Source: Candidatus Cloacimonadaceae bacterium
Lineage (GTDB): Bacteria > Cloacimonadota > Cloacimonadia > Cloacimonadales > Cloacimonadaceae
Reading direction: 5' to 3'
Assembly: GCA_963667535.2 (NCBI GenBank)
Contig: CAXXDU010000002.1
Location: 655,243 to 719,242 of the forward strand
Length of the DNA stretch: 64,000 nt
How positions within the stretch are numbered: the first letter of the stretch is position 1; each line of letters begins with the position of its first letter. The notes beneath the pieces are model-generated. The model saw nothing but the letters and a program-made list of their open reading frames with translations. It did not search any database and was not told the origin of the DNA. Both the position numbers and the translations under genes were made by a program. This document shows positions 1 through 64,000 of this stretch, one piece after another.

Positions 1-738
1 AATAATACTGGCTGCTGCTACAGCAATATCGCTTTCTCCATCGGGACGCTCTATAATTGACATATCAGGATGCAGCTTTTTGAGCATCTGACTGGCTTTT
101 TTTGTAGGACTGAACTGGTCTATGAACACTCCATCGGGAGCAGGATGCCGTTTAATCAGGTTATCCAGAACCTTGGCATGTGCCCATGCCATCAGGTCAT
201 TGAGATTCTTGTGCTGAGCTGAGAAATTGGCATAAAGTTCATTATATTTCTGAGGTTTTAAAATCAGACATTCAATACTTTCGGGAAAAGCTTGATAAAG
301 CCCTTTGGCAACTTCCAGAATCTGTTCTTTTCTCAGCTTCTTACTATCACAGACACCCAGCTTAATCAGTTTATCTTTATCCTTGCTATCCAGGTGGAAA
401 CCACAAACAATCAAGGGTCCGAAGAAATCACCTTTACCGCATTCATCACTGCCAATCCAGGTATGCCAGTTATGCATGGCAATCTGCGGTTCAGAGACAG
501 TCTTTATCCCCAGACAGCTTGCCAGCTTAGCTTTGAGGATATGGTTTTTAGAGCCATTGATGACAGTAGAAATGCCTTTCTTTTCTGAAAAATAAACATT
601 GAGCAGGATTGTATCGCTCCCACCTGTAAATTCAAGCTGAACACCATAGGCAATATCTTTCTCATTAGTAAGTAGTAATCCTGCTTTGCTGCATACGGGT
701 AAAAGGTCAGACAGATAGGCTTGAACGACTTTATGCAT
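1..738 (-). CDS. rnhC: Ribonuclease HIII (start inside window, C-terminus runs off the left edge)
   Basis: Not in the ORF track because it is open at the edge. My reverse-strand translation from ATG 738-736 reads MHKVVQAYLSDLLPVCSKAGLLLTNE... and later ...AMHNWHTWIGSDECGKGDFFGPLIVCGF. This is the GSDE.GKGD.FGP catalytic motif after an ~80-aa N-terminal domain, as in RNase HIII. Confidence 0.75.
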   Translation of the reverse strand, partial: MHKVVQAYLSDLLPVCSKAGLLLTNEKDIAYGVQLEFTGGSDTILLNVYFSEKKGISTVINGSKNHILKAKLASCLGIKTVSEPQIAMHNWHTWIGSDECGKGDFFGPLIVCGFHLDSKDKDKLIKLGVCDSKKLRKEQILEVAKGLYQAFPESIECLILKPQKYNELYANFSAQHKNLNDLMAWAHAKVLDNLIKRHPAPDGVFIDQFSPTKKASQMLKKLHPDMSIIERPDGESDIAVAAASII

Positions 739-760
739 TTATACTCCAGTTATTCTTTTT

Positions 761-943
761 CACCACAAAGGCACGAAGACACAAAGGTTTAATAGGTAAT
801 TTATATGCGTAATCCGTGCGAGAATTCTTTCAAAACAGCATGGATTCCTGCCTGCGCAGGAATGACACCGTTTCACCTTATCACCGTTCCACTGTTTCAC
901 CGTTCCACTATTTCACCGTTCCACTTCTTTGTGTCTTTGTGGT
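761..943. repeat. Composite intergenic repeat: inverted ACCACAAAG..ACACAAAGG arms around a hairpin and an 8-nt periodic array
   Basis: Left arm 761-787 CACCACAAAGGCACGAAGACACAAAGG and right arm 927-943 CTTTGTGTCTTTGTGGT (inverted). Hairpin ATTCCTGC-CTGC-GCAGGAAT at 844-863. About 7 x 8-nt units TTYCACYG at 871-926. A sister copy of the hairpin plus array lies at 38728-38840. Confidence 0.7.
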
Positions 944-1023
944 AAAAAATAACATCACTCTTGACACAAAAGTCGAGTAGATTATCATCATATTCAACGA
1001 ATAATCAAATGGGAGAGTTGTCA

Positions 1024-2772
1024 ATGATTACAGTCTATATAAACAACAAAGCAGTCTCTGTCACGAAAGGTACTAAGGTTTTGCATGCTGCAGCCAAAGC
1101 CGGATTTCCGGTTCCGCATCTGTGTTATCATGAAGATTTACCGGCTTTTGGTAATTGTGGAGTGTGTGTTGTCGAAATCGCGGGCAGAATAGTCAGAGCT
1201 TGTTCCACTCCTTGCGAAGATGGCATGAAAGTCACTACCTGCTCCAAAAAACTACTGGACTTACGCCGTGAAGCAGTGGAAATCATTCTATCCCAACATC
1301 CCAATAACTGCCCGGAATGCATCAAAAACGGACGTTGTGAACTGCAATCTTTAGCCCAACAACTGGCGATAAGACATCTTCCACTTAAGAAGATACATAA
1401 GAAATTTAAAGGACAGGATACTTCCTCGCCTTCCATAACGCTAGACCAGACCTATTGCATTCAATGCGGACGCTGTGTCTATGTCTGCCAGGAAATCCAG
1501 GCTGTTAATGCTCTGGAAAACAGCGACCGAGGCTTCAATACCTTTGTCGGTCCCACCTTTCACAGACCCTTGGAAGAGAGTGAATGCGTCAAATGCGGTC
1601 AGTGCAGCGCTCATTGTCCTGTTGCTGCTATCTATGAAGTGGATGATTCAGATCAGGTGTGGGAAGCACTTTATGACCCCAACAAAGTTGTGGTTGCACA
1701 GGAAGCGCCTGCTGTTCGTGTTGCTCTGGGTGAGGAATTTGGCTATAAGGTCGGCACTAATGTAGTTGGTAAGATGTACACAGCTCTGCGCGATATGGGC
1801 TTTAAGTATGTCTTTGATACCAATTTCGGAGCAGACCTGACCATTATGGAAGAAGCAAGCGAATTTGTGGAAATCTTTAAGCATCGTCCTGAGGAGTTTC
1901 CATTGATTACAACCTGCTGCCCCAGTTGGGTTGATTACCTGGAGAAGTTTTATCATGATTTGATACCGCATTTCTCCAGCGCCAAGAGTCCGCATCAGAT
2001 GGTGGGCACCATGGTCAAGACCTATTGGGCGGAAAAGATGAAGATAGACCCCAAGAGTATCTATCTGGTATCTGTGATGCCCTGCACTGCCAAGAAATAT
2101 GAGATTGAGCGCATGGACGATATGTATGCCAGCGGAAAGCAGGATGTGGACGTTACTATCACCACACGTGAACTGGCCCGTATGCTCAAAACCAGAGGTA
2201 TTGAGCTAAGTGCTATTCCTGACGGAGTAGCAGATAATCCTTTGGGCGAATACTCCGGAGCAGGCACAATCTTCGGCGCTACCGGTGGTGTGATGGAAGC
2301 AGCGCTCAGAACAGCCTATAAACTTATCACGAATACAGAATTGCCTAACCCGAATATTGAATTTCTCAGAGGCTATAAAGGCATCAAGACGGGTGAACTC
2401 ACAATCAATGGAAAGACTATCCGTATAGCTGTGGCTTCCGGACTTGCCAATGTGCAGCATTTAATGGATGAAATACGTGCAGCCAAAGCTGCAGGAAAAG
2501 AGACACCTTATCACTTTATCGAAGTTATGGCTTGCAGAGGTGGTTGCGTAGGTGGAGGCGGACAACCTTACCGCAGTACTGCCAAAGTCAGAATCGCCCG
2601 TGCCAAAGGACTTTATAAAGAAGATATCGGCATGCCACACCGCGAGTCACATAATAATCCTTCCATCCAAAAGCTCTATAAAGAATATCTGGGTGCGCCA
2701 CTATCTCCTAAAGCTAAGAAGCTGTTGCATACCAGCTATAAAGCCAGACCTATGCAAATGCGGAAGGTGTAA
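1024..2772 (+). CDS. hydA: [FeFe]-hydrogenase catalytic subunit (2Fe-2S and 4Fe-4S N-terminal domains plus H-cluster domain)
   Basis: H-cluster signatures TTCCPSWV, MPCTAKKYE and EVMACRGGCVGGGGQP. Ferredoxin-like Cys clusters CIQCGRCVYVC and CVKCGQCSAHCP. The track ORF starts at TTG 961; ATG 1024 (MITVYINNK) follows GGGAGAG and is preferred. Confidence 0.9.
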   Translation: MITVYINNKAVSVTKGTKVLHAAAKAGFPVPHLCYHEDLPAFGNCGVCVVEIAGRIVRACSTPCEDGMKVTTCSKKLLDLRREAVEIILSQHPNNCPECIKNGRCELQSLAQQLAIRHLPLKKIHKKFKGQDTSSPSITLDQTYCIQCGRCVYVCQEIQAVNALENSDRGFNTFVGPTFHRPLEESECVKCGQCSAHCPVAAIYEVDDSDQVWEALYDPNKVVVAQEAPAVRVALGEEFGYKVGTNVVGKMYTALRDMGFKYVFDTNFGADLTIMEEASEFVEIFKHRPEEFPLITTCCPSWVDYLEKFYHDLIPHFSSAKSPHQMVGTMVKTYWAEKMKIDPKSIYLVSVMPCTAKKYEIERMDDMYASGKQDVDVTITTRELARMLKTRGIELSAIPDGVADNPLGEYSGAGTIFGATGGVMEAALRTAYKLITNTELPNPNIEFLRGYKGIKTGELTINGKTIRIAVASGLANVQHLMDEIRAAKAAGKETPYHFIEVMACRGGCVGGGGQPYRSTAKVRIARAKGLYKEDIGMPHRESHNNPSIQKLYKEYLGAPLSPKAKKLLHTSYKARPMQMRKV

Positions 2773-2782
2773 AACAGTATTT

Positions 2783-2820
2783 AACCACGAAATACTCGGA
2801 TACCACAGAGACACAGAGGA
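2783..2820. repeat. 9-nt periodic repeat module starting 10 nt after the hydA stop
   Basis: AACCACGAA ATACTCGGA TACCACAGA GACACAGAG. Same family as the modules at 39431, 40343 and 41330. Confidence 0.6.
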
Positions 2821-2832
2821 TAAGATAGAATA

Positions 2833-3228
2833 GTGAAAGAGATACTTCGGAAGATGATTACTGACTCATCCGGGTCGGGCAGGCGGGTTCATATCTTAAA
2901 GTTATGGGGCGGTTTGTTAATCTGGATTTGTGGAACACTTGCCTTCTTTACAGCGAATTACATTTACCTGAAGTTAAAATGCATGATATTCCATATCAGA
3001 TCCTGGGATTGGAATTATGTTGGTTTTACTGATTTGAATTATTATATGTGGTTCGGAGTCCTGCTTCTCCTCTCCTTATACCAGATGTTTCTTTACAAAT
3101 GGAAAAAGTCCTTTGGGAGTATATTCTGGAGGTGTGTTTTTATTGCTTTACAGATTTTTGTAAGTGCTGTATTTACTTTTTTTGTTTATGTGATTTTTTT
3201 ATGTACAGCTGATTATCAGATTATGTAA
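2833..3228 (+). CDS. Hypothetical small membrane protein
   Basis: 131-aa ORF with a GTG start and 3-4 hydrophobic segments. No recognisable motif, so it could be spurious. Confidence 0.3.
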   Translation: MKEILRKMITDSSGSGRRVHILKLWGGLLIWICGTLAFFTANYIYLKLKCMIFHIRSWDWNYVGFTDLNYYMWFGVLLLLSLYQMFLYKWKKSFGSIFWRCVFIALQIFVSAVFTFFVYVIFLCTADYQIM

Positions 3229-3410
3229 CAAATGATACTACACTGAGTTTCCCACTGCAATACAGTTCTACTTAAGTTGCCCTTAAATTGTGTTTAATAG
3301 CTGTATGGTATACCCCTGGACTTCCCTTAGACCACTAACTAAGGAACTCGGCAGCAGCGTGCCTACAGCAAGCATAGATTCAGCAAGGGCAATTATGGGT
3401 TATCTTATGC

Positions 3411-3557
3411 ATGTAGTTCTGCATTTAAAAAACTGTGTGAAAATACCAAAAGAAGAGCATTGCCGGAGTTCAATTTGCCCTATTTAGCTTTCAGCATACA
3501 TCTTAGTGATTGGGCAAATCGGACTTCGGAATGCGTTATCTTTAAATGTTTTAGCTG
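3411..3557. repeat. Truncated copy of the 33860-34168 element
   Basis: 3434-3557 aligns over 124 nt with 33933-34056 at roughly 90 % identity by eye. 3411-3427 ATGTAGTTCTGCATTTA matches the element termini. Confidence 0.7.
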
Positions 3558-3610
3558 CATTCATATTTCCAATCTGCAACGCTCTTTAGTCCCAACGGGA
3601 CGTCACATGG

Positions 3611-3761
3611 TAACGACGGGCTTTAGCCCGGCGAAAGGCATCTCCCTCTACTTTTAGTCCCATCGGGACGGAACATTTCAGTATCAGATAAGATGCTTTA
3701 ATGTATCGTACCTACGGCACTCGATTTTGTGGGATATGCGCCGGGCTAAAGCCCGTCGTTA
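3611..3761. repeat. 23-bp perfect inverted repeat pair flanking 105 bp
   Basis: TAACGACGGGCTTTAGCCCGGCG at 3611-3633 and its exact reverse complement at 3739-3761. Each arm is itself hairpin-forming (CGGGC-TTTA-GCCCG). Nearby hairpins GTCCC-NNN-GGGAC at about 3589 and 3658. Confidence 0.7.
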
Positions 3762-3977
3762 ATACGTTTCATCCCTCCGGGATTAACGTATAGATGCTCT
3801 TAGCTGATTATTACATACTTATTCTATCTCTATCTTCTTCCTCTTCAACTTTCTCTTTCTCTATCATTGCTTGCTTATTATCCCATGTTAATCCCCTGTT
3901 TATACCTTAACTGACCAGAGGATTTTTCAAAGACTCTTAAGAGAATCTACAGGAAGTCATCGGGGACTAAACTTCCT

Positions 3978-4010
3978 GCAGACTCCCTGCAGACTCCCTG
4001 ATGACTCCCT
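3978..4010. repeat. 11-bp tandem repeat x3
   Basis: GCAGACTCCCT, GCAGACTCCCT, GATGACTCCCT. Related array at 50181-50224; both are preceded by CTCTTAAGA. Confidence 0.8.
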
Positions 4011-4237
4011 GCGTCAAACACAACACATATGGGGAACATAAGAGCAAGAAAAGGGACACTTGGCAGAATGCGATAATAGTTGATATTTATGTTGACTTCG
4101 TTTTTAGGATAGGTTTATTTGAAAATATAAGCAACGTTAAGGAAGTATTCTTGGGTCAGATGTATGCTGAATTATCTTTGGCAGATTGTTTATGGCATGC
4201 ACGTATTTCTTTTCGCTTAGTGCATGGAGGTAATGAT

Positions 4238-5857
4238 ATGAAATTACTCAGGTCTATGGCATTAGCTTTCACTCTGTTATGCCCATATCTTTTATTAAGC
4301 CAGACTCCTTTGCAGGAAATATCCCGGATTACGTATCCCAATAACTGTAATTTTATTCCCAATATAATAGCTAACGGAGATATTAATGGAGATGGTCATC
4401 CTGATTTGATTTATTCTGTGGTAGATAATAATATTGCAGGTGGTGGGTATGCCCAAATCTATATCTATCACAATATCCCCGATAGCACGACCCAGCCTGA
4501 CCAGATATTGACTCCTCCCAGTAATCTTTATGGGTGGTATGGATTTGCAGTATCTTATGGCGGAGATTTGAACGGTGACGGGATAGACGACCTGGTCGTA
4601 GGTTCATCAAACTATGATATCTGGGCAACAGGCGCTGTATCCATATATTATGGTGGCACAACATTATCTTCCCAACCCGATTTGACTCTGTTTGGTTCAG
4701 ATTATGATGATTTTGATGATACCTGTTTACGCTTCGGACAACGTGTTCTTACAGATTGTGACCTGAATGGAGATGGCTATGACGACTTGGTTGTTAATGG
4801 TGATGGTCCTCAGGATTATTGGTTTGGACATGTCTGGGCATTTCTGGGAGGACAGCAGCTCAACACTACCTGTGCCTTCAATAAACGGGGTACCCAATGG
4901 TATGAAGATTTTGGCGAAGGTTTGGCAACCGGAGATATAAATGGGGATGGCAAAGACGACATCATTCTGACCCGAAAAATCAATATTGTCGATCAGGATC
5001 ATTTTGATTATGCCTTAGACATTTTTGCCGGAGGCGATAGCCTTAGCAGTGTACCTGCTTATGAATCTATTATAAGTAATAACAATAACGGGATAGTTAG
5101 GATCCTTGCTAATGGAGACTTGAACGGGGATGGTTATGATGATATTATATATATCCTTTACACTTCTTCAGAAACAAATTTTAATGTAATTTATGGACAG
5201 GGTAACTTAAATTTTTTAACTGTACAATCTTATAACTTTCCGCCTTATGTTTATAAGAAACTGCTTTGCTATTGCAATATGAACTACGACCTGTATTCAG
5301 ATTTTTGTATGTTTCAACTATCAATGACTGAAGGCGGTGCTGAATATGGAAATTTCCTTGTGTTTAAACAAACGAATTCCACACTTGATCTAAACTATAA
5401 TTTTTTTAATTCAGGAGAGACTGTTGCAAGTATATATGGACAAGGCTATTTCCTTGGAGATATGAATTGTGATAGTTATCCGGAGTTCTTTATATTTACT
5501 CATGATTCTTCCATAAACAATTTACCAAATTATGCCAGCATTCTCACAGAGCAATATGTAGGAAATGATGATGAAGTAATGCCTTTGCCCCGAGACAATA
5601 TTTCTATTTACCCTAATCCGTTCAGAGACAAAGTCAATATTGCTTTTAATAATAAGAAACACAATGCTTGTTATAATGTCAATGTGTACGATATCAAGGG
5701 CAGAAGAGTGTTTACCCAACAAGGAATTCGATCAGACAAATTCATCTGGAATCAGGATTCAAATCTGAGTAACAAACTTAGTAACGGAATTTATCTAGTT
5801 ACCATCTCAGAAAACAACCGAATTATCAAAACATCAAAATTGATGCATATAAAGTAA
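4238..5857 (+). CDS. FG-GAP/VCBS-repeat secreted protein with T9SS C-terminal sorting domain
   Basis: Signal peptide MKLLRSMALAFTLLCPYLLLSQ after GGAGG. Repeated DxNGDGxxD Ca-binding FG-GAP motifs (DINGDGHPD, DLNGDGIDD, DLNGDGYDD, DINGDGKDD). C-terminus IYPNPFRDKVNI...VYDIKGRRV...SNGIYLVT. Track start 4001 rejected. Confidence 0.8.
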   Translation: MKLLRSMALAFTLLCPYLLLSQTPLQEISRITYPNNCNFIPNIIANGDINGDGHPDLIYSVVDNNIAGGGYAQIYIYHNIPDSTTQPDQILTPPSNLYGWYGFAVSYGGDLNGDGIDDLVVGSSNYDIWATGAVSIYYGGTTLSSQPDLTLFGSDYDDFDDTCLRFGQRVLTDCDLNGDGYDDLVVNGDGPQDYWFGHVWAFLGGQQLNTTCAFNKRGTQWYEDFGEGLATGDINGDGKDDIILTRKINIVDQDHFDYALDIFAGGDSLSSVPAYESIISNNNNGIVRILANGDLNGDGYDDIIYILYTSSETNFNVIYGQGNLNFLTVQSYNFPPYVYKKLLCYCNMNYDLYSDFCMFQLSMTEGGAEYGNFLVFKQTNSTLDLNYNFFNSGETVASIYGQGYFLGDMNCDSYPEFFIFTHDSSINNLPNYASILTEQYVGNDDEVMPLPRDNISIYPNPFRDKVNIAFNNKKHNACYNVNVYDIKGRRVFTQQGIRSDKFIWNQDSNLSNKLSNGIYLVTISENNRIIKTSKLMHIK

Positions 5858-5952
5858 TGTAGGGAGGACTATAAACTCACAACTCCGGAAAGAGTCATAA
5901 CCAATAAGATGATAATGTTTAAATAGACTAAGGAAAATACTAGTATAAAGGA

Positions 5953-5984
5953 AAGGATACAGCTTTGACTGTATCCTTTTTTTT
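5953..5984 (+). terminator. Rho-independent terminator
   Basis: AAGGATACAG-CTTTGA-CTGTATCCTT followed by T-run. Confidence 0.8.
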
Positions 5985-6184
5985 GTATGTAACAGTATCA
6001 AACAAAAAAAGATGTTTAAGTTATTAATTTCTGTATTTTTCGAGGTATTTTAACAAGTTGGTCACCTGAGGCAAGTAACCTACAACACGTAGGATAGACG
6101 CCTCGTCTGTCCAAACGTATTTAGCAAACAAGCGTCAGCAATCATGGTCACCTGAGGCAGGTAACCTGCGATTCAAATTGAGGT

Positions 6185-6225
6185 AAAAAAATAAACAGCG
6201 CACAATAGATATAATGCGCTGTTTA
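6185..6225 (-). terminator. Rho-independent terminator (minus strand)
   Basis: 11-bp stem TAAACAGCGCA / TGCGCTGTTTA with an A7 run on the plus strand (U-run on minus), 24 nt past the stop of 6249-6896. Confidence 0.75.
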
Positions 6226-6248
6226 TCGGAAGTCAAACACTGTATAGT

Positions 6249-6896
6249 TTACTTGAAATAGTAGTAAAAACCTACCTGTGGGATATACATGATAAACTCA
6301 TCATCACCAGTGTAGGTGACGGGTAATTCCAGAGCAAGCTTGAAGTATCTTCCAGCTTGTAATTCAACGCCTGGTCCTATCCCGATATTACAGTATGAGC
6401 GAACTTTATGGGTGGTGTAAATTGGTTCATTGGGGTAGTAATAGCTTGTTCCGTATTCAGTGTGGTCATAATCATAATATTGGCTGAAAATCTTTTGGTC
6501 GGAGTATTTCCAATTTGCTCCTGCATGCAGGTAAAACATAGAGTAAGTTGTTTTTCTGAGCGGAAGAATTACATTACCGCCTATATTAAAGTTATATTTT
6601 CTGCCTTTTTCTGTGCGTAAGTAGGTCAGAGGAGCCGGAGAATCATAAGTATATGCTGCTTCAGGGAAATTAGTATGATTATCCCCGTCTGTGAGACCAC
6701 CTACAACAAGCTGGAAGCCAAGATCCTTGCCGATGTAGCGGTAAGCATAGCCGTTACCTGATACATTACCAAAGTGAACCCCGAAGCCTTGAGTATATTT
6801 TACATCAGAATCATCTGAGCCGTTTCCCAGGGCAAAAGCATTAACAGTAAACAAAAGCAGACCCATAATGACCAATACATACAATGATTTTCTCAT
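6249..6896 (-). CDS. Putative outer-membrane beta-barrel protein
   Basis: Signal peptide MRKSLYVLVIMGLLLFTVNAFA after GGAGG. Aromatic-rich alternating pattern and C-terminal ...VGFYYYFK. No specific family recognised. Confidence 0.45.
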   Translation of the reverse strand: MRKSLYVLVIMGLLLFTVNAFALGNGSDDSDVKYTQGFGVHFGNVSGNGYAYRYIGKDLGFQLVVGGLTDGDNHTNFPEAAYTYDSPAPLTYLRTEKGRKYNFNIGGNVILPLRKTTYSMFYLHAGANWKYSDQKIFSQYYDYDHTEYGTSYYYPNEPIYTTHKVRSYCNIGIGPGVELQAGRYFKLALELPVTYTGDDEFIMYIPQVGFYYYFK

Positions 6897-7283
6897 TAAT
6901 CCTCCTATTTGAGTGATGTGCATAACAATTATTGGAAAATCCCTTTGTGCATATATAAAACTATCAATAATCATGTCAAATGAAAAAATGCACAGTGCAG
7001 TTTAAAAGACAGGCATCAAGGGGATTAGCAAAGGAAATGTGGTATGGAGTATTTTAGTAGTCGATTTGTATTACTATTGAGACAGGATTATCCAAACGCA
7101 GGATAAAGCTGTTTCCAAATCAGTCTAAAGGTAATAATACAGTGTACTTACTAATGCTTGATTGCAGGACTGCCAATCATGCTAAACATGTGGAAATTTA
7201 TTGACATAAACATGTTGAAAGATTTGTTAGCATGAAAGCAAAGGCTATACTGAATACAGATTACCTGTCCGAAGAGGAAGGAA

Positions 7284-8522
7284 ATGAAAAGATATTTTAT
7301 TCTATCACTGTTATTGATAACCGGGCTATTATCAGCCAAGACGCTTACATTGCAAAACCTGCTTGAAGCAGGGATGAATAATTCTTACAGCATCAGGCAG
7401 AAAGAAATTCTGCTCAAGAATGCAAATCTGAGTGTCCGCTCTGCTGCCTGGGATTTGATGCCTTCAGCAGATATTTCCGCCAGCCGTACTAACAAAGATG
7501 AAGTTTATACCAATAACGGTTCTATCGTGATTTCCAAGTCTGTGGCGATAAATGACCCCACTTTCTTTAACTATTGGCAGGCAAAAATGGACAAGACAAT
7601 TGCTATACTTGACCAACAGCAAGCCAGAAAGGAACTTGTCTATGCCATTTATTCCGCCTGGCTGGATATTAATCAAACCAGAAAAGAGATAACTATCAGG
7701 ACTGAAAACCTGAGCGTCTTACAGAAAATCAAAGAACAGACAGTCCTGCAAAAACAACTGGGTAATCGTACAGCTTTTGACGTCAGCCAAAATGATATCA
7801 ACGTCATCAATGCACAATTGGCAATTGCTGAACTGACAAACAAATTAGCAAAGCAGAGAGCAGACCTGTTTAATCAATTGAAGCTACAGGATAATGGCGA
7901 GGAAATTGAAAGCTCTCCTGAGGTTACCGCTGAATTGAGCCTTGATTTTACCAGACCTAAGACAGAATCATTTCCTTTAATGAAGCTGAAAGAGGATATG
8001 TATAAGACTCAGCTTGATAAGGTTCAGCAGAAATCAAGACTATTCCCTTCCTTGGTCTTTTCAGGAAATTATAATCAGCATTCTGTGAATAATGATATCC
8101 TTAAGTTTGGTGATTATGAAGACAGTTATACGCTTTCTGCCGGACTGAGCTGGTCGTTGTGGTCACCCTGGACCAAAGGCAGCAGCTATGCTCAAATGAA
8201 AAACAGCCTGCTGCTCAAACAATGGCAATATGAAGAAGGCATTGCAACACTTTCTCTTGACCAATCCAATCTGCAAAGAGAGTGGACATATTTACAGGAA
8301 ACATTAAATCTAAATACCAGAAAGGCAAAACAAGCAAAAGACAATCTGTTGATTGCAACAGAAAAATACAATTTAGGCACTTTAAGCCTGATTGAACTTG
8401 AGCAAGCCAGGGTAAATTCTCTGGACGCAGATTTGGCAGTAAATACGATTACTTATCAAATGCAAAAGAAAATTCAGGAATGGAATCTGCTGAATTCAAA
8501 ACTGGTTCTGGATAGATATTAA
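7284..8522 (+). CDS. TolC-family outer membrane efflux protein
   Basis: 412 aa with a signal peptide. Two-fold coiled-coil-rich pattern typical of outer membrane factor proteins (LTLQNLLEAGMNNSYSIRQ...; ...LGTLSLIELEQARVN). Confidence 0.7.
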   Translation: MKRYFILSLLLITGLLSAKTLTLQNLLEAGMNNSYSIRQKEILLKNANLSVRSAAWDLMPSADISASRTNKDEVYTNNGSIVISKSVAINDPTFFNYWQAKMDKTIAILDQQQARKELVYAIYSAWLDINQTRKEITIRTENLSVLQKIKEQTVLQKQLGNRTAFDVSQNDINVINAQLAIAELTNKLAKQRADLFNQLKLQDNGEEIESSPEVTAELSLDFTRPKTESFPLMKLKEDMYKTQLDKVQQKSRLFPSLVFSGNYNQHSVNNDILKFGDYEDSYTLSAGLSWSLWSPWTKGSSYAQMKNSLLLKQWQYEEGIATLSLDQSNLQREWTYLQETLNLNTRKAKQAKDNLLIATEKYNLGTLSLIELEQARVNSLDADLAVNTITYQMQKKIQEWNLLNSKLVLDRY

Positions 8523-8543
8523 TCAACTTAGTCTGAGGTGGGG

Positions 8544-9746
8544 ATGCGAAAAAAGATTTGGATAATCATAATCATTGTACTGCTTTTAATAGTAGTAGGT
8601 GTTGTTGTAAAAAGTTGCAAAAGCAAGGCTAAAGCAAAGGCAAATCCTGTAGCTATGCAGGAAAGTTATACCGTAGTACGTGGCAAAATTGAATCCAAAA
8701 TAGAAATAACCGGTGAAATCCAACCTCAAACTACAGTTCAAATCAAAAGCAAAGTATCCGGGAAAGTAGTAAAATTTTATGCTGACGAAAATGACTATGT
8801 TAAGACAGGGCAAATCATAGCCGATATTGAGCCTGATTACAACCAGGCAAGTACACTGGCAAGTGTACGCTCCAGACTCAAGACCTCAGAAATCAGATTG
8901 AAAAATGCTGAAAAAGATGTTACCGATAAAACTCAGATGGTAGCGCAGAATTATATTTCACAGAAAGAAGCTGACCTTGCTAAGGATGAACTCGAATCAG
9001 CCAGATTGGAACATCAGCAGGCTTTGCAGCAATATGAACTGGTAAAAGAGCTGGATACAGGCAGTAAAGTCACTCATGTCTATGCCACAGCTTCGGGAAC
9101 TGTTATTCTGAGAGCAATCCAGGAAGGAGAGATGATTGTTTCATCCAATACTTCCTATGGAGAAGGCAGTGTTATTATGAAAGTGGCAGATCTGAGCCGG
9201 ATGATAGTCAAATCCAATATAAATGAAGTGGATATAGCCAAGTTTAAGACAGGACAGGCTGCTACCATCAAAGTGGATGCTTTGCCTTATGAGGAATTTA
9301 CCGGTAAGATTACCAAGATTGCTCCCATGGCTATAGTCGATAATAACGTGCGTGTCTTCCCGGTTGAAATCAGTTTCGGAAAGACCAGCACTCAGCTCAA
9401 ACCCGGCATGACGGGTAACGTATCCATTCTGGGCGAAACCAAGAATAATGTTTTGATTATTCCTATCAGAGCAGTCTTCACTGATGATAAAAACCAGGAT
9501 GTTGTATATCTGAACAAGCCTGAAGCTGCAAAATCTACTACAACTGCAAAAGCTACAAAGAATACAGCTACTTCCAAAGCAGTAAGTGGAACAGCTATTG
9601 CACAACCAACTGCTACACCGGTTAAACTGGGTAGCAATGACCTTCAGATGGTGGAAGTGGTGCAAGGTTTGAAGGAAGGGGATAAAATTTCTTTGACAGA
9701 ACCGGCAGGGAAAGCCAATACTAGTATGAACTTTCAGGAGTTTTAA
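8544..9746 (+). CDS. HlyD/membrane-fusion (periplasmic adaptor) protein
   Basis: N-terminal TM, biotinyl-lipoyl-like segment (SGKVVKFYADENDYVKTGQIIADIEP), long coiled coil and beta-barrel segment. ATG 8544 preferred over GTG 8538. Confidence 0.8.
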   Translation: MRKKIWIIIIIVLLLIVVGVVVKSCKSKAKAKANPVAMQESYTVVRGKIESKIEITGEIQPQTTVQIKSKVSGKVVKFYADENDYVKTGQIIADIEPDYNQASTLASVRSRLKTSEIRLKNAEKDVTDKTQMVAQNYISQKEADLAKDELESARLEHQQALQQYELVKELDTGSKVTHVYATASGTVILRAIQEGEMIVSSNTSYGEGSVIMKVADLSRMIVKSNINEVDIAKFKTGQAATIKVDALPYEEFTGKITKIAPMAIVDNNVRVFPVEISFGKTSTQLKPGMTGNVSILGETKNNVLIIPIRAVFTDDKNQDVVYLNKPEAAKSTTTAKATKNTATSKAVSGTAIAQPTATPVKLGSNDLQMVEVVQGLKEGDKISLTEPAGKANTSMNFQEF

Positions 9747-9847
9747 AGCCTTATAAAATATAGGTAACAGAGTGTTTTGTTTGTAGGTAACATAATGTCT
9801 TTTTTATCTTCACACGTATTAAAAAAATAACATATACGGAGAAATGG

Positions 9848-10852
9848 ATGATTGAAGTAACTCATCTAACCAGGCATTTCGATACTATAACTGCGGTTAA
9901 TGATATTGCCTTTACTATTAACGAAGGCGAAATTGTCGGCTTTCTCGGACCAAACGGAGCAGGTAAAACAACTACTCTGAGAATGCTGGTCGGATATCTG
10001 CAACCGAGTTCCGGGAGTATTGTCATCATGGATAAGGATATCAATGCCGATCCGGTGGGGATTGCCCGTCAGATTGGATATTTGCCGGAGCAGAGCCCTC
10101 TTTACGATGATATGACAGTTTATGACTATCTGAAGTTCATAGCAGAAATCAGACATCTGAGCAAAGATGTTTTTGAAGAAAGATTGGACTTTGTGATAAA
10201 TAAGTGCGGACTGAGAGAAGTTATCGGTCAGACCATTCAGACTCTTTCCAAGGGTTACAGACAAAGAACAGGTTTGGCACAGGCAATCATTCATGACCCC
10301 AAAGTACTGATTCTGGACGAACCCACTTCAGGGCTTGACCCCAATCAAATTATGGAAATCAGAGAGCTTATCACTGAGCTCGGAAAAGCAAAAACTGTTA
10401 TCCTTTCCAGTCACATCATGCAGGAAGTACAAGCAGTTTGCGATAGAGTTATAATTATCAACAAAGGTAAAATTGTAGCGGATGAACTGAAAGAGGAACT
10501 GGGTAAAAACCTCAGCACGCAAACCGTTCTCACTATGGAGATAGAAGCAGAAAATCCTGACTTTAATGAATGGATGGTATTGCATCCGGAAGCGAAACTA
10601 ATAGATAGCAGCAATTCCGGTAAGCACTGGAAACTAGAATTCAGTTATCCTAGCCAGATTGACTTGCAGAGAGAGCTTTCTCAATTTGTTTCTGCAAAAC
10701 AGTGGTTAATCCTCGGAATGTATAAACAGCAACACAGTCTGGAAGAGATATTTCACTTTCTTACTACAGACACTGAGGTAATTGCCGAAGCTGTAGCAAT
10801 TCCACAAATAGAAGCGGATATTCCGGCAGAGGAGAAAGATAGCGATGCGTGA
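9848..10852 (+). CDS. gldA: ABC transporter ATP-binding protein, GldA-like
   Basis: Walker A GPNGAGKTT, signature LSKGYRQRTGLAQA, Walker B LILDEPTSGLD and the GldA-like tail LDPNQ..EIR...HIMQEV.A.CDRVIIINKGKIVAD. This is a homologue; gliding motility is not implied. Confidence 0.8.
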   Translation: MIEVTHLTRHFDTITAVNDIAFTINEGEIVGFLGPNGAGKTTTLRMLVGYLQPSSGSIVIMDKDINADPVGIARQIGYLPEQSPLYDDMTVYDYLKFIAEIRHLSKDVFEERLDFVINKCGLREVIGQTIQTLSKGYRQRTGLAQAIIHDPKVLILDEPTSGLDPNQIMEIRELITELGKAKTVILSSHIMQEVQAVCDRVIIINKGKIVADELKEELGKNLSTQTVLTMEIEAENPDFNEWMVLHPEAKLIDSSNSGKHWKLEFSYPSQIDLQRELSQFVSAKQWLILGMYKQQHSLEEIFHFLTTDTEVIAEAVAIPQIEADIPAEEKDSDA

Positions 10853-11567
10853 TATATTTATAATTGCTAAAAAGGAAATGAGAACTTACCTCAATTCTGT
10901 TTCCACCTATATAGTGTTCGTCGTTTTTCTGCTTATAAGTGGCTGGTTCTTTTCCACTCTGATGTTCAAAGCCGGGAAAGCAGAGCTGAGACAGCTTTTT
11001 ACGATTTTACATATGGTTTACCTATTCTTTATTCCTGCTTTAACTATGGGTATGGTGGCAAAAGAAAAGGCAAGTAAGACGATTGAATTGCTTGCCACAC
11101 TTCCGATTAAATTAAGGGCAATAGTCTGGGGTAAATTTGCTGCTGCCGTTGGGTTGCTTGTCATGATATTGCTTTTCACATTAGTACATTTGTTAACTGT
11201 GATGGTAATCGGTGAGAATATTGATTTCGGTTCAATCCTTTGCGGATATCTGGGTTTGACACTAATCGGAGCAGCATATTGTGCAATCGGGATTTTTGCT
11301 TCAACCTTACAAGGTAATCAGATTTTGGCTTTTATCATCGGATTTGTCATATCACTCTTCTTTTTTGTTCTTCAGTACATTATTGTGCTGATACCAACCT
11401 CACTTGCAGGATTCTTTCAGATTCTGAGCTTTGATTATCATTTACAGAATTTTCTCAGAGGTGTAATCGATACACGAGATGTAATCTATCTGGGTTCAAT
11501 CATTGTTGGCTTTATGCTCCTGGCGGAATTTATTTTGAAACTGAACAACAGGATGCAGGAGCGCTAA
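10845..11567 (+). CDS. gldF: ABC-2 type permease, GldF-like
   Basis: 240 aa with 6 hydrophobic segments. 8-nt overlap with the ATPase gene. Confidence 0.7.
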   Translation: MRDIFIIAKKEMRTYLNSVSTYIVFVVFLLISGWFFSTLMFKAGKAELRQLFTILHMVYLFFIPALTMGMVAKEKASKTIELLATLPIKLRAIVWGKFAAAVGLLVMILLFTLVHLLTVMVIGENIDFGSILCGYLGLTLIGAAYCAIGIFASTLQGNQILAFIIGFVISLFFFVLQYIIVLIPTSLAGFFQILSFDYHLQNFLRGVIDTRDVIYLGSIIVGFMLLAEFILKLNNRMQER

Positions 11568-11568
11568 G

Positions 11569-13272
11569 ATGGAAAACAAAATCATGAAGCAAATGCCCGA
11601 AACCCAGAAAAAAGCCAAAACACGTTCCATCTTTACAGGACTGATGCTGTCGATAGCTCTGTTGGTAATCCTAAATCTGCTATCTTCTTTCTTCTTCTAT
11701 AGATTGGATTTATCTAAAGGGAAGATTCATACATTAAGCAAAACCAGCAAAAATCTGGTTCGTAAACTCAATGACAACGTTGTTGTAAAAGTATATTTAT
11801 CAGGTAATCTGCCTCCGGATTATAGCACACTTGCCCGTTATACCAAAGATATTCTGGGAGAATATAAACAATACGGAGGAAACCGGTTTCGTTATGAAAT
11901 AGTCAGCACCGCTAACGAAGATGAATTCAGCGGAGATGCTACACGTAGCAACGTCTTTGCCCAACGGGTCATGATTCTGGAAAATGATCAGCAAACAGTT
12001 CGCGATATTTATATGGGCTTAGCATTTGAATATAAAGGAAACAGAGAGACTCTAAACCTGACCAAGGACATTGAAGGCAGGATGGAATATGAAATTACTG
12101 CTATTATCAGGCGATTGACCAAAGTCACTTTGCCCAAGGTAAGTGTATTTCAGGATTCTCTGTATAATGCTGAGTATTACCGCTATTTTGAACACCATAT
12201 CAACCAAAACTACAAGATTATCCCTACGGATTTGACTAATCCTGATATGTCGGCTAAAGTGCTCATTTTCCCCGGTGTGGTTGATTCGCTTTCTGCCCTT
12301 CAACTGTTCAATCTTGACCAATACATCATGCATGGTGGCAGTGTGCTGATGTTGCAGGACAGGGTCTTTGGCCTGGTGCAATATAATACTGCTGAGGAAA
12401 TCCACTCAAATCTGTTTAAGTTCATTGAACAGTATGGCGTTGAGATAAAGCCAAATCTGGTTATGGATCAATCCTGCGCACCTATTAATATGAGCCAGCG
12501 TTCAGGAATTTATGTAATAGATGTACCAATGCCTTTTCCTCCAATACCATTAATCCAGGGTATGAAATCATCAGTTATCAGCCGTGGTTTATCTGACATT
12601 CTGCTGTATCTGTGCTCAGAGATAAATCTGAAACCTCGGGTAAAGGGTATAACGATAACACCTTTGCTACAGACTTCATCCAATTCCGGTATCATGCAGG
12701 GACCTACTTTTGATATTAGCCCTGAGAAATTTTTGGGACAGAAACTGATGTCTACTCTTATGGCTCCGCCGATAACTGTTTCAGCATTGTATTCAGGCAC
12801 TTTCACAAGCTATTTTGCCAGGATACCTTCCATTGTTTCCACTCCGGGTTTCGTAGCACAGACTAATAAAAGCGAAATCATCGTAGTTACTGATTCTGAT
12901 TTTATCAGGGATTTCATTTCCAGCGCATCAAGCTCCAACCTGATGTTTCTGCTAAATGCAGTTGACTATCTGCTCAAAGATGTATCTTTGAGTGAAGTGC
13001 GTTCCAGAACCATTCTTAATAGTCCTTTGGAAATAAACCGCTGGTTGTACAGACTTGAGATTTCTCCTGACCGTATTCCGCAAATTGAACCTACTATCAA
13101 AAAAATTGTTAAAGGTATAAATCTGATTATTCCTTCTCTTCTTCTCATCCTGCTTGGAATCAGACGTTTCTTTAAACTAAAGAAAGCACGCCGTGCAATT
13201 CAGAACCGCTTCAGTATAAACAAACAGGAAGTAAAAGCAACTGAAGAGGCTGAAGAGGAGAAGCCTGCATGA
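11569..13272 (+). CDS. gldG: GldG-like ABC-transporter auxiliary protein
   Basis: N- and C-terminal TM anchors. N-terminal region FFYRLDLSKGKIHTLSKTSKNLVRKLNDNVVVKVYLSGNLP matches the ABC_transp_aux/GldG pattern. Confidence 0.7.
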   Translation: MENKIMKQMPETQKKAKTRSIFTGLMLSIALLVILNLLSSFFFYRLDLSKGKIHTLSKTSKNLVRKLNDNVVVKVYLSGNLPPDYSTLARYTKDILGEYKQYGGNRFRYEIVSTANEDEFSGDATRSNVFAQRVMILENDQQTVRDIYMGLAFEYKGNRETLNLTKDIEGRMEYEITAIIRRLTKVTLPKVSVFQDSLYNAEYYRYFEHHINQNYKIIPTDLTNPDMSAKVLIFPGVVDSLSALQLFNLDQYIMHGGSVLMLQDRVFGLVQYNTAEEIHSNLFKFIEQYGVEIKPNLVMDQSCAPINMSQRSGIYVIDVPMPFPPIPLIQGMKSSVISRGLSDILLYLCSEINLKPRVKGITITPLLQTSSNSGIMQGPTFDISPEKFLGQKLMSTLMAPPITVSALYSGTFTSYFARIPSIVSTPGFVAQTNKSEIIVVTDSDFIRDFISSASSSNLMFLLNAVDYLLKDVSLSEVRSRTILNSPLEINRWLYRLEISPDRIPQIEPTIKKIVKGINLIIPSLLLILLGIRRFFKLKKARRAIQNRFSINKQEVKATEEAEEEKPA

Positions 13273-14237
13273 AGAAAAGCCATTGGATAACCCTGATTGT
13301 GGTGGTTCTATTGGTTGGGATATACTTTATTGCCAGAAACAAACAGCCTGTAGAAAGGGAATTACGTTTCTTCAAAGCAGATTCATCTGCAATTGGAAAG
13401 CTTGAATTTATCACTACTGAAGATACTGTCATCGTTCAGAAGAAGGGAAATAGCTGGCAATTGACTTACCCACTGGTATGGGATGTAAGCGAACAGCAGC
13501 TAAGTTCCTTTTTTAGCCAGATTTTGCCAATCCAAACTTCCACGACTCCGATGTCAGAAGACAAGAATCTGCAAAGGATGTATAAAGTAGATGAAGCAGG
13601 AGCTGTGCAGGTTAAAACATATGATAAATCAGGAAAACTCATTGACCATGTCTATATAGGCAATGGGACTGAAACATCTTTTGATTATGGCAGAAAACAG
13701 GGAGATAACAAAATCTACCAATTCAAGACTAATATTACCAATGTAGTTAACCCTGATATATTTCAATGGCGCTCTCCCAATATCACCAATCTCAAGTTTC
13801 AGCAAATTGACCATATTAATGTCGAATATACTAAAAATGCATATACTCTTACTACCGTTGGTGACAGCATCAGATATACTGATAAAAAAGAGAGCTTTAT
13901 GATTCCCATCTACAACAGAGCTCAGTACAAGATCGTCAATGCTCTGGAAAACCTGATGACCTGGCAATTTATGGATAAAGATACTGAACAATATGCTAAA
14001 GCATTTCAAAATCCTGATTGCAGGATAACGGTATATCTGAAAAACAAAAGTACTAAGACTTTTTCTCTGATACATGTAAAAACTGCAGTCACTGAAATTC
14101 TTCCCAACGGACAGCCGAATGATGTGATAATTCTCATGATGATAGATAACAAACTCACTCCTCTTTACCAAATGACGGGGGATTTTATTAACAGGTTCAC
14201 TCGTTCTGCCAATCATTTTAAAGTAGAAAATGAATAA
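13269..14237 (+). CDS. DUF4340-like membrane-anchored protein
   Basis: N-terminal TM. 4-nt overlap with the gldG-like gene, the usual DUF4340 position. Confidence 0.5.
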   Translation: MKKSHWITLIVVVLLVGIYFIARNKQPVERELRFFKADSSAIGKLEFITTEDTVIVQKKGNSWQLTYPLVWDVSEQQLSSFFSQILPIQTSTTPMSEDKNLQRMYKVDEAGAVQVKTYDKSGKLIDHVYIGNGTETSFDYGRKQGDNKIYQFKTNITNVVNPDIFQWRSPNITNLKFQQIDHINVEYTKNAYTLTTVGDSIRYTDKKESFMIPIYNRAQYKIVNALENLMTWQFMDKDTEQYAKAFQNPDCRITVYLKNKSTKTFSLIHVKTAVTEILPNGQPNDVIILMMIDNKLTPLYQMTGDFINRFTRSANHFKVENE

Positions 14238-14652
14238 AACAGTCATAGTCACAAAATTAAACGAAGTTTACTATCAGGCAGCTTCTGCCTTGTGGACAAT
14301 TTCAGGAGTCGGCAATCCGGCACGGGGTGATACATTCGAAGCAGTCGAAAAGACGCTAATCAACGGTGGCCGGTTAATCCTTGTTTATGAAGATAATACA
14401 GCTATCGGCACAGTTTGGCTTACTCATGACCATCGCAGACTTTATATCCATCATATGGCAGTTCATCCTGAATATCAAAACAAAGGTTATGGCAAAATCC
14501 TGATGCAGGAAGCACTTGCTTTTGCTAAAGAACTAAAACTCCAGACCAAGCTGGAAGTTCATCCGGATAATCTACCGGCTAATAAGCTCTATGCTCAATT
14601 CGGCTTTGAAGCTTTGGATGGTTATCGCATTATGATTAAAAGGGATGTGTAA
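14230..14652 (+). CDS. GNAT family N-acetyltransferase
   Basis: Motif A region HHMAVHPEYQNKGYGKILMQEALAFA. Confidence 0.75.
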   Translation: MNKTVIVTKLNEVYYQAASALWTISGVGNPARGDTFEAVEKTLINGGRLILVYEDNTAIGTVWLTHDHRRLYIHHMAVHPEYQNKGYGKILMQEALAFAKELKLQTKLEVHPDNLPANKLYAQFGFEALDGYRIMIKRDV

Positions 14653-14654
14653 TC

Positions 14655-15740
14655 TTGCATTATCTTCCAACCCGCATTATTTATGGAGAAAGCGCAGTGT
14701 CAAATTGCTCTGCCTATATAAAGTCTTTAGGCAGGAAAGCACTTCTGATCACCGGAAAGCACTCTGCCCTTGCCTGTGGGGCACAGGCTGACATTATCTC
14801 AGTACTCAATCAGCTTCAAATTGATTGGGTTCTGTTTAATGAAGTTAAGGAAAATCCTGACTTACAGACTGTTATGGCCGGAGCTAAAGCATTTGAGGAT
14901 AATCTATGTGATTTTCTCATCGGCATTGGTGGCGGAAGTCCGATAGACGCAGCCAAAGCTATTTCATTGGTCTCTGCCAATCAGCTTGATATCGACAGCA
15001 TCTACAATACCGCAGCCTTTATAAAATCTCATCCTGTTGTTGCAATTCCCACTACTGCCGGTACAGGTACAGAAGCAACTCAATACTCAGTGCTGACTGA
15101 TGCGGTCAAACAAAAGAAAGCAGGTTTCGGGCATGACCTTGCCTATCCCGTTCTTTCACTGGTTGACCCCAAATATACACTTTCCTTATCAAAAGAAGTT
15201 ACTCTTAATACTTCAATTGATGCGCTCAGTCATCTACTGGAAGGCATTTATTCCAATAAACGTAGTCCTCTCATTTATCCCATTATTTTTGAGGGTGTGC
15301 TTCTGATTTACTCAAATCTTTCCACTGTTCTGCAAAACCTTACTGATTATCAAGGCAGGGAAGCATTGATGCGTGCCAGCTTGTATGGTGGTATTACAAT
15401 TTCTCATACCAGCACCACTCTGCAGCACTCCATTGGTTATCCCCTAACATCTGTTTATAACATTCCTCATGGACTGGCAAACGGTATCGTGATGAAAGAT
15501 ATGATGGAATTGTATTATCCTGCGATTAAGCATGAATTGGATGAACTCTTTGCTTATCTGAAGATTACTAAGCAGGAATTTTATAAATGGCTGGATTCGC
15601 TTGGGATGTCAGCTGGAATAACTGTAACAGATGATTTTATCAATGAAAAGATTCCTGAAGTACTTGCCAGCCGCAATATGGCAAATAATCCATTTGAAGT
15701 GAGTTCTGACGATATCCGCAAAATATATCTGAGTCTATGA
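14655..15740 (+). CDS. Iron-containing (group III) alcohol dehydrogenase
   Basis: GIGGGSPIDAAKA NAD-binding motif, PTTAGTGTE, and metal-binding His region HLLEG...H. TTG start. Confidence 0.8.
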   Translation: MHYLPTRIIYGESAVSNCSAYIKSLGRKALLITGKHSALACGAQADIISVLNQLQIDWVLFNEVKENPDLQTVMAGAKAFEDNLCDFLIGIGGGSPIDAAKAISLVSANQLDIDSIYNTAAFIKSHPVVAIPTTAGTGTEATQYSVLTDAVKQKKAGFGHDLAYPVLSLVDPKYTLSLSKEVTLNTSIDALSHLLEGIYSNKRSPLIYPIIFEGVLLIYSNLSTVLQNLTDYQGREALMRASLYGGITISHTSTTLQHSIGYPLTSVYNIPHGLANGIVMKDMMELYYPAIKHELDELFAYLKITKQEFYKWLDSLGMSAGITVTDDFINEKIPEVLASRNMANNPFEVSSDDIRKIYLSL

Positions 15741-15848
15741 TGAAGATAATGCTGTAATCTTTAACGATGAAATTCTAATTGACATAAAGACTTGCACTTT
15801 CCTTTTTGGACAAAATTATTTATATATCTCTGTTATTGAGAGGTGCAG

Positions 15849-16979
15849 ATGCCGATTACTGTGAAGCAAGTCACTACTAAGTCTGAAATGAAGACTTTTA
15901 TATACCTACCCGAAAAAATCCATGCCAATCATAAGGGTTGGGTTCCTCCTTTTTACTCTGATGATGCCCGTTCATTTGACCCCAAACGCAATCTGTCGCT
16001 TGGATACTGTGACCATATATTTGCCATGGCTTATGATAACGGCAAACCTGTGGGAAGAGTAGCCGGGATTATTAACCACCGTTATAACAAGAATGCCGGA
16101 GTCCAGCATGTCCGTTTTGGCTATATGGAAGTTCCTGAACGCATTGAAGTGATGGAAGCGTTGCTTGCTTATGTAGAAAAGTGGGGTAAGGACAAAGGCA
16201 TGACCAAAATCGTCGGACCTATGGGCTTTACAGAAGAAGACCCGGAAGCCTTTATCATCGAGGGTTTTGATGAAGTCACTAATCTTGCCACCAATCAGAA
16301 CTTCCCGGCTATACCCGGTTATCTGGAAAAACTCGGCTATTCCAAAGAAGTGGACTATTTCGTTTATGTTATAAATGTTAAGAATGCACTTAATGACGAT
16401 TATCACAAACTCTATAAATGGGTTAAGCGTAACAAAGATTTTCATCTGAAAGAATTCACAACCAAGAAAGAACTGTGGAAGTATATCGTCCCCATCTTTC
16501 GTCTTATGAATCAGAGCTTTATGGTGCTCTTTGGCTATTCTCCTTTTGAAGAACAGGAGATGATTGAATTCGCCGGACGCTATATGCCGGGAGTTGACCC
16601 GCGCTTTATCAAATGTGTAGTCAATAATCAGGATGAAGTTATAGGCTTTATCGTAGCTGTTCCCAATATGTCCAGCGGTATAATTAAAGCCAGAGGCAGG
16701 CTTTTCCCCTTTGGATTTATTCATATCCTAAGTGCCCGCAAACACGCTAAAAAGCTGGATATGTATATGGGTGCTGTCAAAGAAGAATACCGCAGCAAAG
16801 GCATTGATGTCCTGATGGGTTACCGTTTGCTGGAAGAATGCCGTGATGCCGGCATTGAAGTTATAGACAGTCACCATGAATTAGAGCAGAATATCGCTGT
16901 CCGTTCCGAAATGGAGCGTGGTGGTGGTAAAATATATAAAAAATACCGTATCTATCAGAAAAAACTCGTATCGGAATAG
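15849..16979 (+). CDS. Uncharacterised protein, possibly GNAT-fold acyltransferase-like
   Basis: Long clean ORF with GAGAGG 6 nt upstream of ATG 15849. The function call rests only on my recollection of similar ~380-aa proteins annotated as N-acetyltransferases. Confidence 0.45.
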   Translation: MPITVKQVTTKSEMKTFIYLPEKIHANHKGWVPPFYSDDARSFDPKRNLSLGYCDHIFAMAYDNGKPVGRVAGIINHRYNKNAGVQHVRFGYMEVPERIEVMEALLAYVEKWGKDKGMTKIVGPMGFTEEDPEAFIIEGFDEVTNLATNQNFPAIPGYLEKLGYSKEVDYFVYVINVKNALNDDYHKLYKWVKRNKDFHLKEFTTKKELWKYIVPIFRLMNQSFMVLFGYSPFEEQEMIEFAGRYMPGVDPRFIKCVVNNQDEVIGFIVAVPNMSSGIIKARGRLFPFGFIHILSARKHAKKLDMYMGAVKEEYRSKGIDVLMGYRLLEECRDAGIEVIDSHHELEQNIAVRSEMERGGGKIYKKYRIYQKKLVSE

Positions 16980-17036
16980 ACTCAGATTAGATAAATACCT
17001 GATGTAGAATTCCCACATAAGGAGTTGATAGACACT

Positions 17037-19253
17037 ATGAAAAAGCTTCTTTTTACACTTTTAGTCATCTTACTTTGTTCTCTCATTTATGCTCAAGTTG
17101 AACCTGATTGGCTCTGGGCAAATAATGCCGGATATTCATACTCTGATCAGGCTTTCGGTGTCGCCATAGACAATAACGGTAATACATATATAACAGGCAC
17201 TTATTCTGCTTATGCCAGTTTCGGCACTATTATGTTAGGGGCAATTTCAGGATTCGATATTTTCGTAGCTAAACTTGATTCTACAGGTACATGGCTTTGG
17301 GCAAAAAGTGCGGGGAGTATAAATGTAGATTGTGGCTATGGCATCTCTGTTGATGATAGTGGTAATTGTTACATAACCGGCTCTTGTTCCAATGCTACCT
17401 ATTTTGGTAGTACCACTCTTAACTGTACCGGATTAGTAGATATCTTTGTAGCCAAGCTTGATACAAATGGCAACTGGTTATGGGCTAAACGTGCGGGAGG
17501 ATCTGGTTTGAACCGCGGTCAGGGCATTGCTACAGATAGTGCCGGAAATAGTTATGTTACAGGTTATTTTGGAGGTTCAGGTAGTTTTGGTTCAATTCCG
17601 CTGACCAGTAGCGGTGATGCTGATGCCTTTGTCGCAAAGCTGGATACAAATGGCAACTGGCTTTGGGCTAATCTTGCCGGTGGAGCAGGTTCTGATTATG
17701 GATGTGGTATAACCTGCGATGAAAACGGCAATTGTTATGCTACCGGTAATTTTACAGGAATTGCAACATTTGGTACAACTACATTTACAAGTAACGGGAG
17801 CGCTGACATATATATCGCCAAATTAGATAGCAATGGCAATTGGCTGTGGGCAAATCTCGCCGGTGGAATAGGTGGAGATTATGGATGTGGTATTGCTACT
17901 GATAATGGTGGTAATTGCTATGCAACAGGCGTTTTTACAAATTCTGCTGCTTTTGGCACTACTACTCTCACTGAAACAGGGAATGGTGATATCTTTGCCA
18001 CCAAACTTGATACAACCGGCAACTGGTTATGGGCTTATCGTGCAGGAGGAACAGGTTACGAGTGTGGAAACAGTATCTCCACAAATAGCAATGGGAGCTG
18101 TTATATAACTGGATTATTTGAAGGTGCTTGCAGCTTTGGTAATACAACTCTGACTAGTGCAGGATATACAGATATTTTCATCGCTGAACTATTAAATGAT
18201 GGCAATTGGTTATGGGCTTTCCGTGCCGGTGCAAATGGGACAGACAAAGGGCAAAGCATCTTTACCGACAACAATCGAAATACTTACATATCAGGATCAT
18301 TTACTAATACTGCCACTTTTGGCAATACCTCAATTACCAGCACGTCACAAAGCGTAGATATCTTCGTTGCGAAGTTTCATAACCCGGAATTGGTAAATGA
18401 TTTATCAGCTTTATCAATACTTGGAAGTACTACTCCCGGTTTGGGTACACCCTCAGACTATGTTATCTCTGTTAAAAACCTTGGTAATGTTGCCAGTAGC
18501 GACTATATAGTGAAGCTGATGATGGAAGGGGATATTGAGCTTGATTCAGTTTTAGGTATAGCCATTGAACCGCAGGACAGTCTTGATTTTACATTGTCCT
18601 GGACTCCCGATATCAGCGGATCTGCTAACATATATGGAAAAGTTGTCTCCTCTTCTGATGAAGATTCACTCAATGATTGTACAGCAAACCTGAATGTGGT
18701 TGTACAATCAGAAGGAACAGTTACCGGTAACGTCGTTGATAATCTAAATAACCCACTTCCGGGTGTTACTGTTACTTGCGGAACAGAAAGTGCCATCACT
18801 GATTCAACAGGTGTTTATAATATTCAAATCTCTCCAGGGGTATACGATGTAATTGCCAGCTATCAAGGCTTTATACCGGCAACACAATCCGGAATTGAAA
18901 TCTTAATTGCACAAACCACCATAGTAAATTTCCAAATGTCTGTCACCATTAACGGAAACGCCAATTACCCTGTAATCAGAACAGCCCTGTATGGAAACTT
19001 CCCGAATCCCTTTAATCCCGAAAGTACCATTCGTTACAGCTTGAAAACAGCCTGCCCTGTGTCAATCACTATCTACAATTCAAAAGGAATGCTTGTGAAG
19101 ACTCTGGTTGATGAAATTAACCACAAGGGTTTTCACGAAATAGTCTGGAGAGGTGATGACAGTTATCAGCATAAAGTTGCCAGCGGTATATATTATTACA
19201 AAATGATTTCAGGTAATTATACTGAAACCAGAAAGCTTGTATTACTCAAATAA
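17037..19253 (+). CDS. SBBP beta-propeller-repeat secreted protein with CARDB-like and carboxypeptidase-regulatory-like domains and T9SS sorting domain
   Basis: About 7 repeats of ...GNWLWA.RAGG.G.D.G.GI..D..GN.Y.TG.F.G...FG...L.S.G..DIFVAKLD. GTVTGNVVDNLNNPLPGVTVTCG. C-terminus FPNPFNPESTIRYSL...ITIYNSKGMLVKTL...SGIYYYKM. Confidence 0.8.
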   Translation: MKKLLFTLLVILLCSLIYAQVEPDWLWANNAGYSYSDQAFGVAIDNNGNTYITGTYSAYASFGTIMLGAISGFDIFVAKLDSTGTWLWAKSAGSINVDCGYGISVDDSGNCYITGSCSNATYFGSTTLNCTGLVDIFVAKLDTNGNWLWAKRAGGSGLNRGQGIATDSAGNSYVTGYFGGSGSFGSIPLTSSGDADAFVAKLDTNGNWLWANLAGGAGSDYGCGITCDENGNCYATGNFTGIATFGTTTFTSNGSADIYIAKLDSNGNWLWANLAGGIGGDYGCGIATDNGGNCYATGVFTNSAAFGTTTLTETGNGDIFATKLDTTGNWLWAYRAGGTGYECGNSISTNSNGSCYITGLFEGACSFGNTTLTSAGYTDIFIAELLNDGNWLWAFRAGANGTDKGQSIFTDNNRNTYISGSFTNTATFGNTSITSTSQSVDIFVAKFHNPELVNDLSALSILGSTTPGLGTPSDYVISVKNLGNVASSDYIVKLMMEGDIELDSVLGIAIEPQDSLDFTLSWTPDISGSANIYGKVVSSSDEDSLNDCTANLNVVVQSEGTVTGNVVDNLNNPLPGVTVTCGTESAITDSTGVYNIQISPGVYDVIASYQGFIPATQSGIEILIAQTTIVNFQMSVTINGNANYPVIRTALYGNFPNPFNPESTIRYSLKTACPVSITIYNSKGMLVKTLVDEINHKGFHEIVWRGDDSYQHKVASGIYYYKMISGNYTETRKLVLLK

Positions 19254-19256
19254 ACT

Positions 19257-19715
19257 ATGTATACTATCATCAATGCTAAAGACTATCCCAACGGTCTGGA
19301 AACAGCCGTTCAATATATTCATAGCAAATGGGGCAGACCGGAGAACTATCCATTCTACTATGATGCAATTAATCATTCTTCTGAACAAGATAAACCTCTA
19401 CCCAGATTTTATCTCATGCTCAAGGAAACCGAAATTGTCGGATGCTATGCATTGCTGACCAATGACCTGATTAGTAGACAAGACCTCTATCCCTGGCTGG
19501 GATGTCTCTTTATTGAAGCAACAGAAAGAGGAAACCAACTGGGTAATTATCTTATGCAACATGGCATTGCAGAAGCGAAAAGACTTGGGTTTAAAAAGGT
19601 TTATCTGACCACAGACCATGACGGTTATTATGAAAAATATGGCTGGCAACGTATGGAAGACGGTTATGACTTTTGGGGCAACAGCACCCGCATCTATCAG
19701 ATATCATCTGACTAA
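19257..19715 (+). CDS. GNAT family N-acetyltransferase
   Basis: LFIEATERGNQLGNYLMQHGIAEAKRLGFKKVYL (acetyl-CoA binding motif A). Confidence 0.7.
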   Translation: MYTIINAKDYPNGLETAVQYIHSKWGRPENYPFYYDAINHSSEQDKPLPRFYLMLKETEIVGCYALLTNDLISRQDLYPWLGCLFIEATERGNQLGNYLMQHGIAEAKRLGFKKVYLTTDHDGYYEKYGWQRMEDGYDFWGNSTRIYQISSD

Positions 19716-19730
19716 ATCCAATCTTCAGAG

Positions 19731-20786
19731 TTAAAATCCGTCTGAATTGTACCAGCACTCCAATCTGACGATACCAATCGATTCTAAGTCCACACTTTCA
19801 TTAGTATCTGTGGTTTTTTTGAGACGTGGAAACAATACGCTTGTTAATGCAGTTTGGAAAATCTGAGGCTCAGACTTTGTTTTTATACTGTCTGCCGGGC
19901 ACAGGGATAAGATTCTCTGATAAAACTTTTTAGTGTCAGGGGATTTCTTGGCTTGGATTTTATAGTATGACAACACCAGGTCAATATTGCCAATCGCATC
20001 AGCTATCTGCTTTTTCATATCAATTTTGTTTTCTGGTTTCATCAGAAGGTTTCTGCCCACAAAGTAGTCCAGCAATTCCAGCTTTGCTTTGTTAAATTTA
20101 AACTCTCTGATATCCTCATCATCCAGTTCACCCTTAAAATCATCAAAGACTTTCTCAACTACACCATCGTTACCTGTTGTATCATAAAAAAAAGACCTGT
20201 GATAGGAAGATTTTCCATACTCCTGATACATATCTTCCAGATAGCAGGTTTGGGCAGCATAAAGCTCCAGTTCATCATTTGAAATAGAGTCTCTGGTGCT
20301 TATTACAACCATTGTTCCCAGACCCCATTCTGCTGTATCGTATGACTTGATGCCCTGTTTTAGAAGATCAAGCTGACGGGTAGTGATGCTGTGCCAGGGA
20401 GCCAGACGCTTCATTTCCATTGCCAAATGCTCAGATAGGTAGATTAAACTGTCTGCATCCTGCATATTAATCAGCTTTGCAGAATCACTATTATAAAAAT
20501 AACCCCAGGGTAGTTTTGTATAATCCTGCACGAAAAGCCATTCTGTATTCATCTCTGTTGTAAAAGATGGCAGCAGGTCTGTGCCGTCTTTCAGAAAGTA
20601 GGAATCAGGTTCACATAACAATGTGCTGTTTTGACTTCCTGCACAATGACCATCCAATAAAAAGAAACCTGTAAGCACACTTTTATCTTTCATCACAGCT
20701 CTGCCTTTAATGACAAAAAAGCCGATATCACAAGCTGAAATGCTGGTTATCAGACACAATGCCAGGGTCACTAAATAATTCTTCAT
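19731..20786 (-). CDS. Hypothetical secreted protein or lipoprotein
   Basis: Signal/lipobox-like MKNYLVTLALCLITSISAC. No recognised domain. Confidence 0.5.
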   Translation of the reverse strand: MKNYLVTLALCLITSISACDIGFFVIKGRAVMKDKSVLTGFFLLDGHCAGSQNSTLLCEPDSYFLKDGTDLLPSFTTEMNTEWLFVQDYTKLPWGYFYNSDSAKLINMQDADSLIYLSEHLAMEMKRLAPWHSITTRQLDLLKQGIKSYDTAEWGLGTMVVISTRDSISNDELELYAAQTCYLEDMYQEYGKSSYHRSFFYDTTGNDGVVEKVFDDFKGELDDEDIREFKFNKAKLELLDYFVGRNLLMKPENKIDMKKQIADAIGNIDLVLSYYKIQAKKSPDTKKFYQRILSLCPADSIKTKSEPQIFQTALTSVLFPRLKKTTDTNESVDLESIGIVRLECWYNSDGF

Positions 20787-21198
20787 GCTTCCACCTGTAG
20801 GTAAATTTATGCATTTGAGTATTCAGAATATCTATATTCTCTTATCTGTCAATGAATTTAAACTACTCAATCTTTGCTGTATGTGTCTTGCCAATCAGCA
20901 CTTCAACTCTCTTCCAAACATTGTTTATGAAGCATTGCAAAAGATAGGGTAAAGATGTTTACTAAATATTACACAAGAGGTATTATGAATTGGTAAAAGT
21001 ACTATACTGTTGGTCAATATATCGACCCTAATAGCTCAGATATACGAGAATTTTGAACCAGAACCATAGAATGACGAAATGTGCCAGCTTGCTATTCAAG
21101 TATTTGTCCAAATAGAATCAGATATTTATCTTGCCTTTTTTTAGTACTTTGGTACATTGCATGCATTAACAATACTGAGACATCCAAAGGGAGAAATT

Positions 21199-23772
21199 AT
21201 GCGGAAGTTAATCCTTTTAGCGCTGGCGTTTTTGCCGGTTATTCTGTTTTCAGCTTATATGGAAAACCTGCCTACTCAGGTTACTCAACCGGACGGAACA
21301 ATCCTCAATCTGCTGGCAAGCGGAGATGAATTTGCCAACCGGCTGCATGATGCCAATGGCTATACAATTATCCAGAGTAAGACAGATGGATATTATTATT
21401 ATGCGCAGAAGAACGGGGATGACCTTTTGCCATCTGTCTGGAGGGTCGATAGCACTAATCCTACCGGCAGAAACCTGACACCCAATCTGAATATTTCCGA
21501 AGCTGCTTACAAAGAGAAAGCCAGGCTCAGTAGATTACATGATAATCCTGACGTGCGTACTCCTCAGACAGGTAATGTGAATAATCTCTGTGTGCTTATC
21601 CGTTTTTCTGATCAGACAGAGTTTGACATTCCGCGTTCTGCTTATGAATACAAGTTTAATGCACTAGGCGACAGCGTAAATTCACAACGTAACTACTTTA
21701 GTAAAGTCAGCAACAACCAATTGGATATTTTAACAAGTATTTATCCAGGCAGTGCTTCAGAAACGAATCTCTCCTATATGGATAGTCACCCGAGAGCGTA
21801 TTATATGCCTTACAATTCTGTTACTAACCCCATCGGCTATACTGATGAAAACAGTTACGAACGGGAACAGATACTGTTGTCGAATGCAATCAATGCCATA
21901 TCTCCTCAGATTCCCACTTCTTTAAATATCGATGCTGATAATGACAATTGGGTTGATAATGTCTGCTTTATAATCAGAGGACCGCACACAGCCTGGGCTG
22001 ATTTGCTCTGGGGACATTTCTCAGGTTTTTATTATAGTGAAACCTACATCAATGGAAAGCAGGTCGGTGGTTATACCTTCCAGACTGAAGACCAAAATGA
22101 AGTCAGAACCTTGTGTCACGAGATGTTTCATTCCATCGGTTCTCCTGATCTTTATCACTATAACTTTAACGGAGTTGCACCAGTGGGAAGCTGGGACATT
22201 ATGGATTGCGGAAAAGGTCACATGGGCTCTTATATGAAATGGGCTTATGGTGGATGGTTACCTTTTATTGAAGAAATCTGGGCAACAGGAGATTATACTC
22301 TGTCCCCGATTTCCAGTGAAACCGGAGTAAATTGCTATAAAATTAACGTTACAGGGCATCCGAATGAATTCTTCGTTCTGGAATACAGAAAGAAAGGCAG
22401 TGATTACTTTGAACAGTTCGTACCTGATTCAGGGCTTCTGATTTATCGTATCTACACTCCCGAAACCGGTAATGCTGAGGGACCACCCGATGAGGTTTAT
22501 CTATACCGTCCCAATGGAACTTCTTTAATCAATGGACAGGTAGTAGAAGCTGCCTTTAGCCAGAATAACTACAGAACTGAATTTAACGATTATACAAATC
22601 CCAATAGCGTCTGGACTAATAACACACTGGCACATCTGAATATCAGCAATATCAGCTACTGTGGTGAAACCATATCCTTTCATTATGCAAATAACAGCAC
22701 AAATCTGCCACCTCTGGTTAACATCACTTCTCCAACTGACGGAGCTGTGCTTCCTGCCGGGACTCTGAATCTTACCGCTACAGCCTCTGCACAAAATGCT
22801 ACAATTACCAGTGTAGTATTCTATATGGATGAAAACTTTCTGGGTGAAGACAACGAAGCACCATATTCTTTAACCTGGACTGACAGCACAGGAACACCGG
22901 GTTATCATGAACTGATTGTGACTGCCACTGCCAGCAACGGCTTGTATGTATCAAAGCATTCACGTTTCAGAATCATAGACACAATGCAGCCTAACTGGTT
23001 TACCTGGACCACTGATACCCCATTCTATGAGCCATACGGACGCGGGTTTTTACCTATTCAGGTGGCAGTTGATTTGGATTTGGGTTTGGAAGAATATGTG
23101 GCTAAAAAACTTGCTTTTTACATAACTGACGACCCTTATGGTGACCCAACTGTTCCGGGCATGGTATCTGCAACCATAAACCGCTTTTCCAATGGCATCA
23201 TCACATCTGAAGTACTGCTGGATATTGGAGAAATCATGTGCCCTATGGATGGCAGATTTGAAATGGATATTTATAATCCCACCATTTTGAACAACCAGAT
23301 AGCAGTGGTAATCAATCTCTTTGAATATCAGAATATCATGTTTGATATGAATGGTATTTCCGGACATAGCTGGCTGACAGAGCCATTACGCCCCTGGACT
23401 GATGCTTTGGGCAGAGGTATGATTGGAGCAGCCGAGATTGCACTTCAATTGCAGAATCCTTATGTCGGAACAGAAGACCCTGTTACTACAGTACCTCAAC
23501 TAAAACTAACTAATTTTCCCAATCCCTTCAATCCCAGTACCACATTATCTTATAATCTACCCAAAGACGGGAATGCCAGTCTGGTGATTTACAATCTGAA
23601 AGGACAAAAGGTGAAAACGCTTCTGAACGGAAAACAAACCAAAGGGAATCATGAATTTACCTGGAAAGGCACAGATGATAATGGCAATACAGTGGGAAGC
23701 GGAATTTATTTAGTAAGGTTGTTAACCAATGGTAAAGCTCGCATGACGAGGAAGATGGTACTCAGTAAATAG
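21199..23772 (+). CDS. M6-family-like zinc metalloprotease with Ig-like domain and T9SS sorting domain
   Basis: HEMFHSIGSPDLYH (HExxH). N-terminal QPDGTILNLLASGDEFANRLHDANGYTII resembles the M6 metalloprotease domain. C-terminus FPNPFNPSTTLSYNL...LVIYNLKGQKVKTL...SGIYLVRL. Start at ATG 21199 after AAAGGGAG. Confidence 0.75.
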   Translation: MRKLILLALAFLPVILFSAYMENLPTQVTQPDGTILNLLASGDEFANRLHDANGYTIIQSKTDGYYYYAQKNGDDLLPSVWRVDSTNPTGRNLTPNLNISEAAYKEKARLSRLHDNPDVRTPQTGNVNNLCVLIRFSDQTEFDIPRSAYEYKFNALGDSVNSQRNYFSKVSNNQLDILTSIYPGSASETNLSYMDSHPRAYYMPYNSVTNPIGYTDENSYEREQILLSNAINAISPQIPTSLNIDADNDNWVDNVCFIIRGPHTAWADLLWGHFSGFYYSETYINGKQVGGYTFQTEDQNEVRTLCHEMFHSIGSPDLYHYNFNGVAPVGSWDIMDCGKGHMGSYMKWAYGGWLPFIEEIWATGDYTLSPISSETGVNCYKINVTGHPNEFFVLEYRKKGSDYFEQFVPDSGLLIYRIYTPETGNAEGPPDEVYLYRPNGTSLINGQVVEAAFSQNNYRTEFNDYTNPNSVWTNNTLAHLNISNISYCGETISFHYANNSTNLPPLVNITSPTDGAVLPAGTLNLTATASAQNATITSVVFYMDENFLGEDNEAPYSLTWTDSTGTPGYHELIVTATASNGLYVSKHSRFRIIDTMQPNWFTWTTDTPFYEPYGRGFLPIQVAVDLDLGLEEYVAKKLAFYITDDPYGDPTVPGMVSATINRFSNGIITSEVLLDIGEIMCPMDGRFEMDIYNPTILNNQIAVVINLFEYQNIMFDMNGISGHSWLTEPLRPWTDALGRGMIGAAEIALQLQNPYVGTEDPVTTVPQLKLTNFPNPFNPSTTLSYNLPKDGNASLVIYNLKGQKVKTLLNGKQTKGNHEFTWKGTDDNGNTVGSGIYLVRLLTNGKARMTRKMVLSK

Positions 23773-23777
23773 ATAGC

Positions 23778-24776
23778 TTAGTTACTATCCTGTTTTAGCT
23801 TATCACGTTTTGCTTGCTTGACTGCCAGTTTAAATAGTTTCAGGACTGGAGCTTTTGGATATTGTCTATTCAATTCTGTATATATCTTCTGAAAGTAATT
23901 ATGGTGGTAATATCCTTCGTTTGACTGATTATAATCAGTGAATGCAAAGATTTGATTATTCACGTATTGAGCCAAGTTTTCCATAGCAATATATGCCAGA
24001 TATTGCCACTTTTGATTCCTTACTTTATTGATTGTGAATGGGACAAGCAGATGAGTTCCAACTTCATGAGAGATAAAATGCTTATAATAATACATCATTT
24101 TATCATCGTCGCCAGCAGGAAATGTGTTTGTATCAAAAGCCAGACTATTAGCACATGGTCCGTGTTGCATAGCGCTTACCAGCAATATGCGGTAAGAGGG
24201 TGCTGAGAATTTTAATCCGGTATATTTTTCCCATTGGCTAATGATGTCTTCTCCTCCCCATAAGTCCGGTATAAGTTTGGCGATGCTATCCAAATACTTT
24301 TTATCCTGAGTCCAGATTGTATTATGATAACGCTCAAAGTTATCGCAAAAAACAGCACTTAGCGCTTTAACTTTTTCTGTATACTCTTTACCAGGTCTGT
24401 TGTCTCCATATTTTGAAAGACAGTAAGTGTAAAACTCTCTAATGTGCTGAAGATCCGCTTTATATTGCTCTTCCATTCCAGACCAATCTCCACTGGCTAC
24501 ACACATTGACAACATATCATAATATCCCTTGATTTCTTCCTGTGTTTGAAGGTTAAGATAGGCAGGAAATAAGAAGAAACTGATTGCCAAGTCTCCATGG
24601 TTGCCATCTCGGAAAGAAAGCGCTGATTTGTTATTCAGCAAGACATTTTTATGCTCATCGGATAGAAAGTCACTGTATTGGGTTTTATTGTCAAAACTCC
24701 AGTTAACTCCTTGAGAAGCCATTATGAAACAAATATAGTTCACACCTATTTGTACGAGAGGTTGGATATTAGCCAT
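23778..24776 (-). CDS. Hypothetical protein
   Basis: 332-aa clean ORF with no signal peptide and no confident motif. Confidence 0.45.
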   Translation of the reverse strand: MANIQPLVQIGVNYICFIMASQGVNWSFDNKTQYSDFLSDEHKNVLLNNKSALSFRDGNHGDLAISFFLFPAYLNLQTQEEIKGYYDMLSMCVASGDWSGMEEQYKADLQHIREFYTYCLSKYGDNRPGKEYTEKVKALSAVFCDNFERYHNTIWTQDKKYLDSIAKLIPDLWGGEDIISQWEKYTGLKFSAPSYRILLVSAMQHGPCANSLAFDTNTFPAGDDDKMMYYYKHFISHEVGTHLLVPFTINKVRNQKWQYLAYIAMENLAQYVNNQIFAFTDYNQSNEGYYHHNYFQKIYTELNRQYPKAPVLKLFKLAVKQAKRDKLKQDSN

Positions 24777-24796
24777 TGTATCTCCTATCTAACATA

Positions 24797-26017
24797 TTAT
24801 TGAGTCTTTATAGTAAGAAATTGACTGGTCTCCCCTGCCATGTAGCCGGTGCTGAAGGCAGTCTGGATATTAAAACCACCTGTAGGCAGAGCATAATCCA
24901 ATACTTCTCCTGCCATATATAGACCAGGTACAATTCTTGATTCCATTGTATTGGAATTTACTTCTTTGAGCAGCACTCCACCAGCGGAGGACATTGCAGT
25001 ATCCAGGCTTTCCACCTGCTTGATTATAAAATCCGCAGCTTGTAAAAAACCGATGAATTGATTAATCTGTTTCTTGTTCAAATCCCTGACCGGAGTATCA
25101 ACATAAATCCCCAGATAGTATAGTATAGACGTTATCGTCGCTTCTGTCAGTGGTAACAGTTTAAATGCATTGATAGCCAGCTTATGAGGATACTGTTTGA
25201 TGGCTTGAAATACAATTTGCTCAGCTTCAGGTACCAGATGCAGTCTTACGGTATCACCCTTTTCCAGATGATGCGAATTATTAAGAATTAACGGACCCGA
25301 AAGACCTCTGTGTGTAAATAGTAAATCAGCCCTATCAGAGTGCTTGCCCGTTTTTGTGATAAAATCTGCCTTTACATCCTGCACAGTGCTCCCAGCACAA
25401 TGAGAAAAAGACTCTTGTTGCATGGTTTCAATTGAAGCCAGAGCTGGTTTAACCGGATTAATGGTATGCCCCAGACTCTGTGCAAAACTGTATCCGCTTC
25501 CATCTGAGCCTGTCTGTGACCAACTGCTGCCACCACAGGCAATGAGTAGCTGCTTTGCCTGATATTCCTGCTTGTCTGTCTCAATCAGGAAAGTGGATTT
25601 CTTTCTGCTGACAGCGATGACTCTAGCATTATAGATAATCTCAGCACCATGGGATAAAGCAGTTTTGAGCAGAGCATCCCGCACATGCTCAGCTTTCAGA
25701 GTAACAGGAAAAACTTTGCCATCCTCTCTGACAAAGCTGTTACATCCTGCCTGCGATAAAAGCTCAATCAAGAAAGCGCTGTCGTGTGAATAGATAGCCG
25801 GCTTCAGCCAGGGACCTGCCTTGCGGCAAGCCCTGATGAAGTCCTGATTTGATAGATTATTTGTAAAATTGCATTGTCCTGAGCCGGAAAGCAGAAGCTT
25901 CTTGCCTGCTTCGGTATTTCCTTCCAGAATAACTGCGCCTTTACCATGAGCAATGGCAGCAGCCAGTCCTGCCGGACCTGAACCTATGATGACAAAAGGA
26001 ATGGGTTTAAGGCTCAA
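24797..26017 (-). CDS. HI0933/BaiN-like NAD(FAD)-utilising flavoprotein
   Basis: VIIGSGPAGLAAA dinucleotide fold, SGSGQCNFTN and GGSSWSQTGSDGSGY. TTG start overlapping the upstream permease stop by 4 nt. Confidence 0.8.
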   Translation of the reverse strand: MSLKPIPFVIIGSGPAGLAAAIAHGKGAVILEGNTEAGKKLLLSGSGQCNFTNNLSNQDFIRACRKAGPWLKPAIYSHDSAFLIELLSQAGCNSFVREDGKVFPVTLKAEHVRDALLKTALSHGAEIIYNARVIAVSRKKSTFLIETDKQEYQAKQLLIACGGSSWSQTGSDGSGYSFAQSLGHTINPVKPALASIETMQQESFSHCAGSTVQDVKADFITKTGKHSDRADLLFTHRGLSGPLILNNSHHLEKGDTVRLHLVPEAEQIVFQAIKQYPHKLAINAFKLLPLTEATITSILYYLGIYVDTPVRDLNKKQINQFIGFLQAADFIIKQVESLDTAMSSAGGVLLKEVNSNTMESRIVPGLYMAGEVLDYALPTGGFNIQTAFSTGYMAGETSQFLTIKTQ

Positions 26018-26943
26018 AACTGTACTTCGCGTCTGTTATACAGACAAGTGGCAATGATAAACATTACTAAGCAAAAACCTAACTTGATTAGCATATCCCA
26101 ATGGAATAAGGTTCCCCACATATCAGCCAGGAAGTGCTCCGGCAATTTATACAAGCCAAAGTTGGGTTCTCCATTTGAGCTGGCTTTTGCCATCCATAGC
26201 TGGAATGTATCGGTTAATGATGTTTGAATTCTATAAACACCTGATATAATTAATCTGTATATGGCATTTACAATGTAGGGTATTTTCCAGCCATAAGCTT
26301 TATTTAAAATAAACGTAACCAGTTGCAGCAAAGCCAAACCACCTACGCCAAGACCAAAGGCATTTTCTTTGAATACTGAGGAGAAGAAAAACAGGATTGA
26401 ACCCAGCACCATCAGAGCAACAGAAAAATGCAGCCAACTAAGTAACATACCATTCAAACACATCCACCAATCCACTCGCATCGGAGTTGCAGCGGTCAGA
26501 ACTATATTGGATAAAAGCATATTAATAATCGCGATTCCCAGGGCTAGTACCAGTGGTCCTCCGATTGCCGCAACAAACCGTGAAGCGGTTATCTGCCAGA
26601 TAGAAACTGGCTGGGAACGGTGAAATATTTCGCATTTGTGTTTGATGTCCTGATTTAGCATAGTGGAACTGATGATACTCATTGCTATGACAATTATCAT
26701 GCCCAGAAAGCTAAAGAACATAGCAAGCTGCATGACAAAAGACACCAGTTTGTGCAAGTGGTCATTGGATAGCATCTCAAGAGGAATACCATTTACAGCC
26801 AGATTGCTATGACCGGAGATAGCGGCAAATATCATCGAGCCGCCAATGATAACGTACATAGCCAATAAGTACCAGATTGGCACCATCAGGGCTTTTCTAT
26901 TAGCTTGTAAATCTTTTATAATTAATGCTTTAAAGGCTGTCAT
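26014..26943 (-). CDS. ABC-transporter permease-like multi-pass membrane protein
   Basis: About 7 hydrophobic segments. ATG 26943 forms an ATGA overlap with the ATPase stop. Track start 27060 rejected. Confidence 0.6.
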   Translation of the reverse strand: MTAFKALIIKDLQANRKALMVPIWYLLAMYVIIGGSMIFAAISGHSNLAVNGIPLEMLSNDHLHKLVSFVMQLAMFFSFLGMIIVIAMSIISSTMLNQDIKHKCEIFHRSQPVSIWQITASRFVAAIGGPLVLALGIAIINMLLSNIVLTAATPMRVDWWMCLNGMLLSWLHFSVALMVLGSILFFFSSVFKENAFGLGVGGLALLQLVTFILNKAYGWKIPYIVNAIYRLIISGVYRIQTSLTDTFQLWMAKASSNGEPNFGLYKLPEHFLADMWGTLFHWDMLIKLGFCLVMFIIATCLYNRREVQF

Positions 26944-27857
26944 AATCCACCTCCTACTTTTGCCAGGAATAGGTCTACGAGTTGAGGCGCTCCATATTCC
27001 GCTCCGGGAATATCCAGTTTTTCTTCCACCAAAGCATGCACATAACCCAGTCCTTCCCAAATCTGCATGGGATTATGCTGCTTAAGCTCTTCTGCATATT
27101 CACGCGGAACCTTGATTTCCATATACTTTTGTCTGAGTACGTCAATATCCTCCTGCAACACAATCTTACCTTTGTCAATAAAGATAATATCCTGCAGGAT
27201 ATGCTCCACTTCATCCACCTGATGGGTAGAAATCAGAATAGTCTTGGTCTCGTCATAAAACTCACCCAGAATGGTATTAAAGAATTCCTTACGAAAGACA
27301 ATATCCAGTCCGATGGTCGGTTCATCCAAAAGCAGAAATTCCACATCCAGAGATAAGACCAAAAGCAGATAGAGTTTGGTTTTCATACCTTTGGAAAGAG
27401 CTTTGACTTTTAGCTTGAGCGGAAGATCACTCTTTTCCATCAGTCTGTCTGCTTTCTGGTCATTCCAGCTTGGGTTTATCCCTTTTATGTATGCAATCGT
27501 TTGTCCCACCGTCAGCCTGTCATCCAGAGCATTGACATCCGGGATAAAGGCAATCTGTTTAAACATATGAAAGTCATTCTGCCCTATCTTTCTACCTTGA
27601 TAGGTGATTTCACCCTCAAACTTGAGAAAGCCCAGCATACAACGCATCAAAGTGCTCTTGCCTGCACCGTTCTTACCCAAAAGTCCGATTATCCGTCCGC
27701 GTGGAATAGTGATATTTACATCATCCAAAGCCTTTAGCTTGCCAAAGTTTTTGGTAAGGTTTTTGATTACCATCAAAGTATCAGATTGGGGTTTTGCAAC
27801 AACCGGAGCTTCTTCCGGTACTGCTAAGAAGTCACTGGCTTGATTATTGTTTTCCAT
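26940..27857 (-). CDS. ABC transporter ATP-binding protein
   Basis: Walker A GKNGAGKST, signature LSKGMKTKL and Walker B LLLDEPTIGLD. ATG 27857 lies 7 nt after GGAGG. Confidence 0.85.
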   Translation of the reverse strand: MENNNQASDFLAVPEEAPVVAKPQSDTLMVIKNLTKNFGKLKALDDVNITIPRGRIIGLLGKNGAGKSTLMRCMLGFLKFEGEITYQGRKIGQNDFHMFKQIAFIPDVNALDDRLTVGQTIAYIKGINPSWNDQKADRLMEKSDLPLKLKVKALSKGMKTKLYLLLVLSLDVEFLLLDEPTIGLDIVFRKEFFNTILGEFYDETKTILISTHQVDEVEHILQDIIFIDKGKIVLQEDIDVLRQKYMEIKVPREYAEELKQHNPMQIWEGLGYVHALVEEKLDIPGAEYGAPQLVDLFLAKVGGGL

Positions 27858-27927
27858 TATTTTCCTCCGTAGGATAAGCATCTTGCTTGTCTGTTTGAAC
27901 AGGCATCCTGCCTGTTTTATAGGATAT

Positions 27928-28111
27928 GCACCCTTGCTTGTTCAAATCTGATTCTACAATACTCTGTTGTTCAGTATTCTGAGCTAAGGTTAAAGTATCT
28001 ATTGATTTCAATAATATGTTCATAGCTAACATTTATCTTCTCCCACAGGATAACTGTCCTCAGTTGTCGTGTAACACAAGCACCCTTGCTTGTTCAAATC
28101 TGATTCTACAA
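27928..28111. repeat. 32-bp perfect direct repeat pair inside the GntR-ABC spacer
   Basis: GCACCCTTGCTTGTTCAAATCTGATTCTACAA at 27928-27959 and 28080-28111. A degenerate third copy lies at about 27870-27900. Confidence 0.85.
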
Positions 28112-28124
28112 AACCCTGAAGTAA

Positions 28125-28244
28125 GTCATCCTGAGCTTGTCGAAGGACGTTAGGGGTTTTGTCATTAGCACTTCGTCCAGCGTAGGTTACGTACCTCACG
28201 TGACCATCATTTGCACTTCGTCCTTCGACTGTGCTCAGGATGAC
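28125..28244. repeat. Inverted pair of the GTCATCCTGAGC...CGAAGGAC element
   Basis: GTCATCCTGAGCTTGTCGAAGGACG at 28125-28149 versus CGTCCTTCGACTGTGCTCAGGATGAC at 28219-28244. Solo arms at 36638-36665 and 40557-40579. Confidence 0.8.
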
Positions 28245-28275
28245 CCCTTCGGGGCTTCGTGCAAAATCAAAGGCT

Positions 28276-28674
28276 CTACTCACTCTTATCATTCTTCACC
28301 TCGGTCTTCAATTTATTATAATTTTCTTCAATCAGTTTAATAATCTCACTCAGCTTTAGTCCCAATTGGGCAGCTTTGTGCACAAAGCTCTTTACTTCAG
28401 TCTCGAGATATTCCTGCATGTGTTTTCTCCTTAAATTTTCCTGCGCATCGGGTGTTACAAAAAATCCCAATCCCCGCTTTTTGTAGATTATGCCTTCGTC
28501 TTCCAGTTCCTGTACTGCTTTTGACACTGTAAGCGGGTTAATCGAATACTGTGCTGCCATGTTGCGGATAGACTGCAAGGCATCCTCAGCTTTAATCAAC
28601 CCGTTTAAGATGGCATCTTCCATTTCAGCTTTAAGCTGCACGTATATCGGTATATTATCGGCGAATTTCTTCAT
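28276..28674 (-). CDS. GntR-family transcriptional regulator, YtrA subfamily
   Basis: 132 aa. wHTH LQSIRNMAAQYSINPLTVSKAVQELEDEGIIYKKRGLGFFV with a short C-terminal helical tail. Confidence 0.85.
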   Translation of the reverse strand: MKKFADNIPIYVQLKAEMEDAILNGLIKAEDALQSIRNMAAQYSINPLTVSKAVQELEDEGIIYKKRGLGFFVTPDAQENLRRKHMQEYLETEVKSFVHKAAQLGLKLSEIIKLIEENYNKLKTEVKNDKSE

Positions 28675-28717
28675 CTCGCCTCCTTAGTTGTAGTCTTTGA
28701 CATTGAATTCATAGTAG

Positions 28718-29074
28718 CTACTTACTCTTCCTGCAATTGATTACACAGGCACAAAAGGAATGATACAGGGCACATATCCCGCCAAACAAACAGAATATCC
28801 CCCAAAACAAAGGTTTCAAGACAATCCCTGTAAAAGTAGGCGTACTTACCGGTAATAAATACAATCCCCAGGTAATCAGATATGCTCCAATCACAATACA
28901 GCTATGCCCGAGAATTATCATACCTGTCTTGTTCTGCTTCCAGCCCAGATAAATCAGAGCCAGTCCGATTAACCCCGACGGACTAACCACAGAGTTGTTA
29001 TTAGCAAACATTAATATGCAAAAGATAACCAACAATATCCCCAATCCCATGGTCACGTAACTGCGTTTTTTCAT
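28718..29074 (-). CDS. Small membrane protein
   Basis: ATG 29074 after AAGGAG. 4 hydrophobic segments. Track start 29191 rejected. Confidence 0.5.
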   Translation of the reverse strand: MKKRSYVTMGLGILLVIFCILMFANNNSVVSPSGLIGLALIYLGWKQNKTGMIILGHSCIVIGAYLITWGLYLLPVSTPTFTGIVLKPLFWGIFCLFGGICALYHSFCACVINCRKSK

Positions 29075-29340
29075 TCCCTGCTCCTTTGTTGTCTTAGTGT
29101 ATTGGTTAAGTAATACAGTGGCGCAAAATCTGTCAAGAGGAAAAATGAGGAGACTGAAATGAAGGTTGTTTTTATGGTGGCTTATTATCAAATAATGTCT
29201 CTAGGTGTAAGAACAATAATTTGGTTATGAGACAAAAGTATTACAATATAAAATATTTATAAATAATCAACTAAGGGATATGCAATCTTATTTGAAAGAA
29301 TATGGTGGTAAACTGTAGTCGTGTACGATAAATATTGATA

Positions 29341-32300
29341 TTATAGTTTCGACCATTCCGGGAATTCCTCATTGTTTAGGATGTTGTCAACAATATCCGA
29401 TAAATACTCTGGGATCTCTAGAGAGTTACTTTGTTTTGCTTTTTTGATTTTCTCAGCAGTAGTTTTTGCTAATGACCTTAATTCAGGATGACCAAGGGCT
29501 AGCTTGATATGGTCACCATAATGGTCTTTCCCATATGTTTGTTTAATTCTCTGTATTACTTCTGATTTCCAGTTTTCAAGGATACTTTTACATACACCTA
29601 TAATTATTGTGGGTTTTGATAGGTAACAGTATAAAGTGCATGTAATATTGCAGCGATTTCTACTATTCCAGTTGCGAATATTATCTAAGCTGCAAGATTC
29701 CCAACTTTGAATATTGTGAAACGGTATTTTTAGTAAATTAATATATCGTCTAAAAAATAACTTGTCATTGCGACTAGAGTGAAAATCATCAAATATTTTA
29801 TCAACAATTTCTATAATAAAATCAGGATATTTATCCTCTGATCCATAACAGCTAAGTGAGGTATATACTAATGGCCATGGCTCCATTTGCCAGTTATTAA
29901 GATAATGATCTGCGCTACTTCTCTTTATATGAATATCATCCGCAACAACTAATGCAGATAGTACTACAACTTGTGGTACCACATTATAGAAATTAGGTAC
30001 TGCAAGTACTTCATTAGCTTTAGATTTCCCAAAATTGTTGTCCTTTAAGATATTTAGTGCTGTTGACACAACATCTTGACGTAATTTAACATAGAAATCA
30101 GGTACTGAAAGTACTTCATAAGCCTTAGTTTCAACTATTTCGTCATCTTTTACAATGCTCAATGCTGTCGTCACTATACCAGGAGCAATTCTATTATAGA
30201 ATTCTGGTACCGAAAGAATTTCGTTAGCTTTAACTTTCCCGTTGTCACTATCTTTTACAATGTTCAATGCTGTTGCTACAATATCATTACGAATTTTTAA
30301 ATAGAATTCTGAAACTGCAAGTACTTCATTAGCTTTAACTATTCCTATGTCATCATCTTTTACAATGTTCATTGCTGTCGCAACGATATCATTAGAAATT
30401 TCAGAATAGAATTCTGAAACTGATAGGATATCATTAACTTTAGCTTTCACACTGTCATTATTTTTTAAAATATTCAATGCTGTTGTCACAATATCAGGTG
30501 GGATTTTATAAAAGAATTCTGATACCGAAAGGACTTCATTAGCCTTTACTTTTCCAATGTCATCATCTTTAACAATGTTCAATGTAGTGGTGACGATATC
30601 ATTACGTATTTTTATGTAGAATTCTGATACCGAAAGGATTTCAATAGCCTTTGCTTTTCCAATGTCATCATTTTTTACTATGTTCAATGCAGTCGTAACT
30701 ATATCATTATGTATCTTTATGTAGAATTCTGATACCGAAAGGACTTCAACAGCCTTTGCTTTCCCAACTTCATCATCTTTTACAGTGTTCAATGCTATGG
30801 TTACAATTTCATTTGGTACCTTGTTAAAAAATTCCATTTTCGAAAGTATATTGATAGAATCTTTTCTTATTTCACCAGTAACACACATTTTTACATATCT
30901 TCTCCACAGGACTGGATGATATATATTCACACTATTAAGGACTGCGATATATTTGTATATTTCAATTGCAGTTAAGCCAAGCTTGGGCAAATAAGACAAA
31001 TAATGCGGAACAGTATTTTTTTTATTATAAAATAATTCATCAATATATGCCCGCCTTTCTTTATTATCATTAAATAACTGGGTTTCATATTCAAGGAATG
31101 TTTTCAAAACTATTGATGCTGAGTACTCATCTCCAATATTTGTAATTAAGTTTAACAGCTTCTTCTTTATGATATCAGAATACGGTTGCCAATCATCTAA
31201 TTCAACTTTTGAGAGAACCCGTTCTGCCAAGATGTCATGATTAAAATGAACAAGGCTAATATTGAGGAATTGCTTGTCATTACTATCAAAATTACTTAAA
31301 TTTATGTAACGCTTAAGAATGCTTAATGCTTCATCATCAAAATCCCAATTATGAAAATAGGTGCTTATCTCACTATTACCATTAAAGAAATCTGCAATTT
31401 TTAAAAAAGTGTCATAACTTATAAATATCTTATGATCAGCGTAAACACAACTCCAATAATGCAAGGCTTTTGCGAAACCTAATAATGCACTCTCTATAGA
31501 TTGATATTTTGTCATTTGCTTAAAATCATATCTAGCTATTTTTCTAACTGTGTTTTCTAGACTGTTTAGATCTATTTCATTATAATCAATGCGATTTTCA
31601 TTTACTCCCACTATAGCAAATAGAATAAGAAATAGAGATGTATGATAGCTACTACGATCTTTTAAAACTCTATCTGAAGCATCCTTCCATTCTGGATAGT
31701 TTTCAAGTATTTGCTCAATTATTTTTTGATTTTCACTTTCCATTAGTTCGAATATGTTATCCCGATTGTATAAATAAAGCAGATAGCTTTTTCCAGATAT
31801 ATCTCTATCACCAATCACCAATCTCATATTACTAATGGACTGCGATTGTTTCAACAGAGCTTCGCCCAAAAATTTATTGTCAATTCCGACAAGTCTATAC
31901 CAATCTTCAACGAAAACCAAATATTTATTATCAATATCAGATTGAATTATATTTAATGAGTTATCTAAAAACATGCTAAGCTGAAAATCTTGTACCCATA
32001 TTACAACAAAGTCAGATTCTTCAGATAGCTCTATAGCCAATCTACGTAATAATGTGGATTTACCACAGCCACCAGTTCCATATACTATAGCAGCAACTTT
32101 GTCTATTGTGTATTTGTCGAAAGCCTTTAACACTTCAAGCTTCAATTTAGGGTATAAACCCCTTCCAATATCAAAGTTATTTAAAACTCCAAACCATTGG
32201 CAGTTATCATCTTGTTTAGCTGAATAAAACTTAGCTTTGGTAAATTGTGTCCCGTTTTTAATCTTATCCATAAACCCATGGTCAATGGTAAGTGCGCCAG

Positions 32301-33156
32301 CAAGGTTTATTTCGATGATTTTATTCCGGTTATCTTTTAGAAACTGAAGGAATAACTCAGTTCCTAACTTTCCATTATTATCTTCGAGTTTTATAAAAGT
32401 ATAATCGTTATTATAAAACTCGGGTTTTTCTTTTACATCATCATTATATAAATCAAAATGGAATATTTTGATATTATTTCTTTTTAATCCTGCAAAGAAT
32501 TTGGAAAAAACTACCTGTTCGTTGAACTGAGTTCCGACAATGATTAAATTTTTTCCACTGTCATTTACGTTACCATAAAGTACATTAAAGCAATTGTGCA
32601 TGCTATTGTATAACTTTCCATAAGATGAAGACGTAAATACGATTTGGTCAATTGATTGAAATCCATCTATGGTTCCATGAATATGGTAAATGCAGCTTTC
32701 ATGCTCACCTGTTGATTTATCTGGATATGATATAATTGGATACTTTATAGTTCGAGACTTATCTTTTATTACTTCTAAAACATTATCGAAATTAAAAGTA
32801 AAAATATTGTACCAATTGGGAGTCAATAAATTTGCATACAGTAGATAATTAAATTTGCTTTTGTCTACTTTAAAAAGATTACAAAATGCCACTAATAAGC
32901 TGCTGTCATCTCTGATTAATCTTTCCCAGATTGCAGCGGCAGCTTCGTATGTCTCTACCTTTTTTTTGAACTTATCGTTTGTATGCGATACAAATTGCTT
33001 CGATGTCGGGATTGACTCAAATTCGGTACTTTGATTTTGAATACCATAACTGAATCCAGCACCCAAAATGAGGATGTATTCACCCTTTTTTAATCCTTCG
33101 AAGAAATCGGCATCACTAGCTAATTCTAACAGGGTTTTTTCTTTAATTCCGATCAT
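29341..33156 (-). CDS. SIR2-like domain, P-loop NTPase and 9 x 35-aa repeat protein (candidate STAND-type antiviral NADase)
   Basis: SIR2_2-type motifs in order: ILILGAGFSYG (aa 27-37), FTFNFDNVLE (119-128), IYHIHGT (156-162) and LIIVGTQFNEQ (204-214). Walker A GTGGCGKST (aa 360-368, nt 32053-32079) and Walker-B-like LVFVEDW (413-419). Tandem repeats at aa 771-1085. The gene is markedly AT-rich. Confidence 0.8.
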   Translation of the reverse strand: MIGIKEKTLLELASDADFFEGLKKGEYILILGAGFSYGIQNQSTEFESIPTSKQFVSHTNDKFKKKVETYEAAAAIWERLIRDDSSLLVAFCNLFKVDKSKFNYLLYANLLTPNWYNIFTFNFDNVLEVIKDKSRTIKYPIISYPDKSTGEHESCIYHIHGTIDGFQSIDQIVFTSSSYGKLYNSMHNCFNVLYGNVNDSGKNLIIVGTQFNEQVVFSKFFAGLKRNNIKIFHFDLYNDDVKEKPEFYNNDYTFIKLEDNNGKLGTELFLQFLKDNRNKIIEINLAGALTIDHGFMDKIKNGTQFTKAKFYSAKQDDNCQWFGVLNNFDIGRGLYPKLKLEVLKAFDKYTIDKVAAIVYGTGGCGKSTLLRRLAIELSEESDFVVIWVQDFQLSMFLDNSLNIIQSDIDNKYLVFVEDWYRLVGIDNKFLGEALLKQSQSISNMRLVIGDRDISGKSYLLYLYNRDNIFELMESENQKIIEQILENYPEWKDASDRVLKDRSSYHTSLFLILFAIVGVNENRIDYNEIDLNSLENTVRKIARYDFKQMTKYQSIESALLGFAKALHYWSCVYADHKIFISYDTFLKIADFFNGNSEISTYFHNWDFDDEALSILKRYINLSNFDSNDKQFLNISLVHFNHDILAERVLSKVELDDWQPYSDIIKKKLLNLITNIGDEYSASIVLKTFLEYETQLFNDNKERRAYIDELFYNKKNTVPHYLSYLPKLGLTAIEIYKYIAVLNSVNIYHPVLWRRYVKMCVTGEIRKDSINILSKMEFFNKVPNEIVTIALNTVKDDEVGKAKAVEVLSVSEFYIKIHNDIVTTALNIVKNDDIGKAKAIEILSVSEFYIKIRNDIVTTTLNIVKDDDIGKVKANEVLSVSEFFYKIPPDIVTTALNILKNNDSVKAKVNDILSVSEFYSEISNDIVATAMNIVKDDDIGIVKANEVLAVSEFYLKIRNDIVATALNIVKDSDNGKVKANEILSVPEFYNRIAPGIVTTALSIVKDDEIVETKAYEVLSVPDFYVKLRQDVVSTALNILKDNNFGKSKANEVLAVPNFYNVVPQVVVLSALVVADDIHIKRSSADHYLNNWQMEPWPLVYTSLSCYGSEDKYPDFIIEIVDKIFDDFHSSRNDKLFFRRYINLLKIPFHNIQSWESCSLDNIRNWNSRNRCNITCTLYCYLSKPTIIIGVCKSILENWKSEVIQRIKQTYGKDHYGDHIKLALGHPELRSLAKTTAEKIKKAKQSNSLEIPEYLSDIVDNILNNEEFPEWSKL
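29902..30846 (-). repeat. Nine head-to-tail 105-bp (35-aa) coding repeats
   Basis: Consensus LSVSEFYxKIxNDIVTTALNIVKDDDIGKxKAxEV. Register checked at nt 30741 (repeat 2 start) and nt 29901 (first residue after the array). Confidence 0.95.
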
Positions 33157-33859
33157 GCGAATTTTAGCAATGTGCCATGATTTGATTGTAAACGCGAGTT
33201 AATTTTTGAAAGAAATTAAAATCTGATGTACTTTGTTTGACATCAATTATCATTAGTCAACCTTATATATTTACTTATTAATTCTATAGCAACAAGTATT
33301 CCCATTTTGTCAATCAATTATTCTTGTACTCATTCTCTATACAGGTTAATAACAGCATCACCAATATTGCGCATCTAGTCAAAATAAATTTATAAAAATG
33401 ATGTTCTACTTTTAAAGAAAAGAATAATCATCCTCTCTCCTTATTGCATGATTACTTGCTGTTGGGTAAACGCTGGGACTTTCCCTGGTTACCTGACTAA
33501 GGAAAGTCCAGGCAGTGTACCTTCAATAAGCCAGATTAGCCTAACAGCTTATTAGGTTTATTGAAGAATTATAAATTATCAATTATAAATTATGAATTGG
33601 TTGCTGGTGTCTTTCAATCACGAATTACTAATTAAGAATTACAAATTAACTGAGGTGATAAGGTGATATGGTTGACTCCATAACGTTCCCCTCTTATCTC
33701 TTAAACGATCCGTTGGATATTGGTGAGAGATGTAAGGGGTATATAAGGGCTTTTGCCTTAGATACCCCTTAGAAACCCCTTTGATATCTGTAGGATCTAT
33801 TAACCAATGAATAATTAAGAGAAAAAGTACTACAGACACTCATGTCTGTCCGTGGAAAA

Positions 33860-34168
33860 ATGTAGTTCTGCCTTCAGGCAGGTTTATAGACTTAGACATC
33901 GATATATATGATTCAGACCTGCATAAAAAGGTTGTGTGAAAAAGCCAAAGGAAGAGCATTGCCGGAGTTCAATTTGCCCTCTTTAGCTTTCAGCATGCAT
34001 CTTTGTGTTTGGGCAAATCGGACTTCGGAATGCGTTATCTGTAAAGGTTTTAGCTGAAGTCCGAAATTCCCTTTTACCTTCCTTACTATATTTCAAATGA
34101 CGAGGGAATTTTGAACTCCAGCTATTCGCTTATTCATTTTCGCACAGTCTCTAAATGCAGAACTACAT
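33860..34168. repeat. 309-bp element with 12-nt terminal inverted repeats (REPIN/MITE-like)
   Basis: ATGTAGTTCTGC at 33860-33871 and its reverse complement at 34157-34168. Partial second copy at 3411-3557. Confidence 0.7.
33964..34119. other. Predicted perfect four-way junction (cloverleaf-like) of unknown function
   Basis: Helix A 33964-33972/34111-34119, B 33973-33979/34011-34017, C 34019-34026/34056-34063, D 34064-34071/34104-34111. Loops of 31, 29 and 32 nt, with 0-1 unpaired nt at the junction. Confidence 0.55.
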
Positions 34169-34643
34169 ATTCTTCGTATAATATAAGTAATCAGTCTTAC
34201 TATTATCTTAGTAGCCCCTTGGTAGATGATTACTACTTTTAGTAAGCATCTACCAGGAGAGTATTCATATATAAGCAGTTACGATTACTTGTAGTTTTAA
34301 GTGGAAAGGTGGAACAGTGGAACGATGTCTGTATCACAGAAGACACGGAAAAGAAAGCTAGCCAATTCATAATTTGCACCTTCGTTGCTTGTTTCCTGCT
34401 TATTCAATCCGCAGGAGCAAGGGCAGAGATACACGGCTCATATACGGGTCGCACCCGTAGATGAGCCGTTTATCACCAGTGCATCTCTTGTGTATCCTAT
34501 AAGGAATGAATTAGTAATCTAAGAGAATGAAATGGTCTTGCTACTCTTTCTGTAAATTAGATACATCGGTAAAGAGAAAATCCTTGACTCTATTGAACAT
34601 AGATTAATTAAGTAAAATCGAATATTGTCCATGAGAGGAATTT

Positions 34644-35117
34644 ATGAAATCAGGCTGGATTGTACTTTTGCTCTTATTATTAGTTACCTCTTTGTCTGCT
34701 CTTACTATTGATGAACTAATTGACATTACTTTGAGTGTGAGTGAATTTGGGCACCTTGGAGAACAAAAGTGTTTGGTTTCCAGTCAAATTAATCTGGAGG
34801 AGCTACCCACTGAGGAAGAAGCATTAGCATACCTAACGGAGGTTGGTGGACTACTCGCGGTTATTTATCAAAATCCTGAGGCTTATAAAATGACTTCCAA
34901 CTCAGAGCGTTTAAAAGATATACCCTTTGTATGTTGCCCTTATTCTTCCTATGATTACAAATTCTTAGCCTGCATCAATATGGGTGAACTTCGTTACAAT
35001 TTATTGATAAATCCAAAAAAGGATGAAAATACCCCGGCACGTTATAACCAAAATTATGAATTTGTGAAGAAATGGCACACTACATTATTGATGTCCGCAT
35101 ATACGCCGGATGAATAA
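34644..35117 (+). CDS. Small secreted protein, paralogue of 38948-39424
   Basis: Signal peptide MKSGWIVLLLLLLVTSLSA after GAGAGGA. Shares ...YL.(E/D).G...A(I/V)..N...YK.T...E......CPY...D....A.I......Y with the second copy. Confidence 0.55.
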   Translation: MKSGWIVLLLLLLVTSLSALTIDELIDITLSVSEFGHLGEQKCLVSSQINLEELPTEEEALAYLTEVGGLLAVIYQNPEAYKMTSNSERLKDIPFVCCPYSSYDYKFLACINMGELRYNLLINPKKDENTPARYNQNYEFVKKWHTTLLMSAYTPDE

Positions 35118-35177
35118 ATAAGATTGCCTCAATGAAGCCCTACGCTACCATTTCACCGTTACACTGTTTCATTAGTT

Positions 35178-35258
35178 CTGTTTTTTTCTGTAAATTCTGT
35201 GGTTAGTTTTCTAAATCGATATCCATTAGAGCAAAACCGCGTAAACGCGGTACTACAT
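35178..35258 (-). repeat. REP-like hairpin plus ACAGAA module (inverted orientation)
   Basis: The reverse complement reads ATGTAGTACCGCGTTTACGCGGTTTTGCTCTAATGGATATCGA..AACCACAGAATTTACAGAAAAAAACAG. Same family as 39593, 40383 and 41369. Confidence 0.7.
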
Positions 35259-35328
35259 GCACGCAAAATTGAAGAGACTGCACATGGAGACAAAGAGGGA
35301 AAAGGGAAATAAGAATTATATCTATAGG

Positions 35329-36456
35329 TTATTCAAATATCCGGAGATATGCTCCGAATTTGTAAACTCTTTTCCAGTTCTTGCCGGTCATTTCTTCCAG
35401 AATACCCAATTTCTGAAAGTCATTGATTAAACCATAAGCAGATACGAGAGACAGAGAGGTAATTTCTGAAACATCAGCAGGGGTAACAACCGGCTTACTG
35501 AATAAGTAATTAAGCAGTTTCTGACCTGAGAGTAATTTTTTTCCCAGATTTGGCAATAACTCTGATTCGCAGATTTTCTTCAATTCCAGAATGTTTTTTA
35601 TGCCGTCTATAGCTTTTTGACAGGTTTGACTCACACCGATTAAGAAAAAAGCCAGCCAGCCATGCAAATCCTGAGCTGTTCTGGTTCTATTCAAATAGTC
35701 ATAGTATAGAGCCCGATTGGTTTCGAAATACTCTGATAAATACAAGGCAGGCTTGTTTATCAATCCATCGGAAATGAGATATAAAACAATCATTAATCTA
35801 CCGATTCTTCCGTTTCCATCCAGGAAAGGATGGATAGTTTCGAACTGGTAATGAGCAATGGCAATCTTGATTAAATGTGATAGACCGGTTTTTTCATTAT
35901 GCAGAAACTTTTCCAAATCACTCATCAGTCTTTCAACTTCATAACCCGGAGGTGGTACAAACATAGCGGTTTTAATAGTTGAGCCGCCAATCCAATTCTG
36001 GCTTTTACGATATTCTCCGGGGTTTTTATGCTCGCCTCTGACCCCTTGCAAAAGTATTCCGTGAGCATTTCTCAATAATCTGGTGGATAGAGGCAAAGTG
36101 CGAAGCATATTTATACTCTCATTCATCGCTTGTATATAGTTTTGAACTTCCTTCCAGTCGTCACGACGTTCAAAAGCAATGTTCATTTCCGATAGCATAG
36201 CTTCTTCCATGTTAGTTTTTGTGCCTTCGATTTTGCTGGACAACGTAGCTTCTTTAACTACGTGTAACATGATAAAGTGGTCAATATCGGGAACCAACTC
36301 ACTATAAGCCTTTAGCTCTCCCAGCTTGAGATTTGCAGTCTCATTTAATTGCATCAGTTCAGCATTCTCAAACCTGTAACAACGGTTTATTGTATTAGGT
36401 GTAAATGCTTGATAATCATCGATTTTAACATACTTGCCTGCATTGAAATCCTTCAT
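35329..36456 (-). CDS. Fic-family protein (class II, intramolecular inhibitory helix)
   Basis: Fic motif HPFLDGNGRIGR (aa 209-220, nt 35797-35832). N-terminal inhibitory motif SSKIEG ((S/T)xxxE(G/N)). C-terminal wHTH-like tail. Confidence 0.9.
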   Translation of the reverse strand: MKDFNAGKYVKIDDYQAFTPNTINRCYRFENAELMQLNETANLKLGELKAYSELVPDIDHFIMLHVVKEATLSSKIEGTKTNMEEAMLSEMNIAFERRDDWKEVQNYIQAMNESINMLRTLPLSTRLLRNAHGILLQGVRGEHKNPGEYRKSQNWIGGSTIKTAMFVPPPGYEVERLMSDLEKFLHNEKTGLSHLIKIAIAHYQFETIHPFLDGNGRIGRLMIVLYLISDGLINKPALYLSEYFETNRALYYDYLNRTRTAQDLHGWLAFFLIGVSQTCQKAIDGIKNILELKKICESELLPNLGKKLLSGQKLLNYLFSKPVVTPADVSEITSLSLVSAYGLINDFQKLGILEEMTGKNWKRVYKFGAYLRIFE

Positions 36457-36691
36457 TGTATCCTCTTGCTTGGAAAACCTTAAATTTTCTATATACTATT
36501 TAAGGTTACCGTGTGTAAACTTAAAATACTGTCAAGAAATTTTAAGTTTGAGAGGGATTATGAGATATGCAGGTTTGGAAACCTATACTACATGGTGTCT
36601 ATAGCGTTTCCTGCGACAAAAGCAAAGATTTGGATCCCGTCCTTCGACTAAGCTCAGGATGACTTAAACGGTATGACGGCGGAACGGAGTT

Positions 36692-38524
36692 TTACTTCAT
36701 CAGCAGCATTTTCCTGGTGATATTGATGTTCTTGCCCTGCATTTGGTACAGATAGATACCGGGGCTGACGTTCTTATCATGCTTATCTTTCCCGTTCCAG
36801 GTTGCATTATAGTGTCCGGCTGCTTTCATTTCATTGACGAGTGTTTTAACCAATTGTCCTTTCAGGTTATAGATATTGATGGTTACAGGCTGGTTTTCTT
36901 TAACGTCGTAAGCAATACTGGTTTCCCGATGGAACGGATTGGGATAGTTATTGAGCAGTTCTGAGCTGATGGCAGGAACTTCGGTTGGATTACTGACGCC
37001 ATCGATAAAATGGAAAGTGGTCTTGGGCATAGACTGATAAGCATGGTCCAGTGCAGGTGGCGAAGCGGGGTTAATGTCGTCGGTACTTCTGCCTGCTAAC
37101 AAAGAGCTATTATAGTCTGCCGAAGTCAATCCAAAGAATAAATTATTAGGACTATGTCCTGTATCAGACCCAGGCTTATACACCATTACGACTAAGTTTT
37201 GTCCTGAATAAGTAAACGGTGTGTCTAATGGTATGCAAATTACATGCTCTCCTGCCAGATAATTTACCGTACCATCAAAGACCTGAGTAAGCTGAGTGGA
37301 TGGTATCCAGGTAACAGGTAAACTATCCAGAACTGTGGTTCCCATCCAAATCCGGGTAGGCACATCAAAGACATTACCCCAGAAATGATTATAATATGAA
37401 ATGGCATTAATAGTGCCCAAATGATTAATTGCTGAAGCACGATACAGGATTTCTCCAAGACTTGAATATTCAAACACTATTGAGGGCTCTACGGTCAATT
37501 GCGTTGAATCAGCGAGAGTAACGGGTGTAGTCGAGGCAGGAAATACTGCCACGCTAATACTGTCTGTCACGTTATTTCCGGGGACTTCATCATTCAAACC
37601 AATAACTTCAGCGCGTAAAAGATGGGTACCGATAGTCGCAGGAGTCCAGGATAAAGAAGCGGTTGCATAGCCATCATTGGCAGCGATAGGAGGTCCTGTC
37701 GTCGTGGCAAGGACATTTGTGCCTTCCATCAGGTTAATTGTGTAATTATCGTCCGGAGCTGTGCCATGATTGTTTACTGTCACAGTTAATGTGCCGGCTT
37801 CATTCTGAACCAGAGATGGCGGACAGTTTATGGACTCTCCAATCAAATCATGAGCAGGTAACTGTGCCGGTAAAAACGAGAAAATCGTGTTTTCCCCCGG
37901 GTAGGTGCTATTACTATTGTAATTGTCAGTGCTGGATACAGTTAATGTGGGCAGCAATCTTACACTCAAATAATTTCCAACGCCTCCGGGCTCCATGTTT
38001 ATCCCGATACTGGCTCCTCTACCGCTGGAATCATCTCCGCCACCCGGTCCGTAACAAAAGTCTATCTGTCCTGATTCATATAATTTTACCTGAAAATCGT
38101 ATGCACTGGTCAAATAAGGATAGATACACCAGTTCATATCTGTGAATTGGACAGTAAATACCCGATTAGGCGCACTACCTGAAAGCACATACATACATTG
38201 AGTTGTAAACCGCCAATTATCCCATAACGGTGCTAGTATAGGATGATATACGTTGAAATTAAGATTATTACTGGAAAGATGATTTAACGCAAGATTGAAA
38301 TAAACGTAGCCGTAATAGCTTATCCTGAGCTGCGTATAGATATTTTCTCCATAATGAAATGGAAAGCCGATATCCACAGGATTGTTGATGGTGTCTACAA
38401 CTGTTCCGTTTATCGGAATATATGTTTGTATGCGGGATTGAAAAGTGTAATATTGATTGATATCAGCCGACAACGTCCCACATAACATAATCAAAAACAT
38501 AAGAAAAAGCAGCAATGCTTTCAT
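36692..38524 (-). CDS. Secreted protein with CARDB-like domain and T9SS sorting domain
   Basis: Signal peptide MKALLLFLMFLIMLCGTLSA after GGAGG. CARDB-like GTLTVTVNNHGTAPDDNYTINLMEG. C-terminus YPNPFHRETSIAYDV...INIYNLKGQLVKTL...PGIYLYQM. Confidence 0.8.
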   Translation of the reverse strand: MKALLLFLMFLIMLCGTLSADINQYYTFQSRIQTYIPINGTVVDTINNPVDIGFPFHYGENIYTQLRISYYGYVYFNLALNHLSSNNLNFNVYHPILAPLWDNWRFTTQCMYVLSGSAPNRVFTVQFTDMNWCIYPYLTSAYDFQVKLYESGQIDFCYGPGGGDDSSGRGASIGINMEPGGVGNYLSVRLLPTLTVSSTDNYNSNSTYPGENTIFSFLPAQLPAHDLIGESINCPPSLVQNEAGTLTVTVNNHGTAPDDNYTINLMEGTNVLATTTGPPIAANDGYATASLSWTPATIGTHLLRAEVIGLNDEVPGNNVTDSISVAVFPASTTPVTLADSTQLTVEPSIVFEYSSLGEILYRASAINHLGTINAISYYNHFWGNVFDVPTRIWMGTTVLDSLPVTWIPSTQLTQVFDGTVNYLAGEHVICIPLDTPFTYSGQNLVVMVYKPGSDTGHSPNNLFFGLTSADYNSSLLAGRSTDDINPASPPALDHAYQSMPKTTFHFIDGVSNPTEVPAISSELLNNYPNPFHRETSIAYDVKENQPVTINIYNLKGQLVKTLVNEMKAAGHYNATWNGKDKHDKNVSPGIYLYQMQGKNINITRKMLLMK

Positions 38525-38650
38525 GTGTCCTCCACTATTATAATCCTTCATTTACATTTGAGTTGGATACATATATTCGGAAGATAATACCAGGATAAAT
38601 CAAGATAAATCAAAATATACTGATTATAGATATTCTGTCAAAGTCTTTTT

Positions 38651-38870
38651 GTAGGGACATGCCTTGTGCGTGTCCTTGGTAATAAACTGAAAATGAAAAG
38701 AACCAGGTACAAGTCAGGGATTTAAACAGCATGGATCCCTGCCTGCGCAGGGACGACACCGTTCTACTGTTCCACCGTTTCACCGTTCCACCATTCCACT
38801 GTTCCTCCATTCCACTGTTCCTCCATTCCACCATTCCACTTTTTCGGACAAGCGCAAGGCATGTCCCTAC
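38651..38870. mobile_element. MITE-like 220-bp element with 25-bp terminal inverted repeats
   Basis: GTAGGGACATGCCTTGTGCGTGTCC at 38651-38675 versus GGACAAGCGCAAGGCATGTCCCTAC at 38846-38870 (2 mismatches). The interior carries hairpin 38736-38753 and a ~9 x 8-nt array TCCACYRT at 38762-38840. Confidence 0.6.
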
Positions 38871-38947
38871 AGTTATTGCAAAATATCTTGACTCTTAACG
38901 CCAAAGAATTACATAGTAAATTTAATAATACTGATTGTGAGGACGTA

Positions 38948-39424
38948 ATGAAACCGGTTTTAGTAATGATTCTGTTCCTGATATTGACAACTTTATTAAA
39001 CGCTATTACCTACTCGACTGATGATTGCATTGATTTGGTGATGATGTATGGTCATGCTCAGGACATTCAAGGTGTGCCTTGTTTTGTCTCTCAATATTAT
39101 GACGAATGGGATCTTCCATCCAAAGATTTTGCCATCACATATCTGGCAGATACAGGCTCTGTATTTGCGATAGTCCAGAATAATCTGGATACTTATAAAA
39201 GCACTGATAAAACCGAGGAAATGAAGCTGGTGGAAATCGTGGCTTGCCCCTATTTGGAAAATGATAGAGAATATATGGCTGCGATTGATCTGGACTATAT
39301 CAAGTATGAATTTGGCAGGAGTCAATTAGCGAACCTGACCCAGGACGAGCAGATTGAGTTTTGTGAACGCATTGTCAGAGCACATTGTGTGATACAGGAT
39401 ATTACAATTGACTTAGACGAGTAA
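38948..39424 (+). CDS. Small secreted protein, paralogue of 34644-35117
   Basis: Signal peptide MKPVLVMILFLILTTLLNA after GAGGA. Track start 38861 lies inside the MITE-like element and is rejected. Confidence 0.55.
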   Translation: MKPVLVMILFLILTTLLNAITYSTDDCIDLVMMYGHAQDIQGVPCFVSQYYDEWDLPSKDFAITYLADTGSVFAIVQNNLDTYKSTDKTEEMKLVEIVACPYLENDREYMAAIDLDYIKYEFGRSQLANLTQDEQIEFCERIVRAHCVIQDITIDLDE

Positions 39425-39430
39425 AAGGCT

Positions 39431-39618
39431 AACCACGAAATACACGAAGTACACGAAAAGGTATTCTTTTACCACAAAGACTCAAAGACACAAAGGATTT
39501 TTTAACCACAGAATTAACAGAATACACAGAAAAAGAAAGTTTTAATACAGAGAAGCAGAGCTGGAGAGAATCAGTGTTGCAGAGGAAAGAGTATGTAGTA
39601 CCGCATTCATGCGGTTTT
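39431..39618. repeat. Modular short-period repeat block ending in a REP-like hairpin
   Basis: CACGAA module 39431-39460, CACAAAG module 39471-39496, ACAGAA module about 39504-39538, CAGAG module about 39547-39590, then ATGTAGTACCGCATTCATGCGGTTTT at 39593-39618. Confidence 0.75.
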
Positions 39619-39758
39619 ATTGCTATAGACATCTTTCTACTCCATCGTATCATGGAAAATACTCTCTGTGTCTCTAAAAATCAATTAAAACAGCATGGAT
39701 TCCTGCCGGAGTTTATCCTGATGTATAGAAGGGCAGGAATGACAAAAAGGAGCAAAAA

Positions 39759-40337
39759 GTGAGTGTAAAAGAAGAAGACAGTAAAAGACTCAACGAGCTT
39801 TACCATGAGCTTTTGGCAAAGAAAGATGAGTATTACCAGCTTGTAAAACAAGTTTACCGCTTTCCTATGCAGGACTATTGTGTTAAATCCAGAACAGGTA
39901 ATCCCATCAGATTATCTGACCTCTTTGGCAAACACGATGAGCTGATTCTGGTGCACAACATGGGTAAATTCTGTCCCTGGTGTACACTCTGGGCAGATGG
40001 ATTTAACGGGATTATCCACCATCTGGAAGAAAGAGCTGCTTTTGTTGTATCCACCCCTGATGAGCCGGATGTGATGAGGAAGTTTGCCAGAAGCAGAAGA
40101 TGGGCTTTTAATATGGTTTCCACACTGGGAACCACTCTCAAGAAAGACCTGGGTTTTGAAGATGAAAACGGTAACTATCATCCCGGTGTATCCATTATTA
40201 AGAAAATGGAAGACGGTACCCTGATGCATATCTCCAAAACTCCTTTCGGACCAGGTGATGATTTCTGTTCATTATGGTATTTCTTTGATATGCTGGATAA
40301 AGCCAATCCCGATTGGAATCCGCAGATAAATTACTGA
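39759..40337 (+). CDS. DUF899-like thioredoxin-fold protein
   Basis: LSDLFGKHDELILVHNMGKFCPWCTLWADGFNGIIHHLEERAAFVVSTPD resembles the DUF899 core. GTG start. Confidence 0.55.
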   Translation: MSVKEEDSKRLNELYHELLAKKDEYYQLVKQVYRFPMQDYCVKSRTGNPIRLSDLFGKHDELILVHNMGKFCPWCTLWADGFNGIIHHLEERAAFVVSTPDEPDVMRKFARSRRWAFNMVSTLGTTLKKDLGFEDENGNYHPGVSIIKKMEDGTLMHISKTPFGPGDDFCSLWYFFDMLDKANPDWNPQINY

Positions 40338-40342
40338 TTTTT

Positions 40343-40471
40343 AACCACGAAAAACACGAAAAACACGAAAAAATATTTTAGTATGTAGTTCCGCTTTTAC
40401 GCGGTTTTGCTCTAATAGATATCGAGCTAGAGTCTAACCACAGAATAAACAGAAAGAACAGAAAGGGAAAG
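40343..40471. repeat. Modular repeat block (CACGAA module, REP-like hairpin, ACAGAA module)
   Basis: AACCACGAAAAACACGAAAAACACGAA at 40343-40369, ATGTAGTTCCGCTTTTACGCGGTTTT at 40383-40408, and AACCACAGAATAAACAGAAAGAACAGAAAGGGAAAG at 40436-40471. Confidence 0.8.
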
Positions 40472-40595
40472 ATACAATGCAGATGAAAACTCCTTATCAC
40501 CATATCACGCAAAGTAATTAATTCTTAATTTTTAATTCTTAATTTGGATGAGTCTATCCTTCGACAGGCTCAGGATGACGAGAGGAGTATAATGT

Positions 40596-41327
40596 ATGCA
40601 TATCAATGATGCTAAAATGTACAAAGAAATTATGCAGATTGCGATAGATTATCTGTCAGCAAGGGTAAATGCTGAGAATGTTATGAAGTATTCCCGCTAT
40701 TTCAAGGAAGGTTATGATGCCTGGGGAAGCGGTATAAACGACACTCAGGATGTGGTGAAACTTATTCAGAATAAATATCCTGAGCTTACCATGGCACAGA
40801 TTATTGAGCTGGGTTCATTGCTCTTTAAGCATGGTAAATATGAAATGGGCAGCGTGGCTTTGGTTCTGATATCTAATCGTGAGAAGGACTTTGATAAGGT
40901 TGTATTCTCTGGTTTAAAGAGTTGGTTTGACCATGGTGTTGGCAATTGGGGACATAGCGATTATCTCTGTTCAAAGGTTACTCCGCCCTTCATTCTGAAG
41001 CACATTATAGATTATCATGAGATGCAGGATTGGATTATCTCGGAAAGCCGCTGGACACGCAGAGCTGTGCCTGTTACTCTACTCTGTTTGCGCAAAACCG
41101 AAAAGCCGGAAAACCTGCTTGCCTTCATAGAACCGCTGATGTCGGATAAAGAAAGAGTTGTACATCAGGGAGTGGGCTGGTTCTTACGTGAACTCTGGAA
41201 AATTCAACCTGTTCCTGTGGAAGATTTACTTTACAAATACCGCAATACCGCTGCCAGATTGATAATCCAATATGCCACAGAGAAGATGAGCAAAGAGCAA
41301 AAAGAACGTTACCGCAAAGAGAAGTAA
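40596..41327 (+). CDS. DNA alkylation repair (AlkC/AlkD-like HEAT-repeat) protein
   Basis: KYSRYFKEGYDAWG, WFDHGVGNWGHSDYLC, ESRWTRRAVPVTLL and HQGVGWFLRELWK fit the DNA_alkylation family pattern. Confidence 0.65.
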   Translation: MHINDAKMYKEIMQIAIDYLSARVNAENVMKYSRYFKEGYDAWGSGINDTQDVVKLIQNKYPELTMAQIIELGSLLFKHGKYEMGSVALVLISNREKDFDKVVFSGLKSWFDHGVGNWGHSDYLCSKVTPPFILKHIIDYHEMQDWIISESRWTRRAVPVTLLCLRKTEKPENLLAFIEPLMSDKERVVHQGVGWFLRELWKIQPVPVEDLLYKYRNTAARLIIQYATEKMSKEQKERYRKEK

Positions 41328-41329
41328 TC

Positions 41330-41494
41330 AACCACGAAAAACACAAAATACACGAAAAATATTTTTGTATGTAGTTCCGCATTCATGCGGTTTTGTTATA
41401 ATAGATATCGAGTTAGATTCTAACCACAGAATTAACAGAAAGAACAGAAAGGGAAAGATTTTTAATGCAGAGACGGAGAGAAGCAGAGGAAAAC
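41330..41494. repeat. Modular repeat block (CACGAA, REP-like hairpin, ACAGAA and CAGAG modules)
   Basis: CACGAA module 41330-41359, ATGTAGTTCCGCATTCATGCGGTTTT at 41369-41394, ACAGAA module 41422-41457, CAGAG module 41465-41494. Confidence 0.8.
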
Positions 41495-41624
41495 TCCCAA
41501 TCACCCAACCACATAATCACTTAATCATTATTCCAATCTTATCAGACTTGGTTTTAAGAGTATTCTCTTTAAGTTATCATTAAAGACATTAGTTCAAAAT
41601 TGATGTCAGAAAAGGGAGTTCATT

Positions 41625-41813
41625 ATGAAATGCAACGTCGGCAAGACAGACAAAATCATTCGAATCGTATTAGCAATTATGGGCTTTGGTATTGGATTAG
41701 CAATTCCATCATGGTGGGCACTTTTCGGTTTAATCCCGTTAATAACTGGACTGACAGGTTTTTGTCCACTATATACTTTAATTGGCATAAGCACTTGTAA
41801 AATTGAGAAATAG
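41625..41813 (+). CDS. DUF2892 (YgaP-like) small membrane protein
   Basis: 62 aa. NVGKTDKIIRIVLAI...GLTGFCPLYTLIGISTC is the typical DUF2892 pattern. RBS AAGGGAG. Chosen over three overlapping track ORFs. Confidence 0.7.
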   Translation: MKCNVGKTDKIIRIVLAIMGFGIGLAIPSWWALFGLIPLITGLTGFCPLYTLIGISTCKIEK

Positions 41814-41860
41814 GTGCTAAGGATATACCAAATACCCGGAATAATGAATATGGAGGAACC

Positions 41861-42226
41861 ATGAGATTAGCTTTGATAATATTGGGACTAATAGGATTAT
41901 TGCTGATGGGATGTGCAACGCATGCAGTTCTGCCATTTTATAATACACCACAGTGGAATAGCTTTTACACAGGTGGAGATGGCAATACTACAGAACAAGC
42001 CGTTGTTATCAATACTAATGATGACAAGAAAATAATTGAAGCCGAAAACCACTATCTGGATAACATGTTGACTTCCAAAGGCAAAACATACAAAATCAAT
42101 ACCCGCACAGCTTATGGTGTAAACGGTAAAGCATATGATAAACTGGAAGTGGTCATTGATAACAGTACAGCCAGAGAATACCACTTTGATATATCCAAGC
42201 CATACGGGCAAGCTATGCAGCCTTGA
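41861..42226 (+). CDS. Hypothetical lipoprotein
   Basis: Lipobox MRLALIILGLIGLLLMGC. Confidence 0.55.
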   Translation: MRLALIILGLIGLLLMGCATHAVLPFYNTPQWNSFYTGGDGNTTEQAVVINTNDDKKIIEAENHYLDNMLTSKGKTYKINTRTAYGVNGKAYDKLEVVIDNSTAREYHFDISKPYGQAMQP

Positions 42227-42349
42227 CTTTGAAAACCCGATAAATATTTGCAGATAAAATAAAACAATTTGAATATTAGTTTGATTCTCTTTCGGAATGG
42301 TTATTGCTATTTAAATATTTCCTATTCGATTCATATACGGAGGAAAGAA

Positions 42350-45181
42350 ATGGTCAAGCGAAGTATTATTTGGGTTTTAGTTTTGTTTTTCGTAACGGCG
42401 CTCTTTGCAGAAATCGGGACTGCAGAGACGATTTCCGACTTTACCAATTCCATCCAGTTTGGTGGTCGACAGGCTGTTTATGCTAATGGCGATACGATAC
42501 AACTGTGTTATGTAAAACATTTATCAATGTATCCGGTAACTGTCAATGGCGGACACACATATTTTGCTTCATCTTATGATGGGGGTCTGACTTTTCCAAT
42601 TAACAGGACAATTGGTGTTACACCGGATGGCGCACCTACTTTATGCAAAAGCGGACAGACCATCATTGTTACTTTTACCAGCGGTGGGTATTTATTTAGG
42701 GCAGTATCTAATGATAATGGGGTAACTTTTCATTATGAGCCCCCGTATCCTGAGCCGGAATTCCCCAATATTCCCGCCAGTGACAGATTACCCATAACGG
42801 ACATGCATGACGGTGAATTTCACAGCATATATGCCAACAAGGAATACACACCGGATTTTTATAAACTGGAAGAACCCTTTTCACAGTTTTACGGAAGGTT
42901 CACTGCTCATGACAAAACGAGCAATGACACACCTGCCTATTACTGGGGACCGGATGTAATTGAAGGCACTGTCAGAGTCAATGGTGATTTGTGGATTAAA
43001 CAATTGGGTGGAGGCACCAATAACGGCTGGCCCACGTTTAAGGGTCCAGTGTATGTTTCAGGTCAGATTCAATCATACAGCGGCACTCCGCCTTATTTGC
43101 AGGTATTCCGGGGAGATTATTTGGAACATGTTCCGGAAGTAGCGTTAAATCCGGAAATCACGCCAGCTAATATAACAACAATCGGACCGGCTGATAATGA
43201 CCCCAACCGGATCATGATGGTAACCGTTAATGGAAATTCTTATACAACCATGATTGGACAAATATTAACCACCGGAGTAGATACATTGTGGGTTTATACA
43301 GATTATCCTACCACAAGCGGAACACCACTTTATGCAAACGTTGTGCCGCATGTGGATACACTTTGGACAGTAGGTCCGGCAGGTGTTTGCAGTAATAACA
43401 CCATGAAGGTGAATTCCACACTTTGGATAAAGGGTAATTTCAGTGGTAAACAGGTATGGTATTCATCGGATAATGTATATCTGATTGATGATATCACGTT
43501 AAGCGGTACACCGGTGGGAGATTGTCCTGACGGCACTGTTTCCGTAAGCAGTTATAATGCCTTTGATAAAGTGGCTATTGTCTCCGGCAAAAACATCATC
43601 ATCAAATATGGTTACAAAGACCCGGTTACGAATATCAGAATGAAACCAAACTGCAATGATATCTGGATTTATGCCAGCCTTTATGCATTGGGAGAAGGTA
43701 ATGGAAATGTTCATGAAGATGGAGTCTTCACTTTTGAGTATCAGCATCCGCATCCCTCTGTTCCCGCTGTGACAATGGCTGATTCGCTCTTTGATAATAT
43801 CGATATGCATAGAAGACCTTTCCCTCAAACCGGTATAAGTCCCTGGCCCGGCAATATTGACTATCCCTATTACAATCCACTCTGGCCGGAAGGAAATCCA
43901 ACCATGGAGCGTGGTACAGTGCACGTTTGGGGCTCCATTACCCAGCGCAGACGCGGATTTATGCACAGAGGTTTAGCTGATGCAGATTACCCCAATCCAG
44001 TCGGTTCATGGAATCCTGCCATTGATTATTGTGGAGGTCCTGCCGGAAATGCTTACGCCGACCCTGTCTTGAATACCGTTTTTACTCCGGTAAACGCTGC
44101 CGGTGCTACCGGAGCAGGCGTAGGCTATAATAAGGATATCCACTTCGATTCCAGAATCAGAAGCGAAACCTTCGGTTTTAACCCCTGGAATTTTGGATTA
44201 ACGGTCGCCTATATCACAGAAACCGGAACCTGGCAGACGGAAACTGTAAAGTATGATAACATCGATATGGTAACCAAAGCTTATAACCGCAAAAATGCCC
44301 ATACCCTCTTCTCCGTTAATGACAGATTGTATCAGTATCAGAATAACGTGATTTCTGATTTCCCAATCCTGAATGAGCCTAAAGGCAATATCGTTCAGCT
44401 CAATCATCTGGATACAGAACATGCTTTGATTCAGATGCACGATAAAGACATAAATTTCTATAATTATTTAACAGCAACTCCGGATTCTATTCACGTGTTT
44501 TGCTTAGATTTGGATAATGGAGTGGCAGCTCCGGTTCTGGATAGCTATGTGCCTACGGAAATGAATGATATTGCTGTTTTGAATAATGGCTTAAAGATAT
44601 ATGCCCAAACCAATGACCTTGATGAAGTGGTCTTCTATTCAATCAATAGCAACAACCAAATGAGCCAGTTGTATACCTGGAATCCCAATCAACCTGCTCT
44701 GAATGGGGCAACTTACAATTTTTCCAGAGCAAGGCTGCATATCGTTCCTTCGGGGATTGATTCCTTTTATGTGTTTATCTGGGTGCCCTTTAATGTACTC
44801 AATAATCCCCTGCTCCCTATTTTAACTAATGGCACCATGTATATGGCGCGGGGTTCTTTAGCCAATACCGGCATTGACGATGATCAGTTGGTATCCATCC
44901 CTGAGCTGATACCATCAGTTTTCATTAGCCCCAATCCGTTCAGAAGCCTTACAACCCTTGCTGTAAATCTGCCCAAAAACAGTAATCTGGATATGAAAAT
45001 CTATAACATCAAAGGTGAACTGATTAAATCCTTCAAAAATGAATATAAGAACCTGGGAACGCATAAGCTGACCTGGGATGGAAGAGACAATCAAGGCAAG
45101 GCTGTATCCTCCGGTATTTACTATTACCGTTGCGAAACAGACAATAATCATCTGACGGGGAAAATGGTGTTGCTCAAATAA
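42350..45181 (+). CDS. Large secreted protein of unknown function with T9SS sorting domain
   Basis: Start ATG 42350 after GGAGG with signal peptide MVKRSIIWVLVLFFVTALFA. C-terminus ISPNPFRSLTTLAVNL...MKIYNIKGELIKSF...SGIYYYRC. Confidence 0.75.
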   Translation: MVKRSIIWVLVLFFVTALFAEIGTAETISDFTNSIQFGGRQAVYANGDTIQLCYVKHLSMYPVTVNGGHTYFASSYDGGLTFPINRTIGVTPDGAPTLCKSGQTIIVTFTSGGYLFRAVSNDNGVTFHYEPPYPEPEFPNIPASDRLPITDMHDGEFHSIYANKEYTPDFYKLEEPFSQFYGRFTAHDKTSNDTPAYYWGPDVIEGTVRVNGDLWIKQLGGGTNNGWPTFKGPVYVSGQIQSYSGTPPYLQVFRGDYLEHVPEVALNPEITPANITTIGPADNDPNRIMMVTVNGNSYTTMIGQILTTGVDTLWVYTDYPTTSGTPLYANVVPHVDTLWTVGPAGVCSNNTMKVNSTLWIKGNFSGKQVWYSSDNVYLIDDITLSGTPVGDCPDGTVSVSSYNAFDKVAIVSGKNIIIKYGYKDPVTNIRMKPNCNDIWIYASLYALGEGNGNVHEDGVFTFEYQHPHPSVPAVTMADSLFDNIDMHRRPFPQTGISPWPGNIDYPYYNPLWPEGNPTMERGTVHVWGSITQRRRGFMHRGLADADYPNPVGSWNPAIDYCGGPAGNAYADPVLNTVFTPVNAAGATGAGVGYNKDIHFDSRIRSETFGFNPWNFGLTVAYITETGTWQTETVKYDNIDMVTKAYNRKNAHTLFSVNDRLYQYQNNVISDFPILNEPKGNIVQLNHLDTEHALIQMHDKDINFYNYLTATPDSIHVFCLDLDNGVAAPVLDSYVPTEMNDIAVLNNGLKIYAQTNDLDEVVFYSINSNNQMSQLYTWNPNQPALNGATYNFSRARLHIVPSGIDSFYVFIWVPFNVLNNPLLPILTNGTMYMARGSLANTGIDDDQLVSIPELIPSVFISPNPFRSLTTLAVNLPKNSNLDMKIYNIKGELIKSFKNEYKNLGTHKLTWDGRDNQGKAVSSGIYYYRCETDNNHLTGKMVLLK

Positions 45182-45210
45182 GCATATTATTCCCGGACTT
45201 ATAATTAATA

Positions 45211-45246
45211 AATCCCTCCCGGCTTCACTGGGAGGGATTTTTATTA
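45211..45246 (+). terminator. Rho-independent terminator
   Basis: AATCCCTCCC-GGCTTCACT-GGGAGGGATT followed by TTTTATT. Confidence 0.85.
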
Positions 45247-45419
45247 TGTGCCGTGTATTTTCTCACTTGCTTTTTACTTACGCATGGTTAAAATATATAT
45301 AATTGGGATATAGAACATATCCGCCGCTTACTTAAACATTTTAAACGTTCAAGCCAACGACGAATATTACGTACAGCAATTGGCCACTTCCTATGTAACA
45401 GGATTAGCAAAAGGTTGTT

Positions 45420-46910
45420 ATGAAAATACTTCTTGTATACCCTCGTTGCCCGGAAACCTTCTGGAGCTTTAAATATGCTCTCAGATTTGTATCAAAGAAA
45501 GCCGGTGGACCACCCCTCGGTCTGCTTACAGTAGCCTCGATACTACCATCTCACTGGGAGAAACGGCTTATCGATATGAACATTTGTCCATTGGCAGATA
45601 ATGATATACAGTGGGCTGATTATGTTTTTATCGGAGCTATGTCAATCCAATACGAGTCAACCAAAGCCGTTTTGAGCAGATGTAAGTCATTAAACATTAA
45701 GACTGTTGCCGGTGGTCCACTCTTTTCTACCAGATATGCAGAATTTACCAATGTCGATCATTTTGTCCTGAATGAAGCAGAAATCACCCTTCCACAATTT
45801 CTGGATGATTTAGCCAAAGGAGAAGCAAAACCGCTTTATCGGACTGACGAATGGGCGGATATAGCCTTGACACCCATTCCAAGCTGGAACCTGATAAACT
45901 CCAGACATTATGCTTCTATGTGTTTGCAGTATTCCAGAGGCTGTCCGCATGATTGCAGTTTTTGTGATATCACAGTCTTGTATGGACGTTCTCCACGCAC
46001 GAAGAGCAAGGAACAAATCATTGCAGAACTGGATAGTTTATACATCTCCGGTTGGCGTGGTCCGGTCTTCTTTGTGGATGATAACTTTATCGGGAATAAA
46101 GCTAAAATCAAGCAAACCATCTTACCTGCCATCATTGACTGGATGGAAGCGCACAAACACCCATTTGTCTTTAATACAGAGTGTACAATCACCCTGGCAG
46201 ATGATGAAGAGCTGATGAATCTGATGGCAAGAGCCGGATTTATCACCGTCTTTGTCGGTATTGAATCTCCCAATGAAGAGAGTCTGGCAGAATGCGGGAA
46301 ACATACCAATACCAATCGTGACCTGCTTGTCTCCATCAGGAAAATTCAAAATCATGGCATTGAGATACAGGGTGGGTTTATTGTAGGTTTTGACAGCGAC
46401 CCTATCAGTATCTTTGACAAGGTAACCAATTTTATCCAGGCAAGCGGTATAGCAACTGCTATGGTCGGCTTGCTTAATGCACCCAATGGAACCAAGCTGT
46501 ATAATGCTCTTAAAAAGGAAGACAGGATTATTAATTCCATGTCCGGGGATAATACAGATTGGTCGATGAATTTTAAGCCGAAAATGAATTATGGTGTTCT
46601 TTTGAAAGGTTATGCAGATATTCTGTCACGTATCTATGCTCCAAAGCACTATTATGCGAGGGTGCAGAACTTTCTGACTGAGTACAAACCCATACAGAAA
46701 CAAAGCCATCTCATCACAAGATATGATATATCTGCCTTTCTAAAATCGATATTTGTGCTGGGAGTAGTCGGCAAAGAACGTTACCATTACTGGAAGCTCT
46801 TTTTCTGGTCAATATTCCGTCATCCCAAACTCTTTCCTCAGGCTATCACATTTGCAATTTATGGCTTTCATTTCCGCAAAGTCATGGAACACTATGTCAG
46901 TTTAATTTGA
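45420..46910 (+). CDS. B12-binding-domain radical SAM protein (class B)
   Basis: N-terminal MKILLVYP...PPLGLLTVASILP (cobalamin-binding-like domain). Radical SAM cluster motif CPHDCSFC (CxxxCxxC). Confidence 0.85.
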   Translation: MKILLVYPRCPETFWSFKYALRFVSKKAGGPPLGLLTVASILPSHWEKRLIDMNICPLADNDIQWADYVFIGAMSIQYESTKAVLSRCKSLNIKTVAGGPLFSTRYAEFTNVDHFVLNEAEITLPQFLDDLAKGEAKPLYRTDEWADIALTPIPSWNLINSRHYASMCLQYSRGCPHDCSFCDITVLYGRSPRTKSKEQIIAELDSLYISGWRGPVFFVDDNFIGNKAKIKQTILPAIIDWMEAHKHPFVFNTECTITLADDEELMNLMARAGFITVFVGIESPNEESLAECGKHTNTNRDLLVSIRKIQNHGIEIQGGFIVGFDSDPISIFDKVTNFIQASGIATAMVGLLNAPNGTKLYNALKKEDRIINSMSGDNTDWSMNFKPKMNYGVLLKGYADILSRIYAPKHYYARVQNFLTEYKPIQKQSHLITRYDISAFLKSIFVLGVVGKERYHYWKLFFWSIFRHPKLFPQAITFAIYGFHFRKVMEHYVSLI

Positions 46911-46991
46911 CAAGTATACTCCTTGTACAAGTCATGATAATAATGAATTTCACTAAGTAGTATAAGTTTGTCTACAAGCAGGGAGCTTACT

Positions 46992-49514
46992 ATGAACGAA
47001 AAACCTTTTACCTTCTGGAGCCTGCCTCAGGCTGAGATTCTGGCTAAACTGGAAACATCAACAAATGGATTATCGCTTGATACAGTCAGGCAAAGACAAA
47101 AACAGAATGCCAAAAACACTCTGAAAAAGACAAAATCACATAGCTCATTAAAACTTTTCATTACGCAGTTTACCAGTCCCATCATACTCATTCTTATTTT
47201 TGCTTCACTGCTCTCAATCATTTTGCATGACCACACAGACGCAATAATAATCCTCACTATCGTTATGGTTAGCGGTCTTTTAGGATTCTTTCAGGAACGG
47301 GGTGCTGCTAATGCTGTTGCAAAGCTGCTTTCGCTGGTACAGGTTCAGGCGTGCGTATTACGAGAGGGTAAAACTTATGATATTCCCGTTGAAGATGTAG
47401 TTCCCGGAGATATTGTTATTCTCGATGCCGGTGACATTATACCGGGAGACAGCCTGATTCTGGAATCCCAGGACCTCTATGTGGATGAAGCTTCTCTGAC
47501 CGGCGAGACTTTTCCTGTAGATAAGTCAGCAGGAGTAATACCTGCCGATACAGTTTTGCTGTCACGTTCCAATGCAGTATGGATGGGAACCCATGTTATC
47601 AGCGGAGATGCTAAAATCCTGGTCATATTTACGGGTAATGAGACAGAATTTGGTAAAGTAAGTGACCGCTTATCTCTCAAGCCTCAGGAAACAGAATTTG
47701 AACGTGGGATACGCAGATTTGGCTACATGCTGATGGAAATCACCATTGTCATCGTCTTTATCATCTTTGCGGTAAACGTCTATCTGCATCGTCCTGTAAT
47801 GGATTCCCTGCTCTTTTCCATGGCTTTGGCAGTAGGGCTTACTCCTCAGTTACTACCTGCAATTATCAGTATCAACCTCTCCCATGGAGCAAGGAATATG
47901 GCAAAGCACAAGGTCATTGTCAAACGTCTTGCGTCCATAGAAAATTTTGGCTCCATGAATGTACTCTGTTCTGATAAGACAGGCACGCTGACTGAAGGGA
48001 CCGTCAAGCTCCAATCCACGCTTGGTGCCACAGGTGAGTCCAGTGACAAGGTATTGCTATACTCTTATCTTAATGCTTCTTTCGAATCTGGATTTACCAA
48101 TCCGATAGACCAGGCTATCCGTGATCACAAAACCCTGGATATCTCCGGTTATCAGAAGTTGAATGAAGTTCCTTATGACTTTATCCGCAGACGGCTGAGT
48201 GTGCTTACTTCGGAAGGGGATAAACGATTAATGATAACCAAAGGAGCTTTGGCAAATATTCTGGAAGTCTGTTCCAGTGCAGAACTGGCTGATGGTAGTC
48301 TGTCCGATATATCAGGCATCAAAGCAGGAATAGATAAGCTTTATACCGAAAACAGCGCTATGGGCTACAGAATATTGGGGGTGGCATACAGATATCTGGA
48401 CAAGGACAAGGATTTCGGCAAAGATAGCGAAACTGATATGACATTTCTCGGATTTCTGGTACTCTTTGACCCGCTAAAAGACAATATTAAAGAGGTTATC
48501 GCAAAACTAAAGAAAACCGGAGTTCATCTAAAAGTTATTACCGGCGATAATCATCTCGTTGCTGCAAAACTAGGTGCGGATGTGGGTTTAACATCTCCTG
48601 TAATTCTAACCGGAAAGGAATTGAATGAGATAAGTACACGCGCTTTACCTATGAGGGCTGCACGTACAAATATCTTTGCTGAAGTGGAACCCAACCAGAA
48701 GGAACGCATCATCCTTGCTCTGCAAAAAGCAGGATATGTGGTGGGCTATATGGGAGATGGCATCAATGATGCTTCAGCTTTACATGTTGCTGATGTGGGA
48801 ATCTCTGTCAATACTGCGGCAGATGTTGCCAAAGAAGCTGCGGATATAGTTCTGTTGGAAAAGGATATTGGCGTGCTTGCCGAAGGCGTGAGTCTGGGTC
48901 GCACCACCTTTGCCAACACTCTGAAATATGTGTTTATGGCAACCAGCGCTAATTTTGGCAATATGTTCAGTATGGCCGGAGCTTCGTTGTTTTTGCCTTT
49001 CCTGCCCCTATTACCCAAACAGGTGCTCTTAACCAATCTGATGACCGATTTTCCCGAAATGAATATAGCAACAGATGCTGTAGATGATGAAATGGTGGCA
49101 GTTCCCAGACGCTGGAATATCAGGTTTATCCGTAAATTCATGATAACCTTCGGGTTAGTAAGCTCAATTTTTGACTATCTCACTTTCGCAGTCCTGCTCT
49201 TTATTTTACATGCCAATCCGGCGGAATTCAGGACAGGTTGGTTTGTGGAATCTGTAATTTCAGCTTCACTGATAGTCCTGGTTATTCGTACCCGCAAGGT
49301 ATTCTTTAGAAGTAAACCGGGTAAAGCCCTGCTCATCGCCACAATCTCGGTTGTTGCTTTAACTCTGATTATACCATTCACTCCTCTGGTCGGTCTGATG
49401 GGATTCGTAGCGCTTCCCATGAAGTTCATGGTGTTTCTTGTAATGATAATTGTGACTTACATAGCCACTACAGAAATTGCCAAACATTTCTTTTACAAAT
49501 ATGTGAAAGATTAG
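46992..49514 (+). CDS. mgtA: P-type cation-transporting ATPase, MgtA-like
   Basis: TGETFPV, phosphorylation site CSDKTGTLTEG, VITGDN and MGDGINDA. The Mg2+-type assignment comes from overall layout only. ATG 46992 after GGGAG is preferred over TTG 46968. Confidence 0.75.
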   Translation: MNEKPFTFWSLPQAEILAKLETSTNGLSLDTVRQRQKQNAKNTLKKTKSHSSLKLFITQFTSPIILILIFASLLSIILHDHTDAIIILTIVMVSGLLGFFQERGAANAVAKLLSLVQVQACVLREGKTYDIPVEDVVPGDIVILDAGDIIPGDSLILESQDLYVDEASLTGETFPVDKSAGVIPADTVLLSRSNAVWMGTHVISGDAKILVIFTGNETEFGKVSDRLSLKPQETEFERGIRRFGYMLMEITIVIVFIIFAVNVYLHRPVMDSLLFSMALAVGLTPQLLPAIISINLSHGARNMAKHKVIVKRLASIENFGSMNVLCSDKTGTLTEGTVKLQSTLGATGESSDKVLLYSYLNASFESGFTNPIDQAIRDHKTLDISGYQKLNEVPYDFIRRRLSVLTSEGDKRLMITKGALANILEVCSSAELADGSLSDISGIKAGIDKLYTENSAMGYRILGVAYRYLDKDKDFGKDSETDMTFLGFLVLFDPLKDNIKEVIAKLKKTGVHLKVITGDNHLVAAKLGADVGLTSPVILTGKELNEISTRALPMRAARTNIFAEVEPNQKERIILALQKAGYVVGYMGDGINDASALHVADVGISVNTAADVAKEAADIVLLEKDIGVLAEGVSLGRTTFANTLKYVFMATSANFGNMFSMAGASLFLPFLPLLPKQVLLTNLMTDFPEMNIATDAVDDEMVAVPRRWNIRFIRKFMITFGLVSSIFDYLTFAVLLFILHANPAEFRTGWFVESVISASLIVLVIRTRKVFFRSKPGKALLIATISVVALTLIIPFTPLVGLMGFVALPMKFMVFLVMIIVTYIATTEIAKHFFYKYVKD

Positions 49515-49573
49515 CAAGTGAGGAAAACTGCGTTCATTCAGATAAATTGCTTATGCTATAATGCTCCAAACTG

Positions 49574-49981
49574 TTATTTTGTATAAAACATGTTCATCAT
49601 ACCGGTCAGGCAATTGGGATTGATTCTGTTTTTATAGATTGAGCCTCTTGCCCATACTGTTACAGTACCGGGTTCTGCGGCATTCAATTCGATATAATAC
49701 AAGACACCGCCGGTACTAAATGACATGCTTTCTTTGATAAAAGCGTGAGCAGGCGAGATTTCCAGCAGGATATACTTACGGTGCATACAGAGCTTTTGTA
49801 CACGATTGATAAATTCTTCTCTGGTCAAAGCTGATTTACCGCTCACTTTCTTCCAGGATTTACGTGCTCCGTAACTACTGGTACGTAAAGTAGAGATTGC
49901 ATAATAAATAGGTATTACAATAATCATGGCGATTATCATAGATACTAACAGATTGATATTTTGGTAATAAAGCATTTTCAC
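49574..49981 (-). CDS. Hypothetical protein with N-terminal TM helix
   Basis: GTG start, 135 aa, no motif. Confidence 0.35.
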   Translation of the reverse strand: MKMLYYQNINLLVSMIIAMIIVIPIYYAISTLRTSSYGARKSWKKVSGKSALTREEFINRVQKLCMHRKYILLEISPAHAFIKESMSFSTGGVLYYIELNAAEPGTVTVWARGSIYKNRINPNCLTGMMNMFYTK

Positions 49982-50180
49982 CTCACAAAGTAACGCTTTG
50001 AAATTTCAACGGTGATGTCAATTAATAATTGATTACGAACTTCTTTTTTAATACTCAAACTCACAAAACATCCACTTATTATCCAAAGGTCATATTACTC
50101 AGCCAAAATTCCTTGTTCATTTATCCGTCATTATTCATTCATTATTCATCTTGCTTTAAGTGCACATAGATTGCTCTTAA

Positions 50181-50224
50181 GACACCCACATGACACCCAC
50201 ATGACACCCCCATGACTCCCAGAT
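50181..50224. repeat. 11-bp tandem repeat x4
   Basis: GACACCCACAT, GACACCCACAT, GACACCCCCAT, GACTCCCAGAT. Confidence 0.85.
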
Positions 50225-50402
50225 GAACATAGGCGAATCATTGGAGTAGCAAAGGCGCAGCACCCACGTATATTATGCACAATCTAAGTTCACTTAAAGA
50301 AAGATTAATAATGGATAAAAGAAGGGGAAACTAATAAGCTAAGGCTAAAAAGCTAAGGGGAATGATTGAATGAGGGATAGAGAAAGAATCAGGAGAAATA
50401 GT

Positions 50403-51761
50403 CTATTCGTGTTCGCTTTCTACGCTGACCAGTATTTTATAGATAAAGGCAAAAGCAAGTCCTGTGGTGAAAAAGTCCGTTAAAGGCAGGGCATAAATCA
50501 TACCATCAAAGCCAAAGAATTTATTCAGCAAGATTATCGCCGGAATGTATACCAATCCCATACGGGAAATGGAGAGGATAAATGAAGCCATGCCTTTGCC
50601 CATTGCCTGCAAAGCGCTGCCAAACTGCATCTGCACTGCCGCAAAGATAATGGCAAAAGTATAGACGCGTAAAATCTGGCTGCCTATGGCAACAACTTCT
50701 GCGTTTTTAATAAAGATAATCATCGTGTATTTGGAAAAAAAGATAAAGAGGACGGTAAACACAGCCGAAAGTCCGAGAGCATAAACAATTGCTGTATTGA
50801 GCACATGTTTCAAACGCAATTTATTACCGGCGCCATAGCTGTAGCCAATCAAAGGTTGTACACCGATAGCCAGCCCGATAAAGATAAAGATGGGAATTGT
50901 AAATACCCGCATTGCCACACCCATGGCAGCAACAGTATTATCGCCATAACCAGAAGCGATATTGTAAGATATGGCATTACCCACGCTCATCATGAACTGA
51001 CTGAGAGAAGAAGGAAAACCTATCTTAAGAATTTCTTTTAAAACATTCCATTTGAGAGAAAGATACTTCAAAGCAGGTGTAGCCAGGCTTTTTCCTCTTA
51101 AGTAAAAAGAAATATAGTAGCATAACGCTACGCCATTACCAATAACAGTAGCAATAGCAGCGCCTCTTACACCCTGATGCATCCAGAGGATAAAGATGGG
51201 GTCGAGAATTATATTTGTTCCTGTCCCCAGCAGCATTCCGATTAAAGAATGTTTAGCAGCGCCTTCCGCCCGCACCATTTGGCTGGTGGTAAAATTTAGC
51301 ATACTGATAATACTGCCGGCAAAGATGATTTTCATATAATCAGAAGCGAAGCCATAAGTATTTGTGCTAGCTCCTGAGGCTTTCAGAATTTCCGGGAGAA
51401 AGATAAATCCCAATACTGTGACCAGAGCTGAGATAATGGCGGTGGAAGACCAGGCAATCGTGGCTGTTACTCTGGCGCCAATATAGTCTTTCTCTCCCAA
51501 AAGGCGGGAGATGTAAGAGGCAGCACCATTACCAAAGATACCTGAGATTGCCATTTGCATCATAAAAATGGGAAGTGTTATCGTGACAGCAGCAACCTGA
51601 TAAGGGTCATTGAGTTTGCCAACAAAGAAAGTATCAGTGAGATTATAGAGTATTTGCACAATCATGCCGAGAATAGTGGGGACTGCAAGTTGCAGAATGG
51701 CTTTTGACGCAGGCATTTCGCCCAGAATATAGAGTCTTTTCTTATCCATTATATACTCCAT
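50403..51761 (-). CDS. MATE-family efflux transporter
   Basis: 452 aa with 12 hydrophobic segments. N-terminal ILQLAVPTILGMIVQILYNLTDTFFVGKL is typical of the MATE family. An alternative start is ATG 51749. Confidence 0.85.
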   Translation of the reverse strand: MEYIMDKKRLYILGEMPASKAILQLAVPTILGMIVQILYNLTDTFFVGKLNDPYQVAAVTITLPIFMMQMAISGIFGNGAASYISRLLGEKDYIGARVTATIAWSSTAIISALVTVLGFIFLPEILKASGASTNTYGFASDYMKIIFAGSIISMLNFTTSQMVRAEGAAKHSLIGMLLGTGTNIILDPIFILWMHQGVRGAAIATVIGNGVALCYYISFYLRGKSLATPALKYLSLKWNVLKEILKIGFPSSLSQFMMSVGNAISYNIASGYGDNTVAAMGVAMRVFTIPIFIFIGLAIGVQPLIGYSYGAGNKLRLKHVLNTAIVYALGLSAVFTVLFIFFSKYTMIIFIKNAEVVAIGSQILRVYTFAIIFAAVQMQFGSALQAMGKGMASFILSISRMGLVYIPAIILLNKFFGFDGMIYALPLTDFFTTGLAFAFIYKILVSVESEHE

Positions 51762-51943
51762 ATCCGGTGTTTGCCATTGGTAGCAATGTTCTTCTCAGTA
51801 TGCTTGAAGATAAGTCCATTAAGATTGTTCCCTGTTACTGTTATTCTTTAGAGTGAGGAATATTTACCACGATTATATGTCAAGCATACTTGCTGTTGTC
51901 TGATTTTACTTGCCAGAAAATTTAAATTCATCCAGAGGTTTTT

Positions 51944-52267
51944 ATGAAAACAAAAAATTCTGATAGTGGAGAGAATATGAAAACTACCTGGATTTTACTG
52001 ATGATATTGATTGTAACATGTCTGCTTTTAACTGCCTGTGCACCCGGTTCAACTGAATTTAAGCCTAAGCCTGCCGGCTTCTTCTGGGGTATCTGGCATG
52101 GCTGGATAGCACCTGTTTCCTTAATCTGGCATCTTTTTAATCCGGCTGTCCGTATTTACGAGACTAATAATAGCGGTGGCTGGTATGACTTAGGGTTTTA
52201 TGGAGCCATTGTTGGCGGTTTTGGCAGTTTCGCTTTTACCAGAAAGAGAAGAAAGTGTGACGATTAG
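51944..52267 (+). CDS. Hypothetical small lipoprotein or membrane protein
   Basis: Lipobox-like LLLTAC. An alternative start is ATG 51977. Confidence 0.45.
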   Translation: MKTKNSDSGENMKTTWILLMILIVTCLLLTACAPGSTEFKPKPAGFFWGIWHGWIAPVSLIWHLFNPAVRIYETNNSGGWYDLGFYGAIVGGFGSFAFTRKRRKCDD

Positions 52268-52282
52268 AGCATAGTATTGTAA

Positions 52283-53542
52283 CTAATCCGCTTTTCCGAT
52301 ATAGTGCCTAACTAAAGTGTAGAGATGGAACACTTCCTCATCAGGCAGACCGGTACCAAATGAATATATTCCTTGTGTGCTTTTAACAGAGATACCCTTG
52401 GCGCGGGAAAGTTTTTGCAGCCATGTAATCCAGACCGGGAGAGAAGCATAAGGAGCGGACAAACCTCCGGCTTTTACTTCTTTATCTTTGTTCAGGGTAG
52501 AATTATTCATAGCAGTAGTTATAGCTGTCTCTCTGGTGCCATAATCAATACCTACAATTTCGGCTTTAGTGATTTGTAGTGTCCTTTTCCAGAATGATGA
52601 AGTGTTTTCGATTGCTATACCTTGAGAATTTACTTTTATTACGGAAGTAATTTTTTTGGAAAGCAAAAAGGCTTTGATAACCTGAATTATTGGTAATAAC
52701 ACAAAGAACAAACCAATAAAACCCATGAAGAACATTGAAACAAATCTTGGAGTATTTGTTCTTTCAAAGAATGAGAACAGTGGAAAACCAAAGAAAAACA
52801 GGATTACTACCGGAATTACCAACACAATCAGATGAAACATAGAGAAGGCCGGTCCGGGAATACCTATTTGCAGAGTGCCATCACTTTCGACAACCTGGCA
52901 TCTCATCACTTCAGGCGGAATGGAAACCTCATCTGTCTTTTCGGTCAGATTGAGTTGTTCTTCCGTAACCGGTTCATCCGGTTTTACCATACTGGCATGA
53001 TCAGTAGTATAATCTTCCAGCGGAATATGCAGGAAATTGGATATTAACGCAGCCTGCCCATAAGACGTACCATAATTGTTGAAGCTACACATTGCAAGCT
53101 CTTTACTGCCATTCTCTGCTTTCAGGGATACGGGATAACTTGCCGGTGTGTCGGAATCTCCCGCAACGTATTTTATCGCTACGATTTTATAACTTTCCAG
53201 ATTATACTCAGCGCCACGCATGGGCTGGAGTAATCCCCAGGCAGTCCAGATGCGTTGTCTGGTTTTATCAATGGTAATCCAGTTACGTCCGAAAACCAAT
53301 CCGGTGCCTACAGCAGTAAAGACTAATCCCATTAAAAACAGGATAACCCAGCCAAACCAGGGTACTTCATTGGCATTGGAGAGCGGCACAATATGCATGG
53401 TGATCAGAAGCATAAAGATTCCGGCAAGAAAAAAAGGAATACCAAAACAACCGATACAACCACCACCCTTCTTAATCTCGAGCTTGTCAGGTGACGTCTG
53501 AAGGAACACAGCTTCATAAGTTTTCTTCATCATATCATTCAT
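52283..53542 (-). CDS. Hypothetical multi-pass membrane protein
   Basis: 419 aa with two pairs of TM helices, each followed by a soluble segment. Confidence 0.5.
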   Translation of the reverse strand: MNDMMKKTYEAVFLQTSPDKLEIKKGGGCIGCFGIPFFLAGIFMLLITMHIVPLSNANEVPWFGWVILFLMGLVFTAVGTGLVFGRNWITIDKTRQRIWTAWGLLQPMRGAEYNLESYKIVAIKYVAGDSDTPASYPVSLKAENGSKELAMCSFNNYGTSYGQAALISNFLHIPLEDYTTDHASMVKPDEPVTEEQLNLTEKTDEVSIPPEVMRCQVVESDGTLQIGIPGPAFSMFHLIVLVIPVVILFFFGFPLFSFFERTNTPRFVSMFFMGFIGLFFVLLPIIQVIKAFLLSKKITSVIKVNSQGIAIENTSSFWKRTLQITKAEIVGIDYGTRETAITTAMNNSTLNKDKEVKAGGLSAPYASLPVWITWLQKLSRAKGISVKSTQGIYSFGTGLPDEEVFHLYTLVRHYIGKAD

Positions 53543-53669
53543 CCCTCTTCACTTTTCAATAATTTCTACATAATCAAGTCTTTGCAGCCTGTCAAATAAA
53601 AATATCAGATATGCAAATCACTTGTCAGAATATTCTCGTGGATAAGATTGACAATATGAGGAAATAGAT

Positions 53670-54626
53670 ATGACTAACAAAAAGATAAAACTGGGTATCA
53701 GCTCGTGTTTACTGGGTAATAAGGTACGTTACGACGGACAGCATAAGTATGATAGTTGGCTGGTGGAAGAGCTGGGACCGTACGTTGAATATGTGCCGGT
53801 ATGTCCTGAAGTGGAATGCGGGTTACCTGTCCCCAGAGAAGCAATGCGCTTAGTTGGTAATCCTGATAACCCCAGACTGCTGACAAATAAAACAGGCATT
53901 GATCATACTGCATCTATGCACTCTTTTTGTGATAAAAAAATCGAGCAGTTGAAACAAGAGAACTTATGCGGGTTTGTGTTTAAGAGCAAATCACCCAGCA
54001 GCGGAATGGAGCGTGTAAAAGTCTATCCTGAAAATGGCGGAGTTTCTCAAAAAAACGGAATCGGCATATTTGCGCGAGAGTTTATGAATGCTTTTCCATT
54101 ATTACCGGTGGAAGAGGAAGGCAGGCTGCATGACCCCATTCTCAGAGAGAACTTTATCGAAAGGATATTTATAGTCCAACGCTGGAATGATTTGGTTCAT
54201 GATAAACCCAGCGCAAAAGATTTACTAAATTTTCACACCAGACATAAACTATTGCTGATGGCTCACAGCCCGGTTCATTATAAAAGTATGGGAAAACTCC
54301 TGGCAATTATTAAACAACTACCGGTTCAGAGCTTAATTACACAATATTATGAACAACTGATGCAGGCAACAAGCAAAACTGCCACCCGCAGCAAACATCA
54401 GAATGTCATGCTGCATATCCTGGGATATTTCAAAAAGGACCTGAGTGCAGAAGAAAAGGCAGAATTGATTGATATTATTGATAAGTATAAAGCTAGTCAC
54501 TATCCTCTAATTGTACCGATAACTCTTCTGAACCACTATGTGCGCAAATACGATAAGCCTTATCTGGCTGAACAATATTACCTTAATCCTCACCCAACTG
54601 AACTGAACCTGAGAAACCATGCCTGA
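53670..54626 (+). CDS. DUF523 plus DUF1722 (YbgA-like) fusion protein
   Basis: KLGISSCLLGNKVRYDGQHKY...VPVCPEVECGLPVPRE (DUF523), with a C-terminal helical half having a DUF1722-like layout. Confidence 0.75.
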   Translation: MTNKKIKLGISSCLLGNKVRYDGQHKYDSWLVEELGPYVEYVPVCPEVECGLPVPREAMRLVGNPDNPRLLTNKTGIDHTASMHSFCDKKIEQLKQENLCGFVFKSKSPSSGMERVKVYPENGGVSQKNGIGIFAREFMNAFPLLPVEEEGRLHDPILRENFIERIFIVQRWNDLVHDKPSAKDLLNFHTRHKLLLMAHSPVHYKSMGKLLAIIKQLPVQSLITQYYEQLMQATSKTATRSKHQNVMLHILGYFKKDLSAEEKAELIDIIDKYKASHYPLIVPITLLNHYVRKYDKPYLAEQYYLNPHPTELNLRNHA

Positions 54627-54633
54627 TGATTAT

Positions 54634-54676
54634 AAAAAAAAGGACTACAACTCCAATCTAATCAGAGCTGTAGTCC
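54634..54676 (-). terminator. Probable terminator for the PadR gene (minus strand)
   Basis: 8-bp stem GGACTACA / TGTAGTCC with a 19-nt loop and an A8 run on the plus strand (U-run on minus). The long loop lowers confidence. Confidence 0.45.
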
Positions 54677-54754
54677 CGATAGGATAACACATTGTTGGGG
54701 CTGATTAAAACTTAACTCTTTGAGCCTTTGTGTCTTTGTGGTAAGAAATTAATT

Positions 54755-55318
54755 TTAACTTGCTTCAATTTCCTTCATGAAATCATCCAGCCAACGTGCT
54801 TCACCTTCCAGCAGATAAATCGGACGACGCGATATACTGAGTGGGTAAATGGAACATTTGGAATTAAGCAGGAAGGTTTCCAAGTCGCGGTATTCCGCAA
54901 TCTTCTTCACAATGTTACGGCGATAATCCCTAAGCATGGCAAGCCTTAGTTCTTTGTCAAAGACATCAAGGTTGTAAAAAGCTATATCTGCCTGCCAGCG
55001 CAAATGCTCAGGTTCCAGCAGGATTTCTGCCAGTTTTTCCCGAAAGGCTGTTTCACCCTGCTCACTGATTGTATAAATCTTACGGGCACGGTTTTCTTCT
55101 GTTAGTTCTGTCTCGCAGGAAACATATTCAGCTTCTTCCAATTTGCGAAGCAATTTGTAAATAGCAGACATTGATAGCTCAGTCCAAAATCTCATATCTC
55201 TGAACTGTACATCTTTCTCAATTTGGTACGGATGCTTGGGACCTTCAGTTAAAAGTCCCAGTAATGCGGCTTCAGCAGATGTAATACTCACGGGTTCCTC
55301 CATGATTTTAGTCAACAA
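54755..55318 (-). CDS. PadR-family transcriptional regulator
   Basis: LLGLLTEGPKHPYQIEKDV...SMSAIYKLLRKLEEAEYV. TTG 55318 or ATG 55303 as start. Confidence 0.85.
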   Translation of the reverse strand: MLTKIMEEPVSITSAEAALLGLLTEGPKHPYQIEKDVQFRDMRFWTELSMSAIYKLLRKLEEAEYVSCETELTEENRARKIYTISEQGETAFREKLAEILLEPEHLRWQADIAFYNLDVFDKELRLAMLRDYRRNIVKKIAEYRDLETFLLNSKCSIYPLSISRRPIYLLEGEARWLDDFMKEIEAS

Positions 55319-55682
55319 CGTTGTTATGTGTACATATTGTATAAATACAATATTGTTGTCAAGGTATTTCTAGTTGCTAATCCTCTTGTTTTGATTAATA
55401 CTCATGAAGAAAGTAGCCGTAATCTCCAGACAGTTATGGCTAATATCATCATTATAAACTCTTTACTATTAGACTAAAAAGAATGAGAAGATCCTGAGAC
55501 TATAAACTGAAGTTCAAATAAGAGATGTATATTTACATCAGTCGGAGATGATTTTATGTTGTATAAATACATCAAATAGTTAAGGTGGGAATCATCCATG
55601 CTAAATCGGATAGAATCATAAAGCACTATCTAATATATTTTAAGCTATGATCTGTGTCATGCTCAAATATATATATACTAAT

Positions 55683-55697
55683 TGGCACATACCTTGC
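55683..55697 (+). promoter_or_regulatory. Sigma-54 (-24/-12) type promoter of pilin-like gene 1
   Basis: TGGCACATACCTTGC matches TGGCAC-N5-TTGC with exact GG-N10-GC spacing, 85 nt upstream of the ATG. Confidence 0.6.
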
Positions 55698-55781
55698 GTT
55701 ATACACCATTTGAAGTTTATATGATGTGTAACACAAAGAAAGAAATTAAAATACCAAAAAGGTAAAAAAAGGAGACTAATC

Positions 55782-56213
55782 ATGGGAACTCAACAAATTC
55801 TTTTAATCGTACTCAGCGTAATCATCGTCGGTGTAGCAATCGCCGTCGGTATCACAATGTTTAGCAACCAAGCTTACAATGGCAACCAACAGGCTGTCGC
55901 CAGTGAGCTTCAGAACTACGGTTCACAAGCAATTCAGTATTACAAGACACCAAAAAGCCAGGGTGGCGCAGGTCAGGATTCACTTGAAGTAACAGTTACC
56001 AAAGTAGCAACCTTCTTAGGTTTCACCGGAGCTAACGATAGTTTAACCTCAGATAACGGCGAATTCCGTGTAACAGGTGTTAGCGGAACAACTGTAACTC
56101 TTAAAGGCAAAGGCGTTGAACTCAAAGCTGCCAAGAATCCACTTGTAACAACCACAATCGCTTTAGCAGCCGGAACAATTACATCATCTGTATCTTCCGG
56201 TACAACATTCTAA
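55782..56213 (+). CDS. Pilin-like protein, paralogue 1 (non-canonical N-terminus)
   Basis: MGTQQILLIVLSVIIVGVAIAVGITMFSNQAYNGNQQAVASELQNY. This is a hydrophobic alpha1-like helix followed by an S/T/G/V-rich region. RBS AGGAG. Linked to GspF/GspE-like genes. Confidence 0.6.
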   Translation: MGTQQILLIVLSVIIVGVAIAVGITMFSNQAYNGNQQAVASELQNYGSQAIQYYKTPKSQGGAGQDSLEVTVTKVATFLGFTGANDSLTSDNGEFRVTGVSGTTVTLKGKGVELKAAKNPLVTTTIALAAGTITSSVSSGTTF

Positions 56214-56230
56214 GCTCATTGATACTCTAT

Positions 56231-56264
56231 ATGGGGAGACAGTAATGTCTCCCCATTTTTTTTT
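56231..56264 (+). terminator. Rho-independent terminator
   Basis: ATGGGGAGACA-GTAA-TGTCTCCCCAT followed by T8. Confidence 0.85.
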
Positions 56265-56628
56265 GACCGTATATTCCAAAAAACATTTTGCCTGCGAAGT
56301 CAGGCATGTTTTCGAATCTCAAAAGCTAACCTATACTTCGGAATGATGACACAGTGATTTAACCAGATCAAGTCCCAAGCGATTGAAAAAGGCGATATAC
56401 AATAGCACAATGAACAAAGGTTCTCAAAAATATCCTGTAGTAATTATTGATAATACTCATCATGCTGTGATGTAAAACAGTATCGCAACAACAAGATTAA
56501 TGTTATAAGTTTACAACACAAATGTGTGATTTAGTAGGCTAATCAGTAAAATGAATATGAATGCTATAGCTTATTATTATAATAAGATAGGCGCGAAATA
56601 TGTCGCTCAGAATAAATTACTACGAAAT

Positions 56629-56644
56629 TGGCCCAAGCCTTGCA
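56629..56644 (+). promoter_or_regulatory. Sigma-54 type promoter of pilin-like gene 2
   Basis: TGGCCCAAGCCTTGCA with correct GG/GC spacing. Confidence 0.5.
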
Positions 56645-56722
56645 TTATATTCTACTCGTAGTTTATACGATGTGATTAATTAACAAAAAGAAAAACCGAT
56701 AAGGTTAAAAAGGAGACTACTC

Positions 56723-57154
56723 ATGGGAACTCAACAAATTCTTTTAATTGTACTTAGCGTTATCATCGTCGGTGTAGCAATCGCCGTCGGCATCACAATG
56801 TTTAGTAACCAGGCTTACAATGGCAACCAACAGGCTGTTGCCAGTGAGCTTCAGAACTACGGTTCACAAGCAATTCAATATTTCAAAACCCCCAAAAGCC
56901 AGGGTGGCGCAGGTCAGGATTCTCTTGAAGTAACAGTTACCAAAGTTGCGACCTTCTTAGGTTTCACCGGAGCCAACGATAGTTTAACATCTGATAACGG
57001 CGAATTCCGTGTAACAGCAGTTAGCGGAACAACTGTAACTCTTAAAGGCAAAGGCGTTGAACTTAAAGCTGCCAAGAATCCAATTGTAACTACCACCGTA
57101 GCTTTAGCAGCCGGAACAATTACATCTGTTGTATCTTCCGGAACAACATTCTAA
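56723..57154 (+). CDS. Pilin-like protein, paralogue 2
   Basis: 6-7 aa differences from paralogue 1, with many synonymous DNA differences. Confidence 0.6.
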   Translation: MGTQQILLIVLSVIIVGVAIAVGITMFSNQAYNGNQQAVASELQNYGSQAIQYFKTPKSQGGAGQDSLEVTVTKVATFLGFTGANDSLTSDNGEFRVTAVSGTTVTLKGKGVELKAAKNPIVTTTVALAAGTITSVVSSGTTF

Positions 57155-57174
57155 GCTCATTGATACTCTATATG

Positions 57175-57202
57175 GGGAGACAGAAATGTCTCCCTTTTTT
57201 TT
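57175..57202 (+). terminator. Rho-independent terminator
   Basis: GGGAGACA-GAAA-TGTCTCCC followed by T8. Confidence 0.8.
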
Positions 57203-57459
57203 GTCTTCTTTTTGACATATTGGAATTCGTGAGTAAGACGAAAATTATCTTGATGCATGAATTAACCCATAAGGTAAAATCCAGTTGAATACAAGGTAGA
57301 TGATGTATAACTACAACACAAAGTAGGGGCTGTTGTCTTATATTTGCAACGGCGCCGCTTCTAAAAAGTTGAATAGCAGTAAACATAACATCTACGTAAA
57401 CTATATAATAGTAACATGATAAGCATGTAAAGTGTCAACAAATAAAAATAATATTATAT

Positions 57460-57474
57460 TGGCACATACCTTGC
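57460..57474 (+). promoter_or_regulatory. Sigma-54 type promoter of pilin-like gene 3
   Basis: Identical to 55683-55697 and part of the 578-bp duplication. Confidence 0.6.
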
Positions 57475-57558
57475 GTTATACACCATTTGAAGTTTATATG
57501 ATGTGTAACACAAAGAAAGAAATTAAAATACCAAAAAGGTAAAAAAAGGAGACTAATC

Positions 57559-57990
57559 ATGGGAACTCAACAAATTCTTTTAATCGTACTCAGCGTAATC
57601 ATCGTCGGTGTAGCAATCGCCGTCGGTATCACAATGTTTAGCAACCAAGCTTACAATGGCAACCAACAGGCTGTCGCCAGTGAGCTTCAGAACTACGGTT
57701 CACAAGCAATTCAGTATTACAAGACACCAAAAAGCCAGGGTGGCGCAGGTCAGGATTCACTTGAAGTAACAGTTACCAAAGTAGCAACCTTCTTAGGTTT
57801 CACCGGAGCTAACGATAGTTTAACCTCAGATAACGGCGAATTCCGTGTAACAGGTGTTAGCGGAACAACTGTAACTCTTAAAGGCAAAGGCGTTGAACTT
57901 AAAGCTGCCAAGAATCCACTTGTAACAACCACAATCGCTTTAGCAGCCGGAACAATTACATCATCTGTATCTTCCGGTACAACATTCTAA
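57559..57990 (+). CDS. Pilin-like protein, paralogue 3 (protein identical to paralogue 1)
   Basis: Identical 143-aa translation. One synonymous DNA difference (56123 C versus 57900 T). Confidence 0.6.
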   Translation: MGTQQILLIVLSVIIVGVAIAVGITMFSNQAYNGNQQAVASELQNYGSQAIQYYKTPKSQGGAGQDSLEVTVTKVATFLGFTGANDSLTSDNGEFRVTGVSGTTVTLKGKGVELKAAKNPLVTTTIALAAGTITSSVSSGTTF

Positions 57991-58007
57991 GCTCATTGAT
58001 ACTCTAT

Positions 58008-58033
58008 ATGGGGAGACAGTAATGTCTCCCCAT
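58008..58033 (+). terminator. Terminator hairpin whose T-tract is replaced 2 nt after the stem
   Basis: Same hairpin as 56231-56256, but followed by TTCTGTATAG instead of T8. The RAYT ATG lies 29 nt downstream. Confidence 0.4.
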
Positions 58034-58062
58034 TTCTGTATAGAGCAATAGCAGAAGGAACT

Positions 58063-58632
58063 ATGTGTCTAAAGCATGACGAATTTTATCCGGGGCAGTA
58101 TTATCATATGTATAACCATGCAGTGTCCGGGCAAATGTTATTTAGAGATCGCACAGATTTTGAAAATGCAGAAAAACTGATGACCAGATACTACTCCAGC
58201 AATGATTTTGAGCTAGTCGCTTATTGTCTTATGCCAAATCACTTCCATATGTTAATCAGCCAAAAGACAGATTTGCCTGCTTATACATTTATCTATAAAT
58301 GGAGTCGTGCATATTCCAGATATTTCAATACCAGACATCGTACTATCGGTACAATTTTTAGTGATAAGCTTCAATCTGTAAGTGTGAAAGATGAAAGTAA
58401 ACTGCTCAGACTATGTGCTTTTATTCACTCTAATCCTGTCAAAGCCCAAATGATATCAAACATTACTGACTGGGAATGGTCGAATTATTCTGAATGGACT
58501 AAACAAAACCAAGAAACGTTGTCAGAAAATTATCACAACCGCTATAATCTCAACACAAAACAAAAATATCAGGATTTTGTGAAAGACTTCACAACTGACT
58601 TCATGGACAAAGAATATTTAATTGACACTTAA
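58063..58632 (+). CDS. REP-associated tyrosine transposase (RAYT) / IS200-like Y1 HUH transposase
   Basis: AYCLMPNHFHMLI (HUH motif), catalytic-Tyr region WSRAYSRYFNTRH, and FIHSNPVKA...DWEWSNY. This is the pattern of COG1943/Y1_Tnp RAYT proteins. Confidence 0.8.
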   Translation: MCLKHDEFYPGQYYHMYNHAVSGQMLFRDRTDFENAEKLMTRYYSSNDFELVAYCLMPNHFHMLISQKTDLPAYTFIYKWSRAYSRYFNTRHRTIGTIFSDKLQSVSVKDESKLLRLCAFIHSNPVKAQMISNITDWEWSNYSEWTKQNQETLSENYHNRYNLNTKQKYQDFVKDFTTDFMDKEYLIDT

Positions 58633-58859
58633 GTATCTTTGCACAAAATTGTTTCTATAAGCGTTGCAAAAGCTGTTTCAGCGCAAATATTCTGAACATC
58701 AGGCTTTGTTATCTGTCCACATCAGCCGGACAGGAAAACGAGGTATTTGTGTTCATGATCATTGTGCATCGGAAACACCTTAAAGAGGTGATTGTATGGT
58801 GTATTCGATCGCGTAAAGAAAGAAGAAAATGCCGGCTTAGGTAAAAAGGGAGACAAGTT

Positions 58860-59291
58860 ATGGGAACTCAACAAATCCTTCTTCTCGTACTCAGCGTAAT
58901 CATCGTAGGAGTGTCAGTTTCTGTAGGTATCACAATGTTTGCAAACCAAGCGTATAATGCCAATCAACAGGGTGTTGCCAGTGAGCTTCAGAACTACGGT
59001 ATGTTATCCATACAATATTATAAAACCCCTAAGAGCCAGGGTGGGGCAGGCATGGACTCAACGGCTGTGACTGTAGCTAAAATTGCTCCTTTCTTAGGGT
59101 TTACAGGTCCTAACGACAGTGTTACATCTGATAATGGAGAATTTCGCATAATATCTATTACCGGAGCTATCCTGACTCTCAAAGGCAAAGGTGTTGAAAT
59201 GAAGAATGATAAATTTCCCTTAGTCACAACTACAGTTGGAATGGCGACTGGAACGGTCATATCTTCAGTTTCATCAGGAACAACTTTCTAA
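58860..59291 (+). CDS. Pilin-like protein, paralogue 4
   Basis: MGTQQILLLVLSVIIVGVSVSVGITMFANQAYNANQQGVASELQNY...SDNGEFRI...SSGTTF. Confidence 0.6.
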   Translation: MGTQQILLLVLSVIIVGVSVSVGITMFANQAYNANQQGVASELQNYGMLSIQYYKTPKSQGGAGMDSTAVTVAKIAPFLGFTGPNDSVTSDNGEFRIISITGAILTLKGKGVEMKNDKFPLVTTTVGMATGTVISSVSSGTTF

Positions 59292-59543
59292 ATCGGGTTT
59301 GGAATACCAGCGAGATAATAGATTTCCGTTTTCTGTTTGAACTCTTGTTCCAAATTATGAGACAAATGATGATAATTGAAAGCAAGAGTGTTACATTTGT
59401 AACAAAAAAACAATCCAAGCGATGTAGGTTTACAACATATAGGTTGTTAACACAGATTAAGAAAGAAGCGCATATTCGGCATTGAACAGTTGCCAGTAAA
59501 GGAACGAGGCTAAAAGTAAGCTATAATATTTTCTTCATAAAAT

Positions 59544-59558
59544 TGGAATAGTACTTGC
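59544..59558 (+). promoter_or_regulatory. Sigma-54 type promoter of pilin-like gene 5
   Basis: TGGAATAGTACTTGC with correct GG-N10-GC spacing, 66 nt upstream of the ATG. Confidence 0.5.
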
Positions 59559-59623
59559 CTATTACTATGATTGAAATATATTTTGGCTTTGAACAAATAC
59601 ATTTTTATTAGAAGGATGCAACG

Positions 59624-60058
59624 ATGGGAACACAACAAATATTACTTATAGTATTAGGAGTAATTATTGTCGGAGTAGCAATAGCTGTAGGTATTACCAT
59701 GTTTAATAACCAATCTTATAATTCAAACAAGCAAGCAGTATCATCAGAACTGACAAACTATGCAACCCTTTTAATCCAATATTGGAAGACACCCGCCAGC
59801 CTAGGTGGGGCAGGTGGCAGAATCGGAAATGTGACAGTTGCCAAAACTGCCGTATATCTAGGCTTCAAAGAATCAGAGCCCTATAACTTTGTTTCAGACA
59901 ATGGTGAATTCCGTGTAACAGGGGTTAATGGGACGATTGTTACGATGAAGGGGCTTGGAAAAGAACAGAAAGGCAATAATAAACCTCTTGTAAGCACAGC
60001 AGTTGACTTGTCTAATAGCGATATAACAACTACCGTGGGAAGTGCAACAGGCTTTTAG
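59624..60058 (+). CDS. Pilin-like protein, paralogue 5
   Basis: MGTQQILLIVLGVIIVGVAIAVGITMFNNQSYNSNKQAVSSELTNY...SDNGEFRV...GSATGF. Confidence 0.6.
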   Translation: MGTQQILLIVLGVIIVGVAIAVGITMFNNQSYNSNKQAVSSELTNYATLLIQYWKTPASLGGAGGRIGNVTVAKTAVYLGFKESEPYNFVSDNGEFRVTGVNGTIVTMKGLGKEQKGNNKPLVSTAVDLSNSDITTTVGSATGF

Positions 60059-60149
60059 CATGTTGGAAATCAATTTATTCCATTCAGATGTTAAAGCTTT
60101 TGAAGAGATAAAATACCAAAGGACCGGAAAGGTTCTTTAGGGAGAAACG

Positions 60150-60581
60150 ATGGGTACACAGCAAATATTGCTAATCGTTCTGGCAGTAATCATTGTCGGC
60201 GTAGCAATAGCAGTCGGAATTACAATGTTTAGCAGTCAGGCTTACAATTCAAACCGCCAGGCTGTCGCTTCAGAGCTTACCAATTATGCATCACAGGTAA
60301 TCCAGTTTTGGAAAACACCGGCAAGTTTAGGCGGTGGCGGTAACAGAACAGCAAACCTTACCGTAACAAAAATAGCAGATTATATAGCATTTAACGATAC
60401 AAATGACAGCATCACAAATGATAATGGGGAGTTCAGAGTTATAAGCGTAGCGGGTACAGTTGTGACGCTAAAAGGGCTGGGGACTGCGGAAAAAGGTGGT
60501 AACAAGCCGTTGATTACAACAACTGTTGATGTAGCCAGTAGTGCTATTTCAGCTACCGTTGGCAGCGGTGCCGGATTTTAA
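60150..60581 (+). CDS. Pilin-like protein, paralogue 6
   Basis: MGTQQILLIVLAVIIVGVAIAVGITMFSSQAYNSNRQAVASELTNY...NDNGEFRV...GSGAGF. Confidence 0.6.
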   Translation: MGTQQILLIVLAVIIVGVAIAVGITMFSSQAYNSNRQAVASELTNYASQVIQFWKTPASLGGGGNRTANLTVTKIADYIAFNDTNDSITNDNGEFRVISVAGTVVTLKGLGTAEKGGNKPLITTTVDVASSAISATVGSGAGF

Positions 60582-60662
60582 TTTACTGTAAAGATACCAG
60601 ATTTCTTTTAAAAACTCCACAAAGATATTGACTAATTTATGCTATTCTAACAAGATTGTAAC

Positions 60663-62000
60663 ATGATAAAAGAAATACGTTTCAAGGGAATTAGTCCACA
60701 AGGAAAACTTGTTCAGGGAATGTTTGCTGCCTCTACTAATAAGGAGATAAAACAGCATCTTCACAAATTAACAGAGCGGTATAAAATAAGATTGCAATCT
60801 ACCGAGTACAAAAAGGATTTCAATTATAAAGTCAAATTACCCATGAACAAGACATTCACAGGCAAACAATCAGCATTTTCCAAAGAGGAAGTGGCACAGG
60901 CTTTACAAAGAATGGGTCACAATGATTTTACAATAACACCTGTTTTGTTTGATATCAAGATGAAGCCCAGTGCCAATGATGTAATGATGTTTATCAAACT
61001 CAGTACCAATATGCTGAAAGACAAAATGAGCTTTGGAAAAATTCTGAGTATGTTGGCAGAAGAGCAGACGAATCGCTCAATGCGAGATGCTCTAATCCAG
61101 ATAGAGAATCAGTTGAAACAAGGTGCGGAAGGCAAAGACGTATTCATGCGGTTCAGTGATATTTTTGGCAAATTCCCGGCATTCATGCTTGGATTGGCAA
61201 CGAAAAGCGGTAATATGACAGAGATATTTGAGGCAACCAATAAGTTTATTGAACGTGATATGGAGATTAAAAAGAATGTTAAAAAAGCTGTAATCTCACC
61301 CATGTTCGCAGTGCTTGCCACGGTTGGAGCTGTAATTTATTATATCGTTAAAATCTTCCCTTCCACAGCTGAACTGTTTATCAAATATGATATGCCTCTG
61401 CCACCGATGACTGCTCAAACTTTAAAAATGAGTGACTGGTTGGGTGGAAACTGGTATTACCTCGTTGCTATCGTTGTGATACCTACCGTCGCTATATGGA
61501 GATGGTGGAAAACAGACAGCGGAAAAGTCTGGAAAGATAAAAACATGGTGAAGCTTCCCATGATTGGTCATTTGATACATAAGTCGAGCATAGAAATATT
61601 CTTTCGGGTATTTGGAACAATCTATTCAGGAGCCGGTGATAATATTGAAATTATTAGAACTGCTTCAGAGGCTTGCCGTAATTCATGGATGGAAAAGCAA
61701 ATCAAGCAAGTCACAATTCCATTGATGTTAAAAGAAGGTGAGGGTTTTTGTCCGGCCATGGAAGCATCGGGAGTGTTTACAAGAACAGCTTTAACCAGAT
61801 TGAAAACCGGCTCGGAAACCGGTAATATCCTTCAGGCAGCCCAACAGATAGCTTCATACTACGAAGCTGAAACAACCTATAAAATGAATGCGATGATAGA
61901 GTATATCCAGACCTTTGTGGGTCTGTTTATAGCCATTGTTATTAGCTGGCTAACCGTAGTATCAGCAGAAATTGCTACTGTATCTCCACCTGTAACTTAA
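60663..62000 (+). CDS. GspF/PilC-family inner-membrane platform protein
   Basis: 445 aa with two cytoplasmic helical domains, each followed by TM segments. FMLGLATKSGNMTEIFEATNKFIE and RTALTRLKTGSETGNILQAAQQIASYYE resemble the T2SSF repeats. Confidence 0.75.
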   Translation: MIKEIRFKGISPQGKLVQGMFAASTNKEIKQHLHKLTERYKIRLQSTEYKKDFNYKVKLPMNKTFTGKQSAFSKEEVAQALQRMGHNDFTITPVLFDIKMKPSANDVMMFIKLSTNMLKDKMSFGKILSMLAEEQTNRSMRDALIQIENQLKQGAEGKDVFMRFSDIFGKFPAFMLGLATKSGNMTEIFEATNKFIERDMEIKKNVKKAVISPMFAVLATVGAVIYYIVKIFPSTAELFIKYDMPLPPMTAQTLKMSDWLGGNWYYLVAIVVIPTVAIWRWWKTDSGKVWKDKNMVKLPMIGHLIHKSSIEIFFRVFGTIYSGAGDNIEIIRTASEACRNSWMEKQIKQVTIPLMLKEGEGFCPAMEASGVFTRTALTRLKTGSETGNILQAAQQIASYYEAETTYKMNAMIEYIQTFVGLFIAIVISWLTVVSAEIATVSPPVT

Positions 62001-62010
62001 GGATCAATAC

Positions 62011-63789
62011 ATGGCTGCGATGACGAAATTCGGCAACTACCTGGTTGAGAAGGGATACTTCGCTGAAGACTTTATGGAAAAAGTCACAACCAGATTGATG
62101 GAATATGGTGATTCTTCCCCCAGCGCTCTGGCAAAGCTGTTAATTGCTGAGTTTAAAGTTTCTCAGGATACCGTTTATGAAGCAATGTCACGCTTATATG
62201 CGTTTTCTACTTTTGACATTGACCCCGAATCAGTTGATAAAAACCAGATTGCCCAAACTAAAGAAATCCTGGCAAAGTTCCCTGACGAATTTAAGAAAAG
62301 ACTCTTCTTCCGCAAAATATTTCCTTTCCGGATTCAAAATACAGCCAGAGAAACACTCATGGTACTTGCAGCAGATCCCACAGAAAAGATGATGCAAGAG
62401 ATCCCTGTACTAACACCATACAAGCGGTTTGAAGTTTCCTGGTGCAAAGTAAAAACCATCGAAGACTTAATCCAGAAGATAGCGCCTCAAAAGAATGAAT
62501 TTTTGCAATTATTGGAAGAAGCAGGCGAAGTTATCGTCGAAATCGATAAAACAGATTCTGAGGTTAATGAACAGGCACTGGAAGATGAAATCAACAAAAG
62601 CCTTCTGGTCAATCTTTTTGAAGGAGCTTTGATAGAAGCAGTGCGCAAGGGCGCCAGTGATATACATATACTTGCAGCAGGCAAGGCAGAGGTTGATGTG
62701 TTTTTCAGGGTTGATGGCAGACTTACTCTTTGGCACCGGCAGGAAAACACTCCTCCTGAAGCTCTGACGGCAGTGGTTAAAGACCGCAGTATCGGAGTAG
62801 ATAGATTTGAGCGTGACACAGCTCAGGACGGTTTTGCTCAACGTTTAATTGATGAGCATCTGATACGGTTTAGAATATCAATATTACCTGTTGTGTCTGC
62901 TGAATATGAGAGACGGTTTGAAAGCGTTGTTATCCGTGTTATTGACGACAGAAATGTAATCGCTGATTTCCGAAAACTTGGTTTCCAGCAACAGGCAGAA
63001 CAAGAATTCCTCAAATCAATCAATACATCAAAGGGTATAATCATTGTAACAGGACCTACGGGTAGCGGAAAAAGTACGACACTTCTGGCTGCATTGCATC
63101 ATGTTATCAATCCATCTATAAACGTTCTGACTTGTGAAGATCCAGTTGAGTACGTTATTCATGGAGCCAGGCAGATAAAAATAGGGCACAAACTTTCTTT
63201 TGATCAGGCAATTCGTTCTATTTTGCGGCATGACCCTGATGTTGTTATGGTGGGTGAGATAAGAGATAAAATAACTGCTGATATAGCAGTTAAGCTGGCA
63301 AATACAGGCCACTTAACCTTTTCCACACTACATACAAATGATGCCCCCAGTGCGATAACAAGACTTTACAAAATGGGGATAGAACCATTTTTACTGGCAT
63401 ACTCTATAAATATAATCATTGCTCAGCGACTCGTTCGTAAGCTATGTGATGTCTGCAAGCGTCCTTTGATGAAAGAGCATTGGGCTGTAGCACACGAACT
63501 TGGGCTTACAGAAGAGGAACTGACTTCAGGTAAGATTTATGAACCTGTCGGTTGCCCCAAATGCCATAATGGATATAAAGGCAGGATAAATATTGCTGAG
63601 GCGTTGTATTTCTATCCTGAAATCAGGAGTGAAATTGTCACTGCGGGTTCAGATATTAACGAAGAGAACATTCGCGCCATAGCTGAAAAACACGGAATGT
63701 TGTCTATGCGTGCTTCCGGCGTGGAACGTATCAGAGAAGGACAAACCAGTCTGGAAGAAGTCGCATTTGCCACTTCAGGAGATGATTAA
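62011..63789 (+). CDS. GspE/PilB-family secretion or pilus-assembly ATPase
   Basis: Walker A GPTGSGKSTT, Asp box, Walker B VMVGEIRD, His box TGHLTFSTLHTNDA, and tetracysteine CDVC...CPKC. Confidence 0.9.
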   Translation: MAAMTKFGNYLVEKGYFAEDFMEKVTTRLMEYGDSSPSALAKLLIAEFKVSQDTVYEAMSRLYAFSTFDIDPESVDKNQIAQTKEILAKFPDEFKKRLFFRKIFPFRIQNTARETLMVLAADPTEKMMQEIPVLTPYKRFEVSWCKVKTIEDLIQKIAPQKNEFLQLLEEAGEVIVEIDKTDSEVNEQALEDEINKSLLVNLFEGALIEAVRKGASDIHILAAGKAEVDVFFRVDGRLTLWHRQENTPPEALTAVVKDRSIGVDRFERDTAQDGFAQRLIDEHLIRFRISILPVVSAEYERRFESVVIRVIDDRNVIADFRKLGFQQQAEQEFLKSINTSKGIIIVTGPTGSGKSTTLLAALHHVINPSINVLTCEDPVEYVIHGARQIKIGHKLSFDQAIRSILRHDPDVVMVGEIRDKITADIAVKLANTGHLTFSTLHTNDAPSAITRLYKMGIEPFLLAYSINIIIAQRLVRKLCDVCKRPLMKEHWAVAHELGLTEEELTSGKIYEPVGCPKCHNGYKGRINIAEALYFYPEIRSEIVTAGSDINEENIRAIAEKHGMLSMRASGVERIREGQTSLEEVAFATSGDD

Positions 63790-63999
63790 ATGAACATGCA
63801 AGAAATGGTTATGGCTCTTTTTGCAATAGTGTTCTTTACTACTATCGCTCTGGTTTACAGCCGCAGCATGTGGGATACAGCCGAAGCTTTGGATGACGGT
63901 TCCAAGGTGATTCAGGCAACTCATTTAGCGCATAGCAAGCTGGATGAAATTGATGCCAAACTGTTTAGCCATCAAATTGCGTTTAATGCTGTAATAAAT
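63790..63999 (+). CDS. Hypothetical protein with N-terminal hydrophobic helix (possible minor pilin-like; runs off the window)
   Basis: Not in the track because it is open at the edge. The ATG directly abuts the pilB-like stop. MNMQEMVMALFAIVFFTTIALVYSRSMWDTAEALDDG... Confidence 0.35.
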   Translation, partial: MNMQEMVMALFAIVFFTTIALVYSRSMWDTAEALDDGSKVIQATHLAHSKLDEIDAKLFSHQIAFNAVIN

Positions 64000-64000
64000 A

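Follow-up and report, generated by a model that had tools for sequence, protein, structure and literature searches.

The window (the whole stretch of DNA that was analysed, 64 kb) carries on its minus strand an intact ORF of 1271 amino acids, starting with ATG and closed by a stop codon (Table 1). It is the longest ORF of the window, as originally predicted (the runner-up measures 970 aa), and a protein identical to its product is already present in NCBI/ENA/Logan (P0001). The AT-rich island in which the gene had been placed was recovered from base composition, since the G+C content of the gene is 31.6% against 40.4% for the rest of the window, and the four lowest of the 64 G+C bins of 1 kb are those spanning 29-33 kb. 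Non-coding DNA was found on both sides. The upstream stretch, first described as 1.5 kb long, measures 1,487 bp, and none of its ORFs exceeds 66 aa; it also houses a repeated hairpin element of 138 nt at 33919-34056. The promoter of the gene must lie in this stretch, where promoter-like sites were not in significant excess. Downstream, the spacer estimated at 266 bp in the original prediction is about 263 bp long if the next gene on the same strand starts at its most plausible ATG, at position 29077, which is preceded by AAGGAG.

Table 1. Features of the locus (window coordinates) and the evidence on which each is based
Feature	Coordinates	Strand	Evidence
Complete SIR2–nSTAND5–repeat–tail gene	29341..33156	-	ORF list, identical database protein
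SIR2_2 effector domain, aa 1-285 (GAGFS 32-36, N122, D124, H160, Q210)	32302..33156	-	Pfam PF13289, alignment, AF2, Foldseek
Conserved linker, aa 286-345, with invariant FY..KQ..CQWxG motif	32122..32301	-	24-sequence alignment
STAND nucleotide-binding domain (NBD), aa 346-472	31741..32121	-	Pfam, invariant residues, AF2 strand order
STAND helical and winged-helix domains, aa 473-650	31207..31740	-	AF2 secondary structure, motif conservation, Foldseek
Start of alpha-helical solenoid ahead of the regular repeats, aa 651-770	30847..31206	-	AF2 models
Nine tandem 35-aa (105-nt) repeats, aa 771-1085	29902..30846	-	Pairwise identities, Tandem Repeats Finder, AF2, Foldseek
Conserved C-terminal domain, aa 1086-1271 (186 aa)	29344..29901	-	Conservation among homologues
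ORF-free AT-rich 1.5-kb stretch upstream of the gene	33157..34643	.	ORF scan
Fic-family gene, SoFic defence model	35329..36456	-	PADLOC, Pfam Fic_N and Fic

Domain architecture of the protein

The N-terminal domain was assigned to SIR2_2 (PF13289) by Pfam profile search, with 36.8 bits over aa 118-224 against a gathering cut-off of 24.5 (32-39 bits in homologues), in agreement with the SIR2_2-type domain read earlier from its motifs. Residues G32/G34/S36, N122/D124, H160 and Q210 are invariant among 14 homologues (30-51% identity). GAGFS, N122/D124 and H160 align with LGAGFS, TTNYD and FHG of the solved SIR2 chain 9v0g_E, so that the Asn and His fall on catalytic residues, a point at which the original prediction could have failed. 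The AF2 fold of the domain is of Rossmann type, and Foldseek matched it to DSR2 and ThsA. According to the translation, the domain has no more than three cysteines, all of them isolated, and lacks a CxxC zinc module. Defence-type SIR2 domains are likewise not known to carry one. Taken as a putative NAD+ hydrolase, the domain would probably deplete cellular NAD+ on phage sensing.

The linker that follows contains the invariant columns F310, Y311, Q320, W321 and G323 (24-sequence alignment) and occupies the place of the FISNA-like segment of EfAvs5, to which it may be equivalent. The STAND-type P-loop NTPase that had been proposed was matched to nSTAND_NTPase5 (PF25199) with 32.2 bits in a local hmmscan, 1.8 below the curated cut-off of 34; homologues score 37-64 bits, and the precomputed database annotation of the identical protein gives PF25199.2 unmarked, that is, at E<=1e-5. 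Its motifs are a Walker A at G360-T368 (K366), a Walker B at LVFVED 413-418 (E417/D418) and R445/G449-D450-R451 after strand 4. Walker A, Walker B, R445/R451 and an FNHD motif are kept across 24 sequences, the last of these directly following the wing hairpin (F638, N639 and D641 invariant, H640 nearly so). The motif positions given in the original prediction were correct for FTFNFDNVLE (119-128), IYHIHGT (156-162), LIIVGTQFNEQ (204-214), GTGGCGKST (360-368) and LVFVEDW (413-419), but ILILGAGFSYG lies at aa 28-38 and not 27-37.

In the AF2 model of aa 1-770 (pLDDT 88, pTM 0.84) the NBD, the helical domain and the winged helix are all resolved. What had been described as one helical region of about 350 aa is composed, in this model, of the STAND helical domain, the winged helix, which includes a beta hairpin (618-638), and the first part of the solenoid. 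The best PDB match of the model by Foldseek is the Avs5 filament 9nc9 (E 3e-15, about 820 aligned columns) and the second-best is human SAMD9 (E 2.6e-13), with DSR2, ThsA and Cdc6 after them; the alignments with Avs5 and SAMD9 run end to end. Global TM-scores against Avs5 are low (0.29-0.30), and the modelled domain arrangement therefore differs from that of the active Avs5 filament.

The nine repeats have a period of exactly 35 aa, free of indels, which bears out the count, span and period first reported. The copies are however not identical, with pairwise identities of 20-83% (mean 53%) for amino acids and 46-89% for nucleotides, the first and last being degenerate. Tandem Repeats Finder reported a period of 105 with 6.9 copies, 77% matches and a score of 670, far beyond chance. 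AF2 models each repeat as a short helix followed by two helices of 10-11 residues, and aa 700-1271 (pLDDT 90.7) as an ARM/HEAT-like solenoid, for which Foldseek returned AP2 adaptin, beta-catenin, designed ARM proteins and PPR10 at E 1e-4 to 1e-3. The sensor had been called an unclassified repeat: the 35-aa unit indeed has no Pfam match, but its predicted fold is an ordinary ARM/HEAT-like alpha-solenoid, the usual sensor class of STAND proteins. The number of repeats varies from 0 to 9 across relatives, while the tail stays conserved. This C-terminal domain (conserved residues W1152, IL1192-3, W1196, E1199 and GDHIxxALGHPxL, with H1216, H1223 and P1224) ends nearly all full-length matches among 162 clusters. 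It has no sequence relative in Pfam or PDB, and none known outside its own family.

Relatives and genomic neighbourhood

Relatives with other N-termini were recovered by a phmmer search that used the last 512 aa as query and by HMMs built from the family. They share a chassis comprising the NTPase, the helical/winged-helix region, the repeat array and the C-terminal domain, onto which different N-terminal domains are swapped: Mrr-like REase, caspase C14, Trypsin_2, PRTase-CE, an OmpR-type Trans_reg_C, short hydrophobic (membrane-like) segments, and an unassigned domain of about 180 aa that makes up the largest cluster. Lee et al. 2026 recognise defence STANDs by immune-type effectors within the clade and/or by closeness to known defence genes; as to effectors, a single chassis here bears SIR2, REase, caspase, trypsin and PRTase-CE. 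The occurrence of the family is scattered and rare: 185,579 species genomes yielded 23 loci, and 1.84 billion representatives yielded 162 clusters. Its hosts are Bacteroidota, Cloacimonadota and Acidobacteriota. The earlier suggestion that the family may be undescribed was overstated, as the NTPase clade is the curated PF25199, the combination of SIR2 with STAND is the layout of Avs5, and the census of Lee et al. 2026, which distinguishes 589 STAND clades, includes nSTAND clades. No mention of nSTAND5 was found in the literature searched.

At the locus itself, the Fic gene is situated 2.2 kb from the SIR2–STAND gene, separate from it and in a common low-G+C tract; its SoFic match is full length (PADLOC E 6.9e-113, profile positions 5-358 of 361). 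Among homologue loci, the neighbours include MmeI RM with AbiTii and an integrase; CHAT with a Y1 transposase, MazE/PemK and ParE; HEPN with GmrSD; and NYN with AAA_15/21 and NOV_C. At three of the eight homologue loci annotated with Pfam, no defence genes were found. Genes for a T4SS coupling protein, a relaxase and MobC lie close to several of the 12 genome loci, and some relatives are located inside conjugative elements. The G+C content of the homologue was below that of its flanks at all 12 genome loci, and PADLOC, applied to 134 neighbours at these loci, yielded nothing beyond matches of generic ATPase and E1-E2 type. Defence or mobile-element neighbours were found at many homologue loci in addition to the SoFic gene of the window, as expected from the original prediction, the proximity to defence genes being a qualitative observation.

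Comparison with known systems and proposed function

Human SAMD9/SAMD9L and the bacterial SAMD9-like Avs6/Avs9, which are antiviral, resemble the present protein in carrying a SIR2-like domain ahead of a STAND P-loop NTPase, with helical repeats behind it. SAMD9 and Avs9 differ by their AlbA_2 nuclease effector and their SAM and OB domains, and Avs6 by its PNP domain, none of which was found here by Pfam. DSR2 and ThsA resemble the protein in the predicted SIR2_2-type NADase fold (Foldseek E ~1e-7), and DSR2 also in the joining of SIR2 to a long helical-repeat sensor, but neither has the STAND NTPase. The DSR2 layout (SIR2 with a helical CTD and no NTPase) was rejected on account of this NTPase. 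Thoeris ThsA, which needs a SLOG domain and the TIR protein ThsB, and SIR2-HerA were also set aside, as the protein has no SLOG domain (Pfam) and the Pfam-scanned neighbours include neither TIR nor HerA.

Avs5 is a demonstrated NADase, switched on when it assembles into filaments in response to phage proteins such as T7 gp1.7 and the jumbo-phage JADA. We consider it likely that the present protein is, in the same manner, a single-protein antiviral STAND immune sensor of the Avs type (NLR-like), which would use its SIR2 domain as a NAD+ hydrolase effector and cause abortive infection by NAD+ depletion. The original prediction of a SIR2–STAND antiviral candidate is supported, every refutation test that it had named and that could be run having come out in its favour. 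By analogy with Avs5, the resting protein would be autoinhibited, with its nucleotide-binding module kept off. The C-terminal solenoid and the conserved terminal domain would bind a trigger of phage origin, which is most likely a protein, and this binding would free the ATP-dependent NBD–helical–winged-helix switch and allow oligomerisation. The oligomers would gather the N-terminal SIR2 domains and turn on NAD+ hydrolysis, and the resulting depletion would halt the infected cell together with the phage.

The protein could instead be a remote orthologue within the characterised Avs5 (SIR2-STAND) family, divergent but sharing its trigger logic, and nothing more. In EfAvs5, EcAvs5 and PaAvs5, a single polypeptide likewise combines an N-terminal SIR2_2, a STAND NOD (NBD, helical and winged-helix domains) and a C-terminal alpha-helical repeat sensor; the spacing N122–K366–D418–R445 parallels that of N141–K379–D426–R453 in EfAvs5, whose mutation abolishes defence, the Avs5 filament ranks first among structural matches across the whole SIR2 and NOD module, and weak nSTAND3 matches cover the P-loop region of some homologues. 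Published Avs5 clades, however, carry nSTAND3 (PF20720), for which the 1271-aa protein gave no match at E<=1, whereas nSTAND_NTPase5 is matched by the relatives and, slightly below its cut-off in the local scan, by the protein. PADLOC models including that of Avs5 gave no match to the protein, and HMMER found no similarity to the Avs5 chains in PDB (9nc9) even at E 10. Judged by sequence, the protein is not a member of Avs5, its STAND clade being a different one by Pfam and the protein escaping detection by PADLOC. The sensors also differ: that of Avs5 is short and structurally similar to the SAMD9 sensor, whereas the one found here (about 620 aa) consists of three-helix ARM-like repeats of 34/35 aa and a family-specific 186-aa terminal domain, with neither Avs5 nor SAMD9 among the top 50 Foldseek matches of aa 700-1271. 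The hosts of Avs5 are Proteobacteria, in contrast to the three phyla listed above. The layout is that of Avs5 but the branch is different and the sensor unusual, and membership in the Avs5 family is improbable.

A still less probable reading is that SIR2 produces a NAD-derived signal or ADP-ribosylates a target, acting through another killer and not through bulk NAD+ depletion. In some relatives the candidate killer would be the S_4TM membrane protein (PF18159). In two homologues its gene overlaps with the 3' end of the SIR2–nSTAND5 gene, and S_4TM homologues (55-67% identity) are likewise situated behind SIR2-containing genes in L018-L021. The window, however, contains no S_4TM gene, and the homologue loci have no conserved neighbour; other chassis members carry self-sufficient killers (nucleases, proteases), and SIR2 acts by NAD+ degradation in pAgo, Thoeris, DSR2 and SIR2-HerA (Avs5 paper), all of which speaks against this reading.

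It is very unlikely that the protein belongs to the STANDs without immune function, as would be the case for a signalling ATPase (regulatory or housekeeping) that carries a sirtuin-like deacylase domain. STAND clades that serve defence are intermingled in the superfamily with others that do not (Lee et al. 2026), the OmpR-type Trans_reg_C stands in place of the effector in one relative, and several homologue loci have housekeeping neighbours only; against this, most identifiable N-terminal domains on the chassis are cell-killing enzymes, the SIR2 domain is of the SIR2_2 family and free of the zinc module, and the distribution is patchy, with low G+C relative to the host and relatives carried as cargo of conjugative elements. 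An inactive relic, that is, a horizontally acquired gene whose function was lost, can hardly be credited, as in spite of the ORF-free upstream stretch with its repeated element, the lack of a significant excess of promoter-like sites and one homologue that appears split (L002), the ORF of 3.8 kb is intact although its context is AT-rich and prone to stop codons, none of the catalytic and nucleotide-binding residues has been lost, and the repeats are under purifying selection (dN/dS 0.22, and 0.11 at scaffold positions).

Gene neighbourhood in the window and at homologue loci

The SIR2–STAND gene is an intact, ATG-initiated open reading frame of 1271 codons and, as originally predicted, the largest in the window (the second longest encodes 970 aa). 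Its low G+C content, also predicted, was confirmed over the whole gene (0.316 versus 0.404 in the remainder of the window), and the four 1-kb bins that span it have the four lowest G+C values of 64 bins. No ORF longer than 66 aa was found in the 1487 bp upstream, a stretch in which Rfam gave matches only at chance level, and no Rfam family scored above threshold in the window. The proposal that the gene is monocistronic holds in part: a spacer of about 263 bp separates it from the downstream same-strand gene, which has its own ribosome-binding site (AAGGAG) and TTGACA box, but a search of that strand detected no terminator. Searches for island boundaries found no flanking direct repeats, tRNA or integrase. 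Coordinates of all features are collected in the table.

Coordinates of the features described (positions are those of the window, or of the homologue locus named)
Feature	Sequence	Position	Strand
SIR2–STAND gene	window	29341-33156	minus
Downstream gene, most plausible ATG start	window	29077	minus
Region searched for island boundaries	window	around 28-36.5 kb	
SoFic (Fic/DOC) gene	window	35329-36456	minus
Hairpin element, first copy	window	33919-34056	
Hairpin element, second copy	window	3419-3557	
Hairpin element, partial inverted copy	window	~34103-34168	
Paralogous ORF, first	window	34644-35117	plus
Paralogous ORF, second	window	38861-39424	plus
Large proteins with FlgD_ig and Por_Secre_tail domains	window	17025-19253, 21157-23772, 36692-38551, 42269-45181	
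Hydrogenase-like ORF	window	961-2772	
Tandem ORFs of 143-144 aa	window	55782-60581	plus
189-aa ORF within the tandem series	window	58063-58632	
PilC/GspF-like and PilB/GspE-like ORFs	window	60663-63789	
S_4TM gene (285 aa)	L030	12885-13742	
Closest genome-collection homologue	L002	10001-13762	
Its two ORFs	L002	10001-10894, 11317-13638	

A Fic/DOC gene, matched over its full length by the PADLOC SoFic model (E 6.9e-113), shares the low-G+C tract with the SIR2–STAND gene at a distance of 2.2 kb, and together they may thus constitute a small defence islet. A GntR–ABC operon, a small membrane protein and proteins carrying T9SS-type sorting domains make up the remaining neighbourhood.

The homologue loci (P numbers designate the homologous proteins) were examined by Pfam annotation for the expected proximity to defence genes, which was found at several of them: those of P0008 (MmeI-type restriction-modification, AbiTii, integrase), P0011 (CHAT protease, integrase fragment, Y1 transposase, MazE/PemK, RHH/ParE), P0007 (HEPN, GmrSD) and P0009 (S_4TM, NYN, AAA_15/21, NOV_C). 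At the P0002, P0014 and P0019 loci, by contrast, none were seen. In 12 further genome loci (±6 kb), the commonest neighbours were a T4SS coupling protein, relaxase, MobC and NikA, so that many copies are cargo of conjugative or mobilisable elements, and the G+C content of the homologous gene was below that of its flanks in all 12. A PADLOC scan of the 134 neighbours at these loci returned generic families only in its aggregated output, which is unfit as an enrichment test.

None of the window neighbours (the 119-aa membrane ORF downstream, a 157-aa ORF, SoFic and GntR) is present at any homologue locus, so that the SIR2–STAND gene behaves as a self-contained module. A conserved partner gene was accordingly rejected, the S_4TM membrane protein family (PF18159) seen in some relatives being itself absent from the window. 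An S_4TM gene overlaps the 3' end of the homologous gene at the P0006 and P0009 loci, and S_4TM homologues (55-67% identity) also come after other SIR2-containing genes (loci L018-L021). The pair may constitute a two-gene variant in some relatives. On a reading that we consider improbable, the SIR2 output would there be coupled to the S_4TM protein as a membrane effector, SIR2 then being a signal generator and not solely an NAD+ sink.

Predicted SIR2 effector and STAND switch

All six sequence motifs originally quoted are present, five of them at the residues predicted and ILILGAGFSYG at aa 28-38 instead of 27-37. Pfam detects SIR2_2 at aa 118-224 (36.8 bits, cut-off 24.5) and, slightly below its cut-off of 34, "Novel STAND NTPase 5" (PF25199, hereafter nSTAND5) at aa 319-427 (32.2 bits); it otherwise gives only generic P-loop matches, and none past aa 470. 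For the identical protein in the database (NCBI), precomputed annotation lists both families, and PF25199 scores 37-64 bits among the homologues. Scans of the SIR2–STAND protein with PADLOC 2.0 gave a weak P-loop match and nothing else, and searches against NCBIfam and against PDB sequences gave no match.

Conservation was evaluated on an alignment of 14 SIR2-bearing homologues (30-51% identity). Invariant residues are G32, G34, S36, N122, D124, H160 and Q210 in the SIR2 domain, and G360-T368, E417, D418, R421, R445, G449, D450 and R451 in the NTPase; F638, N639 and D641 of the winged-helix motif are also invariant, with H640 nearly so, as is W1152 in the tail, where H1216, H1223 and P1224 are nearly invariant. 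The profile built from this alignment matches the solved SIR2 chain 9v0g_E, GAGFS falling on LGAGFS, TxNFD on TTNYD and HlHG on FHG. The Asn and His proposed as catalytic are thus the canonical ones. The translated SIR2 region contains three isolated cysteines, with no CxxC zinc module.

An AlphaFold2 model of aa 1-770 (24 sequences; pLDDT 88.1, pTM 0.84) comprises a Rossmann-type SIR2 domain, a five-stranded P-loop domain, a helical domain, a winged helix and the first helices of a solenoid, the conserved NHD standing directly after the winged-helix hairpin (618-638). The best Foldseek match in the PDB was the AVAST5 (Avs5) filament 9nc9 (E 3e-15, about 820 aligned columns), followed by human SAMD9 (3e-13), DSR2 and ThsA (about 1e-7) and Cdc6. 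Global TM-scores are only about 0.3, which indicates that the proteins match domain by domain and that the overall arrangement of the model is unlike the active filament. In plant NLRs, the MHD motif holds ADP in the off state; judging by its position, FNHD at the winged helix would occupy the place of this motif.

Repeat array, C-terminal domain and exchange of N-terminal domains

The predicted array of nine repeats with an exact 35-aa period was recovered at aa 771-1085, but the units are not identical: any two of them are 20-83% identical at the amino-acid level (mean 53%), with degenerate copies at both ends of the array. Tandem Repeats Finder reports a period of 105 (6.9 copies, 77% matches, score 670). 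In the AlphaFold2 model of aa 700-1271 (pLDDT 90.7), each unit comprises a short helix and then two more, of 10 and 11 residues, and the repeat is, on this model, an ARM/HEAT-like unit. Foldseek against the PDB retrieved generic solenoids (E 1e-4 to 1e-3: AP2 adaptin, beta-catenin, designed ARM proteins, PPR10), and against viral models generic solenoids only, none of them significant. Repeat copy number varies from 0 to 9 among relatives, with a period that is usually 34 aa. Recent expansion or positive selection of the kind seen in fungal NLRs was rejected: dS between repeats is saturated (about 1), and the overall dN/dS of 0.22 rises to no more than 0.5 at variable positions picked post hoc. 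The sole close pair is formed by repeats 2 and 3 (89% nucleotide identity).

The last 186 aa are modelled as a helical domain with one small hairpin at a GDHIxxALGHP motif. A 27-sequence profile of this domain matched no PDB entry, and its members produced only scattered chance matches when scanned against Pfam.

A word-indexed search of 5.8 billion proteins yielded 27 relatives, one of them identical (NCBI), and exhaustive phmmer with aa 760-1271 on 1.84 billion representatives yielded 162 clusters (E<=1e-3), the tail lying at the extreme C-terminus in nearly all full-length matches. Scanning one genome per species (185,579 species) gave 23 loci, in Bacteroidota (Flavobacterium, Chryseobacterium, Winogradskyella, Chitinophagaceae, Bacteroidales and others), Pyrinomonadaceae, and Cloacimonadota and Vulcanimicrobiota MAGs. 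Carriage by phages or plasmids was rejected after tblastn gave no match in 50,697 phage and 72,556 plasmid records. From these searches, the family is thus rare and patchy. The closest genome-collection homologue (Pyrinomonadaceae MAG, 51% identity) looks split into two ORFs, through disruption of the gene or through faulty assembly.

By family HMMs, the relatives share the NTPase, helical region and tail (the nSTAND5 chassis), while the N-terminal domain is swapped. SIR2 is found in about two dozen sequences, and 58 others have a complete N-terminus of another type: an unassigned domain of about 180 aa with no Pfam match (22 clusters, including P0139, P0021 and P0058), an Mrr-like restriction endonuclease (a cluster of 14 and a similar singleton, which alone reaches the Pfam cut-off), caspase C14 (3), Trypsin_2 (2), PRTase-CE (2), a short hydrophobic segment read from the sequences (2), OmpR-type Trans_reg_C (1), and, in the remaining singletons, no assigned family. 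The ~180-aa domain, the commonest after SIR2, is suggested by its position to be an uncharacterised effector. Swaps of N-terminal domains, mostly cell-killing, on a constant sensor–switch chassis are the feature by which immune STANDs are recognised (Lee et al. 2026).

Relation to Avs5 and proposed mechanism

In EfAvs5, defence requires N141 (SIR2), K379 (Walker A), D426 (Walker B) and the C-terminal sensor; ATP lies between the NBD and the winged helix, R453 belongs to a "TTR" motif, and NAD+ hydrolysis is switched on once a phage protein has induced filament formation. PaAvs5 homologues respond to a jumbo-phage protein by depleting NAD+. Avs3, Avs4 and Avs7 instead assemble into tetramers on activation. 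N122, K366, D418 and R445/R451 of the SIR2–STAND protein stand in matching positions with nearly equal spacing. Membership of Avs5 was nevertheless rejected: the published Avs5 clades are nSTAND3, whereas this protein matches nSTAND5, slightly below the cut-off, and gives no nSTAND3 match; neither PADLOC models nor HMMER links the two; and the Avs5 sensor is short and SAMD9-like, while the one described here is about 620 aa long, ARM-like and terminated by a family-specific domain.

The original prediction of a single-gene antiviral STAND-type NADase was supported by every computational test run, and the best-supported reading of this predicted function is an Avs-type sensor that would work like Avs5. 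By analogy with Avs5, a mechanism of five steps is proposed: (1) the resting protein would be autoinhibited; (2) the solenoid and the terminal domain would bind a trigger; (3) the protein would then oligomerise in a nucleotide-dependent manner; (4) SIR2 would be activated; and (5) NAD+ would be depleted, leading to abortive infection.

The family had been thought possibly undescribed, which is right only in part. No mention of nSTAND5 was found in the literature searched, but PF25199 is a curated Pfam family and the SIR2+STAND layout is established; what appears to be new is the pairing of a predicted Avs5-like logic with another STAND clade and a distinctive sensor. A census of 589 STAND clades (nSTAND clades included) and 684 sensor clusters reported about 90 sensor types, with known triggers for a minority only and tested representatives mainly from Enterobacteriaceae (Lee et al. 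2026). A more far-reaching reading, which we consider improbable, would make the nSTAND5 chassis a distinct, uncharacterised Avs family, mostly limited to Bacteroidota, Cloacimonadota and Acidobacteriota, with its own sensor (variable-copy 34/35-aa ARM-like repeats capped by a conserved His/Trp-rich 186-aa domain unique to the family) and possibly its own kind of trigger. The sensor may recognise a new kind of trigger, different from the core phage proteins already mapped, with the conserved cap as a possible binding site for a conserved ligand or host factor.

Animal and plant NLRs have their bacterial counterparts in antiviral STANDs. The SIR2–STAND gene is a clean single-gene candidate representative of the nSTAND5 clade from poorly studied, mostly uncultured lineages, with a readable effector (a predicted SIR2 NADase) and with a modular repeat sensor and a conserved terminal domain for which, at the level of sequence, neither a structural nor a functional precedent exists. 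Tests of the gene would carry the Avs5/SAMD9 SIR2–STAND theme over to a second STAND clade and could show by what Bacteroidota and Cloacimonadota phages are sensed. Current understanding is not overturned; the interest of the gene is moderate and lies mostly in the tractable access that it offers to STAND immunity in bacteria of these types.

Minor features were recorded elsewhere in the window. An intergenic element of about 138 nt, present in two copies (90% identity) and one partial inverted copy, folds on the plus strand as a long hairpin (-43.3 kcal/mol, z -2.8), has no Rfam match and may represent a small RNA or an element of the MITE/REP type. The SoFic gene and a protein bearing T9SS-type sorting domains lie between two paralogous ORFs (28% identity, no family match), the first of which has a hydrophobic, signal-peptide-like N-terminus. 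The T9SS-type sorting domains of several large proteins in the window hint at a host of the FCB group or one resembling Cloacimonadota. One ORF is [FeFe]-hydrogenase-like by eye from its translation, which hints at an anaerobe. Six tandem ORFs, broken by a longer one and followed by ORFs that resemble, also by eye, PilC/GspF and PilB/GspE, may be a pilin-type paralogue array.

Follow-up and report, generated by a model that had tools for sequence, protein, structure and literature searches.

The nine 35-residue repeats of the protein P0001 are, with a probability of about two in three, the central part of the C-terminal solenoid sensor arm (aa ~700-1271) of a single-gene NLR-like STAND defence protein. 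By analogy with characterised systems, the array would most likely act as the ligand sensor of an Avs-like abortive-infection NADase, and P0001 would belong to a kind of system that is already known, probably an antiviral one. Among bacterial pattern-recognition receptors, STAND/NLR-like proteins form one of the major classes. The features of the gene are listed in Table 1, with positions counted in the window, i.e. the whole stretch of 64,000 nucleotides of DNA that was analysed.

Table 1. Features of the P0001 gene and their positions in the window
Feature	Position	Strand	Basis
Whole gene, SIR2 / nSTAND5 NTPase / HEAT-like solenoid protein P0001	29341..33156	-	ORF list and translation, 1271 aa
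SIR2-like (SIR2_2) putative effector core, aa 118-224	32485..32805	-	Pfam PF13289
nSTAND5-type STAND NTPase core, aa 319-427	31876..32202	-	Pfam PF25199
Walker A GTGGCGKS, aa 360-367	32056..32079	-	Sequence
Walker B-like LVFVED, aa 413-418	31903..31920	-	Sequence
Helical region between NTPase and array, aa 428-770	30847..31875	-	Kept in family alignment
Array of nine HEAT-like repeats in phase, 35 aa (105 nt) each, aa 771-1085	29902..30846	-	TRF, autocorrelation, AlphaFold2, BLASTP
C-terminal cap, 186 aa, aa 1086-1271, helical, extends solenoid	29344..29901	-	Family conservation, AF2

In P0001 a SIR2-like domain stands at the N-terminus, and the P-loop NTPase of the nSTAND5 type, the helical region, the repeats and the cap follow in this order. 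The SIR2_2 match (PF13289, E 5e-9) scored 36.8 bits, above the cut-off of 24.5. Among 10 relatives D124 and H160 were invariant and N122 nearly so; these residues sit in the motifs FNFD (N122-x-D124) and HIHG (H160), and they are candidates for the catalytic Asn/Asp and His of other SIR2 defence proteins. The nSTAND5 match (PF25199) reached 32.2 bits, under the cut-off of 34, and the same model was also assigned to P0001 in the precomputed annotation; nSTAND5 was present in 39 of 40 relatives at E<=1e-6, most of them above 34 bits. Both a Walker A and a Walker B-like motif of P-loop NTPases were found: G360, G363, G365 and K366 of the former were invariant in 49 family members, and L413, E417 and D418 of LVFVED, which from general knowledge of P-loop NTPases we assume to be Walker B, were invariant in 10 relatives. 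Furthermore, the family profile weakly matched the NACHT domains of NLRC4 (E 0.0016), NAIP and NLRP9. The array lies C-terminal to the P-loop NTPase, which is where STAND/NLR proteins carry their sensor. SIR2_2 was present in 14 of the 40 relatives, and SMEK_N, PRTase-CE, Trypsin_2 and Trans_reg_C in one each, the last being a DNA-binding domain that replaces SIR2. This modular swapping of effectors is of the kind typical of STAND defence proteins; together with the tripartite order of effector, NTPase and C-terminal repeats, it marks P0001 as STAND/NLR-like.

The array proved as regular as the original prediction had described it: nine phased head-to-tail repeats of 105 bp run from 30846 down to 29902 (9 x 105 nt) with no indel, the unit boundaries at 30741 and 29901 are correct, and the eight pentapeptides that had been read at positions 8-12 are those of units 1-8. 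TRF reported a period of 105 with 6.9 copies and 77% matches (score 670) at 30091-30813, a span shorter than the array because the edge units are too diverged for TRF. BLOSUM autocorrelation at period 35 was 651.5, compared to a mean of 24.4 (sd 3.5, maximum 37.5) in 100 shuffles of the protein, and the period-35 repetition is far beyond chance. Over all units identity averaged 53% at the protein level and ranged from 46 to 89% at the DNA level. The inner units 1-5 were pairwise 51-83% identical in protein and 71-89% in DNA, and unit 8 had only 20-37% protein identity to the other units. Variation was localised along the unit, as had been claimed, with a per-column mismatch variance exceeding that of uniform reshuffling (p ~0.017-0.021). 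The proposed division into nearly invariant blocks (positions 1-7 and 13-22) and variable ones (8-12 and 23-33) was right in tendency, with mismatch rates of 0.15-0.20 and 0.34-0.38 respectively, but not in its exact borders: positions 4 and 16 of the 'invariant' blocks vary, and positions 23, 24, 31 and 32 of the 'variable' block 23-33 are conserved (K, D, K and A). The most variable unit columns were 8 and 11, followed by 27, 30 and 33.

The expected alpha-solenoid was predicted with high confidence by AlphaFold2, which modelled aa 700-1271 as one solenoid (pLDDT 96.1, pTM 0.86) that takes in the last ~70 residues of the helical region (model residues 1-72, helical hairpins). In this model a unit opens with a helical turn of 4 residues, after which come one helix of 10 residues and one of 11. 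The analogy that had been drawn with PPR, TALE and TPR repeats had to be given up: the unit has three helical elements rather than two, Pfam yielded no repeat model, and the sole sequence similarity was to HEAT_2-type repeats. Membership of the PPR, TPR or TALE classes was rejected on the three-helix unit together with the absence of a PPR or TPR model at E<=10. PPR10 was one of many generic Foldseek matches (E 2e-4, TM 0.23-0.26), all of them solenoids, among them AP2, beta-catenin and importin-alpha. A Pfam search of aa 771-1085 at E<=10 gave no HEAT, HEAT_2, HEAT_PBS, Arm, PUF, PPR or TPR model and only sub-threshold unrelated matches, the best being DUF2496 with 23.9 bits against a cut-off of 25. 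By BLASTP, the array aligned in register over 302 aa (24% identity, E 3e-16) with that of P0095, a NACHT protein whose repeats are matched by HEAT_2 at E 7.6e-74; the turn with K-D and the K/R-A signature in the second of the two long helices coincide between them. This in-register similarity places P0001 beside bacterial NACHT-HEAT proteins (P0095, P0127) and repeats of the HEAT_2/PBS-lyase type, and the HEAT-like folds YibA (1oyz), alphaRep binders and CpcE/F were among its fold matches. Unlike HEAT repeats, each unit has an additional helical turn of 4 residues, after which relatives usually have L-P. An hhalign comparison of double-unit profiles, family versus HEAT, gave a probability of 0.8%, a value to which we attach no weight since the units entered were probably out of phase with one another (92 match columns for 70-aa units). 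We class the units, on sequence similarity, as divergent HEAT-like repeats.

We next consider how the array arose. That it went through concerted evolution or unequal crossing-over is supported in part, insofar as it was amplified or homogenised within its own lineage: when compared with the units of five relatives, 9 of 9 units had their nearest neighbour within P0001 itself, and the period is 35 aa throughout, against 34 in the closest relatives. The event was not recent in P0001, however, because synonymous divergence between its units is ~1. In relatives homogenisation is recent, with mean nucleotide identities between units of 89% in L002 and 96% in L010. The dN/dS ratio of the P0001 units was 0.24-0.32 overall, with 0.50 for positions 8-12 and 0.28-0.36 for positions 25-30. 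It stayed at or below 1 in every pooled block of unit positions (the two-codon class 12-13 being treated apart), and these values would fit relaxed constraint rather than an arms race.

Across 48 arrays of the family, within-array entropy was highest for the residue pair that precedes the 'IVxxAL' helix core (2.13 and 1.99 times the array mean), a pair located at the start of the 10-residue helix. The nine units of L002 differ mainly at this di-residue (FG/HQ/NS/QP/NE), and L010 has five near-identical units without any variable site. When adjacent codon pairs (33-42 per array) were ranked by pN in six arrays, the di-residue came 1st, 1st, 3rd, 5th, 5th and 7th; in P0001 the pair, at positions 12-13, was only 7th of 35. 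Taken as an a-priori class, the di-residue had dN/dS values of 5.65 (window), 1.10, 1.95, 0.72 and 2.44 versus 0.13-0.40 for the rest of the unit, values calculated, without a significance test, from two codons in each unit and from pairs that are not independent.

The best fold matches of the model were Pumilio, ARM and HEAT solenoids. Among the VIA matches were PUM2 (Z 12.3), Integrator INTS4 (Z 12.2), YibA (Z 10.4), alphaRep (Z 9.7 and 9.2) and CpcE/F (Z 7.6), all under the caution level of Z ~13 for helical repeats, below which a match may mean only a common helical arrangement. PUF repeats are ~36 aa long and have three helices, with the base-reading residues at the start of the middle helix. 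Like them, P0001 has units of about this length (35-36 residues), predicted to form three helical elements in a curved solenoid, and the variable residues of the family stand at the start of the middle helix, at the site where PUF repeats read bases. The array might accordingly be imagined as a PUF- or TALE-like modular reader, in which the di-residue and the residue one turn on read RNA, single-stranded DNA or an extended peptide. The Pumilio homology domain was the top VIA match for both models (Z 12.3, rmsd 8.0 A, 314 aligned; Z 9.7 for the cap), FBF-2, APUM23, Puf5p and Puf4p were also among the matches, and perfectly phased arrays of variable copy number with a hypervariable di-residue at a fixed helix-start position would suit such a reader. 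We nevertheless consider it very improbable: the Z-scores lie in VIA's warning range, Pfam gave no PUF match at E<=10, and sequence similarity points to HEAT repeats. Moreover, the array is acidic (net charge -11, pI 4.9), which is unfavourable for nucleic-acid binding, and at positions 12-13 the window units mainly carry N/P/Q and D/E/G/V and lack aromatic or basic residues for stacking.

Within the sensor region, conservation was highest in the cap: most of the 150 matches listed cover query 385-570, often without repeats, and the relatives P0003 and P0006 keep it with only ~2 repeats. Modelled alone by AF2, the cap had a pLDDT of 95.6, and VIA matched it best to the PUF repeats at the C-terminus of PUM2 (Z 9.7, rmsd 4.3 A, 154 aligned); Foldseek returned nothing under E 0.5 for it, and its best ESM Atlas score, 0.83, was below the meaningful level. 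Because the cap, not the array, is best conserved, it could be the functional surface. The repeats might then be a spacer of adjustable length, or an autoinhibitory or oligomerisation scaffold, with recognition left to the cap or the helical region and the variation reflecting weak constraint. The absence of any block of P0001 unit positions at dN/dS >1 and the invariant units of L010 would fit this as well. However, variability is concentrated at one structural site over 48 arrays, and L002 varies almost only at the di-residue with a dN/dS of 0.13 in the rest of its unit, which is unexpected for a pure spacer. The repeat region is also the sensor in characterised STAND proteins, according to the accessible portion of PMC13581612. 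Thus, although a spacer or scaffold deserves some weight, we regard it as unlikely, and we favour the array as part of the sensor arm.

Several observations bear on whether the protein serves in defence at all. The gene is single-copy, with one match in its own genome, its GC content is 0.31-0.33 over 30-34 kb compared to ~0.40 in the flanks, and it was found in 0 of 60 related genomes. Homologues turned up sporadically in Acidobacteriota, Bacteroidota, Cloacimonadota, Vulcanimicrobiota and Gammaproteobacteria, and at 5 of 7 homologue loci examined the neighbours were restriction-modification, Abi or mobile-element genes: a methylase and HNH at L002, MmeI and AbiTii at L003, TraG and a 2152-aa NACHT protein at L006, relaxase, TraG and integrase at L009, and a DDE transposase at L010; L005 and L008 had no such neighbours. 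From its low GC, patchy occurrence and the neighbours of its homologues, the gene appears to be of accessory, mobile character. None of 115 pattern matches in viral contigs was a relative, and tblastn against PLSDB plasmids gave no match.

The surroundings in the window are non-defence genes (a GntR/ABC operon and T9SS cargo proteins) with a Fic gene as the sole exception. A PADLOC scan of defence models gave only mad8 (E 0.002), at the P-loop level, and an NCBIfam search gave nothing meaningful; Rfam had no match on 28-36 kb, the tRNA scan of the window was empty, and no RNA dataset was among the runs containing the sequence. The lack of a PADLOC family match and of an adjacent defence gene other than Fic would accord with a signalling or housekeeping STAND NTPase whose SIR2 domain is regulatory (deacylase or NAD-sensing) and whose repeats bind host partners, as would the replacement of SIR2 by Trans_reg_C in one relative. 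Yet absence from 60 of 60 related genomes searched, the low GC and patchy cross-phylum distribution, the swapping of effectors with peptidase, PRTase-CE and SMEK domains, and the defence or mobile neighbours at most of the homologue loci all speak against such a role, which is the least probable of the readings we weighed. As far as the window is concerned, the main gain is the sound annotation of a gene of 1271 aa that goes unrecognised by the defence-system libraries.

Among the closest known systems is Avs5 (AVAST type 5, e.g. EfAvs5), a SIR2-STAND protein whose antiphage activity is described in the accessible portions of PMC11897194 and PMC12931631. As in those accounts of Avs5, P0001 is a single polypeptide with an N-terminal SIR2 domain, a central STAND NTPase and a C-terminal sensor, and the same logic, in which ligand-triggered oligomerisation activates the NADase (PMC11897194, PMC12931631, same portions), would by analogy be expected for it. 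In contrast to Avs5, the NTPase of P0001 is of the Pfam nSTAND5 type. P0001 further differs in having no PADLOC model match and only P-loop-level matches in PDB sequence and profile searches, libraries that presumably include Avs5. The Avs5 sensor clusters with SAMD9 in the available part of PMC13581612, whereas that of P0001 is a tandem HEAT-like array, with no SAMD9 among the fold matches listed. The supplements of PMC13581612, so far as accessible, contain no nSTAND, SIR2 or HEAT. The name nSTAND5 appeared in no relevant paper of the literature searched: Kaur et al. 2021 (PMC8195603), in its available text, names nSTAND1 and nSTAND2 and not nSTAND5, and a repeat-protein survey (PMC10392669) makes no mention of STAND, NTPase or SIR2.

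From these parallels we infer that the protein serves in defence, that it acts as an NADase, that the array binds a ligand and what this ligand would be, as follows. At rest the solenoid would keep the NTPase monomeric and inactive, by analogy with Avs and bNACHT proteins. An invader-derived ligand, most likely a phage protein, would bind the solenoid and release NTP-dependent oligomerisation, which would gather the SIR2 domains, so that NAD+ would be depleted and the infection aborted. Specificity would be set by exposed residues around the beginning of the 10-residue helix (positions 8 and 11-13) and by others along the helix of 11 residues, with the variable residues possibly forming one ligand-reading face, as had been proposed, and the fold would be built by the hydrophobic and signature residues L1, F6, I14, V15, A18, L19, K23, D24, K31 and A32. 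The array itself would evolve by amplification or homogenisation of whole units, which would explain why the period is constant within a protein and why periods and copy numbers differ between proteins.

The family, which combines an nSTAND5 NTPase, a unit-amplified HEAT-like array and a conserved cap, is uncharacterised and rare: a search of 1.84 billion representatives gave 165 clusters at E<=1e-3. The arrays of the family always lie between the helical region and the cap and range from ~2 to 17 copies with periods of 29-42 aa, the copy number differing widely. Fungal NLRs with highly internally conserved (HIC) repeats (HET-E/HET-D with WD40 repeats; others with ANK, TPR or HEAT) have tandem-repeat sensors whose units are gained, lost and homogenised and each have a few hypervariable positions, according to the accessible part of PMC12222747. 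P0001 resembles them in its NLR architecture, and its relatives L002 and L010 do so in units that are 89% and 96% identical in nucleotides, those of L002 varying almost only at two residues. P0001 differs in being bacterial and in having another NTPase clade and another repeat type, and diversifying selection is at most putative. Measured against the HIC standard of units at least ~80% identical within a gene, the P0001 array is itself not HIC because its units are old (mean 53% in protein, 46-89% in nucleotides; dS ~1), whereas L002 and L010 exceed that level. The family shows in bacteria the defining traits of rapidly re-assorting fungal NLR sensors, namely exact phasing, copy numbers and periods that vary, and variability gathered at a single structural site. 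We also entertained, as quite unlikely, that its arrays are natural modular readers, the hypervariable di-residue of each unit reading successive elements of an extended ligand, which may be a phage peptide segment or a nucleic acid. Were this true, an NLR-like immune receptor would acquire new specificities as units are gained, lost and shuffled, and bacteria would have in these arrays an equivalent both of the fungal HIC-NLR repertoire and of PUF/TALE-type codes. Members of the L002 type, with nine near-identical units and two differing residues, would offer simple systems for the study of trigger specificity in repeat arrays.

Contigs from 4 runs of 2 studies contained no copy-number or sequence variant of the array; they probably represent the same strain and may include the source sample, so that they carry no information on variation between strains. 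The single joint reported in these contigs was judged spurious, its sides being 20 letters long with 5793 unrelated letters between them. The contigs X1 and X3 span the whole gene, and the sequence was identical to the window wherever contigs cover it.

The nine head-to-tail 105-bp coding units described in the original prediction were found at exactly the coordinates, and with the internal boundaries, that it had named. Of the nine, the inner ones were picked up by Tandem Repeats Finder (period 105, 6.9 copies, 77% matches), and the periodic self-similarity of the protein reached 651.5 at period 35, compared to 24.4 ± 3.5 (maximum 37.5) in 100 shuffles. As this score lies far above the shuffles, the 35-residue repeat is real. 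Inner units shared 51–83% mutual protein identity; against the rest of the array, the first unit reached 29–60% and the last unit only 20–37%. Variation along the unit was uneven (p about 0.02 against uniform reshuffling) and localised, as had been proposed; however, the pattern was finer than the proposed blocks of variable positions (8–12 and 23–33). It peaked at positions 8 and 11, was intermediate at 9, 12, 13, 16, 25–30 and 33, and spared K23, D24, K31 and A32 as well as L1, F6, V15, A18 and L19. Pooled dN/dS between the window units was below 1 in all classes (positions 8–12, 0.50; 13–24, 0.13–0.20; 25–30, 0.28–0.36). The observation of nine units was confirmed, and its interpretation held in part.

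Positions in the window (nucleotides) or in the SIR2-STAND protein (aa)
Feature	Position	Strand	Basis or remark
SIR2-STAND ORF	29341..33156	minus	1271 aa; holds the repeats
Nine consecutive 35-aa units, zero indels	aa 771-1085 = 30846 down to 29902	minus	translation
SIR2_2 domain	aa 118-224	minus	Pfam, E 5e-9
nSTAND_NTPase5 domain	aa 319-427	minus	Pfam, 32.2 bits, just below cut-off 34
Walker A GTGGCGKS, clean	aa 360-367	minus	sequence
Fic/DOC-family gene, next upstream of SIR2-STAND gene	35329-36456	minus	Fic_N E 1e-22, Fic E 7e-20
Large protein with Por_Secre_tail (type IX secretion sorting)	21157-23772		around locus
Large protein with Por_Secre_tail (type IX secretion sorting)	36692-38551		around locus
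Large protein with Por_Secre_tail (type IX secretion sorting)	42269-45181		around locus

AlphaFold2, run on residues 700-1271 with a 53-sequence alignment, predicted a single continuous all-alpha solenoid (pLDDT 96.1, pTM 0.86), bearing out the alpha-solenoid that had been proposed. Each unit of the model comprised a 4-residue helical turn (positions 6-9), a 10-residue helix (12-21) and an 11-residue helix (26-36). The cap, the last 186 residues, carried on the helical stack when predicted alone (pLDDT 95.6), and Foldseek found no specific match for it (best E 0.5). For the 700-1271 model, Foldseek returned AP2 alpha, beta-catenin, PPR10, importin-alpha and designed ARM proteins (E about 2e-4, TM 0.17-0.38). 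VIA-align of the whole model returned Pumilio-2 (Z 12.3, rmsd 8.0 Å, 314 aligned), Integrator INTS4 (Z 12.2), FBF-2 (Z 11.9), APUM23 (Z 11.8) and YibA (Z 10.4); helical repeats with Z below about 13 may share only a common arrangement. The fold searches returned generic solenoids only. The fold matches might suggest a PUF-like array, Pumilio-2 being the best VIA-align match of the whole model and also matching the cap alone (Z 9.7); however, the array is acidic (net charge -11, pI 4.9), which favours a protein ligand rather than nucleic acid and so counts against a PUF-like reading.

None of the Pfam repeat models HEAT, Arm, PUF, TPR, PPR and Sel1 matched the array at E<=10. An exhaustive phmmer search also recovered NACHT and NB-ARC proteins with canonical HEAT_2 arrays (P0095, P0121, P0127, P0071), and BLASTP with composition correction aligned the array in register to P0095, a NACHT-HEAT protein, over 302 residues (24% identity, E 3e-16). 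In this alignment HEAT helix A corresponded to the unit's 10-residue helix, the 'KDxN' turn to its K-D-D turn, and the helix B signature 'V-R-A-N' to V30-K31-A32-N33; the match to P0071 had an E of 1e-8. Because of this in-register similarity, we read the units as divergent HEAT-like repeats that carry a further short helical turn. They are not of the PPR, TPR or TALE type that the period had suggested: neither PPR nor TPR was matched by Pfam, and the sequence similarity is to HEAT_2 arrays.

We compared the window units with 30 units from five relatives. For each of the nine, the most similar unit lay in the same protein (0.37-0.83 identity) and not in a relative (0.32-0.56), and all nine share an extra residue, giving a period of 35 rather than 34. 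Within its own lineage the array was therefore amplified from a single founder unit or homogenised to it. Pooled dS between units was about 1.0, only units 1 and 2 forming a close pair (89% nucleotide identity), and the event is old in this array. Hence, of the proposed concerted evolution or unequal crossing-over, within-lineage amplification or homogenisation is supported, but not a recent one. It is recent in two relatives: a Pyrinomonadaceae MAG (locus L002; best-segment identity to the window protein 51%) has nine units with a mean nucleotide identity of 89%, some identical, and a Vulcanimicrobiota MAG (L010) has five with 96%. The L010 homologue (L010:9452-12532) has 34-residue units, the first four of which differ at unit position 1 only (I versus L), indicating a very recent amplification without a variable site yet.

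Entropy was calculated in 48 arrays (score of at least about 290 with 4.5 or more copies, weaker arrays being omitted), with units rotated so that the 'IVxxAL' core set a shared frame, and with values normalised by each array's mean; the anchor matched only 3 of 4 in six arrays, and a few arrays came from other NTPase families. Entropy peaked at the two residues right before the core, the first two of the 10-residue helix (2.13 and 1.99; next 1.36, 1.35 and 1.31). In L002 these di-residues read FG, FG, HQ, NS, FG, FG, HQ, QP and NE by unit, the rest of the unit being nearly invariant. With the di-residue class fixed beforehand, its dN/dS was 5.65 in this window (dS only 0.09, two codons), 1.10 in L002, 1.95 in L003, 0.72 in L005 and 2.44 in L006, compared to 0.28, 0.13, 0.40, 0.28 and 0.24, respectively, at all other positions; L010 had no variation, and L008 was not computable. 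Among all adjacent codon pairs, the di-residue ranked by pN 7/35 in this window and 1/34, 1/42, 5/34, 3/35 and 5/33 in five further arrays. These data show the di-residue as a family-wide variability hot spot. As the estimates come from two codons per unit and non-independent pairs and carry no significance test, they fall short of proving positive selection.

The family is rare. In a word-indexed search of 5.8 billion clusters, 16 relatives came up, of which the nearest showed 47-51% identity, so that near-identical strain variants are absent from that record. Among 1.84 billion representatives, full phmmer with residues 700-1271 retrieved 165 proteins at E<=1e-3, 106 at 1e-10 and 30 at 1e-30. 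Among 40 full-length relatives scanned, nSTAND5 was present in 39 and SIR2_2 in 14, SMEK_N, Trans_reg_C, PRTase-CE and Trypsin_2 occurred once each, and the remaining N-termini were unnamed. These differing N-terminal domains are a case of the effector swapping that STAND defence proteins typically show. In all relatives examined, a tandem array separated the helical region from the conserved cap, with about 2 (P0003, P0006) to 17 (P0010) copies and periods of 29, 30, 31, 33, 34, 35, 36 or 42, most commonly 34. The period was constant within a protein: 20 of 25 arrays re-detected with their own HMM had a single spacing, three of the 25 (P0095, P0121, P0127) being NACHT-HEAT rather than nSTAND5 proteins.

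PADLOC and NCBIfam scans of the SIR2-STAND protein gave nothing specific, and a 49-member family profile searched against the PDB weakly matched the NACHT modules of NLRC4 (E 0.0016), NAIP5 and NLRP9 and, beyond these, only P-loops. The protein is an NLR-like STAND protein with a repeat sensor, within an uncharacterised rare clade. The data are best read as an Avs-like abortive-infection system of a single gene: by analogy with characterised STAND systems (PMC11897194, PMC12931631 and PMC13581612), the solenoid would sense an invader molecule, the NTPase would then oligomerise, and the SIR2 domains would consume NAD+. By the comparisons made it is not a member of Avs5: neither PADLOC nor PDB sequence searches gave a match, and its sensor type differs. 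In evolutionary style it matches the fungal NLR sensors with repeats of 'high internal conservation' (PMC12222747), the window's own array being a diverged example; the relatives are attractive material for studying sensor re-programming.

The SIR2-STAND gene is single-copy in its genome and was found in none of 60 related genomes searched (7 same genus, 29 other family, 24 order; 51/60 at least 90% complete). GC was 0.31-0.33 across the gene and an ORF-poor stretch of 1.5 kb upstream of it, compared to about 0.40 in the surroundings. This upstream stretch (33157-34643, especially ~33860-34169 and ~33686-33814) consists partly of dispersed repeats: a 200-307-bp element recurs at least 13 more times in this genome (83-90% identity), and a second has many 72-87% identical copies in a same-genus genome (G004). 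The repeats look MITE-like and matched no Rfam family. A GntR/ABC-transporter operon lies downstream, several T9SS-sorted proteins are nearby, indicating a Bacteroidota host, and the upstream Fic gene may be a separate toxin-like or defence-related gene that shares this low-GC patch.

Homologues occurred in Acidobacteriota, several Bacteroidota, Cloacimonadota, Vulcanimicrobiota and one gammaproteobacterium; searches of viral contigs and PLSDB plasmids yielded none. No conserved partner gene was found across the homologue loci examined; five of seven (all except L005 and L008) adjoin restriction-modification, Abi, another NLR-like gene, conjugation/integration genes or a transposase. The closest genomic homologue (L002:9983-13635), directly downstream of DNA methylase and HNH endonuclease genes, is broken by a frameshift, located between its SIR2 and NTPase parts, into two overlapping open frames (9983-10894 and 10777-13635); this may reflect a pseudogene or an error of assembly. 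The homologue of a Flavobacterium MAG (L006) adjoins a 2152-residue NACHT-domain protein (L006:14230-20688, minus strand) and TraG/T4SS coupling-protein, ThiF and HD genes, so that two NLR-like genes are neighbours on a probable conjugative element.

Follow-up and report, generated by a model that had tools for sequence, protein, structure and literature searches.

The distal part of the window (the whole stretch of 64,000 nucleotides of Candidatus Cloacimonadaceae DNA that was analysed) contains six short genes, followed by genes for pilus-type assembly machinery (Table 1). The initial annotation described the six as tandem, pilin-like paralogues of 143–144 residues, each with its own AGGAG-type ribosome-binding site. 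All six open reading frames are present on the forward strand, and all begin with MGTQQILL. The array is interrupted, however, as a gene of the REP-associated tyrosine transposase (RAYT)/IS200 type, which is not part of the pilus system, separates the first three copies from the last three. GGAG-type sites are found 6–9 nt upstream of copies 1–4 and 6, but copy 5 has only AAGGA. The proteins of copies 4–6 share 56–75% identity with the remaining copies. The head regions of the six proteins consist of 47–53% Ser, Thr, Gly and Val, and the DNGEFR motif occurs in the array copies. The C-terminal Phe and the absence of Cys were also described correctly for the six copies, although neither is family-wide. 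At least three further paralogues are located in the same genome beyond the window.

The open reading frames were listed at their longest possible extent in each frame, and thus none of the six copies has an earlier start codon; copies 4–6 are closely preceded by in-frame stops. The hallmark prepilin signal is missing, with no basic leader, no GFTLIE motif, and no match to PF07963 at E values up to 0.1.

Table 1. Features of the pilin-like array and its surroundings (positions within the window).
Feature	Position	Strand	Remarks
Sigma-54-type −24/−12 element	55683..55697	+	TGGCACATACCTTGC; perfect match, 85 nt upstream of copy 1
Leaderless pilin-like copy 1	55782..56213	+	143 aa, MGTQQILL...
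Intrinsic terminator after copy 1	56231..56256	+	11-bp stem, T-run
Sigma-54-type element	56629..56643	+	1 mismatch, upstream of copy 2
Leaderless pilin-like copy 2	56723..57154	+	97% identical to copy 1
Intrinsic terminator after copy 2	57174..57195	+	
Sigma-54-type element	57460..57474	+	perfect match, upstream of copy 3
Leaderless pilin-like copy 3	57559..57990	+	protein identical to copy 1
Intrinsic terminator after copy 3	58008..58033	+	
REP-associated tyrosine transposase/IS200-like gene	58063..58632	+	PF01797 7.6e-9; NF047646 1.5e-16, below cut-off
Leaderless pilin-like copy 4	58860..59291	+	75% identical to copy 1; in-frame stop 5 codons upstream
Sigma-54-like element, weak	59544..59558	+	2 mismatches, upstream of copy 5
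Leaderless pilin-like copy 5	59624..60058	+	144 aa; in-frame stop 4 codons upstream
Leaderless pilin-like copy 6	60150..60581	+	in-frame stop 3 codons upstream
PilC/GspF-like inner-membrane platform protein	60663..62000	+	445 aa; PF00482 6.9e-25
PilB/GspE-like assembly ATPase	62011..63789	+	592 aa; PF00437 1.8e-99
Leaderless minor-pilin-like gene, start only	63790..64000	+	MNMQEMVMALFAIVFF, Glu at absolute position 5

The two genes directly downstream of the array encode PilC-like and PilB-like proteins, in agreement with the GspF/GspE assignment made initially. The matches of the first to the PilC and GspF NCBIfam models (about 1e-34) are below the cut-offs, and that of the second to TIGR02538 (2.2e-120, 403 bits) is under the cut-off of 676 bits. 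The next gene, which is cut by the end of the window and encodes 144 residues in full, also lacks a leader, and its Glu at position 5 had been noticed as well. The downstream operon encodes PilC, PilB, three minor-pilin-like proteins, a PilS-like sensor with six transmembrane segments, a response regulator, PilT, two membrane proteins and a secretin. Its PilB, PilC, PilT and secretin are of the bacterial type IVa pilus (T4aP)-like kind.

The only two perfect sigma-54-type matches in the entire window are located 5′ of copies 1 and 3, and the element in front of copy 1 is conserved in an alignment of upstream regions. Elements with at most one mismatch are found upstream of 37 of 105 family genes, compared to 1% of random windows. 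Those with two mismatches, which include the one preceding copy 5, occur in the window no more often than expected by chance. Each of copies 1–3 is followed by a terminator of its own. This predicted regulation resembles that of pilA genes. The presence of a separate sigma-54-type promoter and terminator for several copies suggests that they are alternative or differentially expressed major pilins.

The family is large (1,623 clusters when grouped at 50% identity) and has escaped annotation; neither Pfam nor NCBIfam has a model for it. A search gave 794 homologues at 90% clustering, and an M[G/E]xQQ start is found in all of the best 120. Met1, Gly2, Gln4 and Gln5 are 100% conserved among 99 unique sequences from several phyla. 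In database members starting with MG, Gln5 is present in 240 of 241, and no Lys or Arg is found within the first 26 residues in 239 of 241. Divergent members without Gly2 still have Gln or Glu at absolute position 5 (MSTKE, MSNKQ, MSKKQ, MTLNQ). In 102 of 107 family genes (82 loci), no start is possible before the Met of the MG pair, and the five possible N-terminal extensions have no common sequence. The MGTQQ-type start is no chance pattern. As in pilins, conservation peaks in the N-terminal 27 residues (0.80, compared to 0.51 for residues 28–55 and 0.37 for residues 56–143).

The gene family is found upstream of PilC-PilB-(PilT)-secretin in metagenome-assembled genomes of Cloacimonadota, Ignavibacteria and Bacteroidota, and in the cultured Melioribacter roseus P3M-2 (MROS_0599). 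Among loci with an adjacent PilC-PilB pair and sufficient upstream sequence, nearly all have 1–4 copies 5′ of this pair, with PilT and a secretin downstream. The initial proposal would have been refuted by homologues without linkage to GspE/GspF genes, and the linkage is instead systematic. Nor did the other outcomes named in advance as refuting it, an unrelated predicted fold or proof of ordinary membrane-anchored proteins, come about.

The AlphaFold2 model contains a single helix (residues 2–55, 54 residues), a short helix, and a head with a five-stranded β-sheet, with pLDDT values of 89.9 for the full-length protein and 95.8 for the head alone. The predicted fold thus has the layout of a pilin, as anticipated. 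A Foldseek search against the PDB finds no significant neighbour for either the full-length or the head model, the best pilin match being S. sanguinis PilA (E 0.35–1.6, TM-score 0.26–0.43 over four chains). Comparisons with canonical α1 helices by hhalign are also weak (probability 2–14%), and the register differs between methods. Geopilin and Thermus PilA5 are the weak profile matches.

The three additional pilin-like families of the operon are leaderless as well. In the first, encoded after PilB, absolute position 5 is Glu (29), Gln (17) or Asp (7) in 53 of 53 members, whatever the residue at position 2 (Asn 32, Ser 12, Gly 6, Thr 2, His 1); most members consequently have no cleavage-site Gly. 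One such protein (MNLMEMV...) can be aligned residue by residue, without a shift, with mature canonical pilins (FTLIEVM...) of the same genome (L036). These observations lend independent support to the earlier idea that Met1 takes the place of Phe1, and residue 5 that of Glu5. In the second family, Asp6 is present in 45 of 50 members, and the third begins with MG[RK] in 36 of 36.

The initial annotation also reported no prepilin peptidase in the window, and Peptidase_A24 is indeed unmatched among all window open reading frames of at least 107 residues. The search was extended to 87 related loci. No A24 peptidase was found in L001–L081 (motif scan; phmmer and tblastn with a PilD query), or in L001 and L082–L087 (precomputed Pfam annotation of gene calls). 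These searches covered loci rather than whole genomes. For M. roseus, the genome paper reports that pilD was not found in the complete genome.

The results above demonstrate that the genes are leaderless and conserved as such, that their products have a predicted architecture like that of pilins, and that they are linked to pilus assembly genes. The explanation that we favour, with a probability of roughly 0.55, is that the six proteins are major pilins of a T4aP-like filament that have no class III signal peptide and are not cleaved by an A24 peptidase. Translation would begin where a mature pilin has its residue 1, and the products of the genes that directly follow the array would assemble the filament. 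The subunits are inferred, without protein-level data, to insert in the N-in/C-out orientation and to be competent for assembly without cleavage. This topology is implied by proteins in which the same helix and head are fused to the C-terminus of Ser/Thr kinases, although there is no Lys or Arg on the cytoplasmic side to set it, which counts against this reading.

Removal of a two-residue Met-Gly leader by a peptidase encoded elsewhere (A24 or a distant analogue), giving a mature protein that starts at Thr, Gln or Ser3, is unlikely in our view but cannot be dismissed. The only residue that prepilin peptidases are known to require strictly is a Gly at position −1, and the invariant Gly2 of the major pilin and of the MG[RK] family is what such a site would predict, contrary to the favoured explanation. 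A Gly-Gln pair is also present in both the major (MG|QQQ) and the first minor pilin (MxxG|Q) of Ignavibacteria-type loci. Canonical prepilins (PF07963, MLSKMKNQKG|FTLIEV) are also found in other Cloacimonadota genomes, in some cases on a contig that carries leaderless members too. Such cells therefore probably possess a prepilin peptidase, and cleavage after Gly2 cannot be ruled out. Against this, the first minor pilins of Cloacimonadota mostly lack Gly2 (MNMMEM...) and keep the acidic residue or Gln at position 5, as would fit an uncleaved register, and the divergent major pilins without Gly2 retain Gln or Glu there. The family is also found in M. roseus despite the reported absence of pilD there, and none of the 87 loci has an A24 gene, though pilD often clusters with pilB and pilC.

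It is more doubtful that the proteins are single-pass, membrane-anchored periplasmic components (such as accessory factors, sensors or adaptors of the pilus machine), with the true pilin encoded elsewhere. That solved pilins are not matched significantly in either structure or sequence, and that Glu5 is missing, would fit this possibility, as would orphan copies distant from pilus genes and the helix and head at the C-terminal end of Ser/Thr kinases and zinc-ribbon proteins, which could not be extracted into a filament. However, the genes occupy the pilA position, with 1–6 tandem copies directly 5′ of PilC-PilB across phyla, and the compact M. roseus-type locus has no other candidate for the major pilin. 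The extreme conservation of residues 1–27 is typical of a polymerisation helix rather than an anchor, and the pilA-like promoters and terminators and the PilS-like sensor also speak for a pilin. It can hardly be maintained that the hydrophobic N-terminus is a conventional Sec signal peptide, which signal peptidase I would cleave at A-x-A (residues 19–21) to release a soluble periplasmic or secreted protein. AIA or AVA is frequent at these positions, but some members have AVV, MIL or LIS, and canonical pilins have the same AIA motif, which is not cleaved there. Moreover, the positively charged n-region is missing, the hydrophobic run of about 22 residues extends in the predicted structure as a single helix up to residue 55, and conservation within the protein is highest in this segment, whereas signal peptides are poorly conserved.

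If the proteins are leaderless, uncleaved pilins, their N-terminus (Met1, which may retain its formyl group, or Gly if Met is removed) together with Gln5 would replace the N-methyl-Phe1/Glu5 pair, with Glu, Asp or Gln at position 5 of the first minor pilin. A neutral formyl-Met N-terminus would explain the uncharged residue 5. Binding of SRP to N-terminal signal sequences blocks deformylation (PMC5454389), with emphasis on N-out proteins in that work. Pili may then form without a prepilin peptidase, which current reviews count among the core components of every such system.

The lack of a class III signal peptide distinguishes this widespread family from every described type IV pilin. Its similarities to type IVa major pilins (PilA/PilE) include the size (about 140 residues), the long N-terminal helix and β-sheet head, a highly conserved hydrophobic first half of the helix with helix-breaking residues (Gly17 and Gly23; Gly14 and Pro22 in PilA), tandem paralogues 5′ of pilB/pilC, and a sigma-54-type promoter and terminator for the gene. 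The PilS-like sensor, PilT and secretin are shared with type IVa clusters. In contrast, the family has an invariant Gln instead of Glu at residue 5, no basic leader or GFTLIE motif, no disulphide-bonded C-terminal loop, no significant Foldseek match, and no A24 peptidase gene nearby. A canonical T4aP cluster (pilA-pilT-minor pilins-pilMNOP-secretin; L036/L082) also occurs within this phylum, in some cases on one contig with the leaderless system, and lies back to back with a paralogous module of PilC, PilB and a leaderless minor pilin. Its pilins have normal leaders and match PF07963, and it encodes recognisable PilM and PilO but, within the cluster, no PilB or PilC of its own.

Many archaeal type IV pilins and archaellins also lack Glu5, and some families have Gln beside the cleavage-site Gly. 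All of those known carry a class III signal peptide, however, which is cut by PibD, FlaK or EppA, and their systems have an ATPase and platform of the archaeal clade and no secretin. The so-called T2SS of Bacteroidetes (Cytophaga hutchinsonii CHU_3191-3201) is T4aP-derived (PMC5553014, PMC6668835). It is likewise a system of the FCB group with divergent components that branches with T4aP, but has a PF08334-type pseudopilin and an in-cluster Peptidase_A24 (CHU_3197), neither of which is found in the leaderless system. The locus for MSH pili has no prepilin peptidase gene of its own (PMC6668835), as in the leaderless system. The MSH pilins keep normal leaders and borrow the peptidase of another system in the genome, whereas in the family described here it is the leader itself that is missing.

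The six open reading frames of the initial annotation, with 143–144 residues, an MGTQQILL start, no cysteine and a C-terminal phenylalanine, are all present in the window, and the positions of the features are given in the table below. In a listing of open reading frames with the longest possible frame, none of the six has an upstream ATG, GTG or TTG start. A separate ribosome-binding site had been assigned to every gene. GGAG-type sites are located 6–9 nt upstream of five copies, but copy 5 has only AAGGA. The genes had also been taken as six in tandem, and all six are there, but the array is divided 3 + 3 by a RAYT/IS200-like gene (REP-associated tyrosine transposase). At this gene, the Logan assembly for the organism is broken. 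Copies 1 and 3, together with about 100 nt of DNA preceding each, are identical, which suggests a recent duplication or gene conversion within the array. The GspF- and GspE-like genes are positioned directly downstream as annotated, and both have Pfam matches.

Positions of the pilin-like genes, the associated machinery and other features in the window and in related loci (L numbers)
Feature	Sequence	Position	Strand	Remarks
Pilin-like copy 1	window	55782-56213	+	MGTQQILL start
Pilin-like copy 2	window	56723-57154	+	MGTQQILL start; 97% identical to copies 1/3
Pilin-like copy 3	window	57559-57990	+	protein identical to copy 1
RAYT/IS200-like gene	window	58063-58632		between copies 3 and 4
Pilin-like copy 4	window	58860-59291	+	in-frame stop 5 codons before ATG
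Pilin-like copy 5	window	59624-60058	+	in-frame stop 4 codons before ATG
Pilin-like copy 6	window	60150-60581	+	in-frame stop 3 codons before ATG
PilC/GspF-like gene	window	60663-62000		directly after pilin array; PF00482 6.9e-25
PilB/GspE-like gene	window	62011-63789		after PilC-like gene; PF00437 1.8e-99, TIGR02538 2.2e-120
ORF starting MNMQEMVMALFAIVFF	window	from 63790		directly after PilB-like gene
Three small proteins	L001			after PilB; 144, 195 and 423 aa; N-terminal hydrophobic helices; weak Laminin_G_3 match in 423-aa protein
PilS-like 6-TM protein	L001	8096-8986		HisKA domain
Response regulator	L001	8979-9848
PilT-like ATPase	L001			403-aa T2SSE protein
714-aa membrane protein	L001	11118-13262		between PilT and secretin
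284-aa membrane protein	L001	13329-14183		between PilT and secretin
Secretin, 373 aa	L001			PF00263 3.3e-28
Hybrid histidine kinase	L001			after secretin
Canonical T4aP cluster	L036	1076-3723	-
Canonical T4aP cluster	L082	10001-18747
Canonical T4aP cluster	L037, L083, L084
Leaderless paralogue pair	L085	3470-4665		adjoining ThrE-family genes
Single leaderless paralogue	L086	10001-11014		directly 5′ of TfoX_N-domain gene
Por_Secre_tail proteins (four)	window	4001-5857; 21157-23772; 36692-38551; 42269-45181
SIR2_2/STAND protein, 1,271 aa	window	29341-33156	-
Fic/DOC gene	window	35329-36456		near SIR2_2/STAND gene
419-aa multi-pass membrane protein	window	52283-53542	-	no Pfam match; upstream of DUF1722/2-thiouracil desulfurase gene

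A strong intrinsic terminator follows each of copies 1–3. In the 64-kb window, perfect TGGCAC-N5-TTGC elements (sigma-54 type) are found at two sites only, 85 nt before copy 1 and 85 nt before copy 3, and copy 2 is preceded by an element with one mismatch. With at most one mismatch, such elements lie upstream of 37 of 105 family genes in related loci, as compared to 1% of random windows. A sigma-54 promoter of its own and a terminator are the usual arrangement for pilA. As multiple copies have separate promoters and terminators, and copies 4–6 share 56–75% identity with the other copies, the array is suggested to encode alternative major pilins.

The N terminus does not meet the test for a class III signal peptide. 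Met-Gly alone precedes the hydrophobic helix, in place of a basic leader with Gly(−1). The Met of this pair is the first possible start codon in 102 of 107 family genes, and 239 of 241 members have no Lys or Arg among the first 26 residues. The test for Glu5 is not met by the major pilin either, with Gln at absolute position 5 in 240/241 members and in all 99 unique sequences. Met1, Gly2, Gln4 and Gln5 are invariant among these 99 sequences, and Gly17, Gly23 and Phe27 are 97–98% conserved. Four of the paralogues have no Pfam or NCBIfam match, including the N_methyl models PF07963/TIGR02532, at E values up to 0.1. The family is not assigned to the class III signal peptide pilins, because it was tested for three defining features, a leader, an N_methyl motif and Glu5, and lacks them.

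All four pilin-like families of the operon are leaderless, the other three being the minor-pilin-like proteins of 144, 195 and 423 residues encoded after PilB. The major pilin has the consensus MG[T/Q/S]QQ, with Gln4 and Gln5 invariant. The 144-residue family begins M-x-x-x-[E/Q/D], and position 5 is Glu (29), Gln (17) or Asp (7) in 53 of 53 members, with Asn (32), Ser (12), Gly (6), Thr (2) or His (1) as residue 2. The 195-residue family has Asp at position 6 (45/50), and the 423-residue family starts MG[R/K] (36/36). Within the same genome, MNLMEMVCV of the 144-residue family corresponds position for position to FTLIEVMTV of mature canonical pilins. Divergent relatives of the major pilin that lack Gly2 (MSTKE, MSNKQ, MSKKQ, MTLNQ) also keep Gln or Glu at absolute position 5.

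A register set by Met-aminopeptidase was also considered, in which a small residue 2 leads to loss of Met, leaving an acidic residue at mature position 5 (MG giving G1…I5, MS-ILLD giving D5 and MN-MQE giving E5). This idea was rejected because position 5 stays constant whether or not residue 2 permits removal of Met; it is Glu, Asp or Gln in all 53 proteins, with Asn (32) or Ser, Thr or Gly (20) as residue 2. The register of the initial annotation, counted from Met1, is supported by the same 53 proteins. In its simplest reading, based on sequence alone, Met1 would occupy the place of Phe1, and residue 5 (Gln, or Glu/Asp) that of Glu5.

The structure prediction proposed in the initial annotation gave a pilin layout. 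The AlphaFold2 model based on the family alignment (pLDDT 89.9) contains a helix (residues 2–55), a short helix (72–79) and five β-strands. The same elements are found when the head alone (28–143) is modeled, with a pLDDT of 95.8. The test for an α1 helix followed by a β-sheet is met by the model, in which the packing of the sheet was not inspected, and the predicted layout is that of the pilin 'lollipop'. In the six proteins, Ser, Thr, Gly and Val make up 47–53% of the head. Mean conservation decreases from 0.80 (residues 1–27) to 0.51 (28–55) and 0.37 (56–143). This is the pattern of pilins and the opposite of that of signal peptides or simple membrane anchors.

The comparison with known pilin folds, also proposed there, was less clear-cut; it returned pilins, but none with a strong score. 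With Foldseek, neither the full-length nor the head-only model has a match in the Protein Data Bank (PDB) at E ≤ 0.001. The best pilin match is the minor pilin PilA of Streptococcus sanguinis, with E values of 0.35–1.6 and TM-scores of 0.26–0.43 over four chains. The family profile finds geopilin and Thermus PilA5 among PDB sequences only at E values near 1, and the top match, RavD (E 0.12), was judged spurious. Against eight canonical α1 sequences, hhalign aligns the major pilin with a probability of 14% and a register of +3, and the 144-residue family with residues 3–21 on 3–21 (register 0) and a probability of only 2%. The complexity of the helix is too low for an alignment to fix the register. 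Because the Foldseek, profile and hhalign matches are all weak, homology to known pilins is plausible and has not been demonstrated, and the head is apparently a new variant.

The operon continues beyond the end of the window in L001, a Logan contig with an identical operon. Its gene content is that of a type IVa pilus (T4aP) system, minus recognizable PilM, PilN and PilO and a prepilin peptidase. A PilB-type ATPase and a PilC-type platform protein adjoin the pilin genes, with NCBIfam scores that are all below the equivalog cut-offs, and this linkage is kept across 80 loci. PilT and the secretin, the test for T4aP machinery, are found in most loci. A T2SS pseudopilin (GspG) was considered and rejected, there being no PF08334 match and PilT being present. 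The 714- and 284-residue proteins, with a single TM segment in each, have a homologous TM and coiled region in common (jackhmmer), and counterparts are found in most loci. Neither matches PilM, PilN or PilO in Pfam, and the larger one has a C-terminal TPR/CpoB-like match. They may form a divergent alignment complex. The PilS-like protein has the 6-TM domain of PilS, a weak HisKA match and no HATPase_c match. The C-terminal domain of the response regulator weakly resembles a cNMP-binding domain. A sigma-54 activator domain was not detected in this protein, despite the sigma-54-type elements at the pilin genes.

The low-GC stretch around the SIR2_2/STAND gene of the window (0.31–0.33, as compared to about 0.40 elsewhere) was also noted; the gene carries SIR2_2 and STAND NTPase domains and looks like a defence-island gene. 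Alongside FG-GAP, Big_7, CARDB or FlgD_ig domains, four large proteins of the window have a Por_Secre_tail (T9SS C-terminal sorting) domain. Type IX secretion cargo is therefore present in the organism, which is what the FCB group would lead one to expect.

Among 5.8 billion proteins searched, 794 homologues were found. The best 120 of these all start M[G/E]xQQ and, where named, are from Candidatus Cloacimonetes. Among the matches listed, precomputed Pfam annotation is empty for all 240 homologues. An exhaustive profile search gives 1,623 clusters at 50% identity, nearly all of them aligned from residue 1. With the PilB protein as the query, 80 genome loci were retrieved. The family is found in those from Cloacimonadota and also in metagenome-assembled genomes labeled Ignavibacteria, Bacteroidota/Chitinophagales, Chlorobiaceae, Melioribacteraceae, Neomarinimicrobiota and Coatesbacteria. 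In nearly all loci, counted where a PilC-PilB pair is adjacent and the upstream sequence is sufficient, one to four copies lie directly 5′ of PilC-PilB, with PilT and the secretin downstream. An Ignavibacteria-type query adds 4,802 matches, including MROS_0599 of the cultured Melioribacter roseus P3M-2 (3,300,414-bp genome) and proteins of Rosettibacter firmus and Melioribacter sp. OK-6-Me. The compact Melioribacter-type locus has the order two pilins, PilC, PilB, PilT, a 517- and a 295-residue protein, and secretin. Members named by NCBI are labeled 'hypothetical protein', as are most of those named by JGI, with a minority labeled 'PilE' or 'PulG'.

At least three further leaderless paralogues are located outside the operon in the organism of the window, one of them next to the gene of a TfoX_N-domain protein. 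In other bacteria, competence pili are under the control of TfoX proteins. The pilin-like module, from QQ(V/I)LL to the head, also occurs as the C-terminal part of Ser/Thr protein kinases and zinc-ribbon membrane proteins and as a tandem double head. The proteins that carry the module in these contexts are P0127 (462 residues), P0171 (504), P0246 (517), P0153, P0201 and P0205 (208–230) and P0129 (274). The kinase and zinc-ribbon fusions and the double-head proteins could be sensors that mimic pilins.

The lack of a prepilin peptidase in the window, reported in the initial annotation, was borne out by Pfam searches of every open reading frame of at least 107 residues, none of which matched Peptidase_A24. 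No A24 peptidase was found in 87 related loci either, and these searches cover about 1.3 Mb rather than whole genomes. L001–L081 were examined with a GxGD-K motif scan and with phmmer and tblastn, using Pseudomonas aeruginosa PilD, and L001 and L082–L087 with the precomputed Pfam annotation of the gene calls. In Melioribacter, pilA and pilD have been reported as 'not found' (PMC3534657). As M. roseus carries the leaderless family, the gap for pilA is explained, and the absence of both fits a system that needs no PilD.

On the other hand, related Cloacimonadota also have a canonical cluster, which encodes a secretin, PilM, PilO, PilT and, besides a PF07963 prepilin (MLSKMKNQKG|FTLIEV), two canonical minor pilins. 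Genes for PilB and PilC are missing from this cluster, which lies next to a paralogous PilC-PilB module with three leaderless minor-pilin-like genes, in divergent orientation. Together, the two modules may form a hybrid machine with canonical as well as leaderless subunits. Some contigs, including two of 864,074 and 381,487 bp, carry both canonical and leaderless genes. Because canonical prepilins co-occur, a prepilin peptidase is probably, if not almost certainly, encoded somewhere in these cells, and cleavage of the major pilin after the invariant Gly2 cannot be excluded there. Such cleavage, the alternative of the initial annotation, would account for a glycine that never varies, but in most members of the 144-residue family no Gly is available for a peptidase to cleave after, and we regard such cleavage as unlikely for the major pilin. 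That the six proteins are membrane proteins unrelated to any filament is more doubtful still; homology to pilins remains undemonstrated, but the conservation gradient is not that of a simple anchor and the genes stay next to PilB and PilC across the loci.

We consider it likely that the six proteins are filament subunits of a type IV pilus-like machine. Subunits that, in addition, need no prepilin peptidase offer the best explanation of the observations as a whole, with a probability of roughly 0.55. The leaderless genes, their conservation, the pilin-like predicted architecture and the linkage to a T4aP-like gene set are established by the analysis. The broader proposal is tentative, at somewhat less than even odds. 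It places these proteins in a filament lineage of the FCB superphylum (Cloacimonadota, Ignavibacteria, Bacteroidota and relatives), with leaderless major and minor pilins that are polymerized without any peptidase and with Met1, possibly formylated, and Gln5 replacing N-methyl-Phe1 and Glu5.

In the inferred mechanism, the subunits would be inserted N-in/C-out, an orientation supported by the fusion of helix and head to the C terminus of Ser/Thr kinases. The PilB/PilC machine would then polymerize them, with the three minor-pilin-like proteins as primers and without proteolytic maturation. As a speculation, an uncharged N terminus would make a charge-neutralizing Glu5 needless and explain the invariant Gln5. 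Equally speculatively, the initiator Met may retain its formyl group. Binding of SRP to very N-terminal signal sequences blocks deformylase, with emphasis on N-out proteins (PMC5454389), and because of this emphasis formyl retention is uncertain here.

In the literature searched, no description of the family or of its leaderless nature was found. Full-text searches found no mention of 'leaderless pilin' or of the N-terminal strings MGTQQ and MGQQQL, and the genome paper of Ignavibacterium album makes no mention of pili. Detection models are built on canonical pilin and peptidase profiles, no Pfam or NCBIfam model exists for the family, and these pilins are overlooked in current annotations. 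They offer a natural experiment on what the leader, N-methylation and Glu5 are actually needed for, testable in the cultured carriers M. roseus and R. firmus.

By the usual criteria of aromatic density, an e-pilin should have about 9.8% aromatic residues and no aromatic gap above 40 residues. An identity with e-pilins was rejected for the six proteins, which have 6.3–7.6% aromatic residues and, in five of six, a 48-residue gap. A part in direct electron transfer has been claimed for pili of Cloacimonadota (PMC8892533), and the aromatic content of only 6–8% in these pilins bears on such claims on syntrophy.

The system is T4aP-like and differs from the divergent 'T2SS' of Cytophaga and other Bacteroidetes, with which an identity was ruled out; that cluster has a PF08334 pseudopilin and its own A24 peptidase (PMC5553014). 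For type IV filament systems generally, reviews and a systematic study of the superfamily count the class III signal peptide and the prepilin peptidase among the core, ancestral parts, with the sole remark that some loci, such as MSH, borrow the peptidase from another system (PMC6668835). A large family, with 1,623 clusters and 4,802 matches in the Ignavibacteria branch alone, breaks this rule. A defining trait of a major superfamily is touched by thousands of sequences from several phyla, and the system, if our reading is true, would be the first in the type IV filament superfamily to work without the peptidase.
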